64,000 nucleotides of DNA from a virus (IMGVR_UViG_3300027804_000045:1-64000); one strand, 5' to 3'. Shown: positions 1-64,000, numbered from the stretch's first letter. Translations and numbers: made by a program. Notes: generated by a model not told the origin, from the sequence alone.

Positions 1-128
1 ATAGTGCTGCCAAGTGCGCCGCCAGCAATCGCACCCAACACTTGTTCCGTACTTGGACCTTCTTGGGCCATCACGCTTGAGCCAAATAGGAGGCCTACAA
101 ACATAGCAACTAAAAGTTTTTGTAACAT
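1..128 (-). CDS. Glycine-zipper membrane/secreted protein (5' part; runs off window edge)
   Basis: Manual translation MLQKLLVAMFVGLLFGSSVMAQEGPSTEQVLGAIAGGALGST...: signal peptide followed by a GAIAGGALG glycine zipper; GGAG SD upstream. Confidence 0.6.
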   Translation of the reverse strand, partial: MLQKLLVAMFVGLLFGSSVMAQEGPSTEQVLGAIAGGALGST

Positions 129-152
129 AAATCATAGCTCCTAAAATACTAT

Positions 153-413
153 TTAGATTATACCCATCATTGTAGCGATACCTACAGCATTGATGATCGC
201 CATGATGAAATTGACAAGTATGATAGCCTTATCATTCCATCGTATACCAACATACATCCAACCAACAGCACCGATCCAACTAGCGATGGCGTCATAGATG
301 ATGAGGTCGGCATTACCTGTACCGCGACCCAATGCCATACCTACAAGCATGATGATGCTGACAACCCACTTGACGTACCAAATGTGGTCTTGCTGTTTTA
401 GATAATCAATCAT
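153..413 (-). CDS. Small multi-pass membrane protein
   Basis: 86 aa with three hydrophobic segments and a WND.AII..N motif. Confidence 0.6.
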   Translation of the reverse strand: MIDYLKQQDHIWYVKWVVSIIMLVGMALGRGTGNADLIIYDAIASWIGAVGWMYVGIRWNDKAIILVNFIMAIINAVGIATMMGII

Positions 414-415
414 GT

Positions 416-586
416 TTATGATTGTCGTTCTGCTTCATCAAGCAATACAACTGTCCAACCAGTGAAGGCGATAATGTATGCCAACATTAGAGTATAATCA
501 TTTGTCAAAAAACTATACAGTACCATGCCGGCAGTAAAAGCACTAAGCAATAATGAAATAGCAATACCAAGTTTCTTACGTGTCAT
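416..586 (-). CDS. Small 2-TM hypothetical protein (56 aa, not in ORF track)
   Basis: Manual translation MTRKKLGIAISLLLSAFTAGMVLYSFLTNDYTLMLAYIIAFTGWTVVLLDEAERQS; GGAGG SD upstream. Confidence 0.5.
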   Translation of the reverse strand: MTRKKLGIAISLLLSAFTAGMVLYSFLTNDYTLMLAYIIAFTGWTVVLLDEAERQS

Positions 587-800
587 ATATCCTCCGTTAT
601 TATCCTACAAAGATCCAATACAATGGCACTAATACAAAATACACAAAAAAGGTATTAGCAAGTGCGACCTTATGAAAATTCTCGTCACTAAAAATATCTT
701 TCATATCAAAACCATCCTGAGTATTCAATTAGCCAATAGATAAAACCCATAGCAACGTAGATACCTACGCAAATGAGTAAGAATTCTAACACAACACGCC

Positions 801-1079
801 TCATTCTTCAATATCCTGTTTATCCATTTGTGGATGATATTCGCGTACCAATTGTTCAAACTGACGGAACAGTTTATTGAAACGAATTTCATACATTTGT
901 TCCATACCCATTAGTACATTAGTAATCTGATCCTTAGTCATATCACCCTCAAGTACCTCTTCGCTAAGGTCCTTGATATCAGTAGTGACATGCCAGCAAC
1001 TCATAATCTGCTGCTCAAAATCAAAACGATTGAACGCCGCAAAAATCTTACCATCCTTATCTACAAATGCTTTAGCCAT
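801..1079 (-). CDS. Hypothetical phage protein
   Basis: 92 aa ORF with GGAG SD; RFDFEQQIM..W motif; co-oriented with neighbours. Confidence 0.6.
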   Translation of the reverse strand: MAKAFVDKDGKIFAAFNRFDFEQQIMSCWHVTTDIKDLSEEVLEGDMTKDQITNVLMGMEQMYEIRFNKLFRQFEQLVREYHPQMDKQDIEE

Positions 1080-1119
1080 ATTACTTTACTCCAAAATGTT
1101 CTTTGATCTGTTTGAAATG

Positions 1120-1731
1120 TTAGCCGTGTGTGAGCCCAAAATCTTCATATCCAGACTCCTTGGCATGTTCATCGCAAAGAGTGCGAATCCATTTACCGTT
1201 TCGAATTTTACCAGACGAGCCACAGACTTCACAGGTCACAGCACTCATTGATTCAGCCATGCTTTCTACTCCACGGCAGTAATCATCCCCTCCATAATAA
1301 TAGAAACGCAGTGTACCAAACTTCTCTTTGATCTGAGTGGCAATAACTTGAGGACACGCTTCGGGAACTCTTTTACACTGCGGTTCAATATCTTCAAGAA
1401 CCTTTCTAGCCTCCTGAATGCCATAATCACTTGGCTCTGTTGCATATTTGTCAAATGTAAAGTGCATTTGCAGAGGACGAACATCGCCTCTTACTGCACG
1501 ACGCAAAGCACGATTGTAGCGCAATGCTCTTGCTCTTTGCGCTCGGGTGTAATCGATATGCCCTTGAATAAGAGAACATGCCTTATCAAGAATGTTATAC
1601 CAACCATCACGACATTCAAATCCCCAACACATGGCTGTATCGCGCATGTTGCCATTGCGATCCCGAAAGATCTTCGGATACTTCTTACACAGTGCTTCGT
1701 CTAGTTCTTTACGCATGTCACTCATCTCCAA
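1120..1731 (-). CDS. Conserved phage hypothetical protein with C-terminal Zn-ribbon
   Basis: QIKEKFGTLRFY motif and CEVCG...LCDEH metal-binding residues. Confidence 0.65.
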   Translation of the reverse strand: MEMSDMRKELDEALCKKYPKIFRDRNGNMRDTAMCWGFECRDGWYNILDKACSLIQGHIDYTRAQRARALRYNRALRRAVRGDVRPLQMHFTFDKYATEPSDYGIQEARKVLEDIEPQCKRVPEACPQVIATQIKEKFGTLRFYYYGGDDYCRGVESMAESMSAVTCEVCGSSGKIRNGKWIRTLCDEHAKESGYEDFGLTHG

Positions 1732-1942
1732 AATGTTTCAAAACATAATGACCAGGAGTGTAAGATTGATATTGATTTATTGTTGCAATATCGGCACACT
1801 CTTTGATAATCAACTCGGCGAACTTTTGGATAACTGCTGCGTCGCCAAAAAATATCTGTCTTGGACCGTCTATAACATGGGTCCTGGTAGTTGTCTCAAA
1901 CTTTGCTTGTTCAGCAAGTTCACGAATTCGTTCGTTCATCAC
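1718..1942 (-). CDS. Small hypothetical protein (KFAELIIKEC family)
   Basis: MNERIRELAEQA...KFAELIIKEC...HFG; paralogous to 62839..63057. Confidence 0.6.
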   Translation of the reverse strand: MMNERIRELAEQAKFETTTRTHVIDGPRQIFFGDAAVIQKFAELIIKECADIATINQYQSYTPGHYVLKHFGDE

Positions 1943-2077
1943 TCATCTCCAAAATTTTGTTTCAGCCCACAATGCGGACAATATAATTTCTTGGGCTTCC
2001 AATCATCTACTGCTGCAATGCTCCACCAATTACGGCAACTGTCGCAAACGAAATGCCATATCGTTTCTTTACTGACA

Positions 2078-2497
2078 TTAGCCACGGCGCATCCTGCTAA
2101 TGTCCTTCATCTGCTCTTCGTCAATTACTGGAACAGCATTACTCTTGTGCATGGTAGCGATACCCTTGACAAGTGTACCTGTATACTTCAATGGTTCACG
2201 CTTGTTAGTATTACCAGCAACAATACCGAGGCTCTGATGTTGTACACGATCAACATAGCGTGGGTGAGTAGTTGTGCTAGCCTGTAATGTCTTGAACACA
2301 GGCTTATCTAACTTGACCTTACCAAGACGGTTATCGCAATACTCATCAAAGGTAATCTTGGACATACCCTGCGACTTACGCAACTTGTTGTCAGCCATCC
2401 AGTCAAACTCCCACTCTTCACGCTTACGCTTGGTAAGTTTGAAGGTTGACTTGCGTGTGCTAAGGCTGGATAGACCGCGTTGTAGATGCATCGTCAT
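2078..2497 (-). CDS. Conserved basic phage hypothetical protein
   Basis: C-terminal YTG...GIATMHKSNAVPV motif, which I recognise from large myophage proteins. Confidence 0.65.
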   Translation of the reverse strand: MTMHLQRGLSSLSTRKSTFKLTKRKREEWEFDWMADNKLRKSQGMSKITFDEYCDNRLGKVKLDKPVFKTLQASTTTHPRYVDRVQHQSLGIVAGNTNKREPLKYTGTLVKGIATMHKSNAVPVIDEEQMKDISRMRRG

Positions 2498-2506
2498 GTT
2501 TATATC

Positions 2507-2755
2507 TTACTCTAGTTCAGTATCAGTGTCAAGTTCACTTACCCTTTCCTTAACATCATCCATAATCTCTAAAATATCCTGGTTGTCGATGACCTCAAAA
2601 TCATAAAATTCTATCAGTGCCTTGATGATGCGTATGTCGCGTTCATTGATGACAGTAATATCACGCTGTCCTATATCGTCCAAATATTCAATGAGTGCAT
2701 CAAGCATACGCACATACTTTTTTTGCCACTCGGGTTCTATATATTCAGATGTCAT
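2507..2755 (-). CDS. Acidic hypothetical protein
   Basis: 82 aa ORF tiling between neighbours. Confidence 0.5.
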   Translation of the reverse strand: MTSEYIEPEWQKKYVRMLDALIEYLDDIGQRDITVINERDIRIIKALIEFYDFEVIDNQDILEIMDDVKERVSELDTDTELE

Positions 2756-2758
2756 AAC

Positions 2759-3088
2759 TTATTTTAGCACTTCATCAAGGTGTTTACAATAGTTACGGAA
2801 AGTATAGCCCGGGCAAGTGCAAGACTTAGCATCGGGGTCTACCCAATATGTATTACCCTTGCTACCTGCTACCTTGATCAAGTTACTCTCGACCTTGACC
2901 TTGAAGGGATTCTGTTTCAGTTCGATGAAAGTGCGACCACGACGATCCAAATTGAGTGGCTTATTGAGCGTGATGATCTTAGTAGTGCCCTTGGGTATGT
3001 ACGATACGATCTTGCTACCGTCCATGAGGTAAGTATGATTGGGCTGGATGTCGCTTTTCCAAACTGTAGTTTCTTGTATCGCAATCAT
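2759..3088 (-). CDS. SWIM zinc-finger protein
   Basis: GSKGNTY.V...SCTCPGYTFRNYCKH = CxC-x7-CxH SWIM pattern. Confidence 0.75.
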   Translation of the reverse strand: MIAIQETTVWKSDIQPNHTYLMDGSKIVSYIPKGTTKIITLNKPLNLDRRGRTFIELKQNPFKVKVESNLIKVAGSKGNTYWVDPDAKSCTCPGYTFRNYCKHLDEVLK

Positions 3089-3101
3089 ACATCACCTATA
3101 T

Positions 3102-3147
3102 AAAAAGATGCGGGACTTGAACGCTTCAAGTAAGCAGGGGCGCCCGC
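3102..3147 (-). terminator. Possible intrinsic terminator / bulged hairpin
   Basis: Minus strand GCGGG-CGCCCCTGCTT-ACTTGAA-GCG-TTCAAGT-CCCGC followed by ATCTTTTT. Confidence 0.4.
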
Positions 3148-3155
3148 GGACCCAA

Positions 3156-3605
3156 TCACGAACCAGTAATTAGTAAGAGAGTGTCACCGCTCTTACGAAA
3201 GTCCTCAATGTACACATGATGCTCATCACCACTGTCACGGATACAGGCATTAGCCGCGACATAGAGTGCCGCCCAAGTGTTACCATTGATAGCCTGAGTC
3301 ACAACACCATTGCCCCAATGATCCTTGTAGGATACATACTTAGCACCCTCGTAAGGATGATTGTCGCTAAGGTTGTCGACCTCAGTCACAGACCAAATCG
3401 TGTCAAGACCAAGGTCAGTCTTGACCTGGCTGTAGTGATCGTAACGACGATCCTTGATAGCCTGCTCCTGCTCGTAAGCACCCTTGAGCGCGCCACGAAT
3501 CTCCTCGACTAGTGACTGGACCTCGGGCTTATCAACCTGACCCAAGTACCAGAGGGCGTTGTGAATCGTCTCAAACTCTTTAGCAGTCAATGTAACCGGA
3601 ACCAT
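3156..3605 (-). CDS. Early hypothetical protein
   Basis: 149 aa ORF directly downstream of a sigma70 promoter with AAGGAG SD. Confidence 0.65.
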   Translation of the reverse strand: MVPVTLTAKEFETIHNALWYLGQVDKPEVQSLVEEIRGALKGAYEQEQAIKDRRYDHYSQVKTDLGLDTIWSVTEVDNLSDNHPYEGAKYVSYKDHWGNGVVTQAINGNTWAALYVAANACIRDSGDEHHVYIEDFRKSGDTLLLITGS

Positions 3606-3634
3606 AAAAAACTCCTTGAATCAACTATAGATAT

Positions 3635-3663
3635 ATGGTAACACAATGTTACCCAAATGTCAA
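3635..3663 (-). promoter_or_regulatory. Sigma70-type early promoter
   Basis: TTGACA-17 bp-TACCAT, then leader ATATCTATAGTTGATTCAAGGAG. Confidence 0.7.
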
Positions 3664-3666
3664 GCC

Positions 3667-3924
3667 TTAGGCAAACTCGTAAAATTTCACAGAAGGATCC
3701 AACTGCTTGAGTTCCCGAGCAGCCTGTGTCAACTCATTGTACAGCGCCTGAACCTGACTACGCGGACGCTCACCATCGCAGGTCAGATTCTCGGGGCTAA
3801 GGTCGCTGTCAATGCTGTTAGCGATTTTCTGACGATCCTGTGCGTTATTCAGATCCAGGGCTTTGCCACCGAAAAACTTATTCCAGTCATTCTTGCGGGC
3901 AACATAATTCTGAAGAGTTCGCAT
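3667..3924 (-). CDS. Early hypothetical protein (LSPENLTCDGE motif)
   Basis: 85 aa; own promoter and GGAG SD. Confidence 0.7.
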   Translation of the reverse strand: MRTLQNYVARKNDWNKFFGGKALDLNNAQDRQKIANSIDSDLSPENLTCDGERPRSQVQALYNELTQAARELKQLDPSVKFYEFA

Positions 3925-3953
3925 ATCAATCTCCGTTCGTTCAGTATGTAGAT

Positions 3954-3982
3954 ATTATACGCCCAAAATGATTGAATGTCAA
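3954..3982 (-). promoter_or_regulatory. Sigma70-type early promoter (perfect consensus)
   Basis: TTGACA-17 bp-TATAAT, then leader ATCTACATACTGAACGAACGGAG. Confidence 0.85.
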
Positions 3983-4173
3983 CCGTTTTGAATCGCCTCG
4001 TAAACCATCTCACGGACTACGGTATCGGTCGCTTCCTCATAACCATCAAGTGTTCCAATGTCGTACAGAACATCAACGATTTGATCCCATTCAAGATTGT
4101 TTGCCTTTGCGGTCAAAACAACACCTTGAATCAAAGCATTACCCGCTTCTGAGAACATTCCGAAATTTGTCAT
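3979..4173 (-). CDS. Small early hypothetical protein
   Basis: 64 aa; FGMFSEAGN...EATDTVVRE; own promoter. Confidence 0.65.
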   Translation of the reverse strand: MTNFGMFSEAGNALIQGVVLTAKANNLEWDQIVDVLYDIGTLDGYEEATDTVVREMVYEAIQNG

Positions 4174-4204
4174 AAAAGTCCTTTAATCAACTGTCTAAGA
4201 TTCT

Positions 4205-4233
4205 ATTATACGGGTTTTTCAACCCAAAGTCAA
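4205..4233 (-). promoter_or_regulatory. Sigma70-type early promoter
   Basis: TTGACT-17 bp-TATAAT. Confidence 0.8.
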
Positions 4234-4270
4234 GCCTTTTTATCCACTATTTTACCAGAAAAACCATTGG

Positions 4271-4308
4271 AAATCAATAACTTACGTGGGTGTGTAAGTT
4301 ATTGATTT
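4271..4308. repeat. 15-bp perfect inverted repeat (operator-like)
   Basis: AAATCAATAACTTAC-gtgggtgt-GTAAGTTATTGATTT; half-sites recur at about 17430 and 22884. Confidence 0.85.
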
Positions 4309-4324
4309 TATTAGGGTTATTATT

Positions 4325-4924
4325 TTACTCGGATTTGGGGCGTTTTTCTAGTACACTGTCAACTAGACCGTAGTCTAATGCCTGTTGTGCTGACATAAAG
4401 AAGTCACGTTCCATGTCCTTAGCAAGTTCCTCATAGGTTTTGCCTACGCTGTTGTGCTTGACATAGATATTGGTTAGGTTCTTTTTCATTTCAAGAATCT
4501 CACGCACTTGAATTTCCATATCAGTTGCTTGACCACGCGCACCGCCGCTTGGCTGGTGAATCATGTGACGAGCATTTGGAAGAATCATACGCTTACCCTT
4601 GGCACCTGCTTGAGCAAGCAAACTACCCATGCTACATGCCTGACCCATTACAATCGTTGTAACGTCTGGGCTGATAAATTGCATAGCATCATAGATAGCC
4701 ATACCAGCAGTTACGCTACCACCTGGGCTGTTGATGTACAGGCTAATATCCTTTTCAGGATTTTCGCTCTCAAGGTAAAGCAACTGAGCGACAATCAGAT
4801 TTGCCATCTGATCATGAACCTCGCCTTCAAGCAAGATTACACGGTCGCGCAACAAACGACTGTAGATATCATAACTGCGCTCACCGCGGCTAGTCTGTTC
4901 TAAAACAATAGGTACAAGGCTCAT
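4325..4924 (-). CDS. clpP: ATP-dependent Clp protease proteolytic subunit
   Basis: [20 protein letters not shown], catalytic Ser in ACSMG, His in IHQPSGG, Asp in ERDFF. Confidence 0.97.
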
Positions 4925-4986
4925 AGTAACTCCTATAAAATAAAAACAATTATAGCTGTTGTAATTAGTAAAATCAACCAGAACGG

Positions 4987-6513
4987 TTATTTTCTTTTTT
5001 GTCTGCCTACACCCTTATCAGATTTTGGCTTCATGCTGATTGGCTTACTTGTACCCTGTGCAATTTGTTTTGCTGCTTTGGCTAAATTAATATCGGGTGT
5101 AGTTTTCTTGGCGCTTGGTTCGCTATTATCTTCTTTTGGTTTACCTGTGCCTCTATCGATCTTAAATGTAAAGTTACCTTTTATACCTGTGCTAAAATAG
5201 TTTTTGCTTGCTGATAGATAGACACCTTTGATGCTTTCGCCGGGATATACAGTATCAAAACTTTGCAATACCCAACTATCCTTATCTTGTTTTGCTTTTG
5301 TATATACCTGAACTAATGCACCGTTGTTTAATATTTCAGATGCAGCCTTGCTAAAATCTGTTTTGTCATTGACTTCGATTGCTGCCAGTGTAGCAACACT
5401 TGCCAATAAGTGATAAAAGAGATTGACACTTTCTGGATTATCAGTATCACGACCTTTTGCAAGTTTAGTCAAATTTTTACCTAAATTCATTTTGTCGATA
5501 TCTTTTAGGTTTATAGGCTTCGTATTACGCAATCTCAAAATAGTATCAGCTTCATCTTGCGTGATGATATCATACTTCACACCAAGATATAATGGCGCTT
5601 TCACTTGACCTTGATTTTGTATTTCGCGCATCAAATCAATACTATCTTTATAATTTTTTATTAGTTTTCTACCAGCAGGCGTCTCGTTCAACTCATTTAC
5701 GCTATCTATAAGATTTTTAGCACTTGCTTGCGCACCTTTGCCGCCTTTAGTGCTGACCTTGACAGTCTTGCCTTCATTACTAGTCAATATGCTATCGCTA
5801 AGACCTGCGTTCTTCGCGCTGTCGAATGATATCAATGTGCCAGCGAAACTACCACCTAGAAAGATTTCTGCTGCTTCGCCTGCATTACCTGTGTATGAAC
5901 CAACTTGCAATGCCATTGGTTGTAATATCTCACAGAAGTAATCTCTGAATCCAGTAAAACTAACTCCTTGCGGTATATCAAAACGAATGGGAAATTTCTC
6001 ACCCTGTGCTATGCGTTTAGCAAGAATAGTCAACGAATTGTTCGGTCCTAATTTAGGATTTTCTTCTAGTTGAGCAATTATATCTGCGCTAGTTAGATTA
6101 TCTCGCTTTGTTAATAAATCTTGCGGAGTAAGTTCCGATTGTATTTTTTCAGCAGCTCTACCGGCAAATCTATAACCAGCAACTTCATTAGGTATATAAT
6201 TACTTGTTGGATCAGGTTTTATATTATCTTTAAAAAACCCATATTGAATCTCACCATCACTAGTGTTGAATGTCGCTACAGCTACACCGCCGGTCTTGTT
6301 AGTTTTATTGTTTTGCCATTTTACATTTGCTAATTGTCTTAATAATGCTTCTAGTTGAGATTGTTCAAATTTCCCGCCCTCGCGAGGATAAAATTCAATA
6401 TTGTTGAAAACTATCTCGTCGCCGTTAGCATTTTTAAATTTATCTCCCGGCTTCCTTCCAGCAAGACCGGTACTTTCAGAAAGAACAGTTATGGTGTCTA
6501 ATAAATCGCGCAT
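4987..6513 (-). CDS. 508-aa hypothetical protein; possible head-packaged protein with a PD-(D/E)xK-like segment
   Basis: TAAATA just upstream; N-terminus [13 protein letters not shown]; internal E...GLSDS...VSTKG resembles a restriction-endonuclease-fold variant (weak). Confidence 0.45.
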
Positions 6514-6528
6514 AATATAGTATTTAGT

Positions 6529-7017
6529 TTAAACTTGGGTAACGTCCTGTTTCTTAAACCAGTGATGGTCTTTTAATGTGTTTTGTTTAAGTGCGATACC
6601 ATATTTTGCTAACTTTTTACGCCAAATATAAAATGTAGGACCATGGCTCATATGTCTAGGCAATCCTCTTTGTACGCGAATATTGCTGTAAACATCCCAT
6701 TGGTACTGATGTACCATTTCATGTGCTAATGTAGATATAAACCATTGACGGCAATAATAACGATCTGCTAGATGTATGGTACAGTAACTTTTAGTCTTGC
6801 GTATAGGACCCTCTGCCCCGCTACACATACCTATAGCATCATATAATCTACATAAAACAAATTTGGGCATAGGTAATCGATTATAGAATATTTCACGGTT
6901 TATTAGCCTAAAAAGTGCTTTTACTTCCTTCATTTTGGGTCGATATGGCTTGCTACGCTGTAAACTCTTCCCGGGAAGCGGCTCATCCATGAGCTTTTTA
7001 AGGTCTCTAAAGCGCAT
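6529..7017 (-). CDS. SprT-like zinc metalloprotease
   Basis: TLAHEMVHQ (HExxH) plus downstream SHGPTF. Start moved to the ATG at 7017, after a TAAATA motif. Confidence 0.8.
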   Translation of the reverse strand: MRFRDLKKLMDEPLPGKSLQRSKPYRPKMKEVKALFRLINREIFYNRLPMPKFVLCRLYDAIGMCSGAEGPIRKTKSYCTIHLADRYYCRQWFISTLAHEMVHQYQWDVYSNIRVQRGLPRHMSHGPTFYIWRKKLAKYGIALKQNTLKDHHWFKKQDVTQV

Positions 7018-7088
7018 ATCCGTATTTAACTTATAAAAAATAATAGTATTATATTTTGGTAGTAAATATAATTTTAGGAGAAACATAT

Positions 7089-7370
7089 ATGTTATGGTTA
7101 TTATTAGCATTAGTCGCACTCGGTGCATTCATTTGGTGGGTAAACCGCGATAACAAGCTCGACTCAAACGACGATGGAAAGATCGATACTCTAGAAGCAA
7201 AGGCTGCCGTTGATAAGGCAGTATCAGTAGCAAAGGCTGCTGCCGACTTAAACAAAGACGGCAAGGTTGATGTCGCTGACGTTAAAGAAGCAGGCAAGAA
7301 GGCCAAGGCTGGAGCCAAGAAGGCTGCAGGTAAGGCAAAGGCTGCTGTTAAGAAAGTAAAGAAAGCCTAA
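7089..7370 (+). CDS. Small membrane-anchored protein with EF-hand-like loops and Lys/Ala-rich tail
   Basis: N-terminal TM; DSNDDGKID and DLNKDGKVD DxDxDG loops; AGGAG SD. Confidence 0.7.
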   Translation: MLWLLLALVALGAFIWWVNRDNKLDSNDDGKIDTLEAKAAVDKAVSVAKAAADLNKDGKVDVADVKEAGKKAKAGAKKAAGKAKAAVKKVKKA

Positions 7371-7378
7371 TACTTTAA

Positions 7379-8062
7379 ATGGTAGACATAGGATTTGATA
7401 TTATCGGGGATCTTAATTTAGAACCCGAAGATAGTTTTGATTGGGAAGGAAAACCAACAAGCCTATACTGCATAATAGCAGGTAATATCAGTAATGATTT
7501 AAGGACGATATATCAGACTTTAAGTCATTTAAATAAATTCTATCAAGGCATATTATACATACCGGGTCTCCTTGAATATAAAGGTCATGATTATGACGTT
7601 CGTACCAAGGAGATATCGGTATTGTGTAAAAAGCTTCCTAAGGTTGCATTACTATATCAGCATGTTGTGATAATAGATGGCATAGCAATTGTCGGTGCCA
7701 ATTGTTATAATGCTGACAATCCGGACGACATCGATTCAGAATTAGTTAGACATCGATTAAATGATATTGCTTACCTTAATAAAAGCGTAAGTAAATTACA
7801 AACACATTTAGACGTTAAAAAAATAATTATCGTAACGTCTTGTATACCTCGACGCCAATTGTATTTTGGTAAAATACCTGATCACGTAGAGGATCATATC
7901 TATCCTGATTATTGTTTGATGTCCGACACTGAGATGAAGATAACTCATTGGATATTCGGCGGCGTCGAATCCTTTACAGATACGGTAATAGGGGCTGTGA
8001 AATATATCAACAACCCCTATTATAAAAAAAGACCTTATTGGCCTAAACGTTTTATCGTTTAA
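7379..8062 (+). CDS. Degenerate calcineurin-like metallophosphoesterase
   Basis: IIGDLNL, IAGNI, YIPG..EY and HWIFG correspond to SDLH/AGD/GNHE/GHxH motifs, but most metal ligands are substituted. Confidence 0.6.
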   Translation: MVDIGFDIIGDLNLEPEDSFDWEGKPTSLYCIIAGNISNDLRTIYQTLSHLNKFYQGILYIPGLLEYKGHDYDVRTKEISVLCKKLPKVALLYQHVVIIDGIAIVGANCYNADNPDDIDSELVRHRLNDIAYLNKSVSKLQTHLDVKKIIIVTSCIPRRQLYFGKIPDHVEDHIYPDYCLMSDTEMKITHWIFGGVESFTDTVIGAVKYINNPYYKKRPYWPKRFIV

Positions 8063-8370
8063 GCTTTCTCAGCTTCAACTTTAACTTGTAATGGATAACC
8101 TTGTGCCCTTGCATCAAGTGTTACCTCAATACCTTTTTGTTCAGCAATCTCATATGGAAGAACAGCGACTACAGCACTACCCTTTTCATGAATGTTTATA
8201 GTGATAGAACTTGCTGTATCTTGATTATAGTTAAAATATGTGATCAATGAAGTCACAACAAATTCCATGCTTGTAACATCATCATTGATATAAATTATCT
8301 TAAAAAGAGGCGGTTCCTGAAGAGTAAGGTTAGGCTTAATCTTTTGCTTGATTTCTGTCTTGTTTCCCAT
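8059..8370 (-). CDS. clpS: ATP-dependent Clp protease adaptor
   Basis: PPLFKIIYINDDVTSMEFVV, IHEKGSAVV, YEIAEQK, GYPL. Confidence 0.95.
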   Translation of the reverse strand: MGNKTEIKQKIKPNLTLQEPPLFKIIYINDDVTSMEFVVTSLITYFNYNQDTASSITINIHEKGSAVVAVLPYEIAEQKGIEVTLDARAQGYPLQVKVEAEKA

Positions 8371-8388
8371 ATTATATCCTCGTTAGAT

Positions 8389-8485
8389 TGTTCGCGGTCA
8401 ATAGTTTGTTCTGTGTTTATCTTCTAGAACTTAAATTCAGACGCCCCGCAGGCAAGAACTGAATAAAACTTATTGACCGCGAACA
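8389..8485 (-). ncRNA. Candidate structured RNA (three-way junction) between hsp20 and clpS
   Basis: 15-bp perfect outer stem TGTTCGCGGTCAATA/TATTGACCGCGAACA enclosing two hairpins (ATTCAG/CTGAAT and GTTCT/AGAAC). Strand inferred from flanking genes. Confidence 0.55.
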
Positions 8486-8503
8486 TTTTATCTTACTATT
8501 ATA

Positions 8504-8965
8504 TTATTTATTGTATGCGATTGCAATCTTCTTGGGCTTCAATTCTTCTGGAACTTTGCGCTCAAGTGTGATTGACAATATACCATTCACGCTCTTAGCA
8601 TCAACCACTTCAACGTGATCAGCAAGAGTAAAGGTGCGAGTGAAGTTACGCGCACTGATTCCTTGATGTACATATGTGATTTCAGTATCTACATCAAGTT
8701 CTTCAAGATTGCGAATTTGATCACCTTCAATAGTAAGAACATTGTTATCAACAGTGATGTTGACATCGCCCTCACGGAAACCAGCAACTGCCAACTCAAT
8801 AACGAACTTATCGTCACTGTACTTGACAATGTTATAGGGAGGATAATTTTGATTTCCCTGTTGTGCTGAAATTCGGTTTAGTTCATTGAAAACATTATCA
8901 AAACCAACTGCGAATTTGTGAATTGACGGAACGTCAAAGGAACGTAATGTTAATGTGTTTGTCAT
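8504..8965 (-). CDS. Small heat-shock protein Hsp20 (IbpA-like)
   Basis: NYPPYNI, IELAVAGF, HQGISARNFTRTFTLADHVEV, NGILSI. Confidence 0.96.
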   Translation of the reverse strand: MTNTLTLRSFDVPSIHKFAVGFDNVFNELNRISAQQGNQNYPPYNIVKYSDDKFVIELAVAGFREGDVNITVDNNVLTIEGDQIRNLEELDVDTEITYVHQGISARNFTRTFTLADHVEVVDAKSVNGILSITLERKVPEELKPKKIAIAYNK

Positions 8966-9030
8966 ATTATTTCTCCTTTTATAAGCAAGTTTATGACTAA
9001 TACAGACCCGACCATCGGCATCTGTATCAA
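8966..9030 (-). promoter_or_regulatory. ROSE-like RNA thermometer candidate in the hsp20 5' UTR
   Basis: Upstream hairpin ATACAGA...TCTGTAT, then CTTGCTT-ATAA-AAGGAG, where UUGCU can pair imperfectly with the SD. Confidence 0.55.
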
Positions 9031-9061
9031 GTATTTATTATACTGGATTATGCAAAAGATA

Positions 9062-9283
9062 TTACTTTTTATGGGTGAATGCGTTTTGCTGGGCTAATTG
9101 TTTTTGCCAGCGTTTCTTAGCCATGCTACGGGCTAATTTCTTTTCTACGCTTGGTTTTGTGTAACGCTCTCTTTTTTGTAAGTCAAGGAGCAAGCCGGAT
9201 TCGGACACCTTCTTTTTAAATTTTCTAAGTGCCTTCTCTACGTTCCCGTCTTTTACTATAACTTTTCTTCCGCTTAAATTCAT
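9062..9283 (-). CDS. rpsU: Ribosomal protein bS21
   Basis: V.V.DGNVEKALRKFKKK...G...RERYTKPS pattern; 73 aa, basic. Confidence 0.92.
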   Translation of the reverse strand: MNLSGRKVIVKDGNVEKALRKFKKKVSESGLLLDLQKRERYTKPSVEKKLARSMAKKRWQKQLAQQNAFTHKK

Positions 9284-10488
9284 AAATGTTTAGGATTAAT
9301 TACTAGTTCCTGACTAATATTTATCTCTTTAACGCCTTTCTTCTTGTATTTGCTCACATTAAACATATGCGGAAGCAAACATTTTTCGATTTCAGTCTGT
9401 AGTCCTCTAGCACCTGTTTTGAGTTGTAGACAATTTTTTGCTAATTGCTGTATAGCATCTTTACTGAATACCAATTCAACATCGTCTAAACTAAACAAAT
9501 ACTTATATTGGTCTATATAGTTATTTTTTACTTTTGTCAATATTTCTACTAATTGCTTTTCTTCTAGATCCTTGACAGAAATTGTAGTAGCAAAACGCCC
9601 TATAAATTCAGGAATCAGACCGAATTTAGTTAGATCATCGGGTGTGGTCTGATCTAGATTTGTTTCAGTGGTGGTGCTTTTAATATCAGCCGAGAACCCT
9701 ATATTTGTACCTTTAAGTCTATTGCGGATTATATCATTTAATCCTACAAACGCGCCGCCGGCAATGAATAATATATTTTTGGTATTGACAGTTATCATAT
9801 CGCCACTAGGATGTTTACGACCACCTTGGGCGGGTATTCTACATACGGTTCCTTCTACCAACTTGAGTAGTGCTTGTTGCACGCCCTCACCCGAAACGTC
9901 ACGGGTGATGCTAGTGCTTTCGCTTTTACGTGCGATTTTATCAATCTCGTCGATAAAGACGATTCCCTTTTCAGCGAGTTTGACATCGCCTCCTGCGGCA
10001 TGTAATAACATACTGATCATGCTTTCAACGTCATCGCCGACATATCCAGCTTCAGTTAGGCTAGTAGCATCAGCGATCACGAAGGGAACATTAAGAAATT
10101 TTGCAGCCATTTTAGCTAGCAATGTTTTGCCTGATCCTGTAGGACCCATCAATAACACATTACCCTTTTGTATTTCAAAATCAGGTGGAGGATTGATGAT
10201 TCGCTTATAATGATTAGCGATTGCAACGCTAAGAACGATTTTAGCCTGCTCTTGCCCTACGATGTAATCATCTAAATAATTCTTAATTTGGATAGCATCA
10301 ACCTGCTTAAGACTAGGCTCTTTAGCCTTCTCCTCATCTTCAGGTTTTACGTCACGTACAATAAGGTCATGACAAAGAGTTGAGCAATGATCGCATATCG
10401 CAACATCACCAGACACTATCAATTTTTTTCTTTTATCCTTATGCTCACCGCAAAAAGAACAGTGGCTTAAATGTTTTTCTTCTGACAT
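9280..10488 (-). CDS. clpX: ATP-dependent Clp protease ATPase subunit
   Basis: Zn domain CSFC...CDHC, Walker [13 protein letters not shown] pore loop, [18 protein letters not shown] loop, IGF loop, TGARGL. Confidence 0.97.
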
Positions 10489-10517
10489 AAAGTTATTTAA
10501 TTAAAATGTAAATGCTA

Positions 10518-11489
10518 TCAATTTTTACAATCTTTTTTAGAAACCAGTTCCACAACAATGTTGTTAATTGTAGTTTTAGCATTAATCTGCATAGTAACAT
10601 AATTTTTTGCAACCATGTTACTATTGATAGACATGGCATCATATGGATAGCCTATCTGATACATAGTTCTATTTTCTTCATCTACTAGTTTAGCACAAGT
10701 TGATTGCAAAACTTTGTCATTGATATCGTAGATAGTAGCCTTGACATGTGGCTCATTGCTATCACGCATCTTCATAGCAATGATATCGTATCTTAAGGTA
10801 TCAGTTAAATTATACTGAACAAAATCCCAGTCTGCTTTTTTATAAAACCTGATGGGGATTCCAGGTACTTCATTATACTGTTGATACCATTTCTTCTTTA
10901 CACTAAACTTTTTTAGTGTAGATTCCATCGCGTCTAAAAATTCCTTATTCCAGATTACAGCATAAGGAACAACAACATACAACCTGCGTCCATCATCTTC
11001 AGTAATATAAGGCTTTCTATACTCTAGAAGTTCAAAAGCATGATATGGAAAATCATCCATGACCTGTTCGATGAACCTATCCCCGTATTGCTTTTCAGAT
11101 TGATATGATTTTACAGTCGATTGTAAATCATCCTTATTAAACTGATTATAAATTTCTGATTGATTAAACAATCGCTTACTTTGATTTGCTTGCTCTAAAG
11201 TAATTTGCATTGATACTGTGTATCCGTTGTTGCTATTACTTTCATCAAGCACTATAGCCTTAGTAACTCTACAGGAACTATAAACTGATATCCTAGTATC
11301 GCGCATTTCATAGTCTTTAAGTTTTTTATCACTTAACACTGCCACGCCACAATACTGTTGTGATGCTTTACTAAAAGCATCATCTTTTGCCTTGTCTTTA
11401 GTGACACCGTTACCCTCAACAATAACGGTTTGGCTAGCAACCGCGAGGCTACTAACCAAACCGAATATAATTGCTGATAATGCCTTCAC
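10518..11489 (-). CDS. Secreted/periplasmic hypothetical protein
   Basis: N-terminal signal peptide; G.G.T...A...A segment typical of LPP20/FlgT-N-like domains (weak). Confidence 0.55.
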   Translation of the reverse strand: MKALSAIIFGLVSSLAVASQTVIVEGNGVTKDKAKDDAFSKASQQYCGVAVLSDKKLKDYEMRDTRISVYSSCRVTKAIVLDESNSNNGYTVSMQITLEQANQSKRLFNQSEIYNQFNKDDLQSTVKSYQSEKQYGDRFIEQVMDDFPYHAFELLEYRKPYITEDDGRRLYVVVPYAVIWNKEFLDAMESTLKKFSVKKKWYQQYNEVPGIPIRFYKKADWDFVQYNLTDTLRYDIIAMKMRDSNEPHVKATIYDINDKVLQSTCAKLVDEENRTMYQIGYPYDAMSINSNMVAKNYVTMQINAKTTINNIVVELVSKKDCKN

Positions 11490-11491
11490 AA

Positions 11492-12085
11492 TTACAGACC
11501 GCGAGCCTGCATCATTAGGTCAGTATTCTTGCGAGTCCAACCCATAGTGCAACTTACTTCCTGCTTGCCAACAACATCCTGTCTGACAGGCTGCCAACCC
11601 TGCAAGAATCGTTCGCTTGAACGTCTCACAGTATTAGTGACAACAACATTGGTGTCGTTACTATTTTGACGATTGCTAGACTCTGTGCGACCAACATCAC
11701 GATCACTGTTTTCAGTTTCTTGGCTTTCAGACAATTCCTTGCTATTACCAACCCTTTCAACAGTACGGAAACTTTGTGTGCGTTCGCCCATCCAATGCGC
11801 TACGTTAGCCATTGCATAACTACAGGCAGCATCCATTGCATTCTTGCGGTTATTAGTAGTTCCGCCATTGCTGGGTGCTGTACTAGTAGATTCAATCGCT
11901 ACAATCTCACAAGTACGACCAAACATCTTACCGATTGCACCGCAATTTTTGCTGGTTACCTTAAGACCCTCAGCAACAAAGTCGGTACTGAGTTCTTCTT
12001 CACGAACGGTGTCAACCCTTGCTGGACCTGTAGCACAAGCGCCCAAAGTCAGCAAAACACTAGCCATAATCAACTTACTCTTCAT
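11492..12085 (-). CDS. Lipoprotein
   Basis: MKSKLIMASVLLTLGAC lipobox; own promoter TTGACC-17-TATACT. Confidence 0.7.
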   Translation of the reverse strand: MKSKLIMASVLLTLGACATGPARVDTVREEELSTDFVAEGLKVTSKNCGAIGKMFGRTCEIVAIESTSTAPSNGGTTNNRKNAMDAACSYAMANVAHWMGERTQSFRTVERVGNSKELSESQETENSDRDVGRTESSNRQNSNDTNVVVTNTVRRSSERFLQGWQPVRQDVVGKQEVSCTMGWTRKNTDLMMQARGL

Positions 12086-12144
12086 AACACGTTACTCCAT
12101 AGTTGTAGAACGTATTATAAGTATACTAGTGTCTATTATTTAGG

Positions 12145-13799
12145 TCAAGTATTTTGGTTACCTTTTAGATAACTTTCAATCTCAGCACGTTCTGCGTCAC
12201 TTAAACTATCCAAATCGTATTCACCCGAACCAATTTTTTCTACTAGAAACTTGATATACTCTTGGTCATAAAGGTAACTTTGGGTAGACGCTTTGTTGAT
12301 TTCAATCCATTTATTACCATCAAATTTATATACGCGATTTGGATTGACATCGACACGTACAAATATATCGCCCTTAGCGGCTATTTTAGGAAATGTTGTA
12401 CCGAAATTGCTACTAATTTGGTAATTGCCTGCTGAATCTGCTTTTATTGAAAATAGGTCTGGGCGTAGTTCCTTTAGTGCGTTACGTTGAAATAGTCTTT
12501 GTTCAAATTCAACGTAGCCACCACCTTTATCGTGTACAGGGGTTACACCTTCAGTGATTATTTCTTTAGTTTGTTTTTCAATCGCTGGAACAACTTTAAC
12601 GTCGGGCTTTTCTGCCAGTCCGTTAGGTTTTGCCAATTTAATTTTTCTTTTAGGTTCAAATTTGACCTTTTTGTAATTTTTTCTAGATTCAGTTTTTTTA
12701 ATCTTTCTAGTTTTATTAGATCGAATTTTGGCAACTTTAGGTTTTTGAGATTGCTTAGTGACAGCTTTTCTTTTAACTTTTTTTTTACAGGATTTACCTG
12801 CTCTTTCTTCACTATGCCGCCGTCTGCGGTCATTTCAAAATTAGCCGCTGTAGGTTCTGGTTCCTTTAAAGGATCCATTACAGGAGTAGCTCTGCTTTCT
12901 TTTTCGCTGTCATCTAAAGGCAGATATCCGTCACTTCCTGTATCTACAAATTTTTCTATCTTCTTTTCTTCCTTCTTTTCAAATTCCCATTTGTAACTGC
13001 TGATAGCAGCGATAACTAGCATCAATGCTAATGGGTCGAATACGAAAATGAGTAGTATGATAACCCAACGCACAGCACGTTCTAATGTTGCCGTGTCTGG
13101 ATTGTCGCCGTAAATCAATGCAGCGATATATTTGATTGGACCAACTTCTGCCTCTATCTGGCGATACTTACTAGCGATTGGAGCCTTTTCTATATTGATT
13201 TTTTGTATTTCGGCATTGCTGGCTTCGATACGTTTCTGCGCGGCAGCAATCTCACTATTGAGTGAGTTACGCTCTCTACGTTGCTGTGCGCGTATCTGTA
13301 CCGCTCTTTCTACGCTAGCCTCGCTATCACCGCGATCAAGTCTGGCAGTCAACTGAGCATCCATCTGACTCAATGTTTTACGTGCGGCTTCAATATTCTG
13401 ACGCTCACTAAGGATCAACTCTTTTTGTATTGCAATCTTATCATCAAATAACTGTATTTGTGCAGCAACGTCGCCAGTAGGTATTCCTTGATCCATGTGT
13501 GCTTTTGACAGGAAGCCAAAAATACCCATGCTTGTTACAAGTGCAAGGACTATGACAGCACCAGTCAGATAAGTTTTCATTGCCCATCTGCACTTGTCCC
13601 AATATCTATGTAGCCATACGGTCGTGACGACCTTGGCAATTTCAAGGCTTGCGCCCATTATAATGATGGGTATTACTGCTGCGGCGAATATAGCAGTCAA
13701 GCCTACAACACTGTACCAAGCCGCTATGCCGCTAAGAGTTAGCGCGGTAATTAGTGCTAAGGTGCTGAGGCTAAATATCTTCCTAAATAATGTTGGCAT
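12145..13799 (-). CDS. Multi-TM coiled-coil membrane protein, split into two frames at an A9 run (frameshift)
   Basis: ORF 12558..13799 has 3 TM, a coiled coil and a TM. A -1 shift at GTA AAA AAA AAG (12777-12788) reads without a stop into ORF 12145..12636. Confidence 0.65.
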
Positions 13800-13838
13800 T
13801 ATAATATTTATAGTAACTAGAACCTGTATAAACGTATA

Positions 13839-14057
13839 TTATTGTCTAGGTTCAGGAGGCTCACCTTCTCCGAACAAGTAGCCATATGTGCCTAAAAATT
13901 CTTGTAGACTCATGACCAATTTGCGTGGTATACCTGGACCTTGCTGGACATGGTATGTAACGAGGTAATCTTCATCACCTCGCCATTTTATTTGCATGAC
14001 TTCTAGCCAGTCTCCGTCACCGAAAACATATTTTTGTCCAACTAAATCTTGTCTCAA
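13839..14057 (-). CDS. Small hypothetical protein
   Basis: 72 aa; overlaps upstream stop by 4 nt; GPGIPRKL motif. Confidence 0.55.
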   Translation of the reverse strand: MRQDLVGQKYVFGDGDWLEVMQIKWRGDEDYLVTYHVQQGPGIPRKLVMSLQEFLGTYGYLFGEGEPPEPRQ

Positions 14058-14359
14058 TCGTCTAGTTCCTGCTCATTATCAATCTCATAACTGATATCAT
14101 AACCGCCCTTACGATCACTAAACCAATCATCCTCACGGTCATAATTATAATTCTCAGGGAATTCTACAAAAGCATCTAATTCTTCATCACTAGGTGCTTC
14201 ACCAAAAGGTTCAGAGTCCCAGTCATCAGTGCTATTCATGTGACTTACAATTTCTTTAAAACGATCAATGCTTCCAAACTTCTCAATGATATCCTCATCG
14301 GGGATGTCATAGGTAAAATGGCTATGAACGGTGTGGTACTCAATACGCTTGAATTGCAT
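14054..14359 (-). CDS. Acidic hypothetical protein
   Basis: 101 aa, AGGAG SD, DWFSDRKGGY motif. Confidence 0.6.
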   Translation of the reverse strand: MQFKRIEYHTVHSHFTYDIPDEDIIEKFGSIDRFKEIVSHMNSTDDWDSEPFGEAPSDEELDAFVEFPENYNYDREDDWFSDRKGGYDISYEIDNEQELDD

Positions 14360-14382
14360 AATATTCTCCTACATTTATTATA

Positions 14383-15714
14383 TCACTTATCGTCACGAAA
14401 TCTAACGAAACGGGGAAACCTAAGACTATAGCTACCATCTTGGTTCTGCGTTATTGCATCGGCAAGGACTTCGGCAGTCCGTCCAATAACCACATTACTA
14501 TTAGTCCAGTAGTCGTCCCTATCACTGTCGCTATAACCACTGCCAACATTGACACGAATAGTTTTTCCATCGTCTACGCCCTCGCAAACTAGAGCACCAA
14601 GACGGCCACTATTCCTTCCCGTGCCCTCTTCTATATTTACTACAGTCAAATCAACTGTAATCGTGGGCTTCCACTTTAGCCAACTTGTATTACGCTTACA
14701 TTCATATGGAGCGTTCAGTTCTTTGATCATGATGCCTTCAAAGCCTGCGACAACCATATCGTTAGCATAACGCTTGAGTTGGTTCTGACCTTCAACGCTA
14801 TTCAAGTCAACCTTGATATGCGGCAATAATTCTACGTTGGGCATATCATCAATGATAGGACGCAACTTTTCAAGAATATCAATACGCTTGTGTAGTTGTG
14901 CGTTCCAGAAACCACGAGTCCAATCATCGGCAGGGATGATATCGAACACATTGAACACACTATCATCAGCGTCAACATCTTCCTTGCGTCTTGCCTGTCG
15001 CATCAATTCTTGGAAGGTGCGACCAGTGACTTCACCATCAAGCCAAAAGCCATACTTCAATGTACGATCACCATTGGCAGCAACCAACTTATGAAAGTTC
15101 TTTTCAACTTGTCGTTGGATATGACCAAAGTTATCAAACACTTTACCATTGCGGCTATAGCAAGTGCTAGCCGCACTGCCTCTAACATGCAGCAATACAC
15201 GCACGCCATCAAGTTTAGGCTCAAGACGCTTGATGCCACTCATCTCGGGGCGACCCTCACAGTTGGTTGCTAACTGACAACCAAAGATAGGAATTTCGTA
15301 CTGTGATTTCTTGACAACCTTGTTGAAGGTCTTGTCACTGATACCGCAACGCAAATCCTTGCGAATGACATTGCGACAAAAGTTATTCCACTCATCACTG
15401 TCAAAACGATCAGCCATAGCCTGAACACGATCACGGGCTTCGTTACCTGTGATTTCACGATTACACAAATCAGCTAACAGGTCGTCAAACTCACCCCAAG
15501 GATTTTCACGACCAGTGATGCCCTCTTCAATCTCGGGCACTTGTCGCAAACCATATGTGATATAAGGATTGTAGGCAGCATAAACAAAATGTAAAAACAG
15601 TTTACAACTTTCATTATCAAGCACTGCCATCTCATAGGCTTGCTTGATGACATCTTCTTTGTGAAGGCGGCTGTCACTCTCGTTCAACTTATGAATCCAA
15701 TATGCCATGCTCAT
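14383..15714 (-). CDS. ATP-dependent DNA ligase
   Basis: Motif I EPKLDGVR, LDGE, FNVFD, EGIMIK, WLKWK, SLRFPRF; start at the ATGA overlap. Confidence 0.95.
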   Translation of the reverse strand: MSMAYWIHKLNESDSRLHKEDVIKQAYEMAVLDNESCKLFLHFVYAAYNPYITYGLRQVPEIEEGITGRENPWGEFDDLLADLCNREITGNEARDRVQAMADRFDSDEWNNFCRNVIRKDLRCGISDKTFNKVVKKSQYEIPIFGCQLATNCEGRPEMSGIKRLEPKLDGVRVLLHVRGSAASTCYSRNGKVFDNFGHIQRQVEKNFHKLVAANGDRTLKYGFWLDGEVTGRTFQELMRQARRKEDVDADDSVFNVFDIIPADDWTRGFWNAQLHKRIDILEKLRPIIDDMPNVELLPHIKVDLNSVEGQNQLKRYANDMVVAGFEGIMIKELNAPYECKRNTSWLKWKPTITVDLTVVNIEEGTGRNSGRLGALVCEGVDDGKTIRVNVGSGYSDSDRDDYWTNSNVVIGRTAEVLADAITQNQDGSYSLRFPRFVRFRDDK

Positions 15715-16106
15715 TTGTTTAGCTCCATCCACATCAAAATCTTGTCAATAGTTCCGCATACTTCTGGGTACTTGTCACGTATATCATTGCCCTTATACAA
15801 AAAATACCCATCTCTGGATCGACGACTTTTATAATCATGGATCTTGTTAGGTACACAACCTACTTGATACTTATAACCCCTGTCCGGGCTACCATGGACT
15901 AATATCACAGTATCAATCTGTTTGTGACGGTGATTATTATCCCATTCATAGCGATAATATGTACAGTAAGCAGCCCAGATGCGACCATTAGGATGGACAC
16001 AGAAATACTTGAAATCGCTAGGAACATCACGTACTATACCTAAATAATTCGTCTTATAGCGATTGACATGTATTGCCTGCTCTACAATCTTATTGATATC
16101 TACCAT
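15711..16106 (-). CDS. Hypothetical protein
   Basis: 131 aa ORF in operon. Confidence 0.55.
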   Translation of the reverse strand: MVDINKIVEQAIHVNRYKTNYLGIVRDVPSDFKYFCVHPNGRIWAAYCTYYRYEWDNNHRHKQIDTVILVHGSPDRGYKYQVGCVPNKIHDYKSRRSRDGYFLYKGNDIRDKYPEVCGTIDKILMWMELNK

Positions 16107-16107
16107 A

Positions 16108-16425
16108 TCACGCCTTCAGTAATGCCCAAACTAGATGCTTCTCAATTTGCTCTCTTACTTTAGCAAACTTTTTAGTTTTATACAAGTCCGATTTGTCCAT
16201 ATACTCAAGTTCCATTACAGCCCTATATCTGTAATCGCTGCGGTCCAAATACGGTATAGTTTTACAACGCAATTTACCATTGCGTTTACCATATAGGACT
16301 AACGCTTTTAGATCAAATAACAAATCGGGGTATATTTCCTTATCGCAAGGTACTTCAACAATAGCATACACATTGTCACTATTGCCTCGCTCCTGATGAC
16401 CTAGAAAATATATCGGGTTCTTCAT
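16108..16425 (-). CDS. Hypothetical protein
   Basis: 105 aa ORF in operon; N..YAI...YGKR is loosely WGR-like. Confidence 0.5.
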   Translation of the reverse strand: MKNPIYFLGHQERGNSDNVYAIVEVPCDKEIYPDLLFDLKALVLYGKRNGKLRCKTIPYLDRSDYRYRAVMELEYMDKSDLYKTKKFAKVREQIEKHLVWALLKA

Positions 16426-17093
16426 TAGATAACCTTCACCCTATTCAACTGAGTTTGATTATTATCTTGACGCTTGACAGTGCCAGCAATATTCAACACA
16501 CTGCCTATAGTTACTTCCTGCTTGTAACTGAAAAACACAGCCTGGTCGCTTGACGTAATACCAGTCACAAAATATGTAAACCATTTCTGGCTATACACAC
16601 ACTTCAAAACTTCTACCTGTGTTTTGATACGCTCACCAACAGTACCAATATAACCGCCTTGACTATATTTTACACGGCGATCACGCTCGTCACGCTCAAT
16701 ACCAGTCAAATAACTATTTGGTACGCTTGCCAATACAGCAACATCATAGCCCTCTGTGACAGTTTCCTTTTGTAATAGTGCCAGCATGTTACGTTCAAAG
16801 TCACTCATGTATTCGCCAGTAAGCAACTTGAACGTCTTACCGTTCCAATATGAACGCACCTTTTCTGCCATATCACGATCAATATCAGTGATATGTTCAG
16901 GCTGCTCAATATATGTTTCTGTCAACTGACGATTGGTGACATATTCTACAACTGTACCATCGTCGTTGACGAAATTATTTTTCTCAATATCGTATTTGAT
17001 ATATTTGTTATCGTTGACACGAAAGGCAGCGCAACTAGCACTAAGCACTAGCATCGTGTCATACTCTTTACGAACTTTTGATACACGCGGCAT
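16425..17093 (-). CDS. Hypothetical protein with C-terminal OB-fold-like domain
   Basis: YIGTVGER...GTVK......TQLNRVK pattern. Confidence 0.6.
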   Translation of the reverse strand: MPRVSKVRKEYDTMLVLSASCAAFRVNDNKYIKYDIEKNNFVNDDGTVVEYVTNRQLTETYIEQPEHITDIDRDMAEKVRSYWNGKTFKLLTGEYMSDFERNMLALLQKETVTEGYDVAVLASVPNSYLTGIERDERDRRVKYSQGGYIGTVGERIKTQVEVLKCVYSQKWFTYFVTGITSSDQAVFFSYKQEVTIGSVLNIAGTVKRQDNNQTQLNRVKVI

Positions 17094-17102
17094 AACAACC
17101 TC

Positions 17103-17129
17103 AAAGAAAGCCCCGCATTTCTGCGGGGC
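17103..17129 (-). terminator. GNRA hairpin / intrinsic terminator
   Basis: GCCCCGCA-GAAA-TGCGGGGC-TTTCTTT on the minus strand. Confidence 0.75.
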
Positions 17130-17137
17130 CTATATTG

Positions 17138-17353
17138 TTACTTGATATAACCTACGAGTGTTTCAGCATCGTACCAGCCCACAATCTCGTCGTTCAGTTT
17201 GTAGACAAGATAGGGGTCAGCACTATCGTCAACTTCGTCAAACTTGAGCATAGACTCAAATTCTTCTTGAAGTTGGTCCATATCTTCATCACGATCAGTA
17301 AAGTCAACGTTAGGTTCGTTGTCGTACTCAAGACCCTGCGCTACATAAGACAT
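17138..17353 (-). CDS. Small acidic early protein
   Basis: 71 aa, very D/E-rich; between an early promoter and a terminator. Confidence 0.7.
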   Translation of the reverse strand: MSYVAQGLEYDNEPNVDFTDRDEDMDQLQEEFESMLKFDEVDDSADPYLVYKLNDEIVGWYDAETLVGYIK

Positions 17354-17383
17354 ACTGTATCTCCGTTGTTTCAGTATGTAGAT

Positions 17384-17412
17384 ATTATGCGCCCAAACGT
17401 ACCCAAAGTCAA
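17384..17412 (-). promoter_or_regulatory. Sigma70-type early promoter
   Basis: TTGACT-17 bp-CATAAT; leader ATCTACATACTGAAACAACGGAG is nearly identical to the one at 3930-3953. Confidence 0.75.
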
Positions 17413-17517
17413 CAACTATAATTCCATATAAATCAATGACTTAGCGCAGCCGCACTATCTGTAATTCTAGTGTTTTTATGCCCGATTGAGAAAAAGACCC
17501 CGAGCCATTCTAACTTT

Positions 17518-18678
17518 TTAGGTTTTTCGAAAAACGAATACGCCTTCGTGCTTAAATCCTTTTTGTTTTTTATTATTGCCTTTTCCGGGACGCACGTTCA
17601 ACATCATCTTGATTGTTTCTACGTGCTTGAAATTTAACTTTTCTGAGATTTCTATCCAACGGTCTGTGATTGCAAACTGATCGTAATCGGCAATATTGAC
17701 GGCATAGATGCCGTCCTTTACTAGACCTCTGTGCAGCATCTGAATCGTAGGTTCGGCATAGTGATCGAACCATGCATCCAAATTAGTATACTTGTTCATA
17801 CATTGGGTCGGTTCATCACAATATATTTCTAAATTAAAATACGGTGGGCTACTAAACGCGGCATCATACTTTCCTTTTTCCGGAACGAAATCCTCGCTAC
17901 CACAATTATTCATTTGATAACCGCTGCCTAACCCAGCCTCATCCAATAAACTACCTAATGCATCAAGACCATTATAGGTTTTTGTATTAGGATCTATACC
18001 TGTATAGTTAAATTTAAATACGGGACTCGTCATAGCACCCAGCATTCTGCCACCATAACCTGAACTAAAGTCAAGAACGGAACCGAACATAGTAGGACAA
18101 ATATATTCAAATATAGCCCTAGCATTCATAGGCTTGAAGTTTTGTATAGTGCCGCCCCCAGTCAAATCTAATGCCCTCAATATGCTTTTAGGCATGACGG
18201 CATTCTCTCCCTCATTTCTATATTGATAGCAAATTTTAATGGCGGCCTTCAGTTTTTTATCATTGTTGAATCTATGACGTAGACTGACTTCATCGTAGTT
18301 AAAAGTTTTAGCTTCCTGCATATTAGGAAACCAGAATCTACAAAACTGCTGTCCTGCTGTTTTACCAGTAGATAAAGTTTTGTTTTGATCTATTTTTGAT
18401 TCTTTTTTGTTAAGATTTAATAATTCTTTTACACAGCCATCTAGCGAAAAGTAAGTGATAGGGAGTGTGCCTATGCTACGATAAATGTCAAATACATCTT
18501 GCTGTATTTTTTTCTTTCCTGCGTCATCAGCCTTGTTCCACTCTTCTTTGCTTAACTTTTTTAAGTCATTATAAACATGTTCATAGCCTGTAGACTTGTC
18601 AGTACTAGGTGTATAATTCCATTCTTTACAAATGTTATCATAGTAATCTAACACCTTTTTATTTGTAATGCTTGTCAT
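17518..18678 (-). CDS. Amino-DNA methyltransferase (SPPY type) 1
   Basis: Motif I LDFSSGYGGR; motif IV FSSPPYFNLEIY. Confidence 0.85.
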   Translation of the reverse strand: MTSITNKKVLDYYDNICKEWNYTPSTDKSTGYEHVYNDLKKLSKEEWNKADDAGKKKIQQDVFDIYRSIGTLPITYFSLDGCVKELLNLNKKESKIDQNKTLSTGKTAGQQFCRFWFPNMQEAKTFNYDEVSLRHRFNNDKKLKAAIKICYQYRNEGENAVMPKSILRALDLTGGGTIQNFKPMNARAIFEYICPTMFGSVLDFSSGYGGRMLGAMTSPVFKFNYTGIDPNTKTYNGLDALGSLLDEAGLGSGYQMNNCGSEDFVPEKGKYDAAFSSPPYFNLEIYCDEPTQCMNKYTNLDAWFDHYAEPTIQMLHRGLVKDGIYAVNIADYDQFAITDRWIEISEKLNFKHVETIKMMLNVRPGKGNNKKQKGFKHEGVFVFRKT

Positions 18679-19831
18679 AAATCTTTTTGATGATATCGTA
18701 ATGCTCATATTTTGGAATGCGTTTCCAAAGAGTAGTACCATTTGAAGGTGTCGTTGCCTTTAATGCTTTTACCAACGCGGTGATTGCTTCATTGTTATAA
18801 TACTTATAAAATTCATCGAATTCCTTTTTATTTTTGATTTTTATCCAGATGGTATTATGACCAGTACCATACTCAGGACCTGCATATTTTACCGGGCTCT
18901 GGCCTTTATGAATTCCGTTCTTGCTGATCACCGCCTTATGCTTACCAACGCCCTCATTTTCTGTTATTGTAGACTCGGCAACTTTAATAATATCTCCGAA
19001 ACCTTCTTCATCCTTTTCCCCTACATTAAAGATCAAGGGGACGGTTCCTTCTTGTTCACTTAATTGAGTCCTATAATAACTACCATAATATGCTTGATAG
19101 CCCTCTAACTTTAATGATAATACTTCTAAAGCATAGCGATATGCTTTGATATCATGGTCTGGTAAAAACGGAGGGTTATCAACTAAAAACGATCCTCCAT
19201 CGCTCATGATTTTAACTTTTTTATGTGTCTTGGTAGGCTCAAATACCATGAGTGCTAAAAGAGTATGTGTTTTAGTTTTAGTCAAAGAACGATAAGCCGT
19301 CAATTGAAAAATGTTGGTACGTGTATAGGTGTTCTTATTAGCACGACCAGTGATGATACAAAGTTTGCTTTGTCTCCTGAATTTAGGTACAAAGTGCGTC
19401 ATAGTATCAAAATCAACATTACTTAATACATAGTCGAATGATTTATGTAAAGTAAAACAATTTTTTTCTTCTATGTTTAGAAGAACATCTCTATTGCCTA
19501 AAGCTTTTTTAAGATTACTTTTGGCAAGGCTTATCTGAACTTTATTGATATCATAACCAAAAAGTTGTTTGGTAAAAATATGATTTAGCCTGTCGGTTTC
19601 ATCGGGTATGCAGTCAATAAGAGCATCCATTAAAATATCAGCGAGAACCAACAATATAGTACCAGTACCACATTGCGGATCGCAATATGTCGTATTAGGA
19701 TTAGATAGATCGGTTTTAGGTATTTGATCAACCATGATACGGATGTATTCTTCATCCAGCATGGTTTGATTACCTAACGTATCATACAACTGAAGTTGCT
19801 TGATACGCTTTTTAATATTATTGGAAATCAT
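18659..19831 (-). CDS. N6-adenine MTase-like protein with degenerate catalytic motif
   Basis: SAM motif CDPQCGTG and FGYDIN are intact; the motif IV position reads FDYVLSNVDF instead of NPPY. Confidence 0.65.
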   Translation of the reverse strand: MISNNIKKRIKQLQLYDTLGNQTMLDEEYIRIMVDQIPKTDLSNPNTTYCDPQCGTGTILLVLADILMDALIDCIPDETDRLNHIFTKQLFGYDINKVQISLAKSNLKKALGNRDVLLNIEEKNCFTLHKSFDYVLSNVDFDTMTHFVPKFRRQSKLCIITGRANKNTYTRTNIFQLTAYRSLTKTKTHTLLALMVFEPTKTHKKVKIMSDGGSFLVDNPPFLPDHDIKAYRYALEVLSLKLEGYQAYYGSYYRTQLSEQEGTVPLIFNVGEKDEEGFGDIIKVAESTITENEGVGKHKAVISKNGIHKGQSPVKYAGPEYGTGHNTIWIKIKNKKEFDEFYKYYNNEAITALVKALKATTPSNGTTLWKRIPKYEHYDIIKKIYDKHYK

Positions 19832-22019
19832 TATATTGCTTGATCGCTCTATTGACCGAAGTGATATTTAATGCAGGTTTTAATTGTGCCCACTCGTTAG
19901 GCAACAATCCAGTAATTTGTTCTACAGTAGAAATATCTTTATAGTCAATGATATCGTCTATTGAAGTAATAGTCAAGTTTTCTGACCAGGCTAAATCTAA
20001 CAATTTAAAAGTCTGTCGCAAAGCGTAACGTATGCGCAATACAGTTTGTTCTAAGACCTTTTCTTCGGATTTAGATAGATTCTTTTTCTGTCCTAGGCGT
20101 AATTTATTTTTTCCTTCCAATATATTGTTAGAATTTAATTCGGTCTTAGCCGTAGTCTTCCCTTCTTTTTTCTTGTCTTGTAACATGTCTACGATATTGT
20201 CGTCAATGCCTGACTCATCAATAGCATTACCGATTCTATCCATGTGGTTAGCAATATTGCTTAAGAATCTAGTAGATACTTCTTCGCCGTCGATAATATT
20301 CCATTGATTACCTATGTAATCATAGACTTCACTTACCGCTAACCATTGCGACAAAATAGTTTCTACAGGTTTGTTTTCAATTATGCTTACCTGCTCACAA
20401 TATTGATAGACTACATTTATAAAACGCTCGGGTGCATAATCAAACACTACTACGCTTTCTTTCTTATTCTTGCTATCAGGAGTCTTGCAACGGAAGCTGC
20501 CTTGGAAATAATCGGCGGCACTCTTATCATTATTCATCTGATGAACGCTCCACCACTCAGGTACGCTAGTACCTTCAAGGAAACGCCCGCACGTTACAAC
20601 AATGGTTCCTGAACCATCATTGGCATTATCATACTTGATGAGATTTTTGACTTCTTGGATTTCAGTTACATGATTACCACTAGCATTGATGATCGTGCGC
20701 TTGCCAAAGAAAGGATGAGCCTTCAATAAAGCACATAGAGCATCGATAGCATCCACATCGTTTGGCAAGATCCAAAGCGTATGCCTTGATAACATTCCTG
20801 CATTCTTCAAAAACTTTTGCGGTGGATTTTTAAATGTAGAGATCACAAACTGTAAAAATTCATTTACAGCTACCTGGTGCTTAAAGTTATTCTTTTCAGT
20901 AGCAAAAAGTTTAGGAAAAGTAAATCCATCTGTTCCTAAATATTGCTTGATGCTGTCAGGCACATTCACCATGGCATAACTTATATCAGCACGATATTTG
21001 AAATCTTCGGCTTGTGCTCCTGTGACAGTCTTGCGAATCAATTGTTCTTCAACATAATCAAAGTTATATATAGAATCTTTACTATAGCGGCCACTCAAAA
21101 TAGTTTTATAGGGCGTACCACTCAATTCAAGTTTCTTTTTGAAGTTTAAAGACTTCCACAACCGTTCTGTATTATCAGTATCCGTCGCATAGTGCTGTTC
21201 GTCATATATGATAATGTCCCACTCAACACTGAATAAGACTTCTAATAGTTCAGTTGGATTATCAAAATGCTTGTTGATATATTGTAAACTACAAAATACA
21301 ACATTGGTCTTGATATTATCTAAACTTAGATTTTTCTTCTTATATTGATTATAATCGTGATACACCCAGTTAGCGTAATTGACATGACTCTTTTCGCCGT
21401 TAGGCAAAAGTTCTGCCCAACTGTCGTTTACTTTAGTTTTGGCTGTTACTACAAGAATGTTTTTTGCTTTAAGTTTCCTTGAAATCTCATAAGAGATAAA
21501 ACATTTACCAGAACGCATGATAGCATTAATCAAAATATCGTCTTTTATCTTAAATTGATCAAATGCCCAATTCACAATTTTATTTTGATATTCGTAGGCT
21601 GGAAAATCTGATATCGCATCAGAACCATATTTAAAAACATTAAGTGCGCGATGTGTCGCCTTTACGATATTATCTAAAGACTCTTTTTTAGGGTCAAAGA
21701 ACCATTCGCTGCGATTTTTAGCAGGAACCCACATGCCCTCATTTTTTAGTCTCTTGTGTATGAAACTCTCAAGTTGACGTAGATTTTGAAGGCTAGTATT
21801 TAAGTCTCCAGTTTCACAAATGTCACTGACATCGATAACTTCTAGGATAGTAGGAGAGTCAGCACTAACCGCCGCCGTCACCTGCTCACCTACGCGCATT
21901 TCAGCAGCTTCTTGGGCTGAGTTAGCCTCTCGCCTTACTGAACCTACCTTACCTTGGTAAATCTGTGCGTTCAGAGGAGTCGTATAAATGTAAATATCGC
22001 AATAATATTTCTTAGACAT
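19818..22019 (-). CDS. SF2 (ResIII/DEAD-like) helicase with N-terminal GIY-YIG/T5orf172-like nuclease domain
   Basis: IYIY...KVG...E.FIH..L...SEWF N-terminal domain; MRSGK Walker A-like; YDEQH; LSGTP; EGTSVPEW; YFQ...R. Confidence 0.8.
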   Translation of the reverse strand: MSKKYYCDIYIYTTPLNAQIYQGKVGSVRREANSAQEAAEMRVGEQVTAAVSADSPTILEVIDVSDICETGDLNTSLQNLRQLESFIHKRLKNEGMWVPAKNRSEWFFDPKKESLDNIVKATHRALNVFKYGSDAISDFPAYEYQNKIVNWAFDQFKIKDDILINAIMRSGKCFISYEISRKLKAKNILVVTAKTKVNDSWAELLPNGEKSHVNYANWVYHDYNQYKKKNLSLDNIKTNVVFCSLQYINKHFDNPTELLEVLFSVEWDIIIYDEQHYATDTDNTERLWKSLNFKKKLELSGTPYKTILSGRYSKDSIYNFDYVEEQLIRKTVTGAQAEDFKYRADISYAMVNVPDSIKQYLGTDGFTFPKLFATEKNNFKHQVAVNEFLQFVISTFKNPPQKFLKNAGMLSRHTLWILPNDVDAIDALCALLKAHPFFGKRTIINASGNHVTEIQEVKNLIKYDNANDGSGTIVVTCGRFLEGTSVPEWWSVHQMNNDKSAADYFQGSFRCKTPDSKNKKESVVVFDYAPERFINVVYQYCEQVSIIENKPVETILSQWLAVSEVYDYIGNQWNIIDGEEVSTRFLSNIANHMDRIGNAIDESGIDDNIVDMLQDKKKEGKTTAKTELNSNNILEGKNKLRLGQKKNLSKSEEKVLEQTVLRIRYALRQTFKLLDLAWSENLTITSIDDIIDYKDISTVEQITGLLPNEWAQLKPALNITSVNRAIKQYNDFQ

Positions 22020-22020
22020 A

Positions 22021-22248
22021 TTAAATGTTGTCAGGGCTGGCTGTGAATTCAAGTCGTGCCATACGACCTACATATTCGCCGCGTTTTTCATTCCAATCCA
22101 TCTCTAATACTTGATTAGTAGGGAAACGCACCCACAACTTTTTACTGTTAAAATCAACGATAGGGCAGTTTACGCCCATACCGTTTTCTGACCTTACAGT
22201 AATCTTCTCTCCTTTACGAAGGGAATGCGACATAGCTGAAAAGAGCAA
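22021..22248 (-). CDS. Small hypothetical protein
   Basis: 75 aa; YVGRMARLEF C-terminal motif. Confidence 0.5.
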   Translation of the reverse strand: MLFSAMSHSLRKGEKITVRSENGMGVNCPIVDFNSKKLWVRFPTNQVLEMDWNEKRGEYVGRMARLEFTASPDNI

Positions 22249-22535
22249 TAGCTGCTAAAATGCCTAACAAATAGGCAAAAATTACAGAAACAGTTTTTGT
22301 ATCAAACGCTTTCATTTTCTTTCTCTTGCGCCTTACTCAATAGAGCAGCGATAGCATTTTCAAGGTCAGTAGCGTAGGAGTAAAGATCCTCACTACTAAC
22401 ATCTTCACCTTCCATACTAATCACATAGCCAATCGTGGCAAGAGTATCAGCAACCTGAGTCAACGATTTATTAGCCATACATCATCTCCGTGACAAAATA
22501 ATATGCTATGATTATACTTAAATAAAAATTTAAAG

Positions 22536-22793
22536 TCAAACCCGTTCCTGCATACAGTAGGTCGAGAGAATCCATTTCGCACGATTGAGAGTCTGACGCG
22601 CATCCTCGTTCAACTCGCGCAGAATTTCTTCCTGTGCATCACTCATCAGGCTCATAGCCATCATAGCAGGACCTGCGAAACGGAAAGTCAAACTTTCCTC
22701 AATTGCCTCGCGCATCTGCGCCACAGTACAACCGAACATACGAACTTCGCTTTTTTCTTGCTGGGTCAATTCGTTGTAAATCGCAGTAGTCAT
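22536..22793 (-). CDS. Small early hypothetical protein
   Basis: MSLMSDAQE...ARQTLNRAKW motif; own promoter. Confidence 0.7.
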   Translation of the reverse strand: MTTAIYNELTQQEKSEVRMFGCTVAQMREAIEESLTFRFAGPAMMAMSLMSDAQEEILRELNEDARQTLNRAKWILSTYCMQERV

Positions 22794-22823
22794 AATCTTG
22801 CTCCGTTAATCAACTATAGATAT

Positions 22824-22852
22824 ATGATAACACCAAACGGAGCCAAAATCAA
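22824..22852 (-). promoter_or_regulatory. Sigma70-type early promoter
   Basis: TTGATT-17 bp-TATCAT; leader ATATCTATAGTTGATTAACGGAG matches the one at 3612-3634. Confidence 0.7.
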
Positions 22853-22902
22853 GCCTTATTTTCCTGCTGGAAAAGGCTAATAGAATCAATAACTTACGTA
22901 AC

Positions 22903-23067
22903 TTAGGAACCGCGACCCTGTTTACGCATCACGCTAGGACCCTTGCTGCCAACCTGGCTTTTCATGTTTTTACCCTCTGTAGGGTTAAATCCAGATTTGT
23001 GTCCTTGCTGTTGCGCTTTCTTACGTGCTAGTATTTCAGCGATTGGATTTTTCTTTTCTTCACTCAT
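22903..23067 (-). CDS. Small basic protein (54 aa, not in ORF track)
   Basis: MSEEKKNPIAEILARKKAQQQGHKSGFNPTEGKNMKSQVGSKGPSVMRKQGRGS; ATGA overlap with the upstream stop. Confidence 0.6.
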   Translation of the reverse strand: MSEEKKNPIAEILARKKAQQQGHKSGFNPTEGKNMKSQVGSKGPSVMRKQGRGS

Positions 23068-23867
23068 ACTGTAATAGGGCTGTTCGTTTCTATACGTAAC
23101 AGTCTATTATTATTTATGGCAAATTTTCTGCTATAAAAACTTGTGCACCAGGCTTGATGATTGTTCCAGCCCGGACCCCAAAAATCTAAACGCCCATAAC
23201 CTTTATCATGCAAGTATTTTTGTATCGGGTTATAATGCCAGCGGTCGCTATTGTCTAATATGATGATTCCATCATCTTTTAATCTATTACTTTCAACAGC
23301 CATCAAAGCACATAAATGTCTTGCCATACCATCGATGACAACCATATCATAAAATTTTTCCGGAGCTTGGTATATCATGCTACAATAGCCGCCGAACTCA
23401 TCATTGACTAAACCATGTTTTAGATCATGTTCGTAATATTCAGTACGGACCTGAATCGTATTATTGATAAAGTTATCGTAAACGATTTGCGCTTCAGGAT
23501 GCACACCACTATTTTCTTTTACGATATGAATATCTAGGTGTGGATTTTCAGATAGTAATTTATCAGCCCACTCTTGATTATGTTCAACAGTTACAAGATG
23601 ACTTACTTTATTTTTAAAATAAAGTGTGCTGTACCCAGATCCATATTCTAGAACTTTATATGAACTCGTAATAATATCTTTTAGAAAGGCTATAGCGGGA
23701 AAAGTATACCATGGAGTAGTACCTTCTTCATCACTAGGGTATTCACAAAACCATCCGCTAGGCTGCAAATACAAATAAGCATGTGTTAGTAGGTGTGAAT
23801 ATAATTCATTGGGCATGTTAAGTTTTTTAAACCCCTCATGCTCTACCAATGTTATAGGTTTTTTCAT
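23064..23867 (-). CDS. Class I SAM-dependent methyltransferase (non-DNA type)
   Basis: PWYT, VLEYGSGYST, TVEH, IDGMAR, IILDNS. Confidence 0.8.
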   Translation of the reverse strand: MKKPITLVEHEGFKKLNMPNELYSHLLTHAYLYLQPSGWFCEYPSDEEGTTPWYTFPAIAFLKDIITSSYKVLEYGSGYSTLYFKNKVSHLVTVEHNQEWADKLLSENPHLDIHIVKENSGVHPEAQIVYDNFINNTIQVRTEYYEHDLKHGLVNDEFGGYCSMIYQAPEKFYDMVVIDGMARHLCALMAVESNRLKDDGIIILDNSDRWHYNPIQKYLHDKGYGRLDFWGPGWNNHQAWCTSFYSRKFAINNNRLLRIETNSPITV

Positions 23868-24250
23868 TTTTTAATTGAATTTAGGTATTCATCAAAACTG
23901 CCATATAAATTTATAAGCATGGCAACTTTGCTATCGTAGATACGTATATATGCTGACTTATAATACCGGTTTTTAAAACCTATATAAAAAGGTGTCTTGA
24001 GTTTTTTACCAATGTTTATTACATGGTAATTGAATCTGTCGGTTGTAGTGTTCAAATGAAATTCAAAAAATTCTAATTCTAACATATCAAAGGCATTTTT
24101 ACCTTCTTCTGTTAGGCGTAGATTTTTAGTGCTGCGACCGGTAAACCAATAACGCTTAAACATTTTATTGATATCTGTATTAGGTTCTAGTTTTTCAATT
24201 AGATGCTGGTATAATAATTTAGTAAATTGTATCTTATCTAGATTATTCAT
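23864..24250 (-). CDS. Conserved hypothetical protein
   Basis: 128 aa; LRLTEEG...PFYI. Confidence 0.55.
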   Translation of the reverse strand: MNNLDKIQFTKLLYQHLIEKLEPNTDINKMFKRYWFTGRSTKNLRLTEEGKNAFDMLELEFFEFHLNTTTDRFNYHVINIGKKLKTPFYIGFKNRYYKSAYIRIYDSKVAMLINLYGSFDEYLNSIKK

Positions 24251-24536
24251 CTGGATAGACCTGTCGTCCTTGGTTCATGAAAACCACACTAAACTTATCT
24301 GTTTTGAAAAGAGTGTTTAGTTTGCGACAGAGATTTCTAGCATGTCCTGGATTGCTAAAACTTGTTTTCTTATATTTGGGTGCAACTTCGTTCGCTAGAT
24401 AATGTTGACTTTTTAAATTGATGGGTTGACCGTCATAAAACACAGCCCAGATTCCGCTGGCTTCGACAATCTGATCGCACTTATATGTCGTTTTATCAAC
24501 ATGTTCTAATATGACTTTTGGTTGTGTTCTACTCAT
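24243..24536 (-). CDS. Conserved hypothetical protein
   Basis: WAVFY.GQPINLK...KYKKTSFSNPGHA. Confidence 0.65.
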   Translation of the reverse strand: MSRTQPKVILEHVDKTTYKCDQIVEASGIWAVFYDGQPINLKSQHYLANEVAPKYKKTSFSNPGHARNLCRKLNTLFKTDKFSVVFMNQGRQVYPDE

Positions 24537-24736
24537 TTGAACCCGCCGCCTTTAATTTCTACTTTGATTACTTCTTCTTTCTTGCCATTGCTTTCATTAA
24601 GAGCATAATAGTCCGATAACAATTTAGTAATCTCGTCACGTAGCCCACGCGCATCATTTAAGGGTATAACTACATCTTTTGTCTTTGTTGACTCTAAATG
24701 CGTTATTTTGTCCAAAAATTTCTTGATATGGACCAT
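24533..24736 (-). CDS. Small conserved hypothetical protein
   Basis: 67 aa ending GGGFK; TATAAATA upstream. Confidence 0.6.
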   Translation of the reverse strand: MVHIKKFLDKITHLESTKTKDVVIPLNDARGLRDEITKLLSDYYALNESNGKKEEVIKVEIKGGGFK

Positions 24737-24737
24737 G

Positions 24738-25193
24738 TTAACTATTTATATAGTTATTGGCCTCACTTTCAGTTTTAAATGGGCCGACATACTCATATCG
24801 CTGAATAAAGATGTATTTAGGACAGAAAAGTGCCTGATTCTGCCCATTTTGGTTGATTACGAACCAACCTGCTACGTGATAGCATTTGCTTTTCTTGGTT
24901 TTAGTAAAGATATGCAACTTACGCTTAACATCGAAAATGTTATTATAAGTCTTGGTAGTAGTAGGATATTCAGGATAAGGCATCTCAACCTTAGTCTTAT
25001 TAGACTTCATAGGTTGAAAATTAATTTTAGTTTTCTTTTGAATGTCTTTGGTATTATTAAATTGTAATGTGCTGCCGTTAAGGATTAGTTCATATCCTGC
25101 ATTATTAGCAAGAACATTTCCCACTTTCTTTTCGCCATCAGTAATGACCCAATATTGGTCTTTGATGATTGGTTTAGCAATAAGTTCTGTCAT
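24738..25193 (-). CDS. Conserved hypothetical protein
   Basis: AKPII...W; FTKT.KSKC; FCPK.I...RY...GPF; AAGGAG SD. Confidence 0.65.
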   Translation of the reverse strand: MTELIAKPIIKDQYWVITDGEKKVGNVLANNAGYELILNGSTLQFNNTKDIQKKTKINFQPMKSNKTKVEMPYPEYPTTTKTYNNIFDVKRKLHIFTKTKKSKCYHVAGWFVINQNGQNQALFCPKYIFIQRYEYVGPFKTESEANNYINS

Positions 25194-25195
25194 AA

Positions 25196-25423
25196 TTACT
25201 CCTTGAGTTTTTCCCAAACATATTCACTTTCACGCACATAAGCAACTGGTGTGATCCAACCATTGCTTACGTATTGTTGCAACTCTAATCTTACTCGGGC
25301 CGGACAATCATTTGAAACACTAATGGCGGCGCGCGGATATTCTACTAATCCACTAGTAAATTTGAATCCTTTGTCACTTTGTTTTATTTCTAAAACTTTT
25401 TCACTCGGCTGTGACAAGTTCAA
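25196..25423 (-). CDS. Small hypothetical protein
   Basis: 75 aa ORF; start uncertain. Confidence 0.5.
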   Translation of the reverse strand: MNLSQPSEKVLEIKQSDKGFKFTSGLVEYPRAAISVSNDCPARVRLELQQYVSNGWITPVAYVRESEYVWEKLKE

Positions 25424-26423
25424 GCAACTCTCCCTTGTATGGATTGTTCAACCACTTAGCATAAGTCTCAGCCTGCTCACTAACCTTGTTGAGTTCATAC
25501 TTGCCGCAAAACTTCATGAAATGTATACCAACTTGTGGCGTAGTCTTGATACGCACACCCTTAGTGATAGCAACGTCAACAAGATCCTTGATGTCATCAG
25601 GTTGTGCAGTCAGATCGATAAGCAACTTGTTGCGCTCATACAAATCTTTGACACGATATTCAACACCGTCAGGATCAGCCCAACGCTGTAGCATCATGTT
25701 GTTCCAATTGAAGCCCTGCTTTGTACGATCAGCATAAGCCTCAATCAAGCCAACCTTGTTCTTACTACCCTTAGTGCGAACACCAGGATATGCGCTAAAC
25801 ACGTTATCGCCAGCGTCACCGCGCATAATCTTCTCAAAGAGATGGAACTGTGGGTCACCCAACAGTTTAGGTTCTTTAGTCTTTTTGTCTTTGATAGGTT
25901 TACCCTTGTCATCAAAATAACCTTCAAGGGTAATCAATTGATTCGCAACACCGTTATACTGCTTGACATTAGGTGCGATCAATTGAACATAGTCAGTGTC
26001 ACTACTGATGATATAATGTTCGTCGTTGGGATGCAAATGTATGAATCTTGCGATAAGGTCATCTGCCTCAGCCCGTTCATGTCGTAACACACTGACGTTT
26101 GTTTTCTCACGTAGGAACGTAGTGAACATATCATACGTTTCCCAAAACATCTTATTTTCTTCTGCTTCACTTTCAGTCAACGCTTGCTCGGCAACTTTAC
26201 GATGTGCCTTATACTGCGGGTACACATCTTTGCGCCAACTACGACCTTCAAGACAGAACACAACGTGATCGATGCCATACTTACGTACAACTTGATTGAC
26301 ACTACTGAGTGTGAGGTGCAGTGCCATGCCGATCTTCTCCCATGTATCGCTGTTACGACTTGCGATATGTCGGGCACGAAAGAACGTGTTTGCAGTATCA
26401 ATGAGAGCGTATTTCACAAGCAC
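25401..26423 (-). CDS. rnh: 5'-3' exonuclease / T4 RNase H-like flap endonuclease
   Basis: LIDTAN, SWRK..YP.YK..R, EADD, SSDTD, GDAGDNV. Confidence 0.9.
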   Translation of the reverse strand: MLVKYALIDTANTFFRARHIASRNSDTWEKIGMALHLTLSSVNQVVRKYGIDHVVFCLEGRSWRKDVYPQYKAHRKVAEQALTESEAEENKMFWETYDMFTTFLREKTNVSVLRHERAEADDLIARFIHLHPNDEHYIISSDTDYVQLIAPNVKQYNGVANQLITLEGYFDDKGKPIKDKKTKEPKLLGDPQFHLFEKIMRGDAGDNVFSAYPGVRTKGSKNKVGLIEAYADRTKQGFNWNNMMLQRWADPDGVEYRVKDLYERNKLLIDLTAQPDDIKDLVDVAITKGVRIKTTPQVGIHFMKFCGKYELNKVSEQAETYAKWLNNPYKGELLELVTAE

Positions 26424-26473
26424 ACCTATTTACTAGAATAATATACGTATATTATACTAAGTGATTGCGAAAA

Positions 26474-27067
26474 TCAACTAATTTGGAAACATTTTTGGAA
26501 CGCATCCGGGGAAAGATAACCTTTATAAACCTTATTGTTTGCAGGATCAATGTCATTGAACGGAGGTCTCCATCCGTACTCTTTGGCATGCTGATTACTC
26601 AGCTCACCTTCAGCCCACTTAGTAGGTGCATCAGAGTCCCATTTATTCAAAGATAAAATATCCTTGATCGCTTTATTACCCCATGTTCTTTTAGCAACGT
26701 CCCAAACTAAAACTGTAAGATCGTTTTTTGTAAGATTAGGTAGTAATCCATCATCTATAGATGGTTTCACTTTGAACCATAAATCGTTACCGTTGCTAGT
26801 ACCAGGCTTTGTACTCCAACCAGGAAACCAAGCTAGTTGTCGAACTAATCTTTCGCCTACTGATCCCTTTCTTTTTTTACCTAGACATGGATAACTCATG
26901 CCTACCTTCAAAAAAAGATAATCAATGGCACTTGCCCTGTAGACTATAGCATATACAAAGTTTTTCTTTATGCCATGCTTTCTACAAATTGCATATATTT
27001 GCCTATATGCTGTTAGGTCTTTACAATCAAAATAAAAGTCAGGCTTATGTAAGTCAATTTGTATCAT
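26474..27067 (-). CDS. GIY-YIG-like nuclease candidate
   Basis: FVYAI...LKVGMS...GERLVRQ...AEGEL...PPFN. Start moved to 27067, after TTGACA-17-TATATT. Confidence 0.5.
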   Translation of the reverse strand: MIQIDLHKPDFYFDCKDLTAYRQIYAICRKHGIKKNFVYAIVYRASAIDYLFLKVGMSYPCLGKKRKGSVGERLVRQLAWFPGWSTKPGTSNGNDLWFKVKPSIDDGLLPNLTKNDLTVLVWDVAKRTWGNKAIKDILSLNKWDSDAPTKWAEGELSNQHAKEYGWRPPFNDIDPANNKVYKGYLSPDAFQKCFQIS

Positions 27068-27098
27068 TACAGCAATATAACTTAAGGAGTTATAAATG

Positions 27099-27129
27099 TC
27101 AACTAACTTCGGTACGACCATTACCCAAA
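27099..27129 (+). repeat. 31-bp direct repeat, copy 1
   Basis: TCAACTAACTTCGGTACGACCATTACCCAAA, identical to 28180..28210. Confidence 0.95.
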
Positions 27130-28164
27130 ATTAAACAACATGATACCGGCGGGTTCGACTTTGTTTTTGGACAGTACCATTATGCTTTCGTCTGTATTTA
27201 GATTTGATTTGGCACTAGGTCGTACCCTATTCTTAAGGTCAGTGGTCTGTATATGATGATAGCCCAAACTTTTTGCCAACGTTAAAGTATCCTCGTACAG
27301 TTTATAATTTGAAAAATTCTTTATGTTTATTAGCAATTTACCTTCAGCAATTAGATATTTGTTGATATTTACCAATGTGGGCTTAAGATAATTATCTAAC
27401 CATTGCTGGTATGTAGTACCAGGTTTATATGATTGATTACCTACCCTATAATCTTCAAGACTAAAATATGGAGGACTACTAAAAGCCAATCCAATAGTGT
27501 TCTCCCATTCAGGCACATACACCTCACTACCTTGGCATCGTATGTCGTATTTGCTATCTGTTAGGTTGACTGTATCATAATCCTTTGCCATTTGAAATAA
27601 TCTGTCAACTAACAAGTTATTAGGGTCTGTCCCATAATATTCTACTTTATTTTTCATTGCGCTTAGTAATCTTACACCCCAACCACAACTAAAATCATAA
27701 TACTTGTTATTCACATTGTAATATTTTAATATGTGGTCGGCAGTTTGCATTGGAAAGTTGCTCGGTTTCATAGCAACGCCCCCGCCAGAAATTCTTAAAG
27801 CTGTCTCTAAATTTTGTATATCAGTATTTGTTTTTGGATACACTTTTTCACTGGCTAATGTACGGCTATAAAAATATCTTATCAGATCATTTGACTCAAA
27901 TACCTCTTCTATGCTCCAGCGAGGGGTTTCAAGTTTTACTTTTGCCATCAAATCTTTATAGTAATAGTTGGCTATATCACCGATAGCAGTACCACCGCGC
28001 TTTACGTTTTTTAAATTTTCTTTTACAAGGTTGTAGTCGGGTTTAGTATAATACTGTTGTTTTAGTTCAATACACTTTTCAACAGGCAGGTCATGATAAT
28101 GGTCGGTGTACAAAACCTTACCAAGATGTTCAATGGTATATTTTTTCTTAGTGGTTTTAGCCAC
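27121..28164 (-). CDS. Amino-DNA methyltransferase (SPPY type) 2
   Basis: YDFSCGWGVR; FSSPPYFSLEDY. Confidence 0.85.
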   Translation of the reverse strand: MAKTTKKKYTIEHLGKVLYTDHYHDLPVEKCIELKQQYYTKPDYNLVKENLKNVKRGGTAIGDIANYYYKDLMAKVKLETPRWSIEEVFESNDLIRYFYSRTLASEKVYPKTNTDIQNLETALRISGGGVAMKPSNFPMQTADHILKYYNVNNKYYDFSCGWGVRLLSAMKNKVEYYGTDPNNLLVDRLFQMAKDYDTVNLTDSKYDIRCQGSEVYVPEWENTIGLAFSSPPYFSLEDYRVGNQSYKPGTTYQQWLDNYLKPTLVNINKYLIAEGKLLINIKNFSNYKLYEDTLTLAKSLGYHHIQTTDLKNRVRPSAKSNLNTDESIMVLSKNKVEPAGIMLFNFG

Positions 28165-28179
28165 GATACTTTTATATTA

Positions 28180-28210
28180 TCAACTAACTTCGGTACGACC
28201 ATTACCCAAA
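28180..28210 (+). repeat. 31-bp direct repeat, copy 2 (3' end of the upstream gene)
   Basis: Encodes LGNGRTEVS-stop of ORF 28180..28593. Confidence 0.95.
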
Positions 28211-28593
28211 TCGCGTTGACGTACAACACGAATGTCATCACGGCGTTTTTCTGGATCAGCCATTTCTTGCTCGTAAACTTCTAGTGCTACGTTACGGCAC
28301 ACAGTTTGGAACCAACGGTCAACTATCTCGTTGTCTGTGTCATCGGGTCTAATTTTATAACCTTGCTTGACAAGGTTTACAACAAACTTGTCGTTCCAAT
28401 CTAATTCAAAACTACCATTGTTTATATTCGCAGGATCTAATTCAACCTTGAGAATTGCAACATATGGTTCTCCATTTTGTGTAGCCAATTCTTTAGGAGT
28501 TAGTTCCTTTTCCTTCTTCTGAGCCTTTTTAGGTTTAGCTTCAGTTTTAGGAACTTCTGGCTTTTTGAAAAGACTTTTTAGTTTATCAAACAT
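28180..28593 (-). CDS. Conserved hypothetical protein
   Basis: GEPYV...FELDWND.F...IVDRWF..VC motifs. Confidence 0.65.
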   Translation of the reverse strand: MFDKLKSLFKKPEVPKTEAKPKKAQKKEKELTPKELATQNGEPYVAILKVELDPANINNGSFELDWNDKFVVNLVKQGYKIRPDDTDNEIVDRWFQTVCRNVALEVYEQEMADPEKRRDDIRVVRQRDLGNGRTEVS

Positions 28594-29614
28594 AGTTCTT
28601 GTATGTATCAAAAAGTCTCACGCTTGCGAGATTTTTTGCTTTGCTCTCGCACATGATATCAGCCCACTGCCAGTGTTCGTATGCCCAACGATTCATAGCA
28701 TCATTGTAGAAATAGTCGCTATGGGCGCGTAGTTTCTGTTTATTGTACCCACTTTCCATCAATCGCTGTAGGTCATGTCGTTCGGTTGTATTGCACTCAA
28801 TGACGCCATCTTCGCGTGAGACGCTAAAATGCATAGCAGGGCGCACACCACACCAACTGTCAATAACACGCTTGATACGATCATCATTGGGTTGTATGTA
28901 TTCACCTGTCTTGATCCAATGATGATGAATGTCCAGTACTAGACCCAGATGTCCAGCCAGTTCGAGGGTTGAGTCGAGTCCCCACGACATTTCTTCGTTT
29001 TCGATTGTGATGGCATTTCGTGCTTCGGGGCTGAGTCTTGACATAACTCTTTTGATACCGTCGGGGCCTTGGCGACCACTGATGTGGACATTGATCTTGA
29101 TGTCCTGAAATTGTTTACCGTACCCCATCCAACGGGCCATATCGACATGATATTCAAACTCCTCTATACTCTTATTTACTACCTCAGGACGATCACTAGC
29201 CAAAACGACAAACTGATCAGGGTGAAACGACAGACGAACATCATTGGCTCTAGCGGTCTCACCGATGGGAGCAAACCATCGTGCTAGACTATCCTGTACA
29301 TCCTGACGCTGCCAGAAGTACTTGAATTCGTCCATAGTATAGAACGATAGCATGTCGCTAGTAAGACGAACCATTCGCAAACCTGGCTCTAAACTAGCAA
29401 CACGCTTGACAAGATTGTGGGTATTGACAATATTGCGTTTAGCAACTTCAATCAACTTGTCCTCAACAACTTGCTGTGACTTTTGACGCTTTGCCCATGC
29501 GTGTGTAGTGCCGCCGGTGTTGAACCCGTCAGCACTAGCGATCTCGCCTTTTTTATTGATTTCTGCCCATTTGCAAGCGAAACCAATGCGTTTGATATTA
29601 CTGTTGAATGACAT
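28586..29614 (-). CDS. uvsE: UV-damage endonuclease
   Basis: RIGFACK, RLSFHPDQF, INVH, TIENEE, VLDIHHHW, HFS, AHSD, DIMCESKAK. Confidence 0.93.
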   Translation of the reverse strand: MSFNSNIKRIGFACKWAEINKKGEIASADGFNTGGTTHAWAKRQKSQQVVEDKLIEVAKRNIVNTHNLVKRVASLEPGLRMVRLTSDMLSFYTMDEFKYFWQRQDVQDSLARWFAPIGETARANDVRLSFHPDQFVVLASDRPEVVNKSIEEFEYHVDMARWMGYGKQFQDIKINVHISGRQGPDGIKRVMSRLSPEARNAITIENEEMSWGLDSTLELAGHLGLVLDIHHHWIKTGEYIQPNDDRIKRVIDSWCGVRPAMHFSVSREDGVIECNTTERHDLQRLMESGYNKQKLRAHSDYFYNDAMNRWAYEHWQWADIMCESKAKNLASVRLFDTYKNYV

Positions 29615-29656
29615 ATATGCTAAATACTACTATAACTGATTGGGAATGTCAACATC

Positions 29657-31462
29657 ATGGATATCCGTAAAATTTTAGATATAGTTACTGAAGCAGAAAA
29701 GCCACTAGCAAAGGGCATGAAGGTGTTGAGCCTAGCCCAATTCTTACAACAAAGTGGTGTTGAAGCACCCGAAGGTGAGGATGTAGCAGAAGGCACAGTA
29801 ACCCCTATCAAATCATATCTAGTGATGGCAAGTAGACCAGGAAGAGGTATGTATACAGATGTTGATGTTTTGATCAAGGATACTGGTACAGGTAAGATTG
29901 TTGGACATGTTACAGGTAGAGGTGCTCACCCAAACATGGATAATGAAATGGATATTGCCCACTACGAACTAACATTGAACAAAGATGGCATAGGACCTGA
30001 TCTAAAGAATGGATTTGAATTTGAAGCATATGGTGACCCTCATGAAAGGACAAAAAGAGGTTATCAAGTTTATGCTACAGACAATAGCGGAAAGAATATA
30101 CCAAAGCAAAAACCTAAACCTCGCAGTGATGTTGGACAAAAGGTCGTACAACTACGACCAGAACAACCTAAAAAACCACAAGGTCTATCAGTATTTTCTC
30201 AAGGAAATTTAGAGAAAGCAGCACAAACCGCCCAAGACGATGATAGAGATTATGGTCCAGGCATGGAACTAGTTTCAAATGTTGATTGGTATGCATTTTT
30301 AGAAAAGTTCTTTGGCAAAGAACTATTAGATGTAGATAGTGCTAATGAGATGGGCTATACTGATTGGACAGATAATGGTGATATTGTCTTTACTAGTGGA
30401 GAAGGTACTCCTGATAAAAAGGTAGATGAAGCAGAAAAATTAGGTGGCGTATCAGCAAGAAAACTTCCACCAGAAGAAATGAGAGCATACCTCGACAGAA
30501 TTAGTAAAAAAGAAAAAGAAAAGACAGACAAATATAAACTACCATATATTCATAGCAGCAATATTCCTATCGTCAATGACGATGGTCAGAAGTATGATCT
30601 ACAGAAATTAGCAGCCGCATTTAGCGAACGCCCAAGCAAGATTCTAAAGCAAAATGAAAAGATGCAACACAGTGATGGTACTAGCAGCCAATTCTATAAT
30701 GTTGGCTTACCAGCACTAAAGGGATTAGCGATAGATGAAGATACTGGCGAGTTTGTCGTTATTGATACATGCCCAGGTGCTGGTGCATGTAAACTAGTAT
30801 GCTATGCCATGAAAGGTGGCTATGTACAATGGAAGGCAAGTAGTCTTGGTCAAACAAAACTATTGAACTTCTTATATAATGATCCAGATGGATTCATGGG
30901 TATGTTAGAAAGTGAGATTATTGGTTATGAAGCAAAGAACAAGAAAAAGAATATCAAGACAATTATACGCTGGCATGATGCTGGTGACTTCTTTAGCCCG
31001 CAATATCTAGCAAAAGCATTTGATCTAGCGAAGAAATTCCCAGATGTTGATTTCTATGCTTACACTAAATTAGCAGGTGTGGCACAGGGCGAAAAACCAG
31101 ACAACTTCAAAATCAATTTCAGTGCTGGCGCACAGCCAAGTCAAGAAAAGAAGATTGACTTTCAAAAAACAAAGAATAGTCGTATCGTTCCTAAAGAACT
31201 ATTCAGTGACGCACTTGAGAAAGATAAGAGTGGCAAGTGGCAATATACAAGCCCACAAGCAGAAAAGGCTGTCAAAGATCGTATGGCTATCAAGTATAGT
31301 CTAGATCCAAAATCAGTTATCACTTATGATGAGATGATGAAGATTCCAGTTGATAAAAGCCCCGATGCTAAAGGCAAGTATAATGTTATCGTCAAGCCAG
31401 GTGATGGCGATGATGCTGCCAATCGTAATGATGTATTGAGCAGTCTATTGCTTATACACTAA
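29657..31462 (+). CDS. GP88-like Fe-S (radical-SAM-like) protein with long N-terminal extension
   Basis: TCPGAGACKLVCYA, RWHDAGDF, FYAYTK in the C-terminal half; TAAATA upstream. Confidence 0.7.
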   Translation: MDIRKILDIVTEAEKPLAKGMKVLSLAQFLQQSGVEAPEGEDVAEGTVTPIKSYLVMASRPGRGMYTDVDVLIKDTGTGKIVGHVTGRGAHPNMDNEMDIAHYELTLNKDGIGPDLKNGFEFEAYGDPHERTKRGYQVYATDNSGKNIPKQKPKPRSDVGQKVVQLRPEQPKKPQGLSVFSQGNLEKAAQTAQDDDRDYGPGMELVSNVDWYAFLEKFFGKELLDVDSANEMGYTDWTDNGDIVFTSGEGTPDKKVDEAEKLGGVSARKLPPEEMRAYLDRISKKEKEKTDKYKLPYIHSSNIPIVNDDGQKYDLQKLAAAFSERPSKILKQNEKMQHSDGTSSQFYNVGLPALKGLAIDEDTGEFVVIDTCPGAGACKLVCYAMKGGYVQWKASSLGQTKLLNFLYNDPDGFMGMLESEIIGYEAKNKKKNIKTIIRWHDAGDFFSPQYLAKAFDLAKKFPDVDFYAYTKLAGVAQGEKPDNFKINFSAGAQPSQEKKIDFQKTKNSRIVPKELFSDALEKDKSGKWQYTSPQAEKAVKDRMAIKYSLDPKSVITYDEMMKIPVDKSPDAKGKYNVIVKPGDGDDAANRNDVLSSLLLIH

Positions 31463-32288
31463 CTTTTAGCAGATCCTTGAAGTCATACATGTGTTTCATG
31501 TAACTACCAGGATTGGCTAATACGCTAACGGCAGGATCGCCTTTCTTTCTTGGTCCAATCAATACTTCAAAGTTTGTTTGGTTGACGATCTTGAACATCT
31601 CTACCATGTCGCGCACACTCTTACCTACACCATGGCCTAAGTTCTCTAATCCATTTGCTGGCTGCTCAACAGCCATCATCAATGCGTTACATATTTCATA
31701 AACATGTACATAGTCACGCACACAAGTACCGTCTGGTGTATCATAGTCATCACCGTGAATAGTAAATGTACCAGTATCCTTTGCCTTGATCAATGCTGAT
31801 AGTAAGCCATCTGGGTTTGTGGGTTGTATACCATCCATGCCAACAACATTGTAGAATCTAAACATAGTATAATCTTGTGGCTTATGTTTGGTACAATATT
31901 CTACTACACAGTCCTCGCTAGCTCTTTTGCTAATACTATATGGGTTAGCGCATAGACTTGCTTGCCCAGTGCTAGCATAGATAAAATTCTTTGTTGGAAT
32001 CTTATTCAATACATTCATAGTTCCATTGACATTGGTGATGTAATAGAGTATGGGCATAGTTTCACTCTTCCCAACATTAACTAGTGCGGCTAAGTGTATG
32101 ACAGCATCATATGGATCAGTTTGATCGGGAATAGTGAATAATCTATTGATGTCTACTTTATAGAACTTATCTACAGGTACGATTGGGTCATTGATATCTA
32201 ATCCATGAACCTCATAATTACCCTTCAGCATCTTGCATAGATGACTGCCTATATATCCACTACTTCCTGTTACTAATACCTTTTTCAT
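31452..32288 (-). CDS. galE: NAD-dependent sugar-nucleotide epimerase (UDP-glucose 4-epimerase-like)
   Basis: VTGSSGYIGSH, HLAA, YSISK (YxxxK), DYDTPDGTCVRDYVHV. Confidence 0.88.
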   Translation of the reverse strand: MKKVLVTGSSGYIGSHLCKMLKGNYEVHGLDINDPIVPVDKFYKVDINRLFTIPDQTDPYDAVIHLAALVNVGKSETMPILYYITNVNGTMNVLNKIPTKNFIYASTGQASLCANPYSISKRASEDCVVEYCTKHKPQDYTMFRFYNVVGMDGIQPTNPDGLLSALIKAKDTGTFTIHGDDYDTPDGTCVRDYVHVYEICNALMMAVEQPANGLENLGHGVGKSVRDMVEMFKIVNQTNFEVLIGPRKKGDPAVSVLANPGSYMKHMYDFKDLLKVSV

Positions 32289-33616
32289 AATCCCTCAAAT
32301 AAGTTTTCATTTTCTACTGGCACAGTAAATGTTGGATCTTTACTCAACCATGTTTCTTTATCTGTATATATGATTGTATATCTGTGCCTGTTAGATAGTA
32401 CGCTTTTGACATCATCGATACAAATCTGTGACCTATTCAAACTTTCAACGTAATCGCTATACTTTATTGTACTATGTGATAATATTCCTGCTGTAGTATT
32501 ATTACTGATTTTTGGTTTAAAGTCTTTGAAACATTCGCTATACTTGTGAAATATACCATCTTCTAAAAACTGTTGTGTCTTTAGCACGCCTTCACTATAA
32601 TACTTTTCCGGCTTGTCATACTTAGTGTATAGTTCAGACACAATTTTTGCCATGTTCTTTTTATTACAAGTGTAATAATGCTTCTTGTCAAAGTTATGTG
32701 TCCAGCGCATGTTTTCTAATGCTACAGTTGGCATGTGTAGTTGCTGTTCAAGAAACGCAATGCCGTAACTTTCTACAGTGCTTGGATTGAATGCTACACG
32801 ACAACTTGTGATGAAATCAATCTTTTCTTGCCCGACTACATCATAAGTGATCTTATAATCAGTGATTCCCAGATCACTAAACTTCTTTTCAAACTTCTTA
32901 GCACCATTGTTGCTTGTAATAATTCTTGCTGGTAATCCAGTTTGCTTGATCAACTCAAGATATAGTTCTGGGTTCTTACCCTCTTCCCAACGACCAATAA
33001 ACAATACTCCTTCACGGTCATTATTATATTCAGTCAATAAATTTCGTTCAGGTAATGGTATAGGTAAGTGATATGATCCTTCAATCTGTAATCTATTATA
33101 GTTGCTTTGTGTACCTATATAGATGCTCGGCAATTGTAGCTGTAATCGCATCATATCATTGACACTATCTAAGAATGGATTCTTTGTATCTTTAAATAAC
33201 TGACTTTCTAAGTGGGTATAGGCAATGACCTGAATATAGTTTTCTAATCCTAGCGTACTAGCAACTTGTACAGCTTCATATGGATTACAGATGAAAACTT
33301 CATATAGATTTTTTCTTAATGCTTTGATGATACTTTCACGGAAGTTAGCCATGCGCTCATAGTTATAACTATCTCCATACATGAATATGTTTCTATGCTT
33401 GGCATAACTATATGCTTCATCAGGATAAATGACATTTGTATTCAGTAATTCAACGAATTCTTTATTATGCGGAACTGTATCAGTGATGATATCAACTTTA
33501 ATATTGTGGGCGGTCATAATTTCAATAAAACTTTTAGCATACTGACCTACACCGCCAGTCGCTTTCAAGTGTTCGCTACTCATGATGAACCCTATTCTTT
33601 TACTATAATTTCTCAT
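32285..33616 (-). CDS. GT-B glycosyltransferase (GT4-like) B
   Basis: GGVG N-terminal loop, LFIGRWEEGKN, PSTVESYGIAFLE. Confidence 0.85.
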   Translation of the reverse strand: MRNYSKRIGFIMSSEHLKATGGVGQYAKSFIEIMTAHNIKVDIITDTVPHNKEFVELLNTNVIYPDEAYSYAKHRNIFMYGDSYNYERMANFRESIIKALRKNLYEVFICNPYEAVQVASTLGLENYIQVIAYTHLESQLFKDTKNPFLDSVNDMMRLQLQLPSIYIGTQSNYNRLQIEGSYHLPIPLPERNLLTEYNNDREGVLFIGRWEEGKNPELYLELIKQTGLPARIITSNNGAKKFEKKFSDLGITDYKITYDVVGQEKIDFITSCRVAFNPSTVESYGIAFLEQQLHMPTVALENMRWTHNFDKKHYYTCNKKNMAKIVSELYTKYDKPEKYYSEGVLKTQQFLEDGIFHKYSECFKDFKPKISNNTTAGILSHSTIKYSDYVESLNRSQICIDDVKSVLSNRHRYTIIYTDKETWLSKDPTFTVPVENENLFEGL

Positions 33617-33963
33617 ATAAAAGTTCTTGCTAATACTAAGCAACTTACTAATACCCATGCTGTATTAAACCACACCATAGTTGGTAATAACTTTTTGTTG
33701 CTTGCCCAAATCAATAAAAGGCTACTGATAAGTGTGATCAAGTAGAACCACCAAACAGTGGTATAGAATAATACTTGCGATACGATGATCGCCATCTTGC
33801 TCAAATAACTAGTTGCTTCGACAAAATTATAATTCGTCCAGTATTTGGGTGATACCCACATTAATAGACATTCTTTTACTTTTTCCCAACCAGTAAGGTA
33901 ATATGTTATACCAGTCAGCACTATACATGCTAAGATTGCTATGCTAATTTGTACTGATGTCAT
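33613..33963 (-). CDS. Multi-pass membrane protein
   Basis: Four hydrophobic segments; KLLPT motif. Confidence 0.6.
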   Translation of the reverse strand: MTSVQISIAILACIVLTGITYYLTGWEKVKECLLMWVSPKYWTNYNFVEATSYLSKMAIIVSQVLFYTTVWWFYLITLISSLLLIWASNKKLLPTMVWFNTAWVLVSCLVLARTFI

Positions 33964-34187
33964 AATTCTCCCTTCAATTTCTTTATTAGGTATGTGTCTC
34001 TGTCTACCCAAGTATATACTTTATAGATATCTTGATAATCATATTCCTCAGTTTCAACTTTGTATGCCTTTTTCAACCATAACAATTTATCACTACAAGC
34101 ACATCGTCTAGGTAGCCAGCAAATTTTCAATGTCGCTTTCAAAGTGAAAATATGTGGATTTGGAATTTTTTCAACATAGAATGGCAA
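33960..34187 (-). CDS. Small hypothetical protein
   Basis: WLPRRC..S.K.LWLK.AY motif. Confidence 0.55.
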   Translation of the reverse strand: MPFYVEKIPNPHIFTLKATLKICWLPRRCACSDKLLWLKKAYKVETEEYDYQDIYKVYTWVDRDTYLIKKLKGEL

Positions 34188-35051
34188 TCATGTACCCCAA
34201 GCATTCTTGAACAATGGCACTTGAATTCTATCGCTGTATCGTAGTCCATGCTTCATAGCAAGTTCTGCTACTGTGCGATTGTTTAGGCTGTATACACTTT
34301 CAACACCGCCTACTGGCATTAGATAAACATTACCAGTAAAGCCCACGCTACGATATATTTTTATTACCTCTAGTGCCTCTGTACAATCTTCATGTGATGC
34401 AATCACAAACTTTAGATATGTATGGCCTATATCTTGATAACCACATACAACTTCGGGTCGTATTGCTTCTTCTCTCTTCTCTCCGCTCACGCTTAGTTTT
34501 GCGCTTACACTGAATGTCACACTATCATATCCTCGTGTTAGATGCCAGTTCTTATCTTCCTGCCAACTTACAAGATATTCTGCTAGGTCTTTAGATAATT
34601 CTTGTGTACCATTCGTTTCAAAAGTAATCTCTTTGAGATTGTGCATCAATTCATGGTCAAGTAAATCCGGATAACTGCGCTGCCAACCTAGCAATGGCTC
34701 ACCACCTGTGATAACCAAATGTTCATCATTCCACTCTTTATATGGCAATATGTCAACAATATTTTCTGCTAGTTCATCTGTACTATATGTAGGGCTGAGT
34801 TTCTTGAAACGTACATCCCAACTTGCGTAACTATCACAACCAGTACTGACTAATGGCAATTCTTTATAGTCTTTATAATCTTTGGGGTTTACCTTGTGTC
34901 TCTCTTGCGACTTCTCGCCTCGTTTCATTCCAAAGCCATCGCAAGTGAAATTACAACCAAACGTGCGTAAGAACACGCTAGGCACGCCCATGTAACGTCC
35001 TTCACCTTGAATGCTATAGAATAGTTCGCTGACCTTGATTGACTTCTTCAT
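34188..35051 (-). CDS. queE: 7-carboxy-7-deazaguanine synthase (radical SAM)
   Basis: ELFYSIQGEG, FLRTFGCNFTC...GCDS, ITGGEPLL, FETNGT, SAK. Confidence 0.92.
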   Translation of the reverse strand: MKKSIKVSELFYSIQGEGRYMGVPSVFLRTFGCNFTCDGFGMKRGEKSQERHKVNPKDYKDYKELPLVSTGCDSYASWDVRFKKLSPTYSTDELAENIVDILPYKEWNDEHLVITGGEPLLGWQRSYPDLLDHELMHNLKEITFETNGTQELSKDLAEYLVSWQEDKNWHLTRGYDSVTFSVSAKLSVSGEKREEAIRPEVVCGYQDIGHTYLKFVIASHEDCTEALEVIKIYRSVGFTGNVYLMPVGGVESVYSLNNRTVAELAMKHGLRYSDRIQVPLFKNAWGT

Positions 35052-35439
35052 TCAGATACCTTAGTAATTCTTTGTCTGTAGGTTGTACGTTATAGTTTTG
35101 TTTATAAAATATCTCATAACTATCGCTACCATACTTACCAATACCATACAACATATTAGCATCTACTTTGTCCCAAGTCAAGTAATCACGGCTCATACCG
35201 CGCAATCTCTTCTCCCTGATATTATACATACCGAGGGGCTTGATGATATCTATAACTTGTTCTGGTGTACTATTTAGGAGACTTTTTGCGTTTGGAAACT
35301 TTTTTAGGAACTTTGGAAGCACGTACTTTACTGGCTTTCTTCCTGTCTGGTTTAGCATTATCACTCCGACCATGTGTTCCCACTCGTTCTTTACTTGCTG
35401 TTGGACCATCAGATCGTCTCTTAGTGCTTTTACTTTCAA
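35014..35439 (-). CDS. MBD4-like HhH-GPD DNA glycosylase
   Basis: W......IMLNQT, PLG....R, LYGIGKYGSDSY.IF, P.DKEL. Confidence 0.85.
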   Translation of the reverse strand: MKVKALRDDLMVQQQVKNEWEHMVGVIMLNQTGRKPVKYVLPKFLKKFPNAKSLLNSTPEQVIDIIKPLGMYNIREKRLRGMSRDYLTWDKVDANMLYGIGKYGSDSYEIFYKQNYNVQPTDKELLRYLNEEVNQGQRTIL

Positions 35440-35604
35440 TTTGTTTCTCCCTTATTTTTAGTGTACCATCAACTATACCATACTCTGTAGTCTCAGTTAC
35501 CAATTGGTAACCATTGAAAACTACTATTTTTTCAGTGGTTTCACGCGCCAGAAAATCTCTGAACTCACAAAGACTATTCCATTTTAGTTTTTTAGGTGTG
35601 TATA

Positions 35605-35913
35605 TCATAGCCAGCGTAGTTTATACCAGTTTACTTCTTTATCGCTTTTTAGATATAATCTAACACGATAACTGTCAGTAGTCCAAGCCCAAACTTTAGT
35701 TTCATCTATTGCTAAAAAATGTAGCTCACTACTAGGGCCAAATGTTTCCCAACACCAATTACGTATTTGTTTGAATTGTTCTCGTTGAATATAATTAAAG
35801 TCTATACGATATTGAAAAACTTCATTACCGGTAAATCTACCGTCTAAGAGTTTTGGTTCCGGAATAGCAGGATTACTAAAGAAAGTTCTATTAGTAATTG
35901 TTCTTTTTTTCAT
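35605..35913 (-). CDS. Small hypothetical protein (WC...FG...W / FxLRW family)
   Basis: RNWCWETFGPS...WAW...WYKLRWL. Confidence 0.6.
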   Translation of the reverse strand: MKKRTITNRTFFSNPAIPEPKLLDGRFTGNEVFQYRIDFNYIQREQFKQIRNWCWETFGPSSELHFLAIDETKVWAWTTDSYRVRLYLKSDKEVNWYKLRWL

Positions 35914-36128
35914 ACCCATGTTAACACGAACCACTCATAATCTTTAATATGTCTAAATCTTATAGTAAACAATCTATCGCCGTTTAGCGACCAAATAGTA
36001 TGTTTTCTATGTCCCGGGATGTTTTTTTGTAGCCACATCATCAATTCTTCAAATTGTTCATCTGATTTTACTTTGAAACTTGCTGTATACCAGTTGCGTT
36101 TATAATTATCCCACTTAGATGGATTCAT
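35910..36128 (-). CDS. Small hypothetical protein
   Basis: Ends RF...KDYEWFVLTWV; similar architecture to its neighbour. Confidence 0.55.
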   Translation of the reverse strand: MNPSKWDNYKRNWYTASFKVKSDEQFEELMMWLQKNIPGHRKHTIWSLNGDRLFTIRFRHIKDYEWFVLTWV

Positions 36129-36888
36129 TTGGGTAAGGATCTATAACTTCGTTTTTTGTCATGTAATTATAGAATTTTTCGGCTATCTGTTTATGACCTA
36201 ACAACGTAGGATGTGAAGTCATTTCTACTCCCATACTGTTAATACTATAGAAACGCTTGTCATCACCACCAAACCAATTAAACTTTTTAACAAAATCCAT
36301 TTGCATTTTATCAAAATAAATTGTAGGATTAGCCATGCTTGAAAACAAATACCTTATATTATATTTTTCAAAAAACATACCCAATAGATTGATTTGTTGA
36401 AACCACAGCGCAGCCCAAAATTTATTATTAAATGTTTTATAATAACTTTCTAGAAACTGTTTGTCTATCTCGTCGGGACTGTCCCATGAAGGCCAATTAG
36501 GTATATCTCTTTCTCTAATAGTTTGATTTTGATTTACTAAAGTCCAACAGTCGTAATATTCGCTGAAATATTCTATCCTAGCAGGACCTGACCATTGTAT
36601 TACTGCTATCCATTCTGACATATCTTCATTGTTGTGAATTTTCGGTAGGAAAAAATCTAAAGTTTTACGGGCTATTCTATAATTGGAGCCACAACCCATG
36701 CTCTGATTATGAAATTCTGTACATGAAAATAAATCAGATAGATGCTTTGGCCAAGTCACACTTAAGCGCCATTTATTCAATTCTGTATCACAAGTATCAT
36801 TTAATAATTGGCCAGTATATTCATCGTGAAGTGTTTTTATTAGGTCGCCACCCCAGGTGAAACTACAACCATTGGCATATAATTTCAT
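36115..36888 (-). CDS. SGNH-hydrolase-like protein
   Basis: NGCSFTWG, GCGSN.RI, IQWS, HPT..GH. Confidence 0.7.
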   Translation of the reverse strand: MKLYANGCSFTWGGDLIKTLHDEYTGQLLNDTCDTELNKWRLSVTWPKHLSDLFSCTEFHNQSMGCGSNYRIARKTLDFFLPKIHNNEDMSEWIAVIQWSGPARIEYFSEYYDCWTLVNQNQTIRERDIPNWPSWDSPDEIDKQFLESYYKTFNNKFWAALWFQQINLLGMFFEKYNIRYLFSSMANPTIYFDKMQMDFVKKFNWFGGDDKRFYSINSMGVEMTSHPTLLGHKQIAEKFYNYMTKNEVIDPYPNESI

Positions 36889-37346
36889 ACTCTATCGTCC
36901 ATTTCTTTCTTTATCCAACTATGCAAATTTTTATTTGCTTCTGCCTCGATGACACGTTCGCGTAATTCTGTAGTGCTGAAACTATGCTTACGTTTATTGA
37001 AATGAAATTTCATACCCATATCAATGCAAACTTCACGACCAGTAAAGTCACGATGTTCATATTCTTCACCTAGTATACGTATATTGATAGGATATGCTAA
37101 TAATATGTCAATCAATTCTTTTTCAGTGGCATAGACAACGATTTCGTCTACATACTTGCAAGCCTGTAATTGTGTGTACCTTTCAAATACGCTTTGCACA
37201 GGGCTATTTTTAGTAGGTCTATCAATAGTAGGATCAGTCTGTAGCCCTACGATGAGATAATCACAGACCTTCTTTGCATCTTTCAACATTAATATATGAC
37301 CTGCGTGAAACAGATCAAATGTTGCGCAAGTGAAGCCTACAGTCAT
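36885..37346 (-). CDS. tagD: Glycerol-3-phosphate cytidylyltransferase-like protein 1
   Basis: TFDLFHAGH (HxGH), DYLIVGLQ, YVDEI, RKHSFSTTELR. Confidence 0.85.
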   Translation of the reverse strand: MTVGFTCATFDLFHAGHILMLKDAKKVCDYLIVGLQTDPTIDRPTKNSPVQSVFERYTQLQACKYVDEIVVYATEKELIDILLAYPINIRILGEEYEHRDFTGREVCIDMGMKFHFNKRKHSFSTTELRERVIEAEANKNLHSWIKKEMDDRV

Positions 37347-37816
37347 GTAGTCACCCACCATTCTTCCCAGGGGAATACGCACCATTCTGGATTTTCAAAT
37401 TTGTTAATTGCTAATCCATAGTAATCAACACTCTCATCGCTAGCTTCATTGTGTATACAGGTAGCAAATCTTACATTATGTCCCCAAACATTAGACCATT
37501 TGTCATCGTTAGGTAAGCAACTACTACGCCAGTCTTTTTTAATTTGACCTATGGTAAATCCTGTATCATTGATATCGTCAATCACAAGGATATTCTTACC
37601 ATTAAATGCATCTTCTGACATCCAACAATTAGTCTCGTCTTTACCTAAAGCATTCATAGGGATGTCAAGATAATGACTAAGTTTAACAGCAGGAACTAAT
37701 CCACCTCTCGTCACGCCAACAATATATTCAGGACGAAAATCATCCCTATACATTTGCCTTGCTATATTTAATATATAACTATTGATTTGTGCCGGGGTGT
37801 AATAAACTCTTTTCAT
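37343..37816 (-). CDS. Purine phosphoribosyltransferase (Gpt-like)
   Basis: VGVTRGGLVPA, PRPP motif ILVIDDINDTGFT, W..FPWE. Confidence 0.88.
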   Translation of the reverse strand: MKRVYYTPAQINSYILNIARQMYRDDFRPEYIVGVTRGGLVPAVKLSHYLDIPMNALGKDETNCWMSEDAFNGKNILVIDDINDTGFTIGQIKKDWRSSCLPNDDKWSNVWGHNVRFATCIHNEASDESVDYYGLAINKFENPEWCVFPWEEWWVTT

Positions 37817-37817
37817 A

Positions 37818-38309
37818 TCATCCTTCGTATATGGCACTATTACTGTCATGCTCAAATACCTCTACACTTTTTACACGAACTTGTCCATTCACGATGATGC
37901 CTGGAGTCGCTTTCATTTCTTCAATGATCTCAGCCATCTTTTTGTATGCCATCTCAGCAAATTTTTCACAGCCTACTGCTGGAACGATGCGTAGATCAAG
38001 TATGCCTAGATCCTTGTAGCCACCTTTGATCTCAGCAAGTCTCTTAAATGTTTCAAGTTCTGGATCATCTTCAGCGACAAGCGTAGTATGATCAAACATA
38101 TATTCAGCCCATTGTTTGAACTTCTTTAGCCCGCCAAAGTCCATAACCCAGTTACGACAATCAAGTGTTTCCGCCTCAAAGACTAAACGTATGCCAATGC
38201 TGTATCCATGTATGAGGCTACAGTGGCTATGTGTGCTGCGCCATTGACGGAACGCGCAACTCAAGCCACGATCATTGCCATATGTCTTTGTGCTGTAATA
38301 CTTAGCCAT
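37818..38309 (-). CDS. queD: 6-carboxy-5,6,7,8-tetrahydropterin synthase
   Basis: CAFRQW...SHCSLIHGY, WVMDFGG, FDHT, GCEKFA, VFEH..NSA. Confidence 0.9.
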   Translation of the reverse strand: MAKYYSTKTYGNDRGLSCAFRQWRSTHSHCSLIHGYSIGIRLVFEAETLDCRNWVMDFGGLKKFKQWAEYMFDHTTLVAEDDPELETFKRLAEIKGGYKDLGILDLRIVPAVGCEKFAEMAYKKMAEIIEEMKATPGIIVNGQVRVKSVEVFEHDSNSAIYEG

Positions 38310-38465
38310 TCTTGTTCTCGTATTCTTCAGCAATCTTGTTCTTTAATGTTTCAAATAACGGATCCAATGCTATACTAGGATTTAATTCTAGTTCGGTATC
38401 AGTGATACAATTCTTGTCATAAATCACTACTACCTTATCACCCTTATTATTTTCAAATGTTAACT

Positions 38466-38891
38466 TCATGTTGGTTCCCCTACAAATATTTTTGCCTGCT
38501 CTTTTACCATATTGAGCATGTTATATGCACCATTACGGCGATTCATGCTTAGTATATTACCTAAATCAAGTTCTGTCATCAGATTACGGTCATTCTCAAC
38601 GATATCTTTTGGACTGCTGCCACTATAGATATCGCTGACTAATGACACTGTGCCCTTCACGATAGCTGCATCACTATCACATAGATACTGAATAGTGCCA
38701 TTTTCATATTTAGGCACAAGCCATACTTGGCTCATGCACCCATGCACCTTGAAATTTTCTAATCTAAACTCTTCTGGAAATGGCTTTGCTTTACGTCCTA
38801 AGTCGATAAGGAACTTATAACGTTCAGTATTATCAACAAACATTGATAATATTGTTTTATACTGATCTATCTTTTGATTTATCAACGCCAT
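38466..38891 (-). CDS. sufE: Fe-S cluster assembly sulfur acceptor
   Basis: RYKFLIDLGR, VHGCMSQVWL, DSDAAIVKG, LSMNRRNG. Confidence 0.9.
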   Translation of the reverse strand: MALINQKIDQYKTILSMFVDNTERYKFLIDLGRKAKPFPEEFRLENFKVHGCMSQVWLVPKYENGTIQYLCDSDAAIVKGTVSLVSDIYSGSSPKDIVENDRNLMTELDLGNILSMNRRNGAYNMLNMVKEQAKIFVGEPT

Positions 38892-39094
38892 CCCCTCGCT
38901 ACGATTACTCCATATCTAAACATATGTTTTTCGACATCATGCTTTTCCAATGCTTCTTCAACTAATTTTATCATCTTTTCGCTATTACCACAAATGATTT
39001 CCAATGGAAATTCTTTTTGATTCATATAAACAAAATCTTCAACCATGACTGTTACATCACAGTGGCGAATACCATGTAAATCAAGCTTTCTCAT
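38882..39094 (-). CDS. Small Smr-domain-like protein
   Basis: LDLHG...IICG pattern. Confidence 0.55.
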   Translation of the reverse strand: MRKLDLHGIRHCDVTVMVEDFVYMNQKEFPLEIICGNSEKMIKLVEEALEKHDVEKHMFRYGVIVARGWR

Positions 39095-39437
39095 TTGGTA
39101 TAAAGTTTTTGTCTACGCTAGGTAAACAACCTGCAACTATCCACCACCAGAAATTGATGAATGGTACGAACCACAACAATACCCATAATGGATGTATGTC
39201 TGCGTCACGGCATCGCCTTACAGTTGTTGCTAGTGTTAGCCACACACTACCAACTAACCAGGCTAATGTTAGCACGATAATAAGAAAGCCACCGGTCATG
39301 GGACTAGCAAAAGCAACTATACCTGCTAATATAACTGAGACAACATATACCATCCAACCTACAAAAAATGTAAGTAGTGTAGTTGCCCAATATTCTTGGC
39401 GTTTTGCTAAACCTTGAAAACTAAAATATTTTGTCAT
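39081..39437 (-). CDS. DUF805-like inner membrane protein
   Basis: FSFQG.A.RQEYW, VRRCRDA, three TM segments. Confidence 0.8.
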   Translation of the reverse strand: MTKYFSFQGLAKRQEYWATTLLTFFVGWMVYVVSVILAGIVAFASPMTGGFLIIVLTLAWLVGSVWLTLATTVRRCRDADIHPLWVLLWFVPFINFWWWIVAGCLPSVDKNFIPNEKA

Positions 39438-39825
39438 CAGTGATCTCTCCTATCCTTTTATAACCTTTAGTAGTTGGATGTACACCGTCGTTTGATAGAT
39501 ATGGAATACGTAAAGTCCAATCTTCAAACATCTCGGCGACATTTTCTACTGTTTGCTGAATCTCTAAATTATTAGCGGGTAGTATCCAATATACTTTATC
39601 TGCTTGAACACGATTACGCAAGTTGATCAATTCATTGATCGTCTTGATATTTTTATAGTCATTAGATCCTAGACTGATCACTACAATTTTGGCAGCAAAA
39701 TCAATCTTATATTTTCTATTGAAATCTCGGCTATTGATTCCAACTTGCGCATAACTGTCACATTCTGGTCTTGTAGAATGTGCCCCTACAGCTATGCTAT
39801 CACCAAGAAATAGACACTCAATCAT
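39421..39825 (-). CDS. SGNH/GDSL hydrolase
   Basis: LGDSIA, ISLGSND, DGVHP. Confidence 0.85.
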   Translation of the reverse strand: MIECLFLGDSIAVGAHSTRPECDSYAQVGINSRDFNRKYKIDFAAKIVVISLGSNDYKNIKTINELINLRNRVQADKVYWILPANNLEIQQTVENVAEMFEDWTLRIPYLSNDGVHPTTKGYKRIGEITDDKIF

Positions 39826-40292
39826 TCTGTATACCTCTTTTGATTTTCTGCTTGCCAAACACGCTCACGCAAGTTCGTGCTACTGAAACTATGATCTCTT
39901 CCATTGAACACAAGTTTTATCTTACGCTTCTCGCAAATTGCTCGACCAGTGAACTCACTTTGCATATACTCAACACCTAATATGCGAACGTCAATTGGTA
40001 ATGTGAGCAATATATCTTCTAGGTCCTTTTCGCTATTGTAGACAACAATTTCGTCTACAAAACGCACAGCACTTAGTTGAATCTGACGTTCAACTAAACT
40101 CTGAATAGGTGCGTTCTTTTGTGGTCTATCCCAGCTTGCGTTATTTTGCAATCCGCAAATCAAGTAATCACAATGATTCTTTGCCTCTGCTAACATAGCA
40201 ATATGACCTGCATGTAATAGGTCAAACTGACTAAAGGTAATACCAATAATCAGTCCCTTATCCTTCAAATCTTTTACTTTGTTGAATATCAT
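39822..40292 (-). CDS. tagD: Glycerol-3-phosphate cytidylyltransferase-like protein 2
   Basis: FDLLHAGH, DYLICGLQ, FVDEI, RDHSFSSTNLR; paralog of 36885..37346. Confidence 0.85.
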   Translation of the reverse strand: MIFNKVKDLKDKGLIIGITFSQFDLLHAGHIAMLAEAKNHCDYLICGLQNNASWDRPQKNAPIQSLVERQIQLSAVRFVDEIVVYNSEKDLEDILLTLPIDVRILGVEYMQSEFTGRAICEKRKIKLVFNGRDHSFSSTNLRERVWQAENQKRYTE

Positions 40293-40546
40293 CTTTTCAA
40301 CTCACTCCATACACGTTTTTTATCTTGTTCTTCTAACCATTCTTCTTCGCCACTAAATGTTGGCTGACGTTTTATACACTCATCAAGCAACCACTTGATT
40401 TCATATAATTCTTTTTTGATTCCCCATTGAGTGAAACCGTCATTGTAAGTGCTACAGATTTCTCCATGAGCCGTCAACAACTGCATCTTTACAACATGTG
40501 CTTCTAGCGGTTTCCTAAATCCCATTTGCCACCTTGTTGGTATCAA
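40289..40546 (-). CDS. Small conserved hypothetical protein
   Basis: NDGFTQW..K..LY...P.FSGE.EW. Confidence 0.55.
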   Translation of the reverse strand: MIPTRWQMGFRKPLEAHVVKMQLLTAHGEICSTYNDGFTQWGIKKELYEIKWLLDECIKRQPTFSGEEEWLEEQDKKRVWSELKR

Positions 40547-40672
40547 TAATAATTTCTAATGCCTGCTTAAGCAACTTCTCTAGTTCCCAAAGTTTCTTTT
40601 CGTTGAGTTCTAGTTTGGCTTCTAATGTACAGACCTTAGTGAATAACTCTGTGTCGAAATCACTTCCTTCTT

Positions 40673-41353
40673 TCATTTGCAGCCTGCTCTTGCGATATTA
40701 TAGAACTCTTGTCTAGCAGCAGGATCAGTCTTGAATCCGCCACCTAAACGACTAGTGACAGTTGAACTACCAGTATCCTCGACACCGCGACTCTTGACAC
40801 AATAATGCTGCGCGTCAATCATAACAGCAACATCATCTGTTTCAAGAATGAAACACAATGTGTGGAAAATCTGTTCAGTCAATCGTTCTTGAATTTGTGG
40901 GCGCTTTGCAAAATATTCTACAATTCGATTGATCTTACTTAGACCAAGCACTTTCTTCTTGGGAACATATGCTACCGTTGCAAGACCATCGATGACAACA
41001 AAATGATGTTCGCAATTGCTTTGTACATTGACATTTCTCTCAACGACCATCTCATTGTAGTGCATCTTGTTATCAACAGTCGTACACTTAGGGAATGCTT
41101 CATAGTCAAGGCCCCAAAAAATTTCATTTGTATACATTTTGGCAACACGCTTTGGCGTTTCTGCTAGGCTATCATCACTTAGATCAAGACCCAATGTTCG
41201 CATGATTGCTGCGAAATGGCCTTCAATGATGTCAATCTTTTCTTTACGGTCTAGTGTATTTTCTTTTGTAGGCGTTTCAACGCCGACACTTACTAGATAT
41301 TCGTGAACACGCTTGCCCAACTCGGGATCGGTCTTTGTCTTATTATAACTCAT
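40673..41353 (-). CDS. folE: GTP cyclohydrolase I
   Basis: TPKRVAKM, SNCEHHF, GLSKINR, RPQIQERLT, HYCVKSRG. Confidence 0.96.
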   Translation of the reverse strand: MSYNKTKTDPELGKRVHEYLVSVGVETPTKENTLDRKEKIDIIEGHFAAIMRTLGLDLSDDSLAETPKRVAKMYTNEIFWGLDYEAFPKCTTVDNKMHYNEMVVERNVNVQSNCEHHFVVIDGLATVAYVPKKKVLGLSKINRIVEYFAKRPQIQERLTEQIFHTLCFILETDDVAVMIDAQHYCVKSRGVEDTGSSTVTSRLGGGFKTDPAARQEFYNIARAGCK

Positions 41354-41425
41354 TGTGTTTCTCCTTCCTTACACGGATAAAAATTATATAAACATGCTAC
41401 CGTTGTGTAGCATATGTATTTATTG

Positions 41426-42187
41426 TCAATCAATATAACCCTTATTTTTAAGATAAGGAATCATGATTTTGTCAACTAAAGCTTTATTTTGTTCTGTAGA
41501 TGGATGCGTTCCTAATTCTTTTATTTCAGGGTACCCGGATTCATTTATAAACCAGTCCCATGCATTGTCAATAGGTAACCATTGGTTCCAGTCTATCATA
41601 TCATGTAAATTTTGTATATCTGGGTGCAATGGTAATTTAAGATCGTTATCATTAAAACTTGTTCTAAAAGTCCATTGGTTAATATTAGTGAAAAAATACT
41701 TGATGTTTAATTTTTCACATAGCCACTGTACCCTTAATATATTTTCTAAAGTTTGGATCGCGCTACCCTTATAGTCATAAAAATTTTTATAATAATTTTT
41801 ACTTAATTCATCGTCCCATAATGGCTGTATTAGGTAATAATTTTTATTTGGATCTTCCATATCTATGCTACAAGGATTACTATAATTATAAATTCCCCAA
41901 TCTATTTTACAATAGTCGTATGGTTTAGTTTCTGAGAAAAATTCTTGTCTCGTATGACTACTCCACATGATGCCAACCAAAATTTCTTCTGGTTTATATG
42001 ATTTTAAAACTTTATTAATGTAGTAAATAGCTCTTTTACTAATAATACCATTACTACCTGCACCCTGACCAAGATATAAGACTTCACAACCTAAAAATTC
42101 TGCTAAAGGTTTTGGCCAGTTTGTTGCTGTGTTCGGTACTTGTGTATAACTACAGCCTAAAGTTATTAGTAATTTAGGATTTGCCAT
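41426..42187 (-). CDS. SGNH-hydrolase-like protein
   Basis: LGCSYT, GAGSN..I, IMWS...R, THPS. Confidence 0.7.
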
Positions 42188-43214
42188 TTGCGAATACACC
42201 GTTGTATTGCTGCGTCACTCTTACAAAAGTCGTACACTTGCTTAGATTTTTTAAACTATCAGCGCCTACGTATGTGCAGGTACTGCGTATACCACCTAGT
42301 ATATCAAGGACAGTACTACCTACTGGGCCGCGATATGGAACACGTACTGTGCGACCTTCGCTACTACGATACTCAGCAACACCACCATTATGTTTATTCA
42401 TGGCAGTATCGCTGCTCATACCATAAAACATACGATATTGCTTATCCCCTTCTAGGATGATTTCTCCACCGCCCTCATCATGTCCAGCAAACATGCCGCC
42501 TAGCATCACAAAATCAGCCCCGGCGCCAAAGGCTTTAGCGACATCACCAGGGCAAGTGCAGCCACCGTCAGCAATAATATGACCACCAAGACCATGAGCC
42601 GCATCGGCGCACTCAATGATTGCTGAGAGTTGAGGATATCCCACACCAGTTTGTATGCGAGTAGTACACACACTGCCAGGACCAATGCCAACTTTAATGA
42701 TATCTGCTCCACGTAATATCAACTCCTGTGTCATATCTGCTGTAACAACGTTACCAGCAATAATTGTTTTCTTTGGATACTTCTCACGAATCTTACTGAC
42801 AAATATACCAAAGTGTTCACTATAACCATTAGCAACGTCAATACAGATATATTGAATTTCTGGATATACATTAAAAATCTGTTGTAATCTTTCTAAATCT
42901 TTATCACTGGTACCAGTACTGACAGCAAAATAGTCAGTACCAATCTTAAAAATACTATCAGCAATCATATCAAATGTATGACTCTTAGTCAAGCAAGTGA
43001 ATAGTTTGTGACGGCTGATTTCTTCAGCCATACCAAGTGTGCCAACACCGTCCATGTTAGCAGCCATGATGGGGATACCGTTATAGACTTTGCCGCTATG
43101 TTTGAAAGTATACTTACGTTCAAGGTCTACCTCTTTACGGCTACTCAACGTACTACGTTTAGGACGGAATAGTACGTCTTTAAAATCTAACTTGATATCT
43201 TCTTCAATTCTCAT
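42174..43214 (-). CDS. guaC: GMP reductase
   Basis: [51 protein letters not shown]. Confidence 0.97.
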
Positions 43215-43375
43215 TTTCTCTGATGCTCTTCGTAATAGGTAAAGGAACAAATTGCGCTACAAAAATATATTGTAACATTTTGTTCCTTTGTTGTATAATA
43301 TTTCGGATGACCCCACTCATCGATAGTAGTGGGGTCAAAGTCCTTGTAAGTTCTTTTACAAACTTCGCAAATCAA
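43211..43375 (-). CDS. Small TRASH/YHS-like zinc-binding protein (54 aa, not in ORF track)
   Basis: TTG-start translation [54 protein letters not shown]: CxxC...FCSxxC; ATGA overlap with guaC. Confidence 0.6.
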
Positions 43376-43378
43376 ATA

Positions 43379-43567
43379 TTAGCCCTTTGCTTCCTTACGT
43401 GCGTTCTTAGTAGCTGTGATTTCGTTACGGCGTGCCTTGACAGCCTTAGCGAGTTCACCTAGAGCCTTACGTGCGCGTGTACCGGCAGCGTTATTGCCCT
43501 TCTCAAACTTCTCATGTTCAACTTGATAGTCGGCTAGTCTAGCCAAAATGTCATCATGTGCGCTCAT
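43379..43567 (-). CDS. Histone H1-like (Hc1-family) nucleoid protein
   Basis: KFEKGNNAAGTRARKALGELAK...R.EI signature. Confidence 0.8.
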   Translation of the reverse strand: MSAHDDILARLADYQVEHEKFEKGNNAAGTRARKALGELAKAVKARRNEITATKNARKEAKG

Positions 43568-43956
43568 TTCTTTTCTCCTACATTGTTAAAAGTTAATTCA
43601 ATCGTACCACCTTGCTCAAACTGATTCCAAGCAAGAATTTCTTTACCACCATTGCTACTCTGTACGAACACAGTACCGTTCGCATTAGCAGTCATAGTAA
43701 TTGTTTGTGCGTTTGGATCCATCCAACCGCGATCTACCCATACACCAGCAGTGGGACCAAAACTCGCACTACCTTGCATGAACCATACGTTCGGCTGTTG
43801 CCAGAACTTCAATGCGTTAGTGTTGTTTACATCACTAGTTGTATTTGTCCAACTAGTACCCGGCTTTATATTACCAATATCCCCTACGGTGTTATGTGTC
43901 ACCGTGATATTATAGTTAGTATTATTGTTAATCGTCAAAGTTGCTTGCCAACTCAT
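43564..43956 (-). CDS. Beta-rich hypothetical protein
   Basis: 130 aa, rich in N/T/W/G; I.N.T.YNI N-terminus; GAGG SD. Confidence 0.6.
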   Translation of the reverse strand: MSWQATLTINNNTNYNITVTHNTVGDIGNIKPGTSWTNTTSDVNNTNALKFWQQPNVWFMQGSASFGPTAGVWVDRGWMDPNAQTITMTANANGTVFVQSSNGGKEILAWNQFEQGGTIELTFNNVGEKK

Positions 43957-43967
43957 ATATTACCCTC

Positions 43968-45137
43968 TTAGTATTTGCTTTCTCTTGTATGCTTACGATA
44001 ATCCGTAGTCATACGTAACCATTGCTCACCCTTGCCTTCAAGGATGTCGCATATTCTATCTATCGTCTTATCAGTCCAGTCGCTAATTTGTCCAATTCGT
44101 GGATGCTCATTGAATACCCAGTGATTGAGTTTATTCAATGCGTCATCTTGCGACCAAGGCACATACAATCGTGTATGATCGTTAGCAAACGTTTCTGGGA
44201 AACTGCGATATGCTGGATATACAACATTACAACCTAATGCGTCCGCTTCGCTGACAGTGTTGCTGACCCAGTCTTGCAAAGCACAGTTGAATAATACACG
44301 GCTGTCATTCAATATTCCATAATATTCGTCTTTACTGAGGTCGCTATAGATGCTTAGTTTGCCTTCATCTTGTAATCTATAAGTTCGTTCCATATATGAA
44401 CTATTATTGCTACGTAGTTTTGCACCACTCAATAATGCGAATTCAACGTCACCGTTGTGCATCTTTGTGTACTTTTCAATGATGTCCATATAAAAGTCGG
44501 GTTGCTTTTCTTGATCCCAACGTGCAGCAAAAACGACTCGTCGCTTTTTCAACTCAAATGGTTTGACAGATTTTACACGACTACGCACTTCATCTTTACC
44601 AAATGCTAGACCACTGATATTGTAGATAGGAGCCTTCCAGCCCGCGACCTTCATATGCATGACCATCTCTTCGTTGCTAGCAAGAATGATACAAAACTCA
44701 TTGATCATTTCTTCATACTTACGCATGAAACCTTCCATGCCCCATACGTGTAAGAAATCATCAGGATCGATAGTTTGTGCCAAGCAACGAACAAAAATCT
44801 TTGGACGATACTGTTCCGGAACTTGTTTGATAATGTATGCTAGGCTCTCAAGACCTGATGTATACATATCTTCAAAATAAATCACATCGTCACTAGTGAC
44901 TTCGCCACTTTTCATCAACTTGATTAGATTAGCCATCTGTGTGAGGCTATAATGTGTGCGACCATGTGCGTCAAGCACCTGACCTACTACGATGTTTTGA
45001 TCGCTAGATAGCGTATCGCCGGGAACGATAACATAATGTATTCCGCGATTCCTAAATACACGCTCATTCCAGTCAGTTAGTTGTAATGTATAGCGAGCCT
45101 TGTATGGCTCAAGTCCCATGTAAAATAATTTTCTCAT
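43968..45137 (-). CDS. GT-B glycosyltransferase A
   Basis: FAARWDQEKQPDF, QDWVSNTVSEA, YPAYRSFPE. Confidence 0.82.
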   Translation of the reverse strand: MRKLFYMGLEPYKARYTLQLTDWNERVFRNRGIHYVIVPGDTLSSDQNIVVGQVLDAHGRTHYSLTQMANLIKLMKSGEVTSDDVIYFEDMYTSGLESLAYIIKQVPEQYRPKIFVRCLAQTIDPDDFLHVWGMEGFMRKYEEMINEFCIILASNEEMVMHMKVAGWKAPIYNISGLAFGKDEVRSRVKSVKPFELKKRRVVFAARWDQEKQPDFYMDIIEKYTKMHNGDVEFALLSGAKLRSNNSSYMERTYRLQDEGKLSIYSDLSKDEYYGILNDSRVLFNCALQDWVSNTVSEADALGCNVVYPAYRSFPETFANDHTRLYVPWSQDDALNKLNHWVFNEHPRIGQISDWTDKTIDRICDILEGKGEQWLRMTTDYRKHTRESKY

Positions 45138-45145
45138 AACACCTC

Positions 45146-45174
45146 AAAAGATACGAGGGGTTGCCCCCTCGTAT
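45146..45174 (-). terminator. GNRA hairpin / weak terminator
   Basis: ATACGAGGGG-GCAA-CCCCTCGTAT-CTTTT on the minus strand. Confidence 0.65.
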
Positions 45175-45183
45175 ATATTATTA

Positions 45184-45393
45184 TCAAGCTGACTTACTGT
45201 CAAGCTCCCACATGTCCTTGAAGGGCTTTCCTTGCATGTATTTCGTAAATTGCCTGAAGGCAAAACTACGATTACTATACAGTTCAGCCTCGTCAAACTT
45301 ATAACCATATAAACGACAGAAGTTACGATAACCGTCAAGATCATCAAAAATCTGATTTACCTGGTTGTTTGAACGCTTTTCATTTCTAGACAT
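45184..45393 (-). CDS. Small conserved hypothetical protein
   Basis: IFDDLD.YRNFC..YGY.FDEA.LY; AGGAG SD. Confidence 0.65.
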   Translation of the reverse strand: MSRNEKRSNNQVNQIFDDLDGYRNFCRLYGYKFDEAELYSNRSFAFRQFTKYMQGKPFKDMWELDSKSA

Positions 45394-45451
45394 TTTCTAT
45401 CTCCTAATTAAGTTGAACACAAGTTTATAATAACAGAAAGATATTTAAAAA

Positions 45452-46567
45452 TCAAACATCTTTCCACCCAGCCTGTCGCATCAAATGATGCGCCCAAACC
45501 AAATGACCTAAATATGTTGGGTGATTATTATGGTAAATTTGACCCGGTACAGATTTCATACCTATATAATCATGCAAACGATGTATCGCTTCAACCTCAC
45601 TTTCCATCCATTCTAGTGGTATAATCAAATTTTTGCCTACTTCACGCTTATAGTCATCAAATACATAAGCCATGATCATATATACATTTACGTCACTGTG
45701 ATTAACTAATTTGGCTGTATGTGTGATCCAATTTGTTTCAATAAATTTGAAATTATAATCTCTTTTATTGCTTACAAATTTTGTAAAATTTCTCCACATA
45801 ATACCTTCAATTGGGCATGCCGTGAAACTATTTAGGATTCTATTAAAGTGTTCAAAGAAAATTTCATCATACATTGCTAACCAATCTACGATGTGAATTT
45901 TATTATCTATCGGATAGTTAAACCAATCATTTATTGGATGCGATTTAAAAAGTTTAGTATCAGATATATTAAGTTCCCTGCTAGGATCGGTCAATTGCAT
46001 AGATACATAAACCTTTTTATATCCTAATGTAGCAACGTGTTTTAGTATCCTTTCTAAATCGGTATGCATATACAGATTACAATTACCTGGAATAGCAAAT
46101 TGATAATAGTCCCAGCCTGTAGCCTCGGCAATTCTAGCACCAAAGCAGTATTGTAATTGTATGTCTAAATGGTATTGACCCACGCCGGTCGCGATCTGTC
46201 GCGTCATATCGTATGGATCAAATAAAATTTCTCCATAGGTCCAGCTCTCTCCAATGTTCACAAATAGTGTATCACTACCTCGTATAACATGAAACTCTGT
46301 ATTTTTTACCGGATTTTCAATCATGATTGGTTTCATGTTGTCATCAGTCATCAAGATTTTTGACGCGGTAAGACTGGTTTGGCCAAATCTCCAGTCAGTT
46401 TGACTCCCGGACCTATGTTTAGATGGATCTAGCTCATAATAATTAGATTTTTCAATTATATTTGGTTCAGGATGGCGTCCTGTAAAAGTTGGTGAAAATG
46501 GAACAGCCTGTCTATTAGGCTTGAGTGCATCCAGCCTGTCTTTAAGGATGTTAAAACTTTCAGTCAT
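45452..46567 (-). CDS. SGNH-hydrolase-like protein
   Basis: IGESWTYG, PGNCN, QLTDPSR, NHPT..GH..WA. Confidence 0.65.
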   Translation of the reverse strand: MTESFNILKDRLDALKPNRQAVPFSPTFTGRHPEPNIIEKSNYYELDPSKHRSGSQTDWRFGQTSLTASKILMTDDNMKPIMIENPVKNTEFHVIRGSDTLFVNIGESWTYGEILFDPYDMTRQIATGVGQYHLDIQLQYCFGARIAEATGWDYYQFAIPGNCNLYMHTDLERILKHVATLGYKKVYVSMQLTDPSRELNISDTKLFKSHPINDWFNYPIDNKIHIVDWLAMYDEIFFEHFNRILNSFTACPIEGIMWRNFTKFVSNKRDYNFKFIETNWITHTAKLVNHSDVNVYMIMAYVFDDYKREVGKNLIIPLEWMESEVEAIHRLHDYIGMKSVPGQIYHNNHPTYLGHLVWAHHLMRQAGWKDV

Positions 46568-47019
46568 TATATGACTATGTTTAGATTTGGTTTTGTGGTA
46601 TTGTAACGAATCGTGGCACCGTTCTCACCATCTTCACTGACAGTGATTTCAATGTCACGGCCTGGGTAACGACTAGCAATAACTTCATAGAGGTCATCGC
46701 TAATCATCTCACAACTCTTGAAGTTTAGTTCCAGTGTGCCTTGGTAGAGACTTTCTAACCAACGCTTGAACTGGATAAACTCAATATCCCTATCGTTGTG
46801 AAATACTTCAATGCTTACGTTGAAATGAAAAATGTGCCTGTGTTCGTTTGCGAGAAACGCAACATCTGCAAGTTTAGGATCTGTAGCAGCAGCAGGAAAT
46901 TTATGAATACCTTCACGCTGAAGGGTAACCCAAATAAATCGTTTGGCTGCGTTGCTAATGCGAACACGTTTATCAGCCATAGCCTGTTCTGCTTGATAGA
47001 TTACTGGATCTTCACTCAT
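46567..47019 (-). CDS. QueD-paralogous T-fold protein (DpdL-like)
   Basis: EGIH.FP, LANEHRHIF (LxxxHRHxF), DRDIEF, SCEMI, VSEDGENG. Confidence 0.75.
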   Translation of the reverse strand: MSEDPVIYQAEQAMADKRVRISNAAKRFIWVTLQREGIHKFPAAATDPKLADVAFLANEHRHIFHFNVSIEVFHNDRDIEFIQFKRWLESLYQGTLELNFKSCEMISDDLYEVIASRYPGRDIEITVSEDGENGATIRYNTTKPNLNIVI

Positions 47020-47192
47020 CGTTCTTCTTCCATTTTGATACGTTCATGATTTTCTTCCCATTCAAGTCTATGCATCTTTTTGATCTCGGACTGAATCTGC
47101 AACACTTTGTAAATGTTTTCCGAATCGTGCGGCCCAAGTCCAAGTTGTTTCAACTTTTCTTCTAAAATTCTAATTTGTTGTGTATAAGCCAT
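47016..47192 (-). CDS. Small hypothetical protein
   Basis: 58 aa from MAYTQQ; GGAG SD. Confidence 0.55.
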   Translation of the reverse strand: MAYTQQIRILEEKLKQLGLGPHDSENIYKVLQIQSEIKKMHRLEWEENHERIKMEEER

Positions 47193-47193
47193 G

Positions 47194-48744
47194 TTAGTTC
47201 TCCAAAACTTCATTGATAGCCTCATCACTATCTTCTATTGTTTCTTCAACCTCTTCCTCAACTTTTTCAACACTAAACAATTCATCAAACATCGTCATAG
47301 CATTCACAGTACGCTTACCGCTGATGCCCTGACTACCACTCTGCATTTGCATCCAGAACTTGTTATAGTATTCTATCACATTCAAACTATCTTCTCTAGT
47401 TTTCTGGCTGAATACTTCATCTACAACTTTACCGAAATAGATACCAAAATTCTCATTCATGATCATCTTGGGAATCACACCTTGTTCATACTGGCGATTC
47501 GCCTCTTGGACAGCGGTGATATGCTGATATACATTATGGGCTTGAATCAATGTGTATGAAAGTGTATCCCAACTTGTTTTTGTCTCTTTACCTTGATTAT
47601 TTATGAAACCCTGCCCACGATAGCATAGGTCGCGTATCATCATTCGTTCAGTCACAGGACTGTCAGTGAAAACTTCATGTATGCCGTCTGCGATTACAGC
47701 ATCGCTAAACTTGCGATTGTCGTTGGCATAGTCTTTGCTCTCGGCGGTCTTTTCCATGCTATATGACCACTTCTTGTCGTGTTCAATATTAGTGTTGAAA
47801 TATGCTAGACCTTTAGCAGCGCCATAGAATGGGCTAGCACAGTCAAATGTAATCATAAAGTTTGGGTTATGATACTTACGTATTGCCTTTTGGATGTCAC
47901 TAAAAAGTACAGCATATTCCATGATACTAGTACCAAGGCAGTGTAACAAGTCATGCTTGCCAGGAATTAAAAGGCCATCATGGATAATATGTACGAGGCG
48001 CTTCAGCATCAAGTGAATATCAATCTTGTTTTGGCCACCGAACGCCCAGCCATTGAAATGATTATCTGGGTAGATATTTGGGTCGCAATACTTTTTCATT
48101 TCTTGATACCAGTCATCACTTTGCTTGTGATTACGACCCTGCATTACGTTTAAGAATTTACAACGACCATCACGGTTCTTGATAAAGTATTCGTTGTTGA
48201 TATGTGTGGCTGCAATCGCTTCTTCAATTGTGCTGATACCATGCGCACTCTTGCCGGTTTTCTTATCCTTGATATGATACGTGGTCAAACTCTGTGATGG
48301 AATATCAAGACACATACCATAATCCATATATGTATCCATCCACTTCAAAACGGCCTTGCGCTTTTCTAGTGCGCGTGGGCAGTTAGGGTCTTTCCAATCT
48401 GCTGGCCACTGACACTTGAGAATCTGGAATCCGCCACTATCTCCTAACATGAACGTGCCTGGCTCTCTGCGTCTAATGATACTTTCGGCTGGATCGTCCA
48501 CATTAATATCAAGGTTGGCATGACCCGCACTATAGAGACCCCACTTATAAGTGTATAAGCCTTGTGTACTATTCAAAAAATTAAGGCATTCAACATCACC
48601 ATTGAACCCTGCAGGGACACGTTCAGCAGGAAAGTAATTCTCACCTTCGCGCTGCTTTCCTAGCCCACTAATAAAGAATGAACTAACTGCGGGCAAGAAT
48701 AATGCCCAATCTGGATTTTGTTGTTTGGATAAGTCAATAGTCAT
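47194..48744 (-). CDS. dpdA: TGT-fold guanine transglycosylase (DpdA-like DNA 7-deazaguanine insertase)
   Basis: DSGGFQ, CLDIP, MQG, GWAFGG, HCLG, FDCAS; lacks the CxCxxC Zn site of tRNA TGTs; clustered with folE/queD/queE. Confidence 0.82.
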   Translation of the reverse strand: MTIDLSKQQNPDWALFLPAVSSFFISGLGKQREGENYFPAERVPAGFNGDVECLNFLNSTQGLYTYKWGLYSAGHANLDINVDDPAESIIRRREPGTFMLGDSGGFQILKCQWPADWKDPNCPRALEKRKAVLKWMDTYMDYGMCLDIPSQSLTTYHIKDKKTGKSAHGISTIEEAIAATHINNEYFIKNRDGRCKFLNVMQGRNHKQSDDWYQEMKKYCDPNIYPDNHFNGWAFGGQNKIDIHLMLKRLVHIIHDGLLIPGKHDLLHCLGTSIMEYAVLFSDIQKAIRKYHNPNFMITFDCASPFYGAAKGLAYFNTNIEHDKKWSYSMEKTAESKDYANDNRKFSDAVIADGIHEVFTDSPVTERMMIRDLCYRGQGFINNQGKETKTSWDTLSYTLIQAHNVYQHITAVQEANRQYEQGVIPKMIMNENFGIYFGKVVDEVFSQKTREDSLNVIEYYNKFWMQMQSGSQGISGKRTVNAMTMFDELFSVEKVEEEVEETIEDSDEAINEVLEN

Positions 48745-49391
48745 AATATATCAGTATCGTTCCTGTCGTAGAATCGAACACGTTTGATTAAATCATAATC
48801 ATGTTGATAAAAAGATGTTAAGCTTTCAATAAAATTTGTATTTTCTGTAGCATACTGTTTTAATACATTAAAGAATCTTATTTTTTCTGGGCTATAATAC
48901 ATGTAGTTATTACGCAAGTTTTTAGCATTAATTCTTTTGTGGTTTAAATCACGAAATTTACATGAAACAAAATGCTCTAGATTGGGTATCAAATTTTTAT
49001 CCATATAAAAAAAGGTAATTTGATCTGTATCTAATCCCTCTAGGAAATTACGCTGTAGTTCTGTGTGTTCATCAAAAAACTTTCTGTCACAAATAAATTT
49101 TATAACATCGCTATTTTCTTTTTGCATGATATCTTGATGAAATCTAAAAAAATACTCTGTGACACCGCTAAACCATCTGTCTATTGGATCTCTTAAACAA
49201 ACTACATATCTTTTATTTTTAAAATTTTTATAGTTAAAACCTTTTGTAAAATTAAAGTTCTGTGTAAAATAATTTTTAAGCAATGTACTTGCACATTTAG
49301 GTATAGGTATATACCCATATTCAAAATCTTCTACAGTTAAAATATCTCCCCAACCATGAAAAAAATATTGATTGTAACGTTCAAGTCTCAT
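48741..49391 (-). CDS. Sulfotransferase family 2-like protein
   Basis: 5'-PSB IPKCAST, 3'-PB RDPIDRWFSG, DEHT..Q, FY..DY. Confidence 0.75.
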   Translation of the reverse strand: MRLERYNQYFFHGWGDILTVEDFEYGYIPIPKCASTLLKNYFTQNFNFTKGFNYKNFKNKRYVVCLRDPIDRWFSGVTEYFFRFHQDIMQKENSDVIKFICDRKFFDEHTELQRNFLEGLDTDQITFFYMDKNLIPNLEHFVSCKFRDLNHKRINAKNLRNNYMYYSPEKIRFFNVLKQYATENTNFIESLTSFYQHDYDLIKRVRFYDRNDTDIL

Positions 49392-49707
49392 TTTGCACTA
49401 ATTTCAATATTATGTCAAGTTTTTCTTTAGCATCTTTCACAGCAGGATATTGACTAGCAAGTTGTTCTACTTTCTTTTCATATGCCATGCGCTTCTTAGC
49501 CCACTCTAATACTTCGCCTATCTGTGGATCACTGCGTAATTCAATAGTATTGTTTATTTTATACCATCTACCGTCATTATTGTTATCACAAACTTCAAAG
49601 CATTTGCTCAAGCCGTTCCAACGAACTTGACCGCTTGCGGCAGGTAGCGTGTAATCACGATCTACCTGCCATACTAACGGATACGTAGTTGATTCTATCT
49701 TTATCAC
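49381..49707 (-). CDS. Conserved hypothetical protein
   Basis: SGQVRWNG...EV.D...W...LEWAKKRM...YPAVKDA. Confidence 0.6.
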   Translation of the reverse strand: MIKIESTTYPLVWQVDRDYTLPAASGQVRWNGLSKCFEVCDNNNDGRWYKINNTIELRSDPQIGEVLEWAKKRMAYEKKVEQLASQYPAVKDAKEKLDIILKLVQNET

Positions 49708-50426
49708 TTGCTCTGTGCAGGCAATAGATAACGATAAGTTGCTAGACCACTATCAACAGTAATCTCAGCAGCGCCTTGATCACTGATGCGCACAGTCTTA
49801 CTACCTGGCAAGTCCATGATTGCTAGGAATACCTTGACAGGCCACTGCCATGCACGACCTAATGTGCCTTCTACGTCTGGATGAAACACAAAGTTTGCGC
49901 TATGTGTGCTTGCATCACCAAAGTAAATCTTTAGATCGCCCTTGTCAGTCTTTGTAGTGAAGTTGTTTTCTTCGCTGTTAGCACTAGCCTGCTTCTTCAA
50001 GCGCATGATGCCAGCAACAGTAGGCTCAAACTCAACGTTCCATGCTGCGCCCTTGAACTTGACATCCTTGACCTTCTCTTCAACGATAGCCTTAGCCATC
50101 AGTCGATAATCGTTGACGAAATCACCGACCTTAGTCTCAAAGTGAACGCTAGTCGCTACATCGTCTTTGTTGCGTGTGACGCTGATCTTTGCATGTTCAT
50201 CATAGTCATCAAAGCCCAAGATAGTCTTGAGTTTGCCTAGATTTGGCATACCAAACGTGCCGATAAAATCTGCTGATGGATTCTTGAATGTGCCTTCAAC
50301 GACAACGCTCTTATCTTCAGCGATTGCTGAAACAACAGTTGCCTTGTCTGTGCCATTGACCTTGATGAGTTCAATGACGCCTAGTCCATGTATATACTGA
50401 ATCAAGTCTTGTAAATTATCTTTCAT
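49704..50426 (-). CDS. DNA polymerase sliding clamp (gp45/PCNA-like)
   Basis: 240 aa directly downstream of PolB; FG...LGKL and C-terminal ISDQGA..I.V......Y.Y.LPA fit the gp45/PCNA architecture. Confidence 0.7.
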   Translation of the reverse strand: MKDNLQDLIQYIHGLGVIELIKVNGTDKATVVSAIAEDKSVVVEGTFKNPSADFIGTFGMPNLGKLKTILGFDDYDEHAKISVTRNKDDVATSVHFETKVGDFVNDYRLMAKAIVEEKVKDVKFKGAAWNVEFEPTVAGIMRLKKQASANSEENNFTTKTDKGDLKIYFGDASTHSANFVFHPDVEGTLGRAWQWPVKVFLAIMDLPGSKTVRISDQGAAEITVDSGLATYRYLLPAQSK

Positions 50427-50499
50427 GTTATCCTCTTGTTGTATTTAGGTCGTAACTATATGTAATATATAGGAATTTTTTGCGTGTGTCAAACATTTG

Positions 50500-53205
50500 T
50501 TATCCGAAACTAAACAAATCATCAAACGTGCTGTTAGTATCTGTGTTGGCTTTTAGATCCCATTTCAATACGCCAAGCAAGTTCTCAACTTTCTTGTCAA
50601 CCAATGTCGCTTCCATTGCTTGATCATCAAATGGTAACTCTTGAAACCATCTTGGAAGTCTAAGTTCATCGACAGGATATGCCACGCTAGTGAAGTTTAG
50701 TGGATTTGGCTTGAGTTTACAAACGATGACCTTCATGCCATCAAGTATTTTCATACTATAGTTGTCGCTATTGACTCTACGCAAGTAGTTCCAATTCAAT
50801 GCTGCGCGAACGTGACCGGGCATGTTTGCCTTGCCGGTCTTGCTATTACTCTCTAGATCACCATAGAACGTGAGTTTGTTCACACCTTTTGGACTGCCCT
50901 TCGTCCAACTATCTTGCTTGCCAAGTTCTACCTTGAACTCCTTGATACGCTCAATAACATCTTCTCTAGTTTTACCAGCGAGTACCATCTCAAGCACTTC
51001 AAACAAAAAGTCTTGAACATATCGTGGCGTGTCGGCACGTTTCAAGTCAAGACCCATAGCCTTGATCTTTCCTTGCTTGCCATCTTTGTCTAGTCTTTTG
51101 CCTTCTTTGTCAAAGATGTTGATAGCATAACGCTTCTTTGTGATGAACAGACTGCGATCACCAATCAATTCACGACCAGCCTTGATAACACACATCTTTC
51201 GTGGAACATGGAAAGCACGTTCACAGAAACTTGGGAAGGTATCGTTTGCCTGATCAGCGATGTTGTCATAGAGTTGGACACAGAGTTCCTTATTCCACTC
51301 CATATCACCATTCTGTATTTGCGAATTCAGAATGGGCCATGCGCTGAAATAACAACTGTCAGTATCGCCATATACAATCGCATCACCATAATAGTCATAT
51401 TTACCAGTGATAATCTCATTGATCTGCGCACTCATATGCTTGACGATCTGTCGCCCGCTTAGTGTCACGCTCTGACCAATACGCTTGTCATAGAAACGGC
51501 AATGTTCATTCAACAATGCACCATAAGCACTGTTCAACAAAATCTTACGCACTAACTGACGTTTATCCCAATACTCAATATCTTCCTTACTAGTAGATTC
51601 CTTGAGTTTCTTCTGCATAGTTTTACGATCACTATACCATTTAGTCAATAGACCGGGGATCACACCTTCACTATCTGATCTAAAGATCGTGCCGTTTGCC
51701 GATAAGATATATGGCTTGTTGCTGTCAAAGATTAGTTTCCATACTTCAGCGGCGCTCATCTCTACGCTCTCGCCACTCTCAAAGTCAAGTGTGAGCATAG
51801 TGCCACGTTCTTGATTCATCACGGCTTCGTATTCGAGGCTACCGAACTGACCTTCCCAAAGCAACGAACTCATCTCAAGTTCGTCATCTTCGTCGTATCT
51901 TGCCTTCTCGCTAGCAAGTTTACGTGCCTTGTCAGTCAAGTATTGTTCAGTCAATGTTTGACGCAATTGCCCGACGATTGTTTCAGGCGCCATGTTGAGT
52001 GTACGAATTGCTGATGGATATAGACTGTTGATGTCAACAGCACCTACCCATTCATGTATGCCTTTCTTTGGCACAGCAACATAAGCACCTGCTGCTGCCA
52101 TGTCACTATCGCTGCTATTCTTTTTCTTGTCAGGAACCATGAGTCCGCGCTCATGAGCTTCGTTCATCACAGCCATCTCAATCATTGCTACAGAGCCCAT
52201 GACAGTTGGCAACAATACAGTATTCTCATGCGCTAGCGCATTAGCAAGATCAAGGAACTTTAGTTTGTTGTGAATCTTCAAAAGCAACATCGTATCCTGA
52301 CGATTATACTGTATGAACGTCTTGAAGTCTTTGTTATATAGTTGGTCTAGTGTGCCTTCATATTGTGTCTTACGCTCACCAACTTCCATCTCACCGATAC
52401 TGTCGAGCGAATAACTATGACGACTTTCATAGTTGTACTTCTTATACAACTGTAGATAGTCCATGTGTACACGACCAACTAGATCATATGTCGTTTCAGT
52501 CTTACCATAACGCTCATATTCTCTTGGCTTTGGTGTTTGACCAAGCAAACAGAATTTGCGTGTATCATCTTTGCTCATCACTCTAGTCACACGATTTACC
52601 ATGTAGGGTATATCGTAACCTTCAGAGTTCCAGCCAGTGAGAATGTCAGCATCTTTGATTAGTTCAAAGAATGTCTCAAACATCTCTATTTCGCTACGAA
52701 ATAGAATTGTGTTCGGGAAGTCACTGACTAACTCTTGAGCCGTTTCATCACTCATATGCTTGGGGGGTATAGCAAGTGTCACAAGTGTATCTTGCCAGTC
52801 CAAATACACCGAGATAGCTGTCACCGGATTAAAAGGGTCACTAGTGGGGCTAAAACCCTTTTCCGGATCAAAATCTACCTCAATGTCAAAGAAACATGTA
52901 TGGAGTTTTGGAGGCTCACAGCCTAAGTAGTTTTCACTCAAACAGCGGAATATCACATTGATATCCGATTCATACAGTTTCTTATTGCTGTGGATACGTT
53001 TTTCTTTTTCAAACTCACTACGCTTGCGTGTGCTGAACCTCGACAATGGCTCGCCATAGATGCTGCGATACTTGCCTTTATTATCAGTATAATAGAAAGT
53101 ATAGTTGGCAGGAAACTCATTGTATGTGCGCTTGCCGTCAGGCTGGCGCTCTACAACAAATATCCTGTCAGTATCCCTATCGTGGATAGCGTCTACATAA
53201 CTCAT
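50500..53205 (-). CDS. Family B DNA polymerase
   Basis: Exo FDIE, GWNSEGYD, YNRQD; Pol DINSLYPS, KILLNSAYG, YGDTDS, KKRY. Confidence 0.97.
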   Translation of the reverse strand: MSYVDAIHDRDTDRIFVVERQPDGKRTYNEFPANYTFYYTDNKGKYRSIYGEPLSRFSTRKRSEFEKEKRIHSNKKLYESDINVIFRCLSENYLGCEPPKLHTCFFDIEVDFDPEKGFSPTSDPFNPVTAISVYLDWQDTLVTLAIPPKHMSDETAQELVSDFPNTILFRSEIEMFETFFELIKDADILTGWNSEGYDIPYMVNRVTRVMSKDDTRKFCLLGQTPKPREYERYGKTETTYDLVGRVHMDYLQLYKKYNYESRHSYSLDSIGEMEVGERKTQYEGTLDQLYNKDFKTFIQYNRQDTMLLLKIHNKLKFLDLANALAHENTVLLPTVMGSVAMIEMAVMNEAHERGLMVPDKKKNSSDSDMAAAGAYVAVPKKGIHEWVGAVDINSLYPSAIRTLNMAPETIVGQLRQTLTEQYLTDKARKLASEKARYDEDDELEMSSLLWEGQFGSLEYEAVMNQERGTMLTLDFESGESVEMSAAEVWKLIFDSNKPYILSANGTIFRSDSEGVIPGLLTKWYSDRKTMQKKLKESTSKEDIEYWDKRQLVRKILLNSAYGALLNEHCRFYDKRIGQSVTLSGRQIVKHMSAQINEIITGKYDYYGDAIVYGDTDSCYFSAWPILNSQIQNGDMEWNKELCVQLYDNIADQANDTFPSFCERAFHVPRKMCVIKAGRELIGDRSLFITKKRYAINIFDKEGKRLDKDGKQGKIKAMGLDLKRADTPRYVQDFLFEVLEMVLAGKTREDVIERIKEFKVELGKQDSWTKGSPKGVNKLTFYGDLESNSKTGKANMPGHVRAALNWNYLRRVNSDNYSMKILDGMKVIVCKLKPNPLNFTSVAYPVDELRLPRWFQELPFDDQAMEATLVDKKVENLLGVLKWDLKANTDTNSTFDDLFSFG

Positions 53206-53465
53206 TAGAGGGTCTTACCAACTGTCTCCAAGATAGTATTGAGTTCTTCGTTTTCTTTGTTAGTCTCACCTAAGCGGCTCTTGTGTGCGACCTTGATGGC
53301 CTTTTTGAGTACGCTTGGCTTGATTTCAAGTTCTTCTGCGATAGCCTTGATAGTGTCAGTCAAACCGCCGTTGAGTGTTTCGACTTCGTGCATCACAGCA
53401 AGACCTTCGTTGATCAATTGGGTCAACTTGATTTTTGCTTCGTTATTGAAAGTTCTTGTAGACAT
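53205..53465 (-). CDS. dsDNA-binding protein (T4 DsbA/GapR-like)
   Basis: 86-aa helical protein with IKAIAEELEIKPSVLKKAIKVAHK; promoter TTGACT-17-TATCAT; adjacent to the polymerase. Confidence 0.6.
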   Translation of the reverse strand: MSTRTFNNEAKIKLTQLINEGLAVMHEVETLNGGLTDTIKAIAEELEIKPSVLKKAIKVAHKSRLGETNKENEELNTILETVGKTL

Positions 53466-53522
53466 ATAATCTCCTATAAAAAGTATATTGATGATATAAT
53501 AAAATAAGTTGTAAGTCAAGTA

Positions 53523-54761
53523 TTATTTTTTTGTAAAGACCCAGAGGTCTTCATAGTTGCCACCGCGTGTCTTTTTTGCTTGTCTTGTGCCCGCGATAGC
53601 TGACCATTGAACTTTATAGTGATTGGTAAAGTCTAAATGCCGTGCTGCGATATCACGCATGTCCTCACTTATGGTCATTTTTACTTTATCTTTGTTTGTA
53701 TAATTACTGATGACGAATCCAAATTTAGCATCAGGCTTCATCACTTTAGCACATAGTTTCACTGTTTCTTCCCAATACATAATCAACCAACTATTATAGT
53801 CGGGAAAACTGTTCGCGCTTTGATTATCGCTAGGATACAATTCTAAATCAAAATAGGGCGGGCTAAACAATACGGCATCTACACTATTTTTATATTTGTT
53901 TATGAAATCATGCTTATCATCTAATTGCTCACTAGGGCAAAGATATAGATCAACGGTCTTTTCACCCTTTGTGAAAAGTTTTTTATCATGTTCCTTTTGT
54001 AATAATCTACCATTGTCAACGACATCAGGTATTACATCTGTAGCGATAAAATGCTTGAAGTCGCTGGCATAAAATGCTAACTGATAACTATTCCAGCCCA
54101 TGACGGGGGCAAATAATGTTTCACCGGTAAATACTTCTTTGAGTATTTCCTTATATGTACATGGATTGAATATGCTAGCACGATTAGCACCTATCATAAA
54201 GTCTAACCAAAACTGACCGCTATCACCATCATACTTACAGATATGATCAAAAAATGCAGGCCCTACTAGACTGTTTCGTAGTTTGAAATCTTCAAACATG
54301 ACACGCATCAAACCGAAAGTATATTCACTATCAGTAGTCCATAATTTCTTTGTGTTATAGAAATTGACAAAATTGATGTTCTTACAAATCTTGCCGTACT
54401 TACTATTTGTGCGACCAGAAAAAGTATCACCGTTCAATATGTTTGAATCGGGTAAATCTAAATAAAACTCTACAGGTTGTGGTAACTTACCATAACGATT
54501 ATACCAAGATAATAGTGTTTGTTTAGCATCTGTTACCAGTATCTTATATAAGTTTTGTTTATATAAGTTTAGCCGTTGCTTTCTATCATCCTTTTTGCTT
54601 ACACGATTTACGAATGTATCGAGGTCGCTACGGACTACAAAAGCGCCACTGCGATCCATTACATCTAATACACAAATTCTGTCACAGAATTCTTGATATC
54701 TGACACTGGGCAAGTTGAATTGTTGTAGGAAATCTTGCTCGGTAAAAAATAGGTTTTTCAT
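53523..54761 (-). CDS. Amino-DNA methyltransferase (SPPY type) 3
   Basis: Variant motif I FAPVMGWNS; LFSPPYFDLELY. Confidence 0.78.
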   Translation of the reverse strand: MKNLFFTEQDFLQQFNLPSVRYQEFCDRICVLDVMDRSGAFVVRSDLDTFVNRVSKKDDRKQRLNLYKQNLYKILVTDAKQTLLSWYNRYGKLPQPVEFYLDLPDSNILNGDTFSGRTNSKYGKICKNINFVNFYNTKKLWTTDSEYTFGLMRVMFEDFKLRNSLVGPAFFDHICKYDGDSGQFWLDFMIGANRASIFNPCTYKEILKEVFTGETLFAPVMGWNSYQLAFYASDFKHFIATDVIPDVVDNGRLLQKEHDKKLFTKGEKTVDLYLCPSEQLDDKHDFINKYKNSVDAVLFSPPYFDLELYPSDNQSANSFPDYNSWLIMYWEETVKLCAKVMKPDAKFGFVISNYTNKDKVKMTISEDMRDIAARHLDFTNHYKVQWSAIAGTRQAKKTRGGNYEDLWVFTKK

Positions 54762-54781
54762 AGTAACGTATTGAAGTAATT

Positions 54782-54810
54782 ATTATATACTCTGTTGTAA
54801 AAAAAGTCAA
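54782..54810 (-). promoter_or_regulatory. Sigma70 promoter heading the MTase-PolB-clamp block
   Basis: TTGACT-17 bp-TATAAT. Confidence 0.75.
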
Positions 54811-54888
54811 ACACTTTGTGTAAAGAAATTTATAGATTGGGTATTTGCCCAATAAATATTTTTACTTAAGGCACATATAGGCTCAACA

Positions 54889-56568
54889 ATGGACACACGA
54901 TATAAAGAGTTGGAAACACTCATCAGTAAATTTATTAGGCGTTTACCCGACGGCAGTGAATACGAAAAGCGTTTAGAAGAAGAATTAGAACTTATAGCCA
55001 AATTAGGCTTCGCCAAACACTTCCTCCGTGTAGTAGAAATACTAGATATAACCAAAGACATACCACATATGACTCGCGGTAGTGCGGGCAGTAGTTTGCT
55101 ATGTTGGTTGCTTGGCATCAGTGATGTAGATCCTATCAAGGAAAACATACCACTGTCAAGATTTATGAATCCAAAACGTGATGACTTACCAGACATTGAT
55201 TTAGACTTCCCGCACTTTCAACAAGAAACGGTCATGAATCGTATATTTGATAAATGGAAAGGTCAGAGTGCCCGTGTTAGTAACTATGTAACCTACAAGG
55301 AAAAAAGTGCGTTACGTGAGGCAGCAAAACGTTTCGGTGCTAAAGGCAAACTCAAACGCAATTTCAAACTAGAAGAAGTCGTGCCAGAGTTTGTTGAAGA
55401 TGCTGAAAAACTAGCAAAGAAATTATTAGGTAAGAAACGCTGTATCAGCAAGCATTGCGGCGGCGTATTGATATTTGATAGACCAGTACCTAAAAGCCTC
55501 ATCAATGGCACTAATCAGATATTGCTTGACAAATATGAGATTGAAGATTTAGAACATTTCAAGATAGACATACTTGCCAATCGTGGACTATCGCAACTGT
55601 TTGAGATAGAGCCAAACATGAATTTATTAGACTATCCTGAATACGATGAAAAAACAGCAGAACTATTAGCGACTGGAAATGTGTTAGGTGTCACACAAGC
55701 AGAAAGTCCTGCTATGCGACGATTGCTAAAAGCGATAAAGCCTAAACGTAGAGAAGATTGTGTATTGGCTACGGCACTGATAAGACCAGTAGCGACACAA
55801 GGTCGTCGCAAAGCAAGTTTCTTCCGTGATTGGAGCAAGGACACATTTGATAATACGATAATATTTGAAGATGATGCTATCATACTCATCAGCCAGTTGT
55901 TAGGTTGTAGCCAATATGAGGCAGATATGTGGCGTCGTGCGTTCGCTAAAAAGAATGAAGAAAAGATTTATGAGTTCATGCAAAAGATTGGCGATCACGA
56001 ACACAAGACTGAGATATTCGCGGCACTACGTGAACTAAGCAATTTCGGACTATGCCGCGCACATGCTATCAATCTTGGACGATTGATATGGGCTATCGCT
56101 TATCAGAAAGCACACAACCCAGAGAAATTTTGGCGTGCTACATTGAAGCATTGTCAGGGAAGTTATAGCCGTTGGGTATATCATCATGAGGCTAAACTAG
56201 CCGGTGCATTCCCGGTCACATATCAAGGCAATGAAGTCAATGAATTATTATCACAAGGACACTGGCATAGCGATAAGTTCTTACCAGTATGTACCGAACT
56301 ACGTAGACCGGGTGAAGTAGAGTTTTGTGGACTTGTTGCTAACTATCGTGTATTCAAGAGTGCGCCCAAACAATATATAACGTTCGTGACTATTGGTACG
56401 GGTAATGGTAAGTATTTGGATGTGATATTAGATCGTGCTGTATCGTTTCACGACCAACCTATATTATGGGGCGTGGGTAAGTTAGGATATAAAAATAACA
56501 GCGAGTATGTCACAGTAAATAAGCACAAGAGACTAAAACTAAAGGACTTACTCAATGCTAACCGCTAA
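54889..56568 (+). CDS. dnaE: Compact DNA polymerase III alpha-like (C-family) protein lacking the PHP domain
   Basis: RL.EEL..I, RGSAGSSL, RFMNP.R..LPDIDLDF, HCGG, KIDIL, ALIRP, RRAF.KK, AHA; only 559 aa. Confidence 0.85.
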   Translation: MDTRYKELETLISKFIRRLPDGSEYEKRLEEELELIAKLGFAKHFLRVVEILDITKDIPHMTRGSAGSSLLCWLLGISDVDPIKENIPLSRFMNPKRDDLPDIDLDFPHFQQETVMNRIFDKWKGQSARVSNYVTYKEKSALREAAKRFGAKGKLKRNFKLEEVVPEFVEDAEKLAKKLLGKKRCISKHCGGVLIFDRPVPKSLINGTNQILLDKYEIEDLEHFKIDILANRGLSQLFEIEPNMNLLDYPEYDEKTAELLATGNVLGVTQAESPAMRRLLKAIKPKRREDCVLATALIRPVATQGRRKASFFRDWSKDTFDNTIIFEDDAIILISQLLGCSQYEADMWRRAFAKKNEEKIYEFMQKIGDHEHKTEIFAALRELSNFGLCRAHAINLGRLIWAIAYQKAHNPEKFWRATLKHCQGSYSRWVYHHEAKLAGAFPVTYQGNEVNELLSQGHWHSDKFLPVCTELRRPGEVEFCGLVANYRVFKSAPKQYITFVTIGTGNGKYLDVILDRAVSFHDQPILWGVGKLGYKNNSEYVTVNKHKRLKLKDLLNANR

Positions 56569-56872
56569 AGCAAGATTACATATACAGAATCATAACGAAC
56601 CAAATGGTCGTGCTATCATAGTTGGTGAACGAGCCGCATTGAAAGCATTGGGCACAGCACTAACCAAAGCAAGCAATAGTGTGTTAGGCCTTGAGCAAGT
56701 TGAACTATACACAAGCGATGGACATAAGTACGAAATATTAGTGACTTGTGACGCAAGTGAAGAAGAGTGGCAAACATTGCCAGTACCTTATGATAAGAAA
56801 CATGACTTGAATGAATTACAAGTCGTAAAGATGTTGGATGAGATCAAGAATACTTCAACTTCAAAAAAGTAA
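56555..56872 (+). CDS. Hypothetical protein co-transcribed with mini-DnaE
   Basis: Overlaps the dnaE end; A.IVG.R.AL..L...I/L and Y.SDG..Y motifs. Confidence 0.6.
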   Translation: MLTAKARLHIQNHNEPNGRAIIVGERAALKALGTALTKASNSVLGLEQVELYTSDGHKYEILVTCDASEEEWQTLPVPYDKKHDLNELQVVKMLDEIKNTSTSKK

Positions 56873-57086
56873 AATCTTCATCTTTCATTGAAATAATAAT
56901 ATCGTGTTTGCTAGTTACTTTAATTTTAAATCCTTTACTCTCTAATAATTTAGCGATCTTACCGCGTAATACATTTGGTCTAGGGACATGCGGGTCCATT
57001 TCGATAAGTATGTTATGGATGTCTTTTTGCCAGTTATCCTGTATCCAATCAAACAACCATTTATTTTTGTCAAGGCTGACTAGCAT
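56844..57086 (-). CDS. Small hypothetical protein
   Basis: 80 aa; ends FLKLKYS. Confidence 0.5.
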   Translation of the reverse strand: MLVSLDKNKWLFDWIQDNWQKDIHNILIEMDPHVPRPNVLRGKIAKLLESKGFKIKVTSKHDIIISMKDEDFTFLKLKYS

Positions 57087-57826
57087 TATTGAAATACTTG
57101 ACGATTTGCTTTTCCGTAAATCTTGATATACTTGCCAGCAAGCATATCAGCCATTGCTTCTATGGCACTGCCTGGATAACTGTCACCGTGATCAATCATG
57201 CCTAATTCAGTTTGACGCCAGTGTACGAGTTCGTGGAATACAGTACGTAGTATATCTACTAGATTGCGATTGGCTGCATATACCCAGACACTATCGCTAC
57301 CTTCAATATGGCGTCCGGTATGATGGCCTTGTTGTGCTTCTTCTGTATCGTAACTCAATTCTATCTTAGGTGGATTCTTTATCTTTAGTTTTTGTACGGC
57401 CCAATCTTTGAATTTTTCAACCTCTTTAGCTGTTTCATCCTCATCTTCACGTATAGGACGATTACTTAAATAATTTTTATAAAACCCTGTATCTAAACTT
57501 TTTGGTTTATTTGGTTTAAGTTTTTGCTTGTCTACTGTTCTTTTTATAGCCCATGCTTCTTTATCTTCTTTACCGCGCGGGACAAAGGCTGTATATTCAT
57601 AATCGTCTTTACTAGTTCCGGGGCCTTTTTTTACAGGTTTGGGGTTGAACCCTGCTTTAGGTGGTAGTTTACTACCAATGCCCTCACCACCACCGTCTCC
57701 GCCACCGGCGTCACCTTCACCACCATAGCCTCCATAATAGGCAAATCCTGGGAAGAAATAACGTCCCAACTTGGTTTTCTTTCTACGCTTCTTTTTGCGC
57801 TCTGTGATGAATTCTGTGGCTCGCAT
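57086..57826 (-). CDS. Zincin (HExxH) domain protein with capsid-targeting-like N-terminus
   Basis: MRATEFITE N-terminus; DILRTVFHELVH.RQ...GS.IE..A; TAAATA upstream. Confidence 0.75.
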   Translation of the reverse strand: MRATEFITERKKKRRKKTKLGRYFFPGFAYYGGYGGEGDAGGGDGGGEGIGSKLPPKAGFNPKPVKKGPGTSKDDYEYTAFVPRGKEDKEAWAIKRTVDKQKLKPNKPKSLDTGFYKNYLSNRPIREDEDETAKEVEKFKDWAVQKLKIKNPPKIELSYDTEEAQQGHHTGRHIEGSDSVWVYAANRNLVDILRTVFHELVHWRQTELGMIDHGDSYPGSAIEAMADMLAGKYIKIYGKANRQVFQ

Positions 57827-58004
57827 TAGAGTATTTATCGGGTTTTGTTGCCCACGCGCACATAAAATTTAGTTGGATTCTCTAGTGAACCTATAGCATT
57901 TGCTAGTTTTTTCGCTATATTATAGTCATAGGTGACTAATATGATACGCTCAGTATTAGTCACCATATACCTAATTGGCTGTAAAGGAAGAGCCAATGTT
58001 TGCA

Positions 58005-58580
58005 TTATTTTGCTAGTGGGTTTTCCCATGCTTTCTGTATCTTATCGTCTACTTTTCTTTCAAGTTCTTTTAGTTTCTGATCTGTTTCGCGTTCTATTGT
58101 ACGCAATCTTGCGTTCATGTCACGGTCTGTCACGCCCACAAATCCGCGAACTTCTTTATCAAGTTCACGATTACGTCTTTCAGCAGCATCTATGTCGGCT
58201 TGTAGACTGTCAATGTCGCCCTTTAGGTCTGTACGAACATCACGTATGATATCATTGCTTTCATCTACTAATACTACAGCATTGTCAATCTTCTGCTCTA
58301 GTTTAGTCATACGCTCTTGTATGCCACTCAAGTCTGGGGCAACATATTCTTGTATCTGTGTTTTCATGTCCATGTAGTCTTTATAGAATTCAAATGCTCC
58401 ATAAAGTCCACCTAACACTGTTGATACGATACCACCTGCGATCATCAATTTAGCAGGTGTGAAACTATAGCCACCAATACTGATGACTGTGTTTTCACTC
58501 ATGTACTGTTCTTTGGCGGCTTCTAATTCGTCTACTTTACTATCAATATCTTTATTTTCTGTTTCTTCAATTTTTGGCAT
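58005..58580 (-). CDS. Single-TM coiled-coil protein
   Basis: TM (LMIAGGIVSTVLGGLYGAF), YVAPDLS, heptad-rich C-terminus ending NPLAK; AGGAG SD. Confidence 0.7.
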   Translation of the reverse strand: MPKIEETENKDIDSKVDELEAAKEQYMSENTVISIGGYSFTPAKLMIAGGIVSTVLGGLYGAFEFYKDYMDMKTQIQEYVAPDLSGIQERMTKLEQKIDNAVVLVDESNDIIRDVRTDLKGDIDSLQADIDAAERRNRELDKEVRGFVGVTDRDMNARLRTIERETDQKLKELERKVDDKIQKAWENPLAK

Positions 58581-58590
58581 TTTATATCTC

Positions 58591-58788
58591 CTAATCCCAA
58601 TAGCCTGTTTTAGTTTCTTCACGCCAGGCTTCTAATCTTGTGCGTATACTACTCGGGCTTGTTGGTACACCTAAATAGTTCATCACAACATAATTTTTAT
58701 ACTTTTTATATTCAGCTTGTTCTTCTTTAGTCATATCTTTAAATTCTTTAGATAATAAATATCCCATTCGTGTGTTTGTAGGTATCAT
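58591..58788 (-). CDS. Small hypothetical protein
   Basis: 65 aa; ATGA overlap with the upstream stop. Confidence 0.45.
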   Translation of the reverse strand: MIPTNTRMGYLLSKEFKDMTKEEQAEYKKYKNYVVMNYLGVPTSPSSIRTRLEAWREETKTGYWD

Positions 58789-60857
58789 TTATATTGCTCC
58801 TCAACCATTTGCTTGTAAGTGTCAGTATTGCCTTTCTCTAGGAAATACATACCACGTTTGTTATCGTCATACTTTACATTCTTGTAGATATCTTCTGGCT
58901 TGTACCATATATTGTTGTCATTCAACATAGCACTACGATAACTTGATACATCAGTATCACCACTCATAGCAGCGACGATACCTGATTGATCTGCATCCAT
59001 ATAGTTCTTGTTGATCTCATCTTGTTGTTCTTTGTTGGCAGCAACTACTTCTTCTGCTCTTTTCTCTGCGTCACTCTTTTCGTCTTTGTTATTACCGAGT
59101 ACGCCCAGTATTTCAAGATTAGTAGTGTTTGGTACAACATTGAAAGCGTTTGCGAGATTTGGATCATTTTGTATTGTTACCTTTTCATCTTCTTCAAAAG
59201 CACTAACACTTGTATCTTCTGATTTTTGTTCTGTCTGTGCTAAAACATTTTGTACAAACTCAACATCATCAGTTGAAGTATCAGTTGGCTTGATATCTAT
59301 GTTCATGATATCAGTAAAACTATCAATAGTATCTACTGAACCATCAACACTTTGTTCTATGTTATTTGCTACAACTTCTTCAACAACTGTTTCAACTTTA
59401 TTTTCTTCGGTCATTATCTCAAAATCACTACTATCATTATCAGCAACACTATTATCAATGACATTATCTATAGTGATATTCTCAATAATACTATCATTTG
59501 ATTTAGTTTCACCACTTGCCATAGCTATACTTTCAGCCTGGCTTATGCTATCACTTGCGCTTTGTTCTGTTTGTGATTGTGTCTGAGCCATGCTAACATT
59601 GTTTAGTTGACGACCTGTCTCAAGTAGATCATTGGCACTGTCAATACTATTATCTGCTACAGTTTCATCGTTATCAATTTTATCTTGTTCTTTGGTTTCA
59701 ACTTCGTCATCAACAGTTGATATGTTTGTTCTTGCTGTAGTAGTTGATAATGTTTCTGTAGTTGCTACATTATTACTTGCGGCTGCTTCTGCTACGCTCA
59801 ATGCCAATTCAAGTGTATTTTTACTAATGCTATCGGCAAGTATCTGTGCTTTTTCTTCGTCTGTCAATTCACGATAAGTGACTTCTTTTTCATTAGTTTC
59901 TGCTGGTGTTTCTTCAACAGTAGTTTCTTCGTCTTGTAATAGTTCTTCTAACTCTGTCTCATCAATAGTTTCATCTGCTACAAATACCTCTTCTTCCTCA
60001 TCAGCAATGACTTCTGTGCCATCATCGCTGCCATCATCACTACCTGTGTTATCGTCATCAATAGCAGTTTCATCCGCTAACATCTCTGCTACTTCTTCTG
60101 GATCACTATAGTCTATGATACCATCATCATATAGGTCAAGTGTATTGATAATACAACTTGGGTCATATGGATTCAATGTACAGTCAACACCTATCACTGG
60201 ATCGGGTGCTTCAAGATAACCTATACGAAAATTCACACGGTCTATTGCTGGGCCATAATATCCACCCCAAAAACCTTCATCACGACCATAGAAACTTATG
60301 ATAGCAGATGTGAACAAGAACTCTGATTGTTGTGAACTATACCATCCAACTGCCTTGTAATCGAGTCCGTTCACACCAGGATCACCTGCTTTGAAATAAT
60401 CTGGACCTATAGGTATGAAGTTGAATGAGCCCGCTTCACCCTGTTCTGTGAAAAACTGTACGCTGGCACCAAACAAATCTCTTGGACCATCTGGGTTTTC
60501 GCAATAACCACCTATGCTGTTGTTACAGTTCATTCTATAGAAGAAGTCAAAATAGAATTCAAAACTATTTGTGTTATATTGGCTCAAATCTATATTAGTG
60601 GCTAATGTTGCACCCATATAAGAAAATTGAAAACATTGCCCTTGATTGCTCAATCCACCACATCCGGGTCGTATCGCACCACCACTAAAGTTATCGCCCT
60701 GCAATGTCCAATTGTTTGGTGTAGTACCTATTGGACCATCAAAACTAAAGTCAGGCACAAGATTACCTGTCTGTGTGGCACCAGCATAGGGGCTGACTTC
60801 TTGGGCCATTGCTGGCCCAAATAGTAATAGTGCTAACAATGCCAGTAGTTTTTTCAT
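58785..60857 (-). CDS. Secreted acidic 690-aa protein
   Basis: Signal peptide (AMA-Q); beta-rich N-domain with G.D.GFWGGYYGP; C..NP.DPSC; long D/E/T-rich stalk; C-terminal Y....Y.DN...Y..MVEEQY. Confidence 0.75.
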   Translation of the reverse strand: MKKLLALLALLLFGPAMAQEVSPYAGATQTGNLVPDFSFDGPIGTTPNNWTLQGDNFSGGAIRPGCGGLSNQGQCFQFSYMGATLATNIDLSQYNTNSFEFYFDFFYRMNCNNSIGGYCENPDGPRDLFGASVQFFTEQGEAGSFNFIPIGPDYFKAGDPGVNGLDYKAVGWYSSQQSEFLFTSAIISFYGRDEGFWGGYYGPAIDRVNFRIGYLEAPDPVIGVDCTLNPYDPSCIINTLDLYDDGIIDYSDPEEVAEMLADETAIDDDNTGSDDGSDDGTEVIADEEEEVFVADETIDETELEELLQDEETTVEETPAETNEKEVTYRELTDEEKAQILADSISKNTLELALSVAEAAASNNVATTETLSTTTARTNISTVDDEVETKEQDKIDNDETVADNSIDSANDLLETGRQLNNVSMAQTQSQTEQSASDSISQAESIAMASGETKSNDSIIENITIDNVIDNSVADNDSSDFEIMTEENKVETVVEEVVANNIEQSVDGSVDTIDSFTDIMNIDIKPTDTSTDDVEFVQNVLAQTEQKSEDTSVSAFEEDEKVTIQNDPNLANAFNVVPNTTNLEILGVLGNNKDEKSDAEKRAEEVVAANKEQQDEINKNYMDADQSGIVAAMSGDTDVSSYRSAMLNDNNIWYKPEDIYKNVKYDDNKRGMYFLEKGNTDTYKQMVEEQYK

Positions 60858-62248
60858 CCTACTGGATCTGCCTCTGGCATATCTTCAGTCTTTTCAGCCT
60901 TGCTTTCGTCATTGTCACCAAAGATACTACGGAACCAGCCTTTCTTCTGATCTGGGCGTTCTGTCTTATTCTCAGACCATTGATCGGTTGCCTCTTTACC
61001 AATCTTGCCCATATATGGGCAAGGTGTACCTGCCATTTCCATAGCCTTGAATACACGCTCATCTTGGCACATCAATGACACTGCTGCGACTTTCATGCCC
61101 ATATCATATAATGTCTTTGATAACTTCAAGCGTTCGCAGTTCATATCACGCACAGCCTTACCTGCGCTCATACCAATAACTTGTGTCTGTACCGCACCAC
61201 TGATACCACTCACGCAAACATCTTGGCTATAAGTGCTGATCATTGGGGCTATGGCACTTGCCGGTGGAGCCTTGATCTCTTGCTCTACCTTTGTGATGTT
61301 CTCATTGCGATTGATGTTTGTATTAGTATTTTCTGTCTTTACATTGCTTTGGCTAGTGCTTTCGCTCTTGTTTACATTCTCGTTTTTGTTCACAGCAGTG
61401 CTTGTGCTAACATTCACATTGTTATTATTGTTGGTAGCAGTACTCACATTCTCGTTTTTATTCAAGTTTGTGTTAGTGCTGGTACTGACATTATTGTTAT
61501 TGTTAGTATTGACGCTGGTGCTGTTATTCGTGTTGACATTATTTGAGTTGATGTTGGTGTTGTTATTATTGTTATTATTATAAGTAACCTCACCGCTCAT
61601 GTTATTGTTGTTATTATTTGTGTTTGTGCTTGTAGATGTGTTGATATTGTTATTGGTATTGTTGCTTGTGGTCGTGTTCACATTGTTGTTATTATTAGTA
61701 ACCGTACCGCTCTGTATATTCAAGTTTGTATTTGTGTTTGTATTATTGTTTGTGTTTGTGTTACTGCTTGTAGTCGTATTGACATTATTGTTATTGTTAG
61801 TCAATGTACCACTTTGGATATTGTTATTTGTGTTGACATTATTGTTAGTGCTATTCACAGTGCTTGTGTTCACATTTGTATTTGTGTTAGTACTGGTCGT
61901 AGCATTATTATTGTTATAAGTCACAGTACCACTCATGACATTGTTGTTAGTGTTGGTATTTGTGCTTGTAGTCGTATTCGTGTTTATATTCGTGTTGGTG
62001 TTATCACTAGTACTTGTTGAAGTATTAGTGTTTGTATTTTGATTGACATTGGTAGCAGTACCACTTTGAATATTATAGTTTGTATTAGTATTCGTATTAG
62101 TGTTATCTGTGGTACTTGTAGTATTGCTTGTTGTTGTGACATTGCTTGTAGTATCTACAGTTGAAACCGTAGTTGTCTGTGCCATGGCCACGGTGATCAT
62201 GCCAGTACTAAGCACTGCCAATAGCAAAAGCTTATCGGATCTAAACAT
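60854..62248 (-). CDS. Secreted Asn/Thr-repeat protein with C-terminal Cys-containing domain
   Basis: Signal peptide (AMA-Q); about 300 aa of N/T/S repeats; C-terminal SAIAP...C...NCERLKLSK.L...GMKVAAV..MCQD...AGTPCP. Confidence 0.8.
   Translation of the reverse strand: MFRSDKLLLLAVLSTGMITVAMAQTTTVSTVDTTSNVTTTSNTTSTTDNTNTNTNTNYNIQSGTATNVNQNTNTNTSTSTSDNTNTNINTNTTTSTNTNTNNNVMSGTVTYNNNNATTSTNTNTNVNTSTVNSTNNNVNTNNNIQSGTLTNNNNNVNTTTSSNTNTNNNTNTNTNLNIQSGTVTNNNNNVNTTTSNNTNNNINTSTSTNTNNNNNNMSGEVTYNNNNNNNTNINSNNVNTNNSTSVNTNNNNNVSTSTNTNLNKNENVSTATNNNNNVNVSTSTAVNKNENVNKSESTSQSNVKTENTNTNINRNENITKVEQEIKAPPASAIAPMISTYSQDVCVSGISGAVQTQVIGMSAGKAVRDMNCERLKLSKTLYDMGMKVAAVSLMCQDERVFKAMEMAGTPCPYMGKIGKEATDQWSENKTERPDQKKGWFRSIFGDNDESKAEKTEDMPEADPVG
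61290..62180 (-). repeat. Low-complexity Asn/Thr coding repeat (imperfect tandem units)
   Basis: Recurring NIQSGT(A/L/V)TN and (V/N)MSG(T/E)VTYN units separated by TNTNTN/NNNN runs. Confidence 0.8.
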
Positions 62249-62611
62249 ATATTTTATTCCATATGCCTTCCCCCAAACGCCCCATGCTTTAGGTTCTGGC
62301 TACTTGCTATCCCTATTATTTTTATTTTAGGATAGACTTTTGTATAGTATTATTTATGAGATATCGGTCAAAAATATATCAGTATTTGTTTAGTTTATGC
62401 TTGAGTGCGCTGAACAATTCTGGATCAAGTGTTTTCAGATCCTGCACCCATTGTTCTAGATCAATCTGATGTAATGCTCTGCGAATATCTGCTGCTTCGC
62501 GGTCATAGATATCTAAATCATCCCATTCATGTTCAGGTTTACTGTACAACATATGCTATTACTCCGAACAAAATTATGAGTGCCATAATTATATATACGA
62601 ATGTTCTAAAT

Positions 62612-62842
62612 CTAACCGTGACTCGGAAAAGTTCCATCAAGTACTAGCCTATGTTGTAGTTGACCTTCATTGAAGATATGTAGCATGCCTGGAAATTGTT
62701 CGAACTCAAAAACATATCTTACATCGCCGCGTGTTGTGACAGCGATACCTACAATGATCCCATCTGCTTCATAAGTGCCGCCGGTCTTGCGAACATAGTC
62801 GCCTTCACGAAATTTCAATTCTGGTAAATCAATAGTTGTCAT
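62612..62842 (-). CDS. Small SH3-barrel-like protein
   Basis: KF..GD.VRK.GG.Y...G.IV.......G..RYV.E....G.LHIF...QL. Confidence 0.55.
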   Translation of the reverse strand: MTTIDLPELKFREGDYVRKTGGTYEADGIIVGIAVTTRGDVRYVFEFEQFPGMLHIFNEGQLQHRLVLDGTFPSHG

Positions 62843-63057
62843 ACGTAATCCTTTAGTCCAAAATGTGCGCGAATCTTGTCACCATAATCCTTATAAGGAT
62901 AACTGCTGTTACTATCTGCCACAGTAGCGCATTCTTCTACGATTGCTTCAGCAAAACGCTGTAGTGTATCAGGATTTACTTCCGGGTAGAAACTGCCCCC
63001 GGTGTTGAGGGCGATTTCATAAACTTTTTTAGTGAGTTGTTTAGGTTTGTGATTCAT
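62839..63057 (-). CDS. Small hypothetical protein (paralog of 1718..1942)
   Basis: LQRFAEAIVEEC...IRAHFG. Confidence 0.6.
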   Translation of the reverse strand: MNHKPKQLTKKVYEIALNTGGSFYPEVNPDTLQRFAEAIVEECATVADSNSSYPYKDYGDKIRAHFGLKDYV

Positions 63058-63063
63058 ATATTG

Positions 63064-63092
63064 ATTATATAATCACAAAACTCTTATGTCAA
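63064..63092 (-). promoter_or_regulatory. Sigma70 promoter (perfect consensus)
   Basis: TTGACA-17 bp-TATAAT; the ATG at 63057 implies a near-leaderless mRNA. Confidence 0.8.
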
Positions 63093-63096
63093 TATT

Positions 63097-63240
63097 TTAT
63101 TTGAAAAAGGGTAAAAAAGCCTTGACCTTATCTAAATGTTTTTGTAAATGTTTTTCTTGAAAGTTTTTTGCGAATTGTGGTTGTGGGAAATTCCAACCAA
63201 TAAATGCACCGACTAGTATCCAAAATAGTGTTTCTAACAT
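63097..63240 (-). CDS. Small membrane protein (47 aa, not in ORF track)
   Basis: MLETLFWILVGAFIGWNFPQPQFAKNFQEKHLQKHLDKVKAFLPFFK; AAGGAG SD. Confidence 0.65.
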   Translation of the reverse strand: MLETLFWILVGAFIGWNFPQPQFAKNFQEKHLQKHLDKVKAFLPFFK

Positions 63241-63251
63241 GGTTTTTCTCC

Positions 63252-63734
63252 TTAGTTACACCAACTTTGCTTCTTTTCACCAAAGTAAGCACGGGCGTAA
63301 CCATTTTTGATCAATAGTTCTGATAACTTCTGACCATCTAGGTATACATCGCCCAATACACGACCACCAAACTTATCATGGTCTTTGATTTCAAATTGTA
63401 TGACTTTTGCTTTTGCTACAGCATCTTTAGTGAATGCGCTAGCCTTTTGTGCTAATGCATCTTCGCTAGGACATTGGGCGCGACCGCCCTTCTCTGGTGT
63501 ATCAACACCCAATACACGCAATGATAATACTGGCTTTAGACCTAGATACTGTTGCATGAATGGTGCTTCAAACTGTATAGTATCACCGTCGCTTACTTTG
63601 ACAACTTTATATGAATATAATTGCTGACTGAAGATTTTTGGGCTATAAAATGCTACTGGAAGACCTATTAGTAATCCTACTAAAATATGTTTAGCATAAT
63701 AGTTTATTTTACTTGTCATCATAATCTCCAGCAA
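63252..63734 (-). CDS. Thermonuclease (SNase) family nuclease with N-terminal hydrophobic segment; start uncertain
   Basis: VSDGDT, RVLGVDTPE, DKFGGRVLG, L...GYARAY. Confidence 0.9.
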   Translation of the reverse strand: MLEIMMTSKINYYAKHILVGLLIGLPVAFYSPKIFSQQLYSYKVVKVSDGDTIQFEAPFMQQYLGLKPVLSLRVLGVDTPEKGGRAQCPSEDALAQKASAFTKDAVAKAKVIQFEIKDHDKFGGRVLGDVYLDGQKLSELLIKNGYARAYFGEKKQSWCN

Positions 63735-64000
63735 ATCCGCTCATATAACGACTGCCCTTGATCTTTCCTAATTCTGGCTTTTTGAATTCTTGCTTTAGTG
63801 AAGCCATGAAGCCCTCTAGGCTGTTGCTTGCTTGATTTTGCAATGATTCTTTATCGGATGGATTTAGACCCATATACTTTTTGACAAAAGCAGCAATCTG
63901 ATCCATTGACAACTTAGCCTTCTTACCATCTTTGAATAGTATAGGATAGTTGCCATCAACATCGATTGCCTTACGCAACTGCATCAGGATATGAGGAACT
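63709..64000 (-). CDS. Hypothetical protein, 3' part (continues beyond window)
   Basis: Frame stays open to the window edge (VPHILMQLRKAID...). Confidence 0.6.
   Translation of the reverse strand, partial: VPHILMQLRKAIDVDGNYPILFKDGKKAKLSMDQIAAFVKKYMGLNPSDKESLQNQASNSLEGFMASLKQEFKKPELGKIKGSRYMSGFAGDYDDK

Follow-up and report, generated by a model that had tools for sequence, protein, structure and literature searches.

Why do a replicative DNA polymerase and a putative base-exchange enzyme of one phage carry similar short peptides in their tails? This question is raised by the window analyzed here, the first 64 kb (64,000 nucleotides) of a jumbo-phage fragment with a full genome of about 350 kb. 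The source is an uncultured jumbo phage. The original prediction held that a polymerase (PolB), a DpdA-like enzyme, a methyltransferase, and a glycosyltransferase share a clamp-docking peptide, so that the three modifying enzymes ride the sliding clamp, modify nascent phage DNA, and could thereby spare the host DNA. All four peptides were located where it had placed them, and the putative clamp gene indeed lies between polB and the dpdA-like gene.

Polymerase, clamp, and gene order

The genes lie on the minus strand in the order polB (50500-53205), clamp (49704-50426), two small ORFs (49381-49707 and 48741-49391), and enzyme (47194-48744). PolB is a 901-residue family B DNA polymerase of the T4 gp43 type, as indicated by Pfam (DNA_pol_B, 5e-40; DNA_pol_B_exo1, 1.6e-23), PHROG (phrog_262, 5e-202, residues 5-895), and alignment with T4 gp43. 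The two polymerases share 27% identity and are collinear over residues 152-844 of 901 and 172-845 of 898, respectively, which leaves about 55 residues before either C-terminus.

The polymerases of T4/RB69, together with gp33 and gp55, dock on the gp45 clamp through a C-terminal hydrophobic peptide of the (S/T)LDFL(F/L) type; the tails in the T4 record read ASLDFLFG (gp43), PSLDFLYEAND (gp55), and NTLDFLL (gp33). PolB ends in ...NSTFDDLFSFG, and its presumed clamp-interaction peptide STFDDLFSFG (residues 892-901; 50503-50532, minus strand) corresponds in position to the gp43 tail and is similar to it. In related loci, 77 of 77 PolB homologs have an xLFxFG-type tail. By homology with T4/RB69, the PolB tail would bind the clamp encoded at 49704-50426. 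DNA ligase is also a gp45 client, according to a paper cited in PMC7824862.

The identity of that clamp was assessed by structure. The protein has 240 amino acids, inside the 230-260 typical of the two-domain PCNA/gp45 superfamily. The best Foldseek matches listed were all PCNA chains (E 8e-6; 255 matches at E<=1e-3), with full-length alignments. The model of the entire protein is of low quality (pLDDT 59), its N-terminal half being poorly modelled, and only the C-terminal domain aligns well: in VIA, residues 119-240 gave Z about 11 against PCNA, RB69/T4 gp45 (1b77, 1czd, 6drt), and the beta clamp, with an rmsd of about 3 Å over about 113 residues for PCNA and gp45. A sequence-level link to gp45 was sought, and none was found. 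By its fold, the 49704-50426 product is a predicted sliding clamp, as originally proposed. Its homologs come after PolB in PA5oct, GAP32, Vibrio 2.275.O, and Phosso. An RFC-like clamp loader ORF lies at genome positions 80194-81117; it starts with an RFC-like W-x-E-x-Y-R-P, and PF13177 (29.6 bits, over the cut-off) and an AAA family match positions 80650-80997.

The small ORFs between clamp and enzyme encode 108 residues (49381-49707, minus strand) and 216 residues (48741-49391, minus strand; C-terminus ...RFYDRNDTDIL, free of the tail motif), and Pfam and PHROG searches gave no match for either. Small ORFs, as judged by position, occupy the same slot in PA5oct and Vibrio 2.275.O. PA5oct, Vibrio 2.275.O, and several metagenome lineages have retained both the polB-clamp-enzyme order and the nearby 7-deazaguanine synthesis genes. 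The enzyme gene is downstream of the clamp gene in nearly all lineages examined, the exception being Phosso, where it is far from PolB and clamp. PA5oct, which has the same arrangement, is a culturable Pseudomonas phage.

A TGT-fold enzyme outside DpdA1-4

The 516-residue enzyme was modelled with AlphaFold2 at pLDDT 90.7 and pTM 0.89, and its best 50 Foldseek matches were all tRNA-guanine transglycosylases (TGTs; E about 1e-6; 175 matches at E<=1e-3). An hhalign comparison with a phage TGT-domain protein gave 98.7%. Asp-102 (in GDSGGFQ), Asp-147, His-268, and Asp-301 (in FDC) are invariant across 101 diverse homologs. DpdA carries three active-site aspartates (general acid/base, base recognition, and nucleophile) and an invariant histidine (PMC10164549), with which we equated these residues by motifs and not by superposition. 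The TGT TIM-barrel and the three Asp plus His are thus common to the enzyme and the described DpdA proteins (bDpdA, DpdA1-4; PMC6884629, PMC10516641, PMC10164549).

The enzyme family also differs from DpdA. A structural zinc site, CxCxxC...H, is conserved in the DpdA family (PMC10164549), whereas the CxCxxC motif occurs in 0 of 101 members of the enzyme family. The Pfam TGT model matched, weakly, in only one of the 101. We also considered the DpdA3 type of phage phiST (CGPG_00065). This protein has 259 residues compared with 516, the hhalign probability was 86% and covered only 83 columns, and tblastn yielded no phiST, Campylobacter, or Flavobacterium phage match even at E<=5. With no whole-protein sequence or profile similarity, the assignment to DpdA3 was rejected. 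The enzyme fits none of DpdA1-4, so that the original designation as DpdA-like stands for the fold but not for the zinc site or a place in these subfamilies.

Like DpdA systems, the enzyme is encoded alongside FolE, QueD, and QueE genes; the FolE and QueE-like genes are its neighbours, providing a 7-deazaguanine context. PA5oct, which carries a homolog (EST35_0316), has modified G, its DNA resisting G-dependent restriction enzymes (PMC12191111). We infer that the enzyme acts on DNA, in a putative exchange of guanine for 7-deazaguanine. In the literature found, no clamp peptide has been described on any DpdA.

Polymerase-like tails on probable DNA-modifying enzymes

In the enzyme, the PolB-like peptide TMFDELFS (residues 484-491; 47272-47295, minus strand) precedes a 25-residue acidic tail (47197-47271, minus strand). 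AlphaFold2 assigned pLDDT <50 to residues 472-487 and 495-516 and predicted a helix of one turn at 485-489. Among 86 distinct enzyme tails, Phe-486 is conserved in 100% and Leu-489 and Phe-490 in 99% each, whereas positions 491-497 vary (29-72%). The acidic part contains a second conserved element, IEDSD-D/E, in which Asp-505, Ser-506, and Asp-507 are 97-100% conserved, followed by a predicted helix at 506-515.

Of the 213 ORFs in the 150.7-kb record, only two, those of PolB and the enzyme, contain the FDxLF core; about 0.05 ORFs were expected to carry it within their final 35 residues (Poisson P about 1.4e-3; 5/2000 shuffles). Similarly, two ORFs end in LFxFG, compared with about 0.002 expected. 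Because short hydrophobic C-termini abound, the likeness could be meaningless; in line with this, a loose criterion, LF among the final 12 residues, shows no enrichment in the genome (12 ORFs compared with about 9 expected). For this reason, the case for the glycosyltransferase tail described below rests on conservation in homologs and not on within-genome statistics. The strict motifs, however, far exceed expectation, are kept in hundreds of homologs, are specific to few gene families, and co-vary with the cognate PolB tail. We therefore rejected chance likeness, which we regard as extremely improbable, on family specificity, strict-motif statistics, and co-variation.

The motif proved to be conserved in enzyme homologs, to relocate within the disordered tail, and to follow the PolB tail of the same phage. 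It is present in 44 of 105 enzyme representatives (<50% identity), compared with 2.7 expected for the C-terminal form. Where the internal copy has been lost, a new C-terminal one is found (STFNSFFE in L014, MFNELFQLGT in L021, and NPDLFSIS in L054), and P0100 ends in NLDQFF. The pairs of PolB and enzyme tails read DLFSFG/ELFSVE in the window phage, SLFGW/SLFDVD in PA5oct, DLFDW/DLFGW in Vibrio 2.275.O, DLFDF/NLFDFS in L172, GLFGW/GLFDW in L174, FFEF/LFEF in L176, KLFNY/SLFEF in L177, and KMFTF/KLFDF in L276. Over these eight lineages and Phosso, whose enzyme has a weaker end (...VEGLF), the permutation p for co-variation was 3.5e-4. In the 349-kb Vibrio phage, only three real ORFs end in LFxW, PolB and the enzyme among them. 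The motif-less homologs P0309 and P0353 belong to bacterial islands with integrases, without PolB or clamp. Counter to this pattern, PolB and clamp are absent within the 12-kb contig of the tailed homolog L277.

Because the nine lineages are related and only 3 kb separates polB from the enzyme gene, gene conversion could add to the co-variation. The stretches coding for the two motifs match at 19 of 21 bases. One could thus suppose that the likeness reflects recombination of neighbours or lineage composition, that the LF core has no clamp role, and that the acidic stretch is what mainly makes the enzyme tail work, for instance by mimicking DNA or by autoinhibition; the separate conserved element within this stretch fits such a view. 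Against this, the flanks diverge around a core that stays constant, and otherwise unrelated tails show that core again at new positions. Moreover, many homologs (L033, L052, Vibrio 2.275.O, L172, and L174 among them) carry the motif at the extreme C-terminus and lack the acidic tail. Finally, the glycosyltransferase and methyltransferase bear the motif at a distance from polB. We consider this explanation improbable. The motif copies of these two enzymes lie 17-23 kb from polB.

The methyltransferase ORF (27121-28164, minus strand; 347 residues) encodes an SPPY-type amino DNA methyltransferase paralog, an identity based on motifs and on weak PHROG matches of a paralog. It aligns with the paralogs 53523-54761 and 17518-18741, an invariant SPPYF being common to all three. 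Both paralogs stop where a 13-residue C-terminal extension of the 27121-28164 product, KVEPAGIMLFNFG (27124-27162), begins; the tail, ...GIMLFNFG, is therefore an addition absent from the two paralogs. The LF(N/D)FG end is kept in 7 of 7 close homologs. The glycosyltransferase (32285-33658, minus strand; 457 residues) is of the GT4 (GT-B) type: Pfam Glycos_transf_1 matched at 8.5e-5, under the cut-off, and the protein lies among GT4 clusters at 0.97 in the ESM Atlas. It ends in ...ENENLFEGL, with ENLFEGL at 32288-32308. This motif, called weak beforehand, turned out to be kept as xLF(E/D/S/Q)(G/F/W)x in 39 of 40 homologs (40-97% identical), in which the preceding 10 residues vary.

A possible further client is the 215-residue product of 26474-27121 (minus strand), which had no match in Pfam and PHROG searches and has a degenerate motif, ...DAFQKCFQIS; five of its nine homologs have tails such as STFLDLFEIG, NGLFQFD, and YNLFGM. 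Among 35 sampled families from related loci, the only consistent carriers were PolB, the methyltransferase, the glycosyltransferase, and the ORF 26474 family, and the ORF 37818 family had such a tail in 6 of 14.

Probable recruitment to the clamp

Together, these data make it likely that T4-type clamp-interaction peptides recruit DNA-modifying enzymes, through putative binding, to clamps on new phage DNA. The phage would replicate with a T4-type family B polymerase, a PCNA-fold clamp, and an RFC-like loader. PolB would end in a clamp-interaction peptide of the T4/RB69 type with an F-D-x-L-F core, and the same peptide type would serve three enzymes acting, or probably acting, on DNA, namely the base-exchange enzyme, the methyltransferase, and the glycosyltransferase. 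Each peptide would dock in the hydrophobic pocket of one clamp subunit, the enzyme, methyltransferase, and glycosyltransferase tails presumably using the same site as the PolB tail. Phage-loaded clamps on replicating DNA, or left behind the fork, could then carry the enzymes along the new duplex, so that all three modifications, base exchange, methylation, and glycosylation, would proceed efficiently and in step with replication. Every part of the original prediction accessible to computation held; binding, modification of nascent DNA by clamp-borne enzymes, and the sparing of host DNA are its presumptive parts.

The shared peptide could instead be a signal for another common partner, such as a ClpX-like unfoldase (a degron), SSB, a helicase, or the polymerase. 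ClpX often recognises substrates by short C-terminal tags, and SSB acidic tails ending in an aromatic residue are partner-binding tags. The genome contains an AAA+ ORF that looks like ClpX (9280-10488) and one that looks like ClpP (4325-4924), a candidate by sequence reading. However, the PolB tail sits where gp43 of T4/RB69 bears its gp45-binding peptide, a degron on a replicative polymerase is implausible, and the enzyme gene follows the clamp gene nearly everywhere apart from Phosso. We regard another partner as unlikely, although slightly less so than the recombination of neighbours.

Clamp recruitment has a close model in the gp45 clients of T4/RB69, likewise unrelated proteins with a short hydrophobic-aromatic peptide at or near the C-terminus that docks on the phage's trimeric clamp. 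As in that model, one peptide type is common to the polymerase and the other putative clients of one phage; those of PolB, the methyltransferase, and the glycosyltransferase are at the extreme C-terminus, and that of the enzyme is in a flexible tail. In the window's clade, the enzyme motif is internal with 25 acidic residues after it, compared with only 4 residues in T4 gp55. The systems further differ in that the T4/RB69 clients are replication and transcription factors, whereas those here are DNA-modifying enzymes; in the core, L-D-F-L-F there and F-D-x-L-F-x-F/W here; and in the clamp, whose likeness to gp45 here is not detectable at the sequence level.

Eukaryotic PCNA clients with PIP boxes include DNMT1 and UNG2, DNA-modifying or base-excising enzymes likewise brought to new DNA by a peptide in a disordered region. 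Their consensus, Qxx[ILM]xx[FY][FY], is different and of separate evolutionary origin, and the present case concerns phage DNA hypermodification. The clamp "tool-belt" concept is reviewed in PMC9690074.

We found no paper reporting clamp-docking tails on phage DNA modifiers. The only published phage precedent is the T4 α-glucosyltransferase, which embodies the same idea of a DNA-modifying enzyme riding the clamp during replication. Its binding to gp45 was proposed from in vitro work cited in a 2025 preprint (bioRxiv 10.64898/2025.12.06.692756), which itself did not reproduce the interaction, either in vitro or in vivo. The α- and β-glucosyltransferases in the T4 record have no gp43-like tail, whereas the link here is a conserved, co-varying peptide, which bears on the disputed binding claim.

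In 7-deazaguanine work, DpdA enzymes are held to act after replication (PMC10516641). In some DpdA subfamilies all G is replaced and in others less than 1%, for which there is no explanation so far, and the distant DpdA3 and DpdA4 subfamilies are, for unexplained reasons, inactive in E. coli (PMC10516641). A DpdA-like enzyme equipped with a putative clamp-docking peptide offers a concrete, testable mechanism, recruitment to clamps on phage DNA. Co-expression of clamp and loader is suggested for rebuilding such modification pathways, and the tail can flag which glycosyltransferases and methyltransferases of phage genomes act on DNA.

More tentatively, and with slightly less than even confidence, the jumbo-phage clamp may be a tool-belt for the whole hypermodification line, its own loader deciding which DNA is modified. 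The phages concerned form a large, globally abundant jumbo-phage group. If the tool-belt reading is true, phage DNA would be modified near-completely while host DNA is spared, and this would account for the possible failure of such transglycosylases when a foreign host expresses them alone. The same peptide on the methyltransferase paralog and the glycosyltransferase suggests a general phage route tying hypermodification to replication.

C-terminal peptides in a jumbo phage genome

Similar peptides were found at or near the C terminus of four proteins, all as originally noted and all at positions confirmed in the sequence. PolB (50500–53205, minus strand, 901 residues) ends in STFDDLFSFG, the methyltransferase encoded by ORF 27121–28164 (minus strand) in IMLFNFG, and the glycosyltransferase encoded by ORF 32285–33658 (minus strand) in ENLFEGL. 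In the 516-residue DpdA-like enzyme (47194–48744, minus strand), TMFDELFS occupies residues 484–491 and is followed by 25 mostly acidic residues. The observation of a shared peptide is confirmed. FDxLF is present in only two of the 213 ORFs of the record, PolB and the enzyme, and would be expected by chance in the last 35 residues of ∼0.05 ORFs; an LFxFG C-terminal end was observed in two ORFs versus ∼0.002 expected. A loose criterion of LF near the end showed no enrichment within this genome and was uninformative; the glycosyltransferase tail was therefore judged by conservation. Gene conversion between neighboring genes, with the acidic tail serving an unrelated role, would fit the 19 of 21 bases that are identical in the motif-coding stretches of polB and the enzyme gene, but the motif also resides on genes 17–23 kb away, which argues against this and every other alternative considered here.

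The window covers the first 64 kb of one IMG/VR entry, 150,743 bp long, whose CheckV completeness of 43% implies a full genome of ∼350 kb. The identity of PolB is clear from Pfam and PHROG matches, and it is 41–46% identical to the PolBs of jumbo phages including Phosso, GAP32, CBB, Vibrio phage 2.275.O, and Atu_ph07. Public metagenomes hold >6,000 homologs each of the enzyme and of the clamp candidate discussed below, some on contigs of 300–360 kb. These features fit the jumbo phages that Iyer et al. place in "group 2.2" (PMC7824862), in which a family B polymerase and a split mini-DnaE occur together with a PCNA-type clamp and an RFC-like loader.

The DpdA-like enzyme had no match in Pfam or, by phmmer and profile searches, in the PDB. 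An AlphaFold2 model built from an alignment of 101 representatives (<50% identity) reached a pLDDT of 90.7, and the best 50 Foldseek matches were all tRNA-guanine transglycosylases (TGTs). Asp-102 (in GDSGGFQ), Asp-147, His-268, and Asp-301 (in FDC) are invariant in the family, which corresponds to the three invariant Asp and one His of DpdA and TGT (PMC10164549), and a phage TGT-domain protein is linked to the family by hhalign (98.7%). The CxCxxC zinc site is absent from 101/101 family members, and similarity to phiST DpdA3 is weak, so that membership in DpdA3 was rejected. On this basis, we place the enzyme on a branch of its own within the TGT superfamily, DpdA-like but zinc-less. Downstream of it lie genes for FolE, a QueE-like radical-SAM enzyme, a GalE-like epimerase, and glycosyltransferases, and homologous loci encode QueE, QueF, QueC, and FolE. 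The DNA of PA5oct, a related phage, has a restriction resistance pattern pointing to modified G (PMC12191111). A related TGT-domain protein of 538 residues in Vibrio phage vB_VcorM_GR7B (L182:2602–4218) retains the CxCxxC motif and bears a long Lys-rich tail in place of the LF peptide, which may be another means of staying on DNA.

The clamp candidate and the position of the PolB tail

The clamp candidate (49704–50426, minus strand, 240 residues) is encoded between polB and the enzyme gene and is followed by two ORFs without an annotated function. It matched nothing in Pfam, nothing in the PDB by phmmer and profile searches, and not T4 gp45 by hhalign; the clamp assignment therefore rests on fold and synteny. 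Because the available alignment was shallow, its model was poor (pLDDT 59), and the top Foldseek matches listed were nonetheless all PCNA chains (E 8e-6; 255 matches at E ≤ 1e-3). The better modeled C-terminal domain gave Z ∼11 against PCNA, RB69/T4 gp45, and the beta clamp. Homologs come after PolB in PA5oct, GAP32, Vibrio phage 2.275.O, and Phosso, and an RFC-like clamp loader is encoded at genome positions 80194–81117. Together, these data support a sliding-clamp fold for the predicted clamp, and the synteny of the peptide-bearing genes with it argues against all of the rival explanations.

In T4, clamp clients with a common C-terminal peptide are textbook knowledge, and eukaryotes offer an analogue in DNMT1 and UNG2, which reach PCNA through a PIP box. 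The T4 record gives ASLDFLFG for the tail of gp43, PSLDFLYEAND for gp55, and NTLDFLL for gp33. PolB aligned collinearly with gp43 to within ∼55 residues of both C termini, placing the PolB tail in the position of the gp45-binding peptide of gp43. This positional equivalence argues against a resemblance by chance and against the other rivals. In PA5oct and two metagenome lineages (L001, L174, and L177), an intein or homing-endonuclease insertion divides PolB, and the clamp-type tail remains with the C-terminal part.

Next to the clamp loader and outside the window, a 168-residue ORF (genome 81845–82351; comparison locus L165:2696–3202) ends in ...NSLYYDLSIDEFLK. We rejected it as a clamp peptide: the whole segment NSLYYDLxI(D/E)EFLK is kept as a block in related loci (27 distinct tails), indicating a domain end rather than a motif on a variable linker. 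The ORF is a piece of the split (mini-)DnaE described for group 2.2 jumbo phages (PMC7824862).

Conservation, relocation, and co-variation of the enzyme peptide

In the enzyme model, residues 1–470 form the fold, and the disordered tail at 472–516 contains a one-turn helix at the motif itself. As predicted for DpdA-like homologs, the motif is conserved: in a set of 86 distinct tails drawn from the close clade, Phe-486, Leu-489, and Phe-490 are conserved at 99–100%, compared with 29–72% for residues 491–497. The linker SGSQGxSGK just ahead of the motif (47314–47340, residues 469–477) is 100% conserved in the same clade, as is Asn-481, so the conserved stretch may exceed the FDxLF core. Past the motif (47197–47271, residues 492–516) the tail is conserved once more, at IEDSD(D/E), where Asp-505, Ser-506, and Asp-507 reach 97–100%, followed by a predicted helix at residues 506–515; this element may bind a second partner or mimic DNA. 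In distant homologs, the linkers are acidic and lead into similar amphipathic ends, e.g. ...NDEKLTELEQGL in PA5oct. The motif of the PA5oct homolog, EST35_0316, reads SFNSLF.

Variants without the internal copy bear a new one at the extreme C terminus (STFNSFFE, MFNELFQLGT, NPDLFSIS, and ...NLDQFF), and other variants terminate directly after the motif. LF or MF falls within the last 8 residues of 34/105 representatives (<50% identity) versus 2.7 expected, and in a further 10 an acidic tail comes after the motif. The peptide could instead dock on another common partner, for example as a degron, which is conceivable because the genome contains a ClpX-like AAA+ ORF (9280–10488; AAA match 1.3e-18 at 9838–10158); with the ClpP-like ORF at 4325–4924, so assigned by reading the sequence alone, this would make a phage-encoded unfoldase and protease pair relevant to that explanation. 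The relocation of the motif, however, speaks against a degron and the other rivals alike.

In nine lineages, agreement between the flanks of the enzyme motif and the PolB tail was much closer for cognate than for non-cognate pairs (p = 3.5e-4), with contributions from residues before (p = 0.0016) and after the core (p = 0.05). PolB/enzyme pairs include NTDLFDW/NNDLFGW, SGLFGW/NGLFDW, DDLFDF/NNLFDFS, and STFFEF/LSLFEF. Two motif-less family members reside in bacterial islands with integrases and without PolB or clamp. A scan for LFxW-ending ORFs in PA5oct and Vibrio phage 2.275.O gave raw counts no higher than a control pattern; requiring real ORFs left one and three matches, respectively, and PolB and the enzyme are two of the three in the 349-kb Vibrio phage. 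The third (L186, ∼118.9 kb; at least 89 residues) ends in ...LSSLFEW. Five independent lines, namely disorder, the conservation island, relocation, co-variation, and specificity, agree on a functional peptide.

In Sinorhizobium phage Phosso, a 136-residue ORF beside FolE (L003:9520–9927) ends in ...NLNDLFDFG, resembling the Phosso PolB tail ...TFNDLFTF; the DpdA-like enzyme, ∼175 kb away, has a weaker tail, ...VEGLF. A DpdA-like homolog ending in ...QTMFNTLFQ (L277:6625–7944) is encoded on a contig of 12 kb that shows neither PolB nor clamp; its partner genes may be elsewhere, or it may be an exception.

Putative clients and recruitment to the clamp

Only four of the 35 gene families that were sampled from related loci carried such tails consistently, namely those of PolB (77 of 77), the methyltransferase (7 of 7), the glycosyltransferase (39 of 40), and ORF 26474 (5 of 9). 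The methyltransferase aligns with paralogs 53523–54761 and 17518–18741, with an invariant SPPYF in common, and both stop where its 13-residue extension KVEPAGIMLFNFG starts, so that they serve as a control for the methyltransferase tail. The glycosyltransferase gave sub-threshold Glycos_transf_1 matches, and its ESM Atlas neighbors belong to the GT4 family. ORF 26474–27121 (215 residues), directly after the tailed methyltransferase, ends in DAFQKCFQIS, and its homologs in STFLDLFEIG, NGLFQFD, YNLFGM, or NEVFAFS. In the modification locus, ORF 37818–38333 (171 residues) ends in ...SAIYEG; an LF tail occurs in 6/14 family members from related loci, several ending in ...WNEDLF, ...WNEDLFQ, or ...WNEDLFAGF, and the ORF may encode a client tailed in some phages only.

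The QueE end ...PLFKNAWGT (34188–35051) was judged, in part on the basis of known QueE C termini, to be an invariant portion of the domain and was not taken for a clamp peptide. GalE (31452–32288) and UvdE (28586–29614) were excluded because their conserved C termini are of another kind; the latter, a UvdE-type UV endonuclease (Pfam 5e-36), has an NLASFxLY(D/E)xY segment unlike the LF tail.

The sole published precedent that we found for phage DNA modification is a proposed interaction of T4 alpha-glucosyltransferase with gp45, which was not reproduced in a 2025 preprint (bioRxiv 10.64898/2025.12.06.692756). The T4 glucosyltransferases have no such tail. In the literature that we searched, no paper connects a clamp peptide with DpdA, TGT-like, or hypermodification enzymes.

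The reading with the best support takes the peptides to be putative T4-type clamp-interaction peptides. By homology, the PolB tail would bind the clamp; shared sequence and co-variation suggest that the other tails may bind the same pocket. The original prediction of clamp-tethered modification is thus partly supported, in that its computational expectations were all borne out and binding, with its consequences, is putative. The phage's own loader would put the clamp on replicating phage DNA, and the loaded clamp would in turn bring in the base-exchange enzyme together with one methyltransferase and one glycosyltransferase. We infer that DNA modification may in this way be coupled to replication and that host DNA could be spared.
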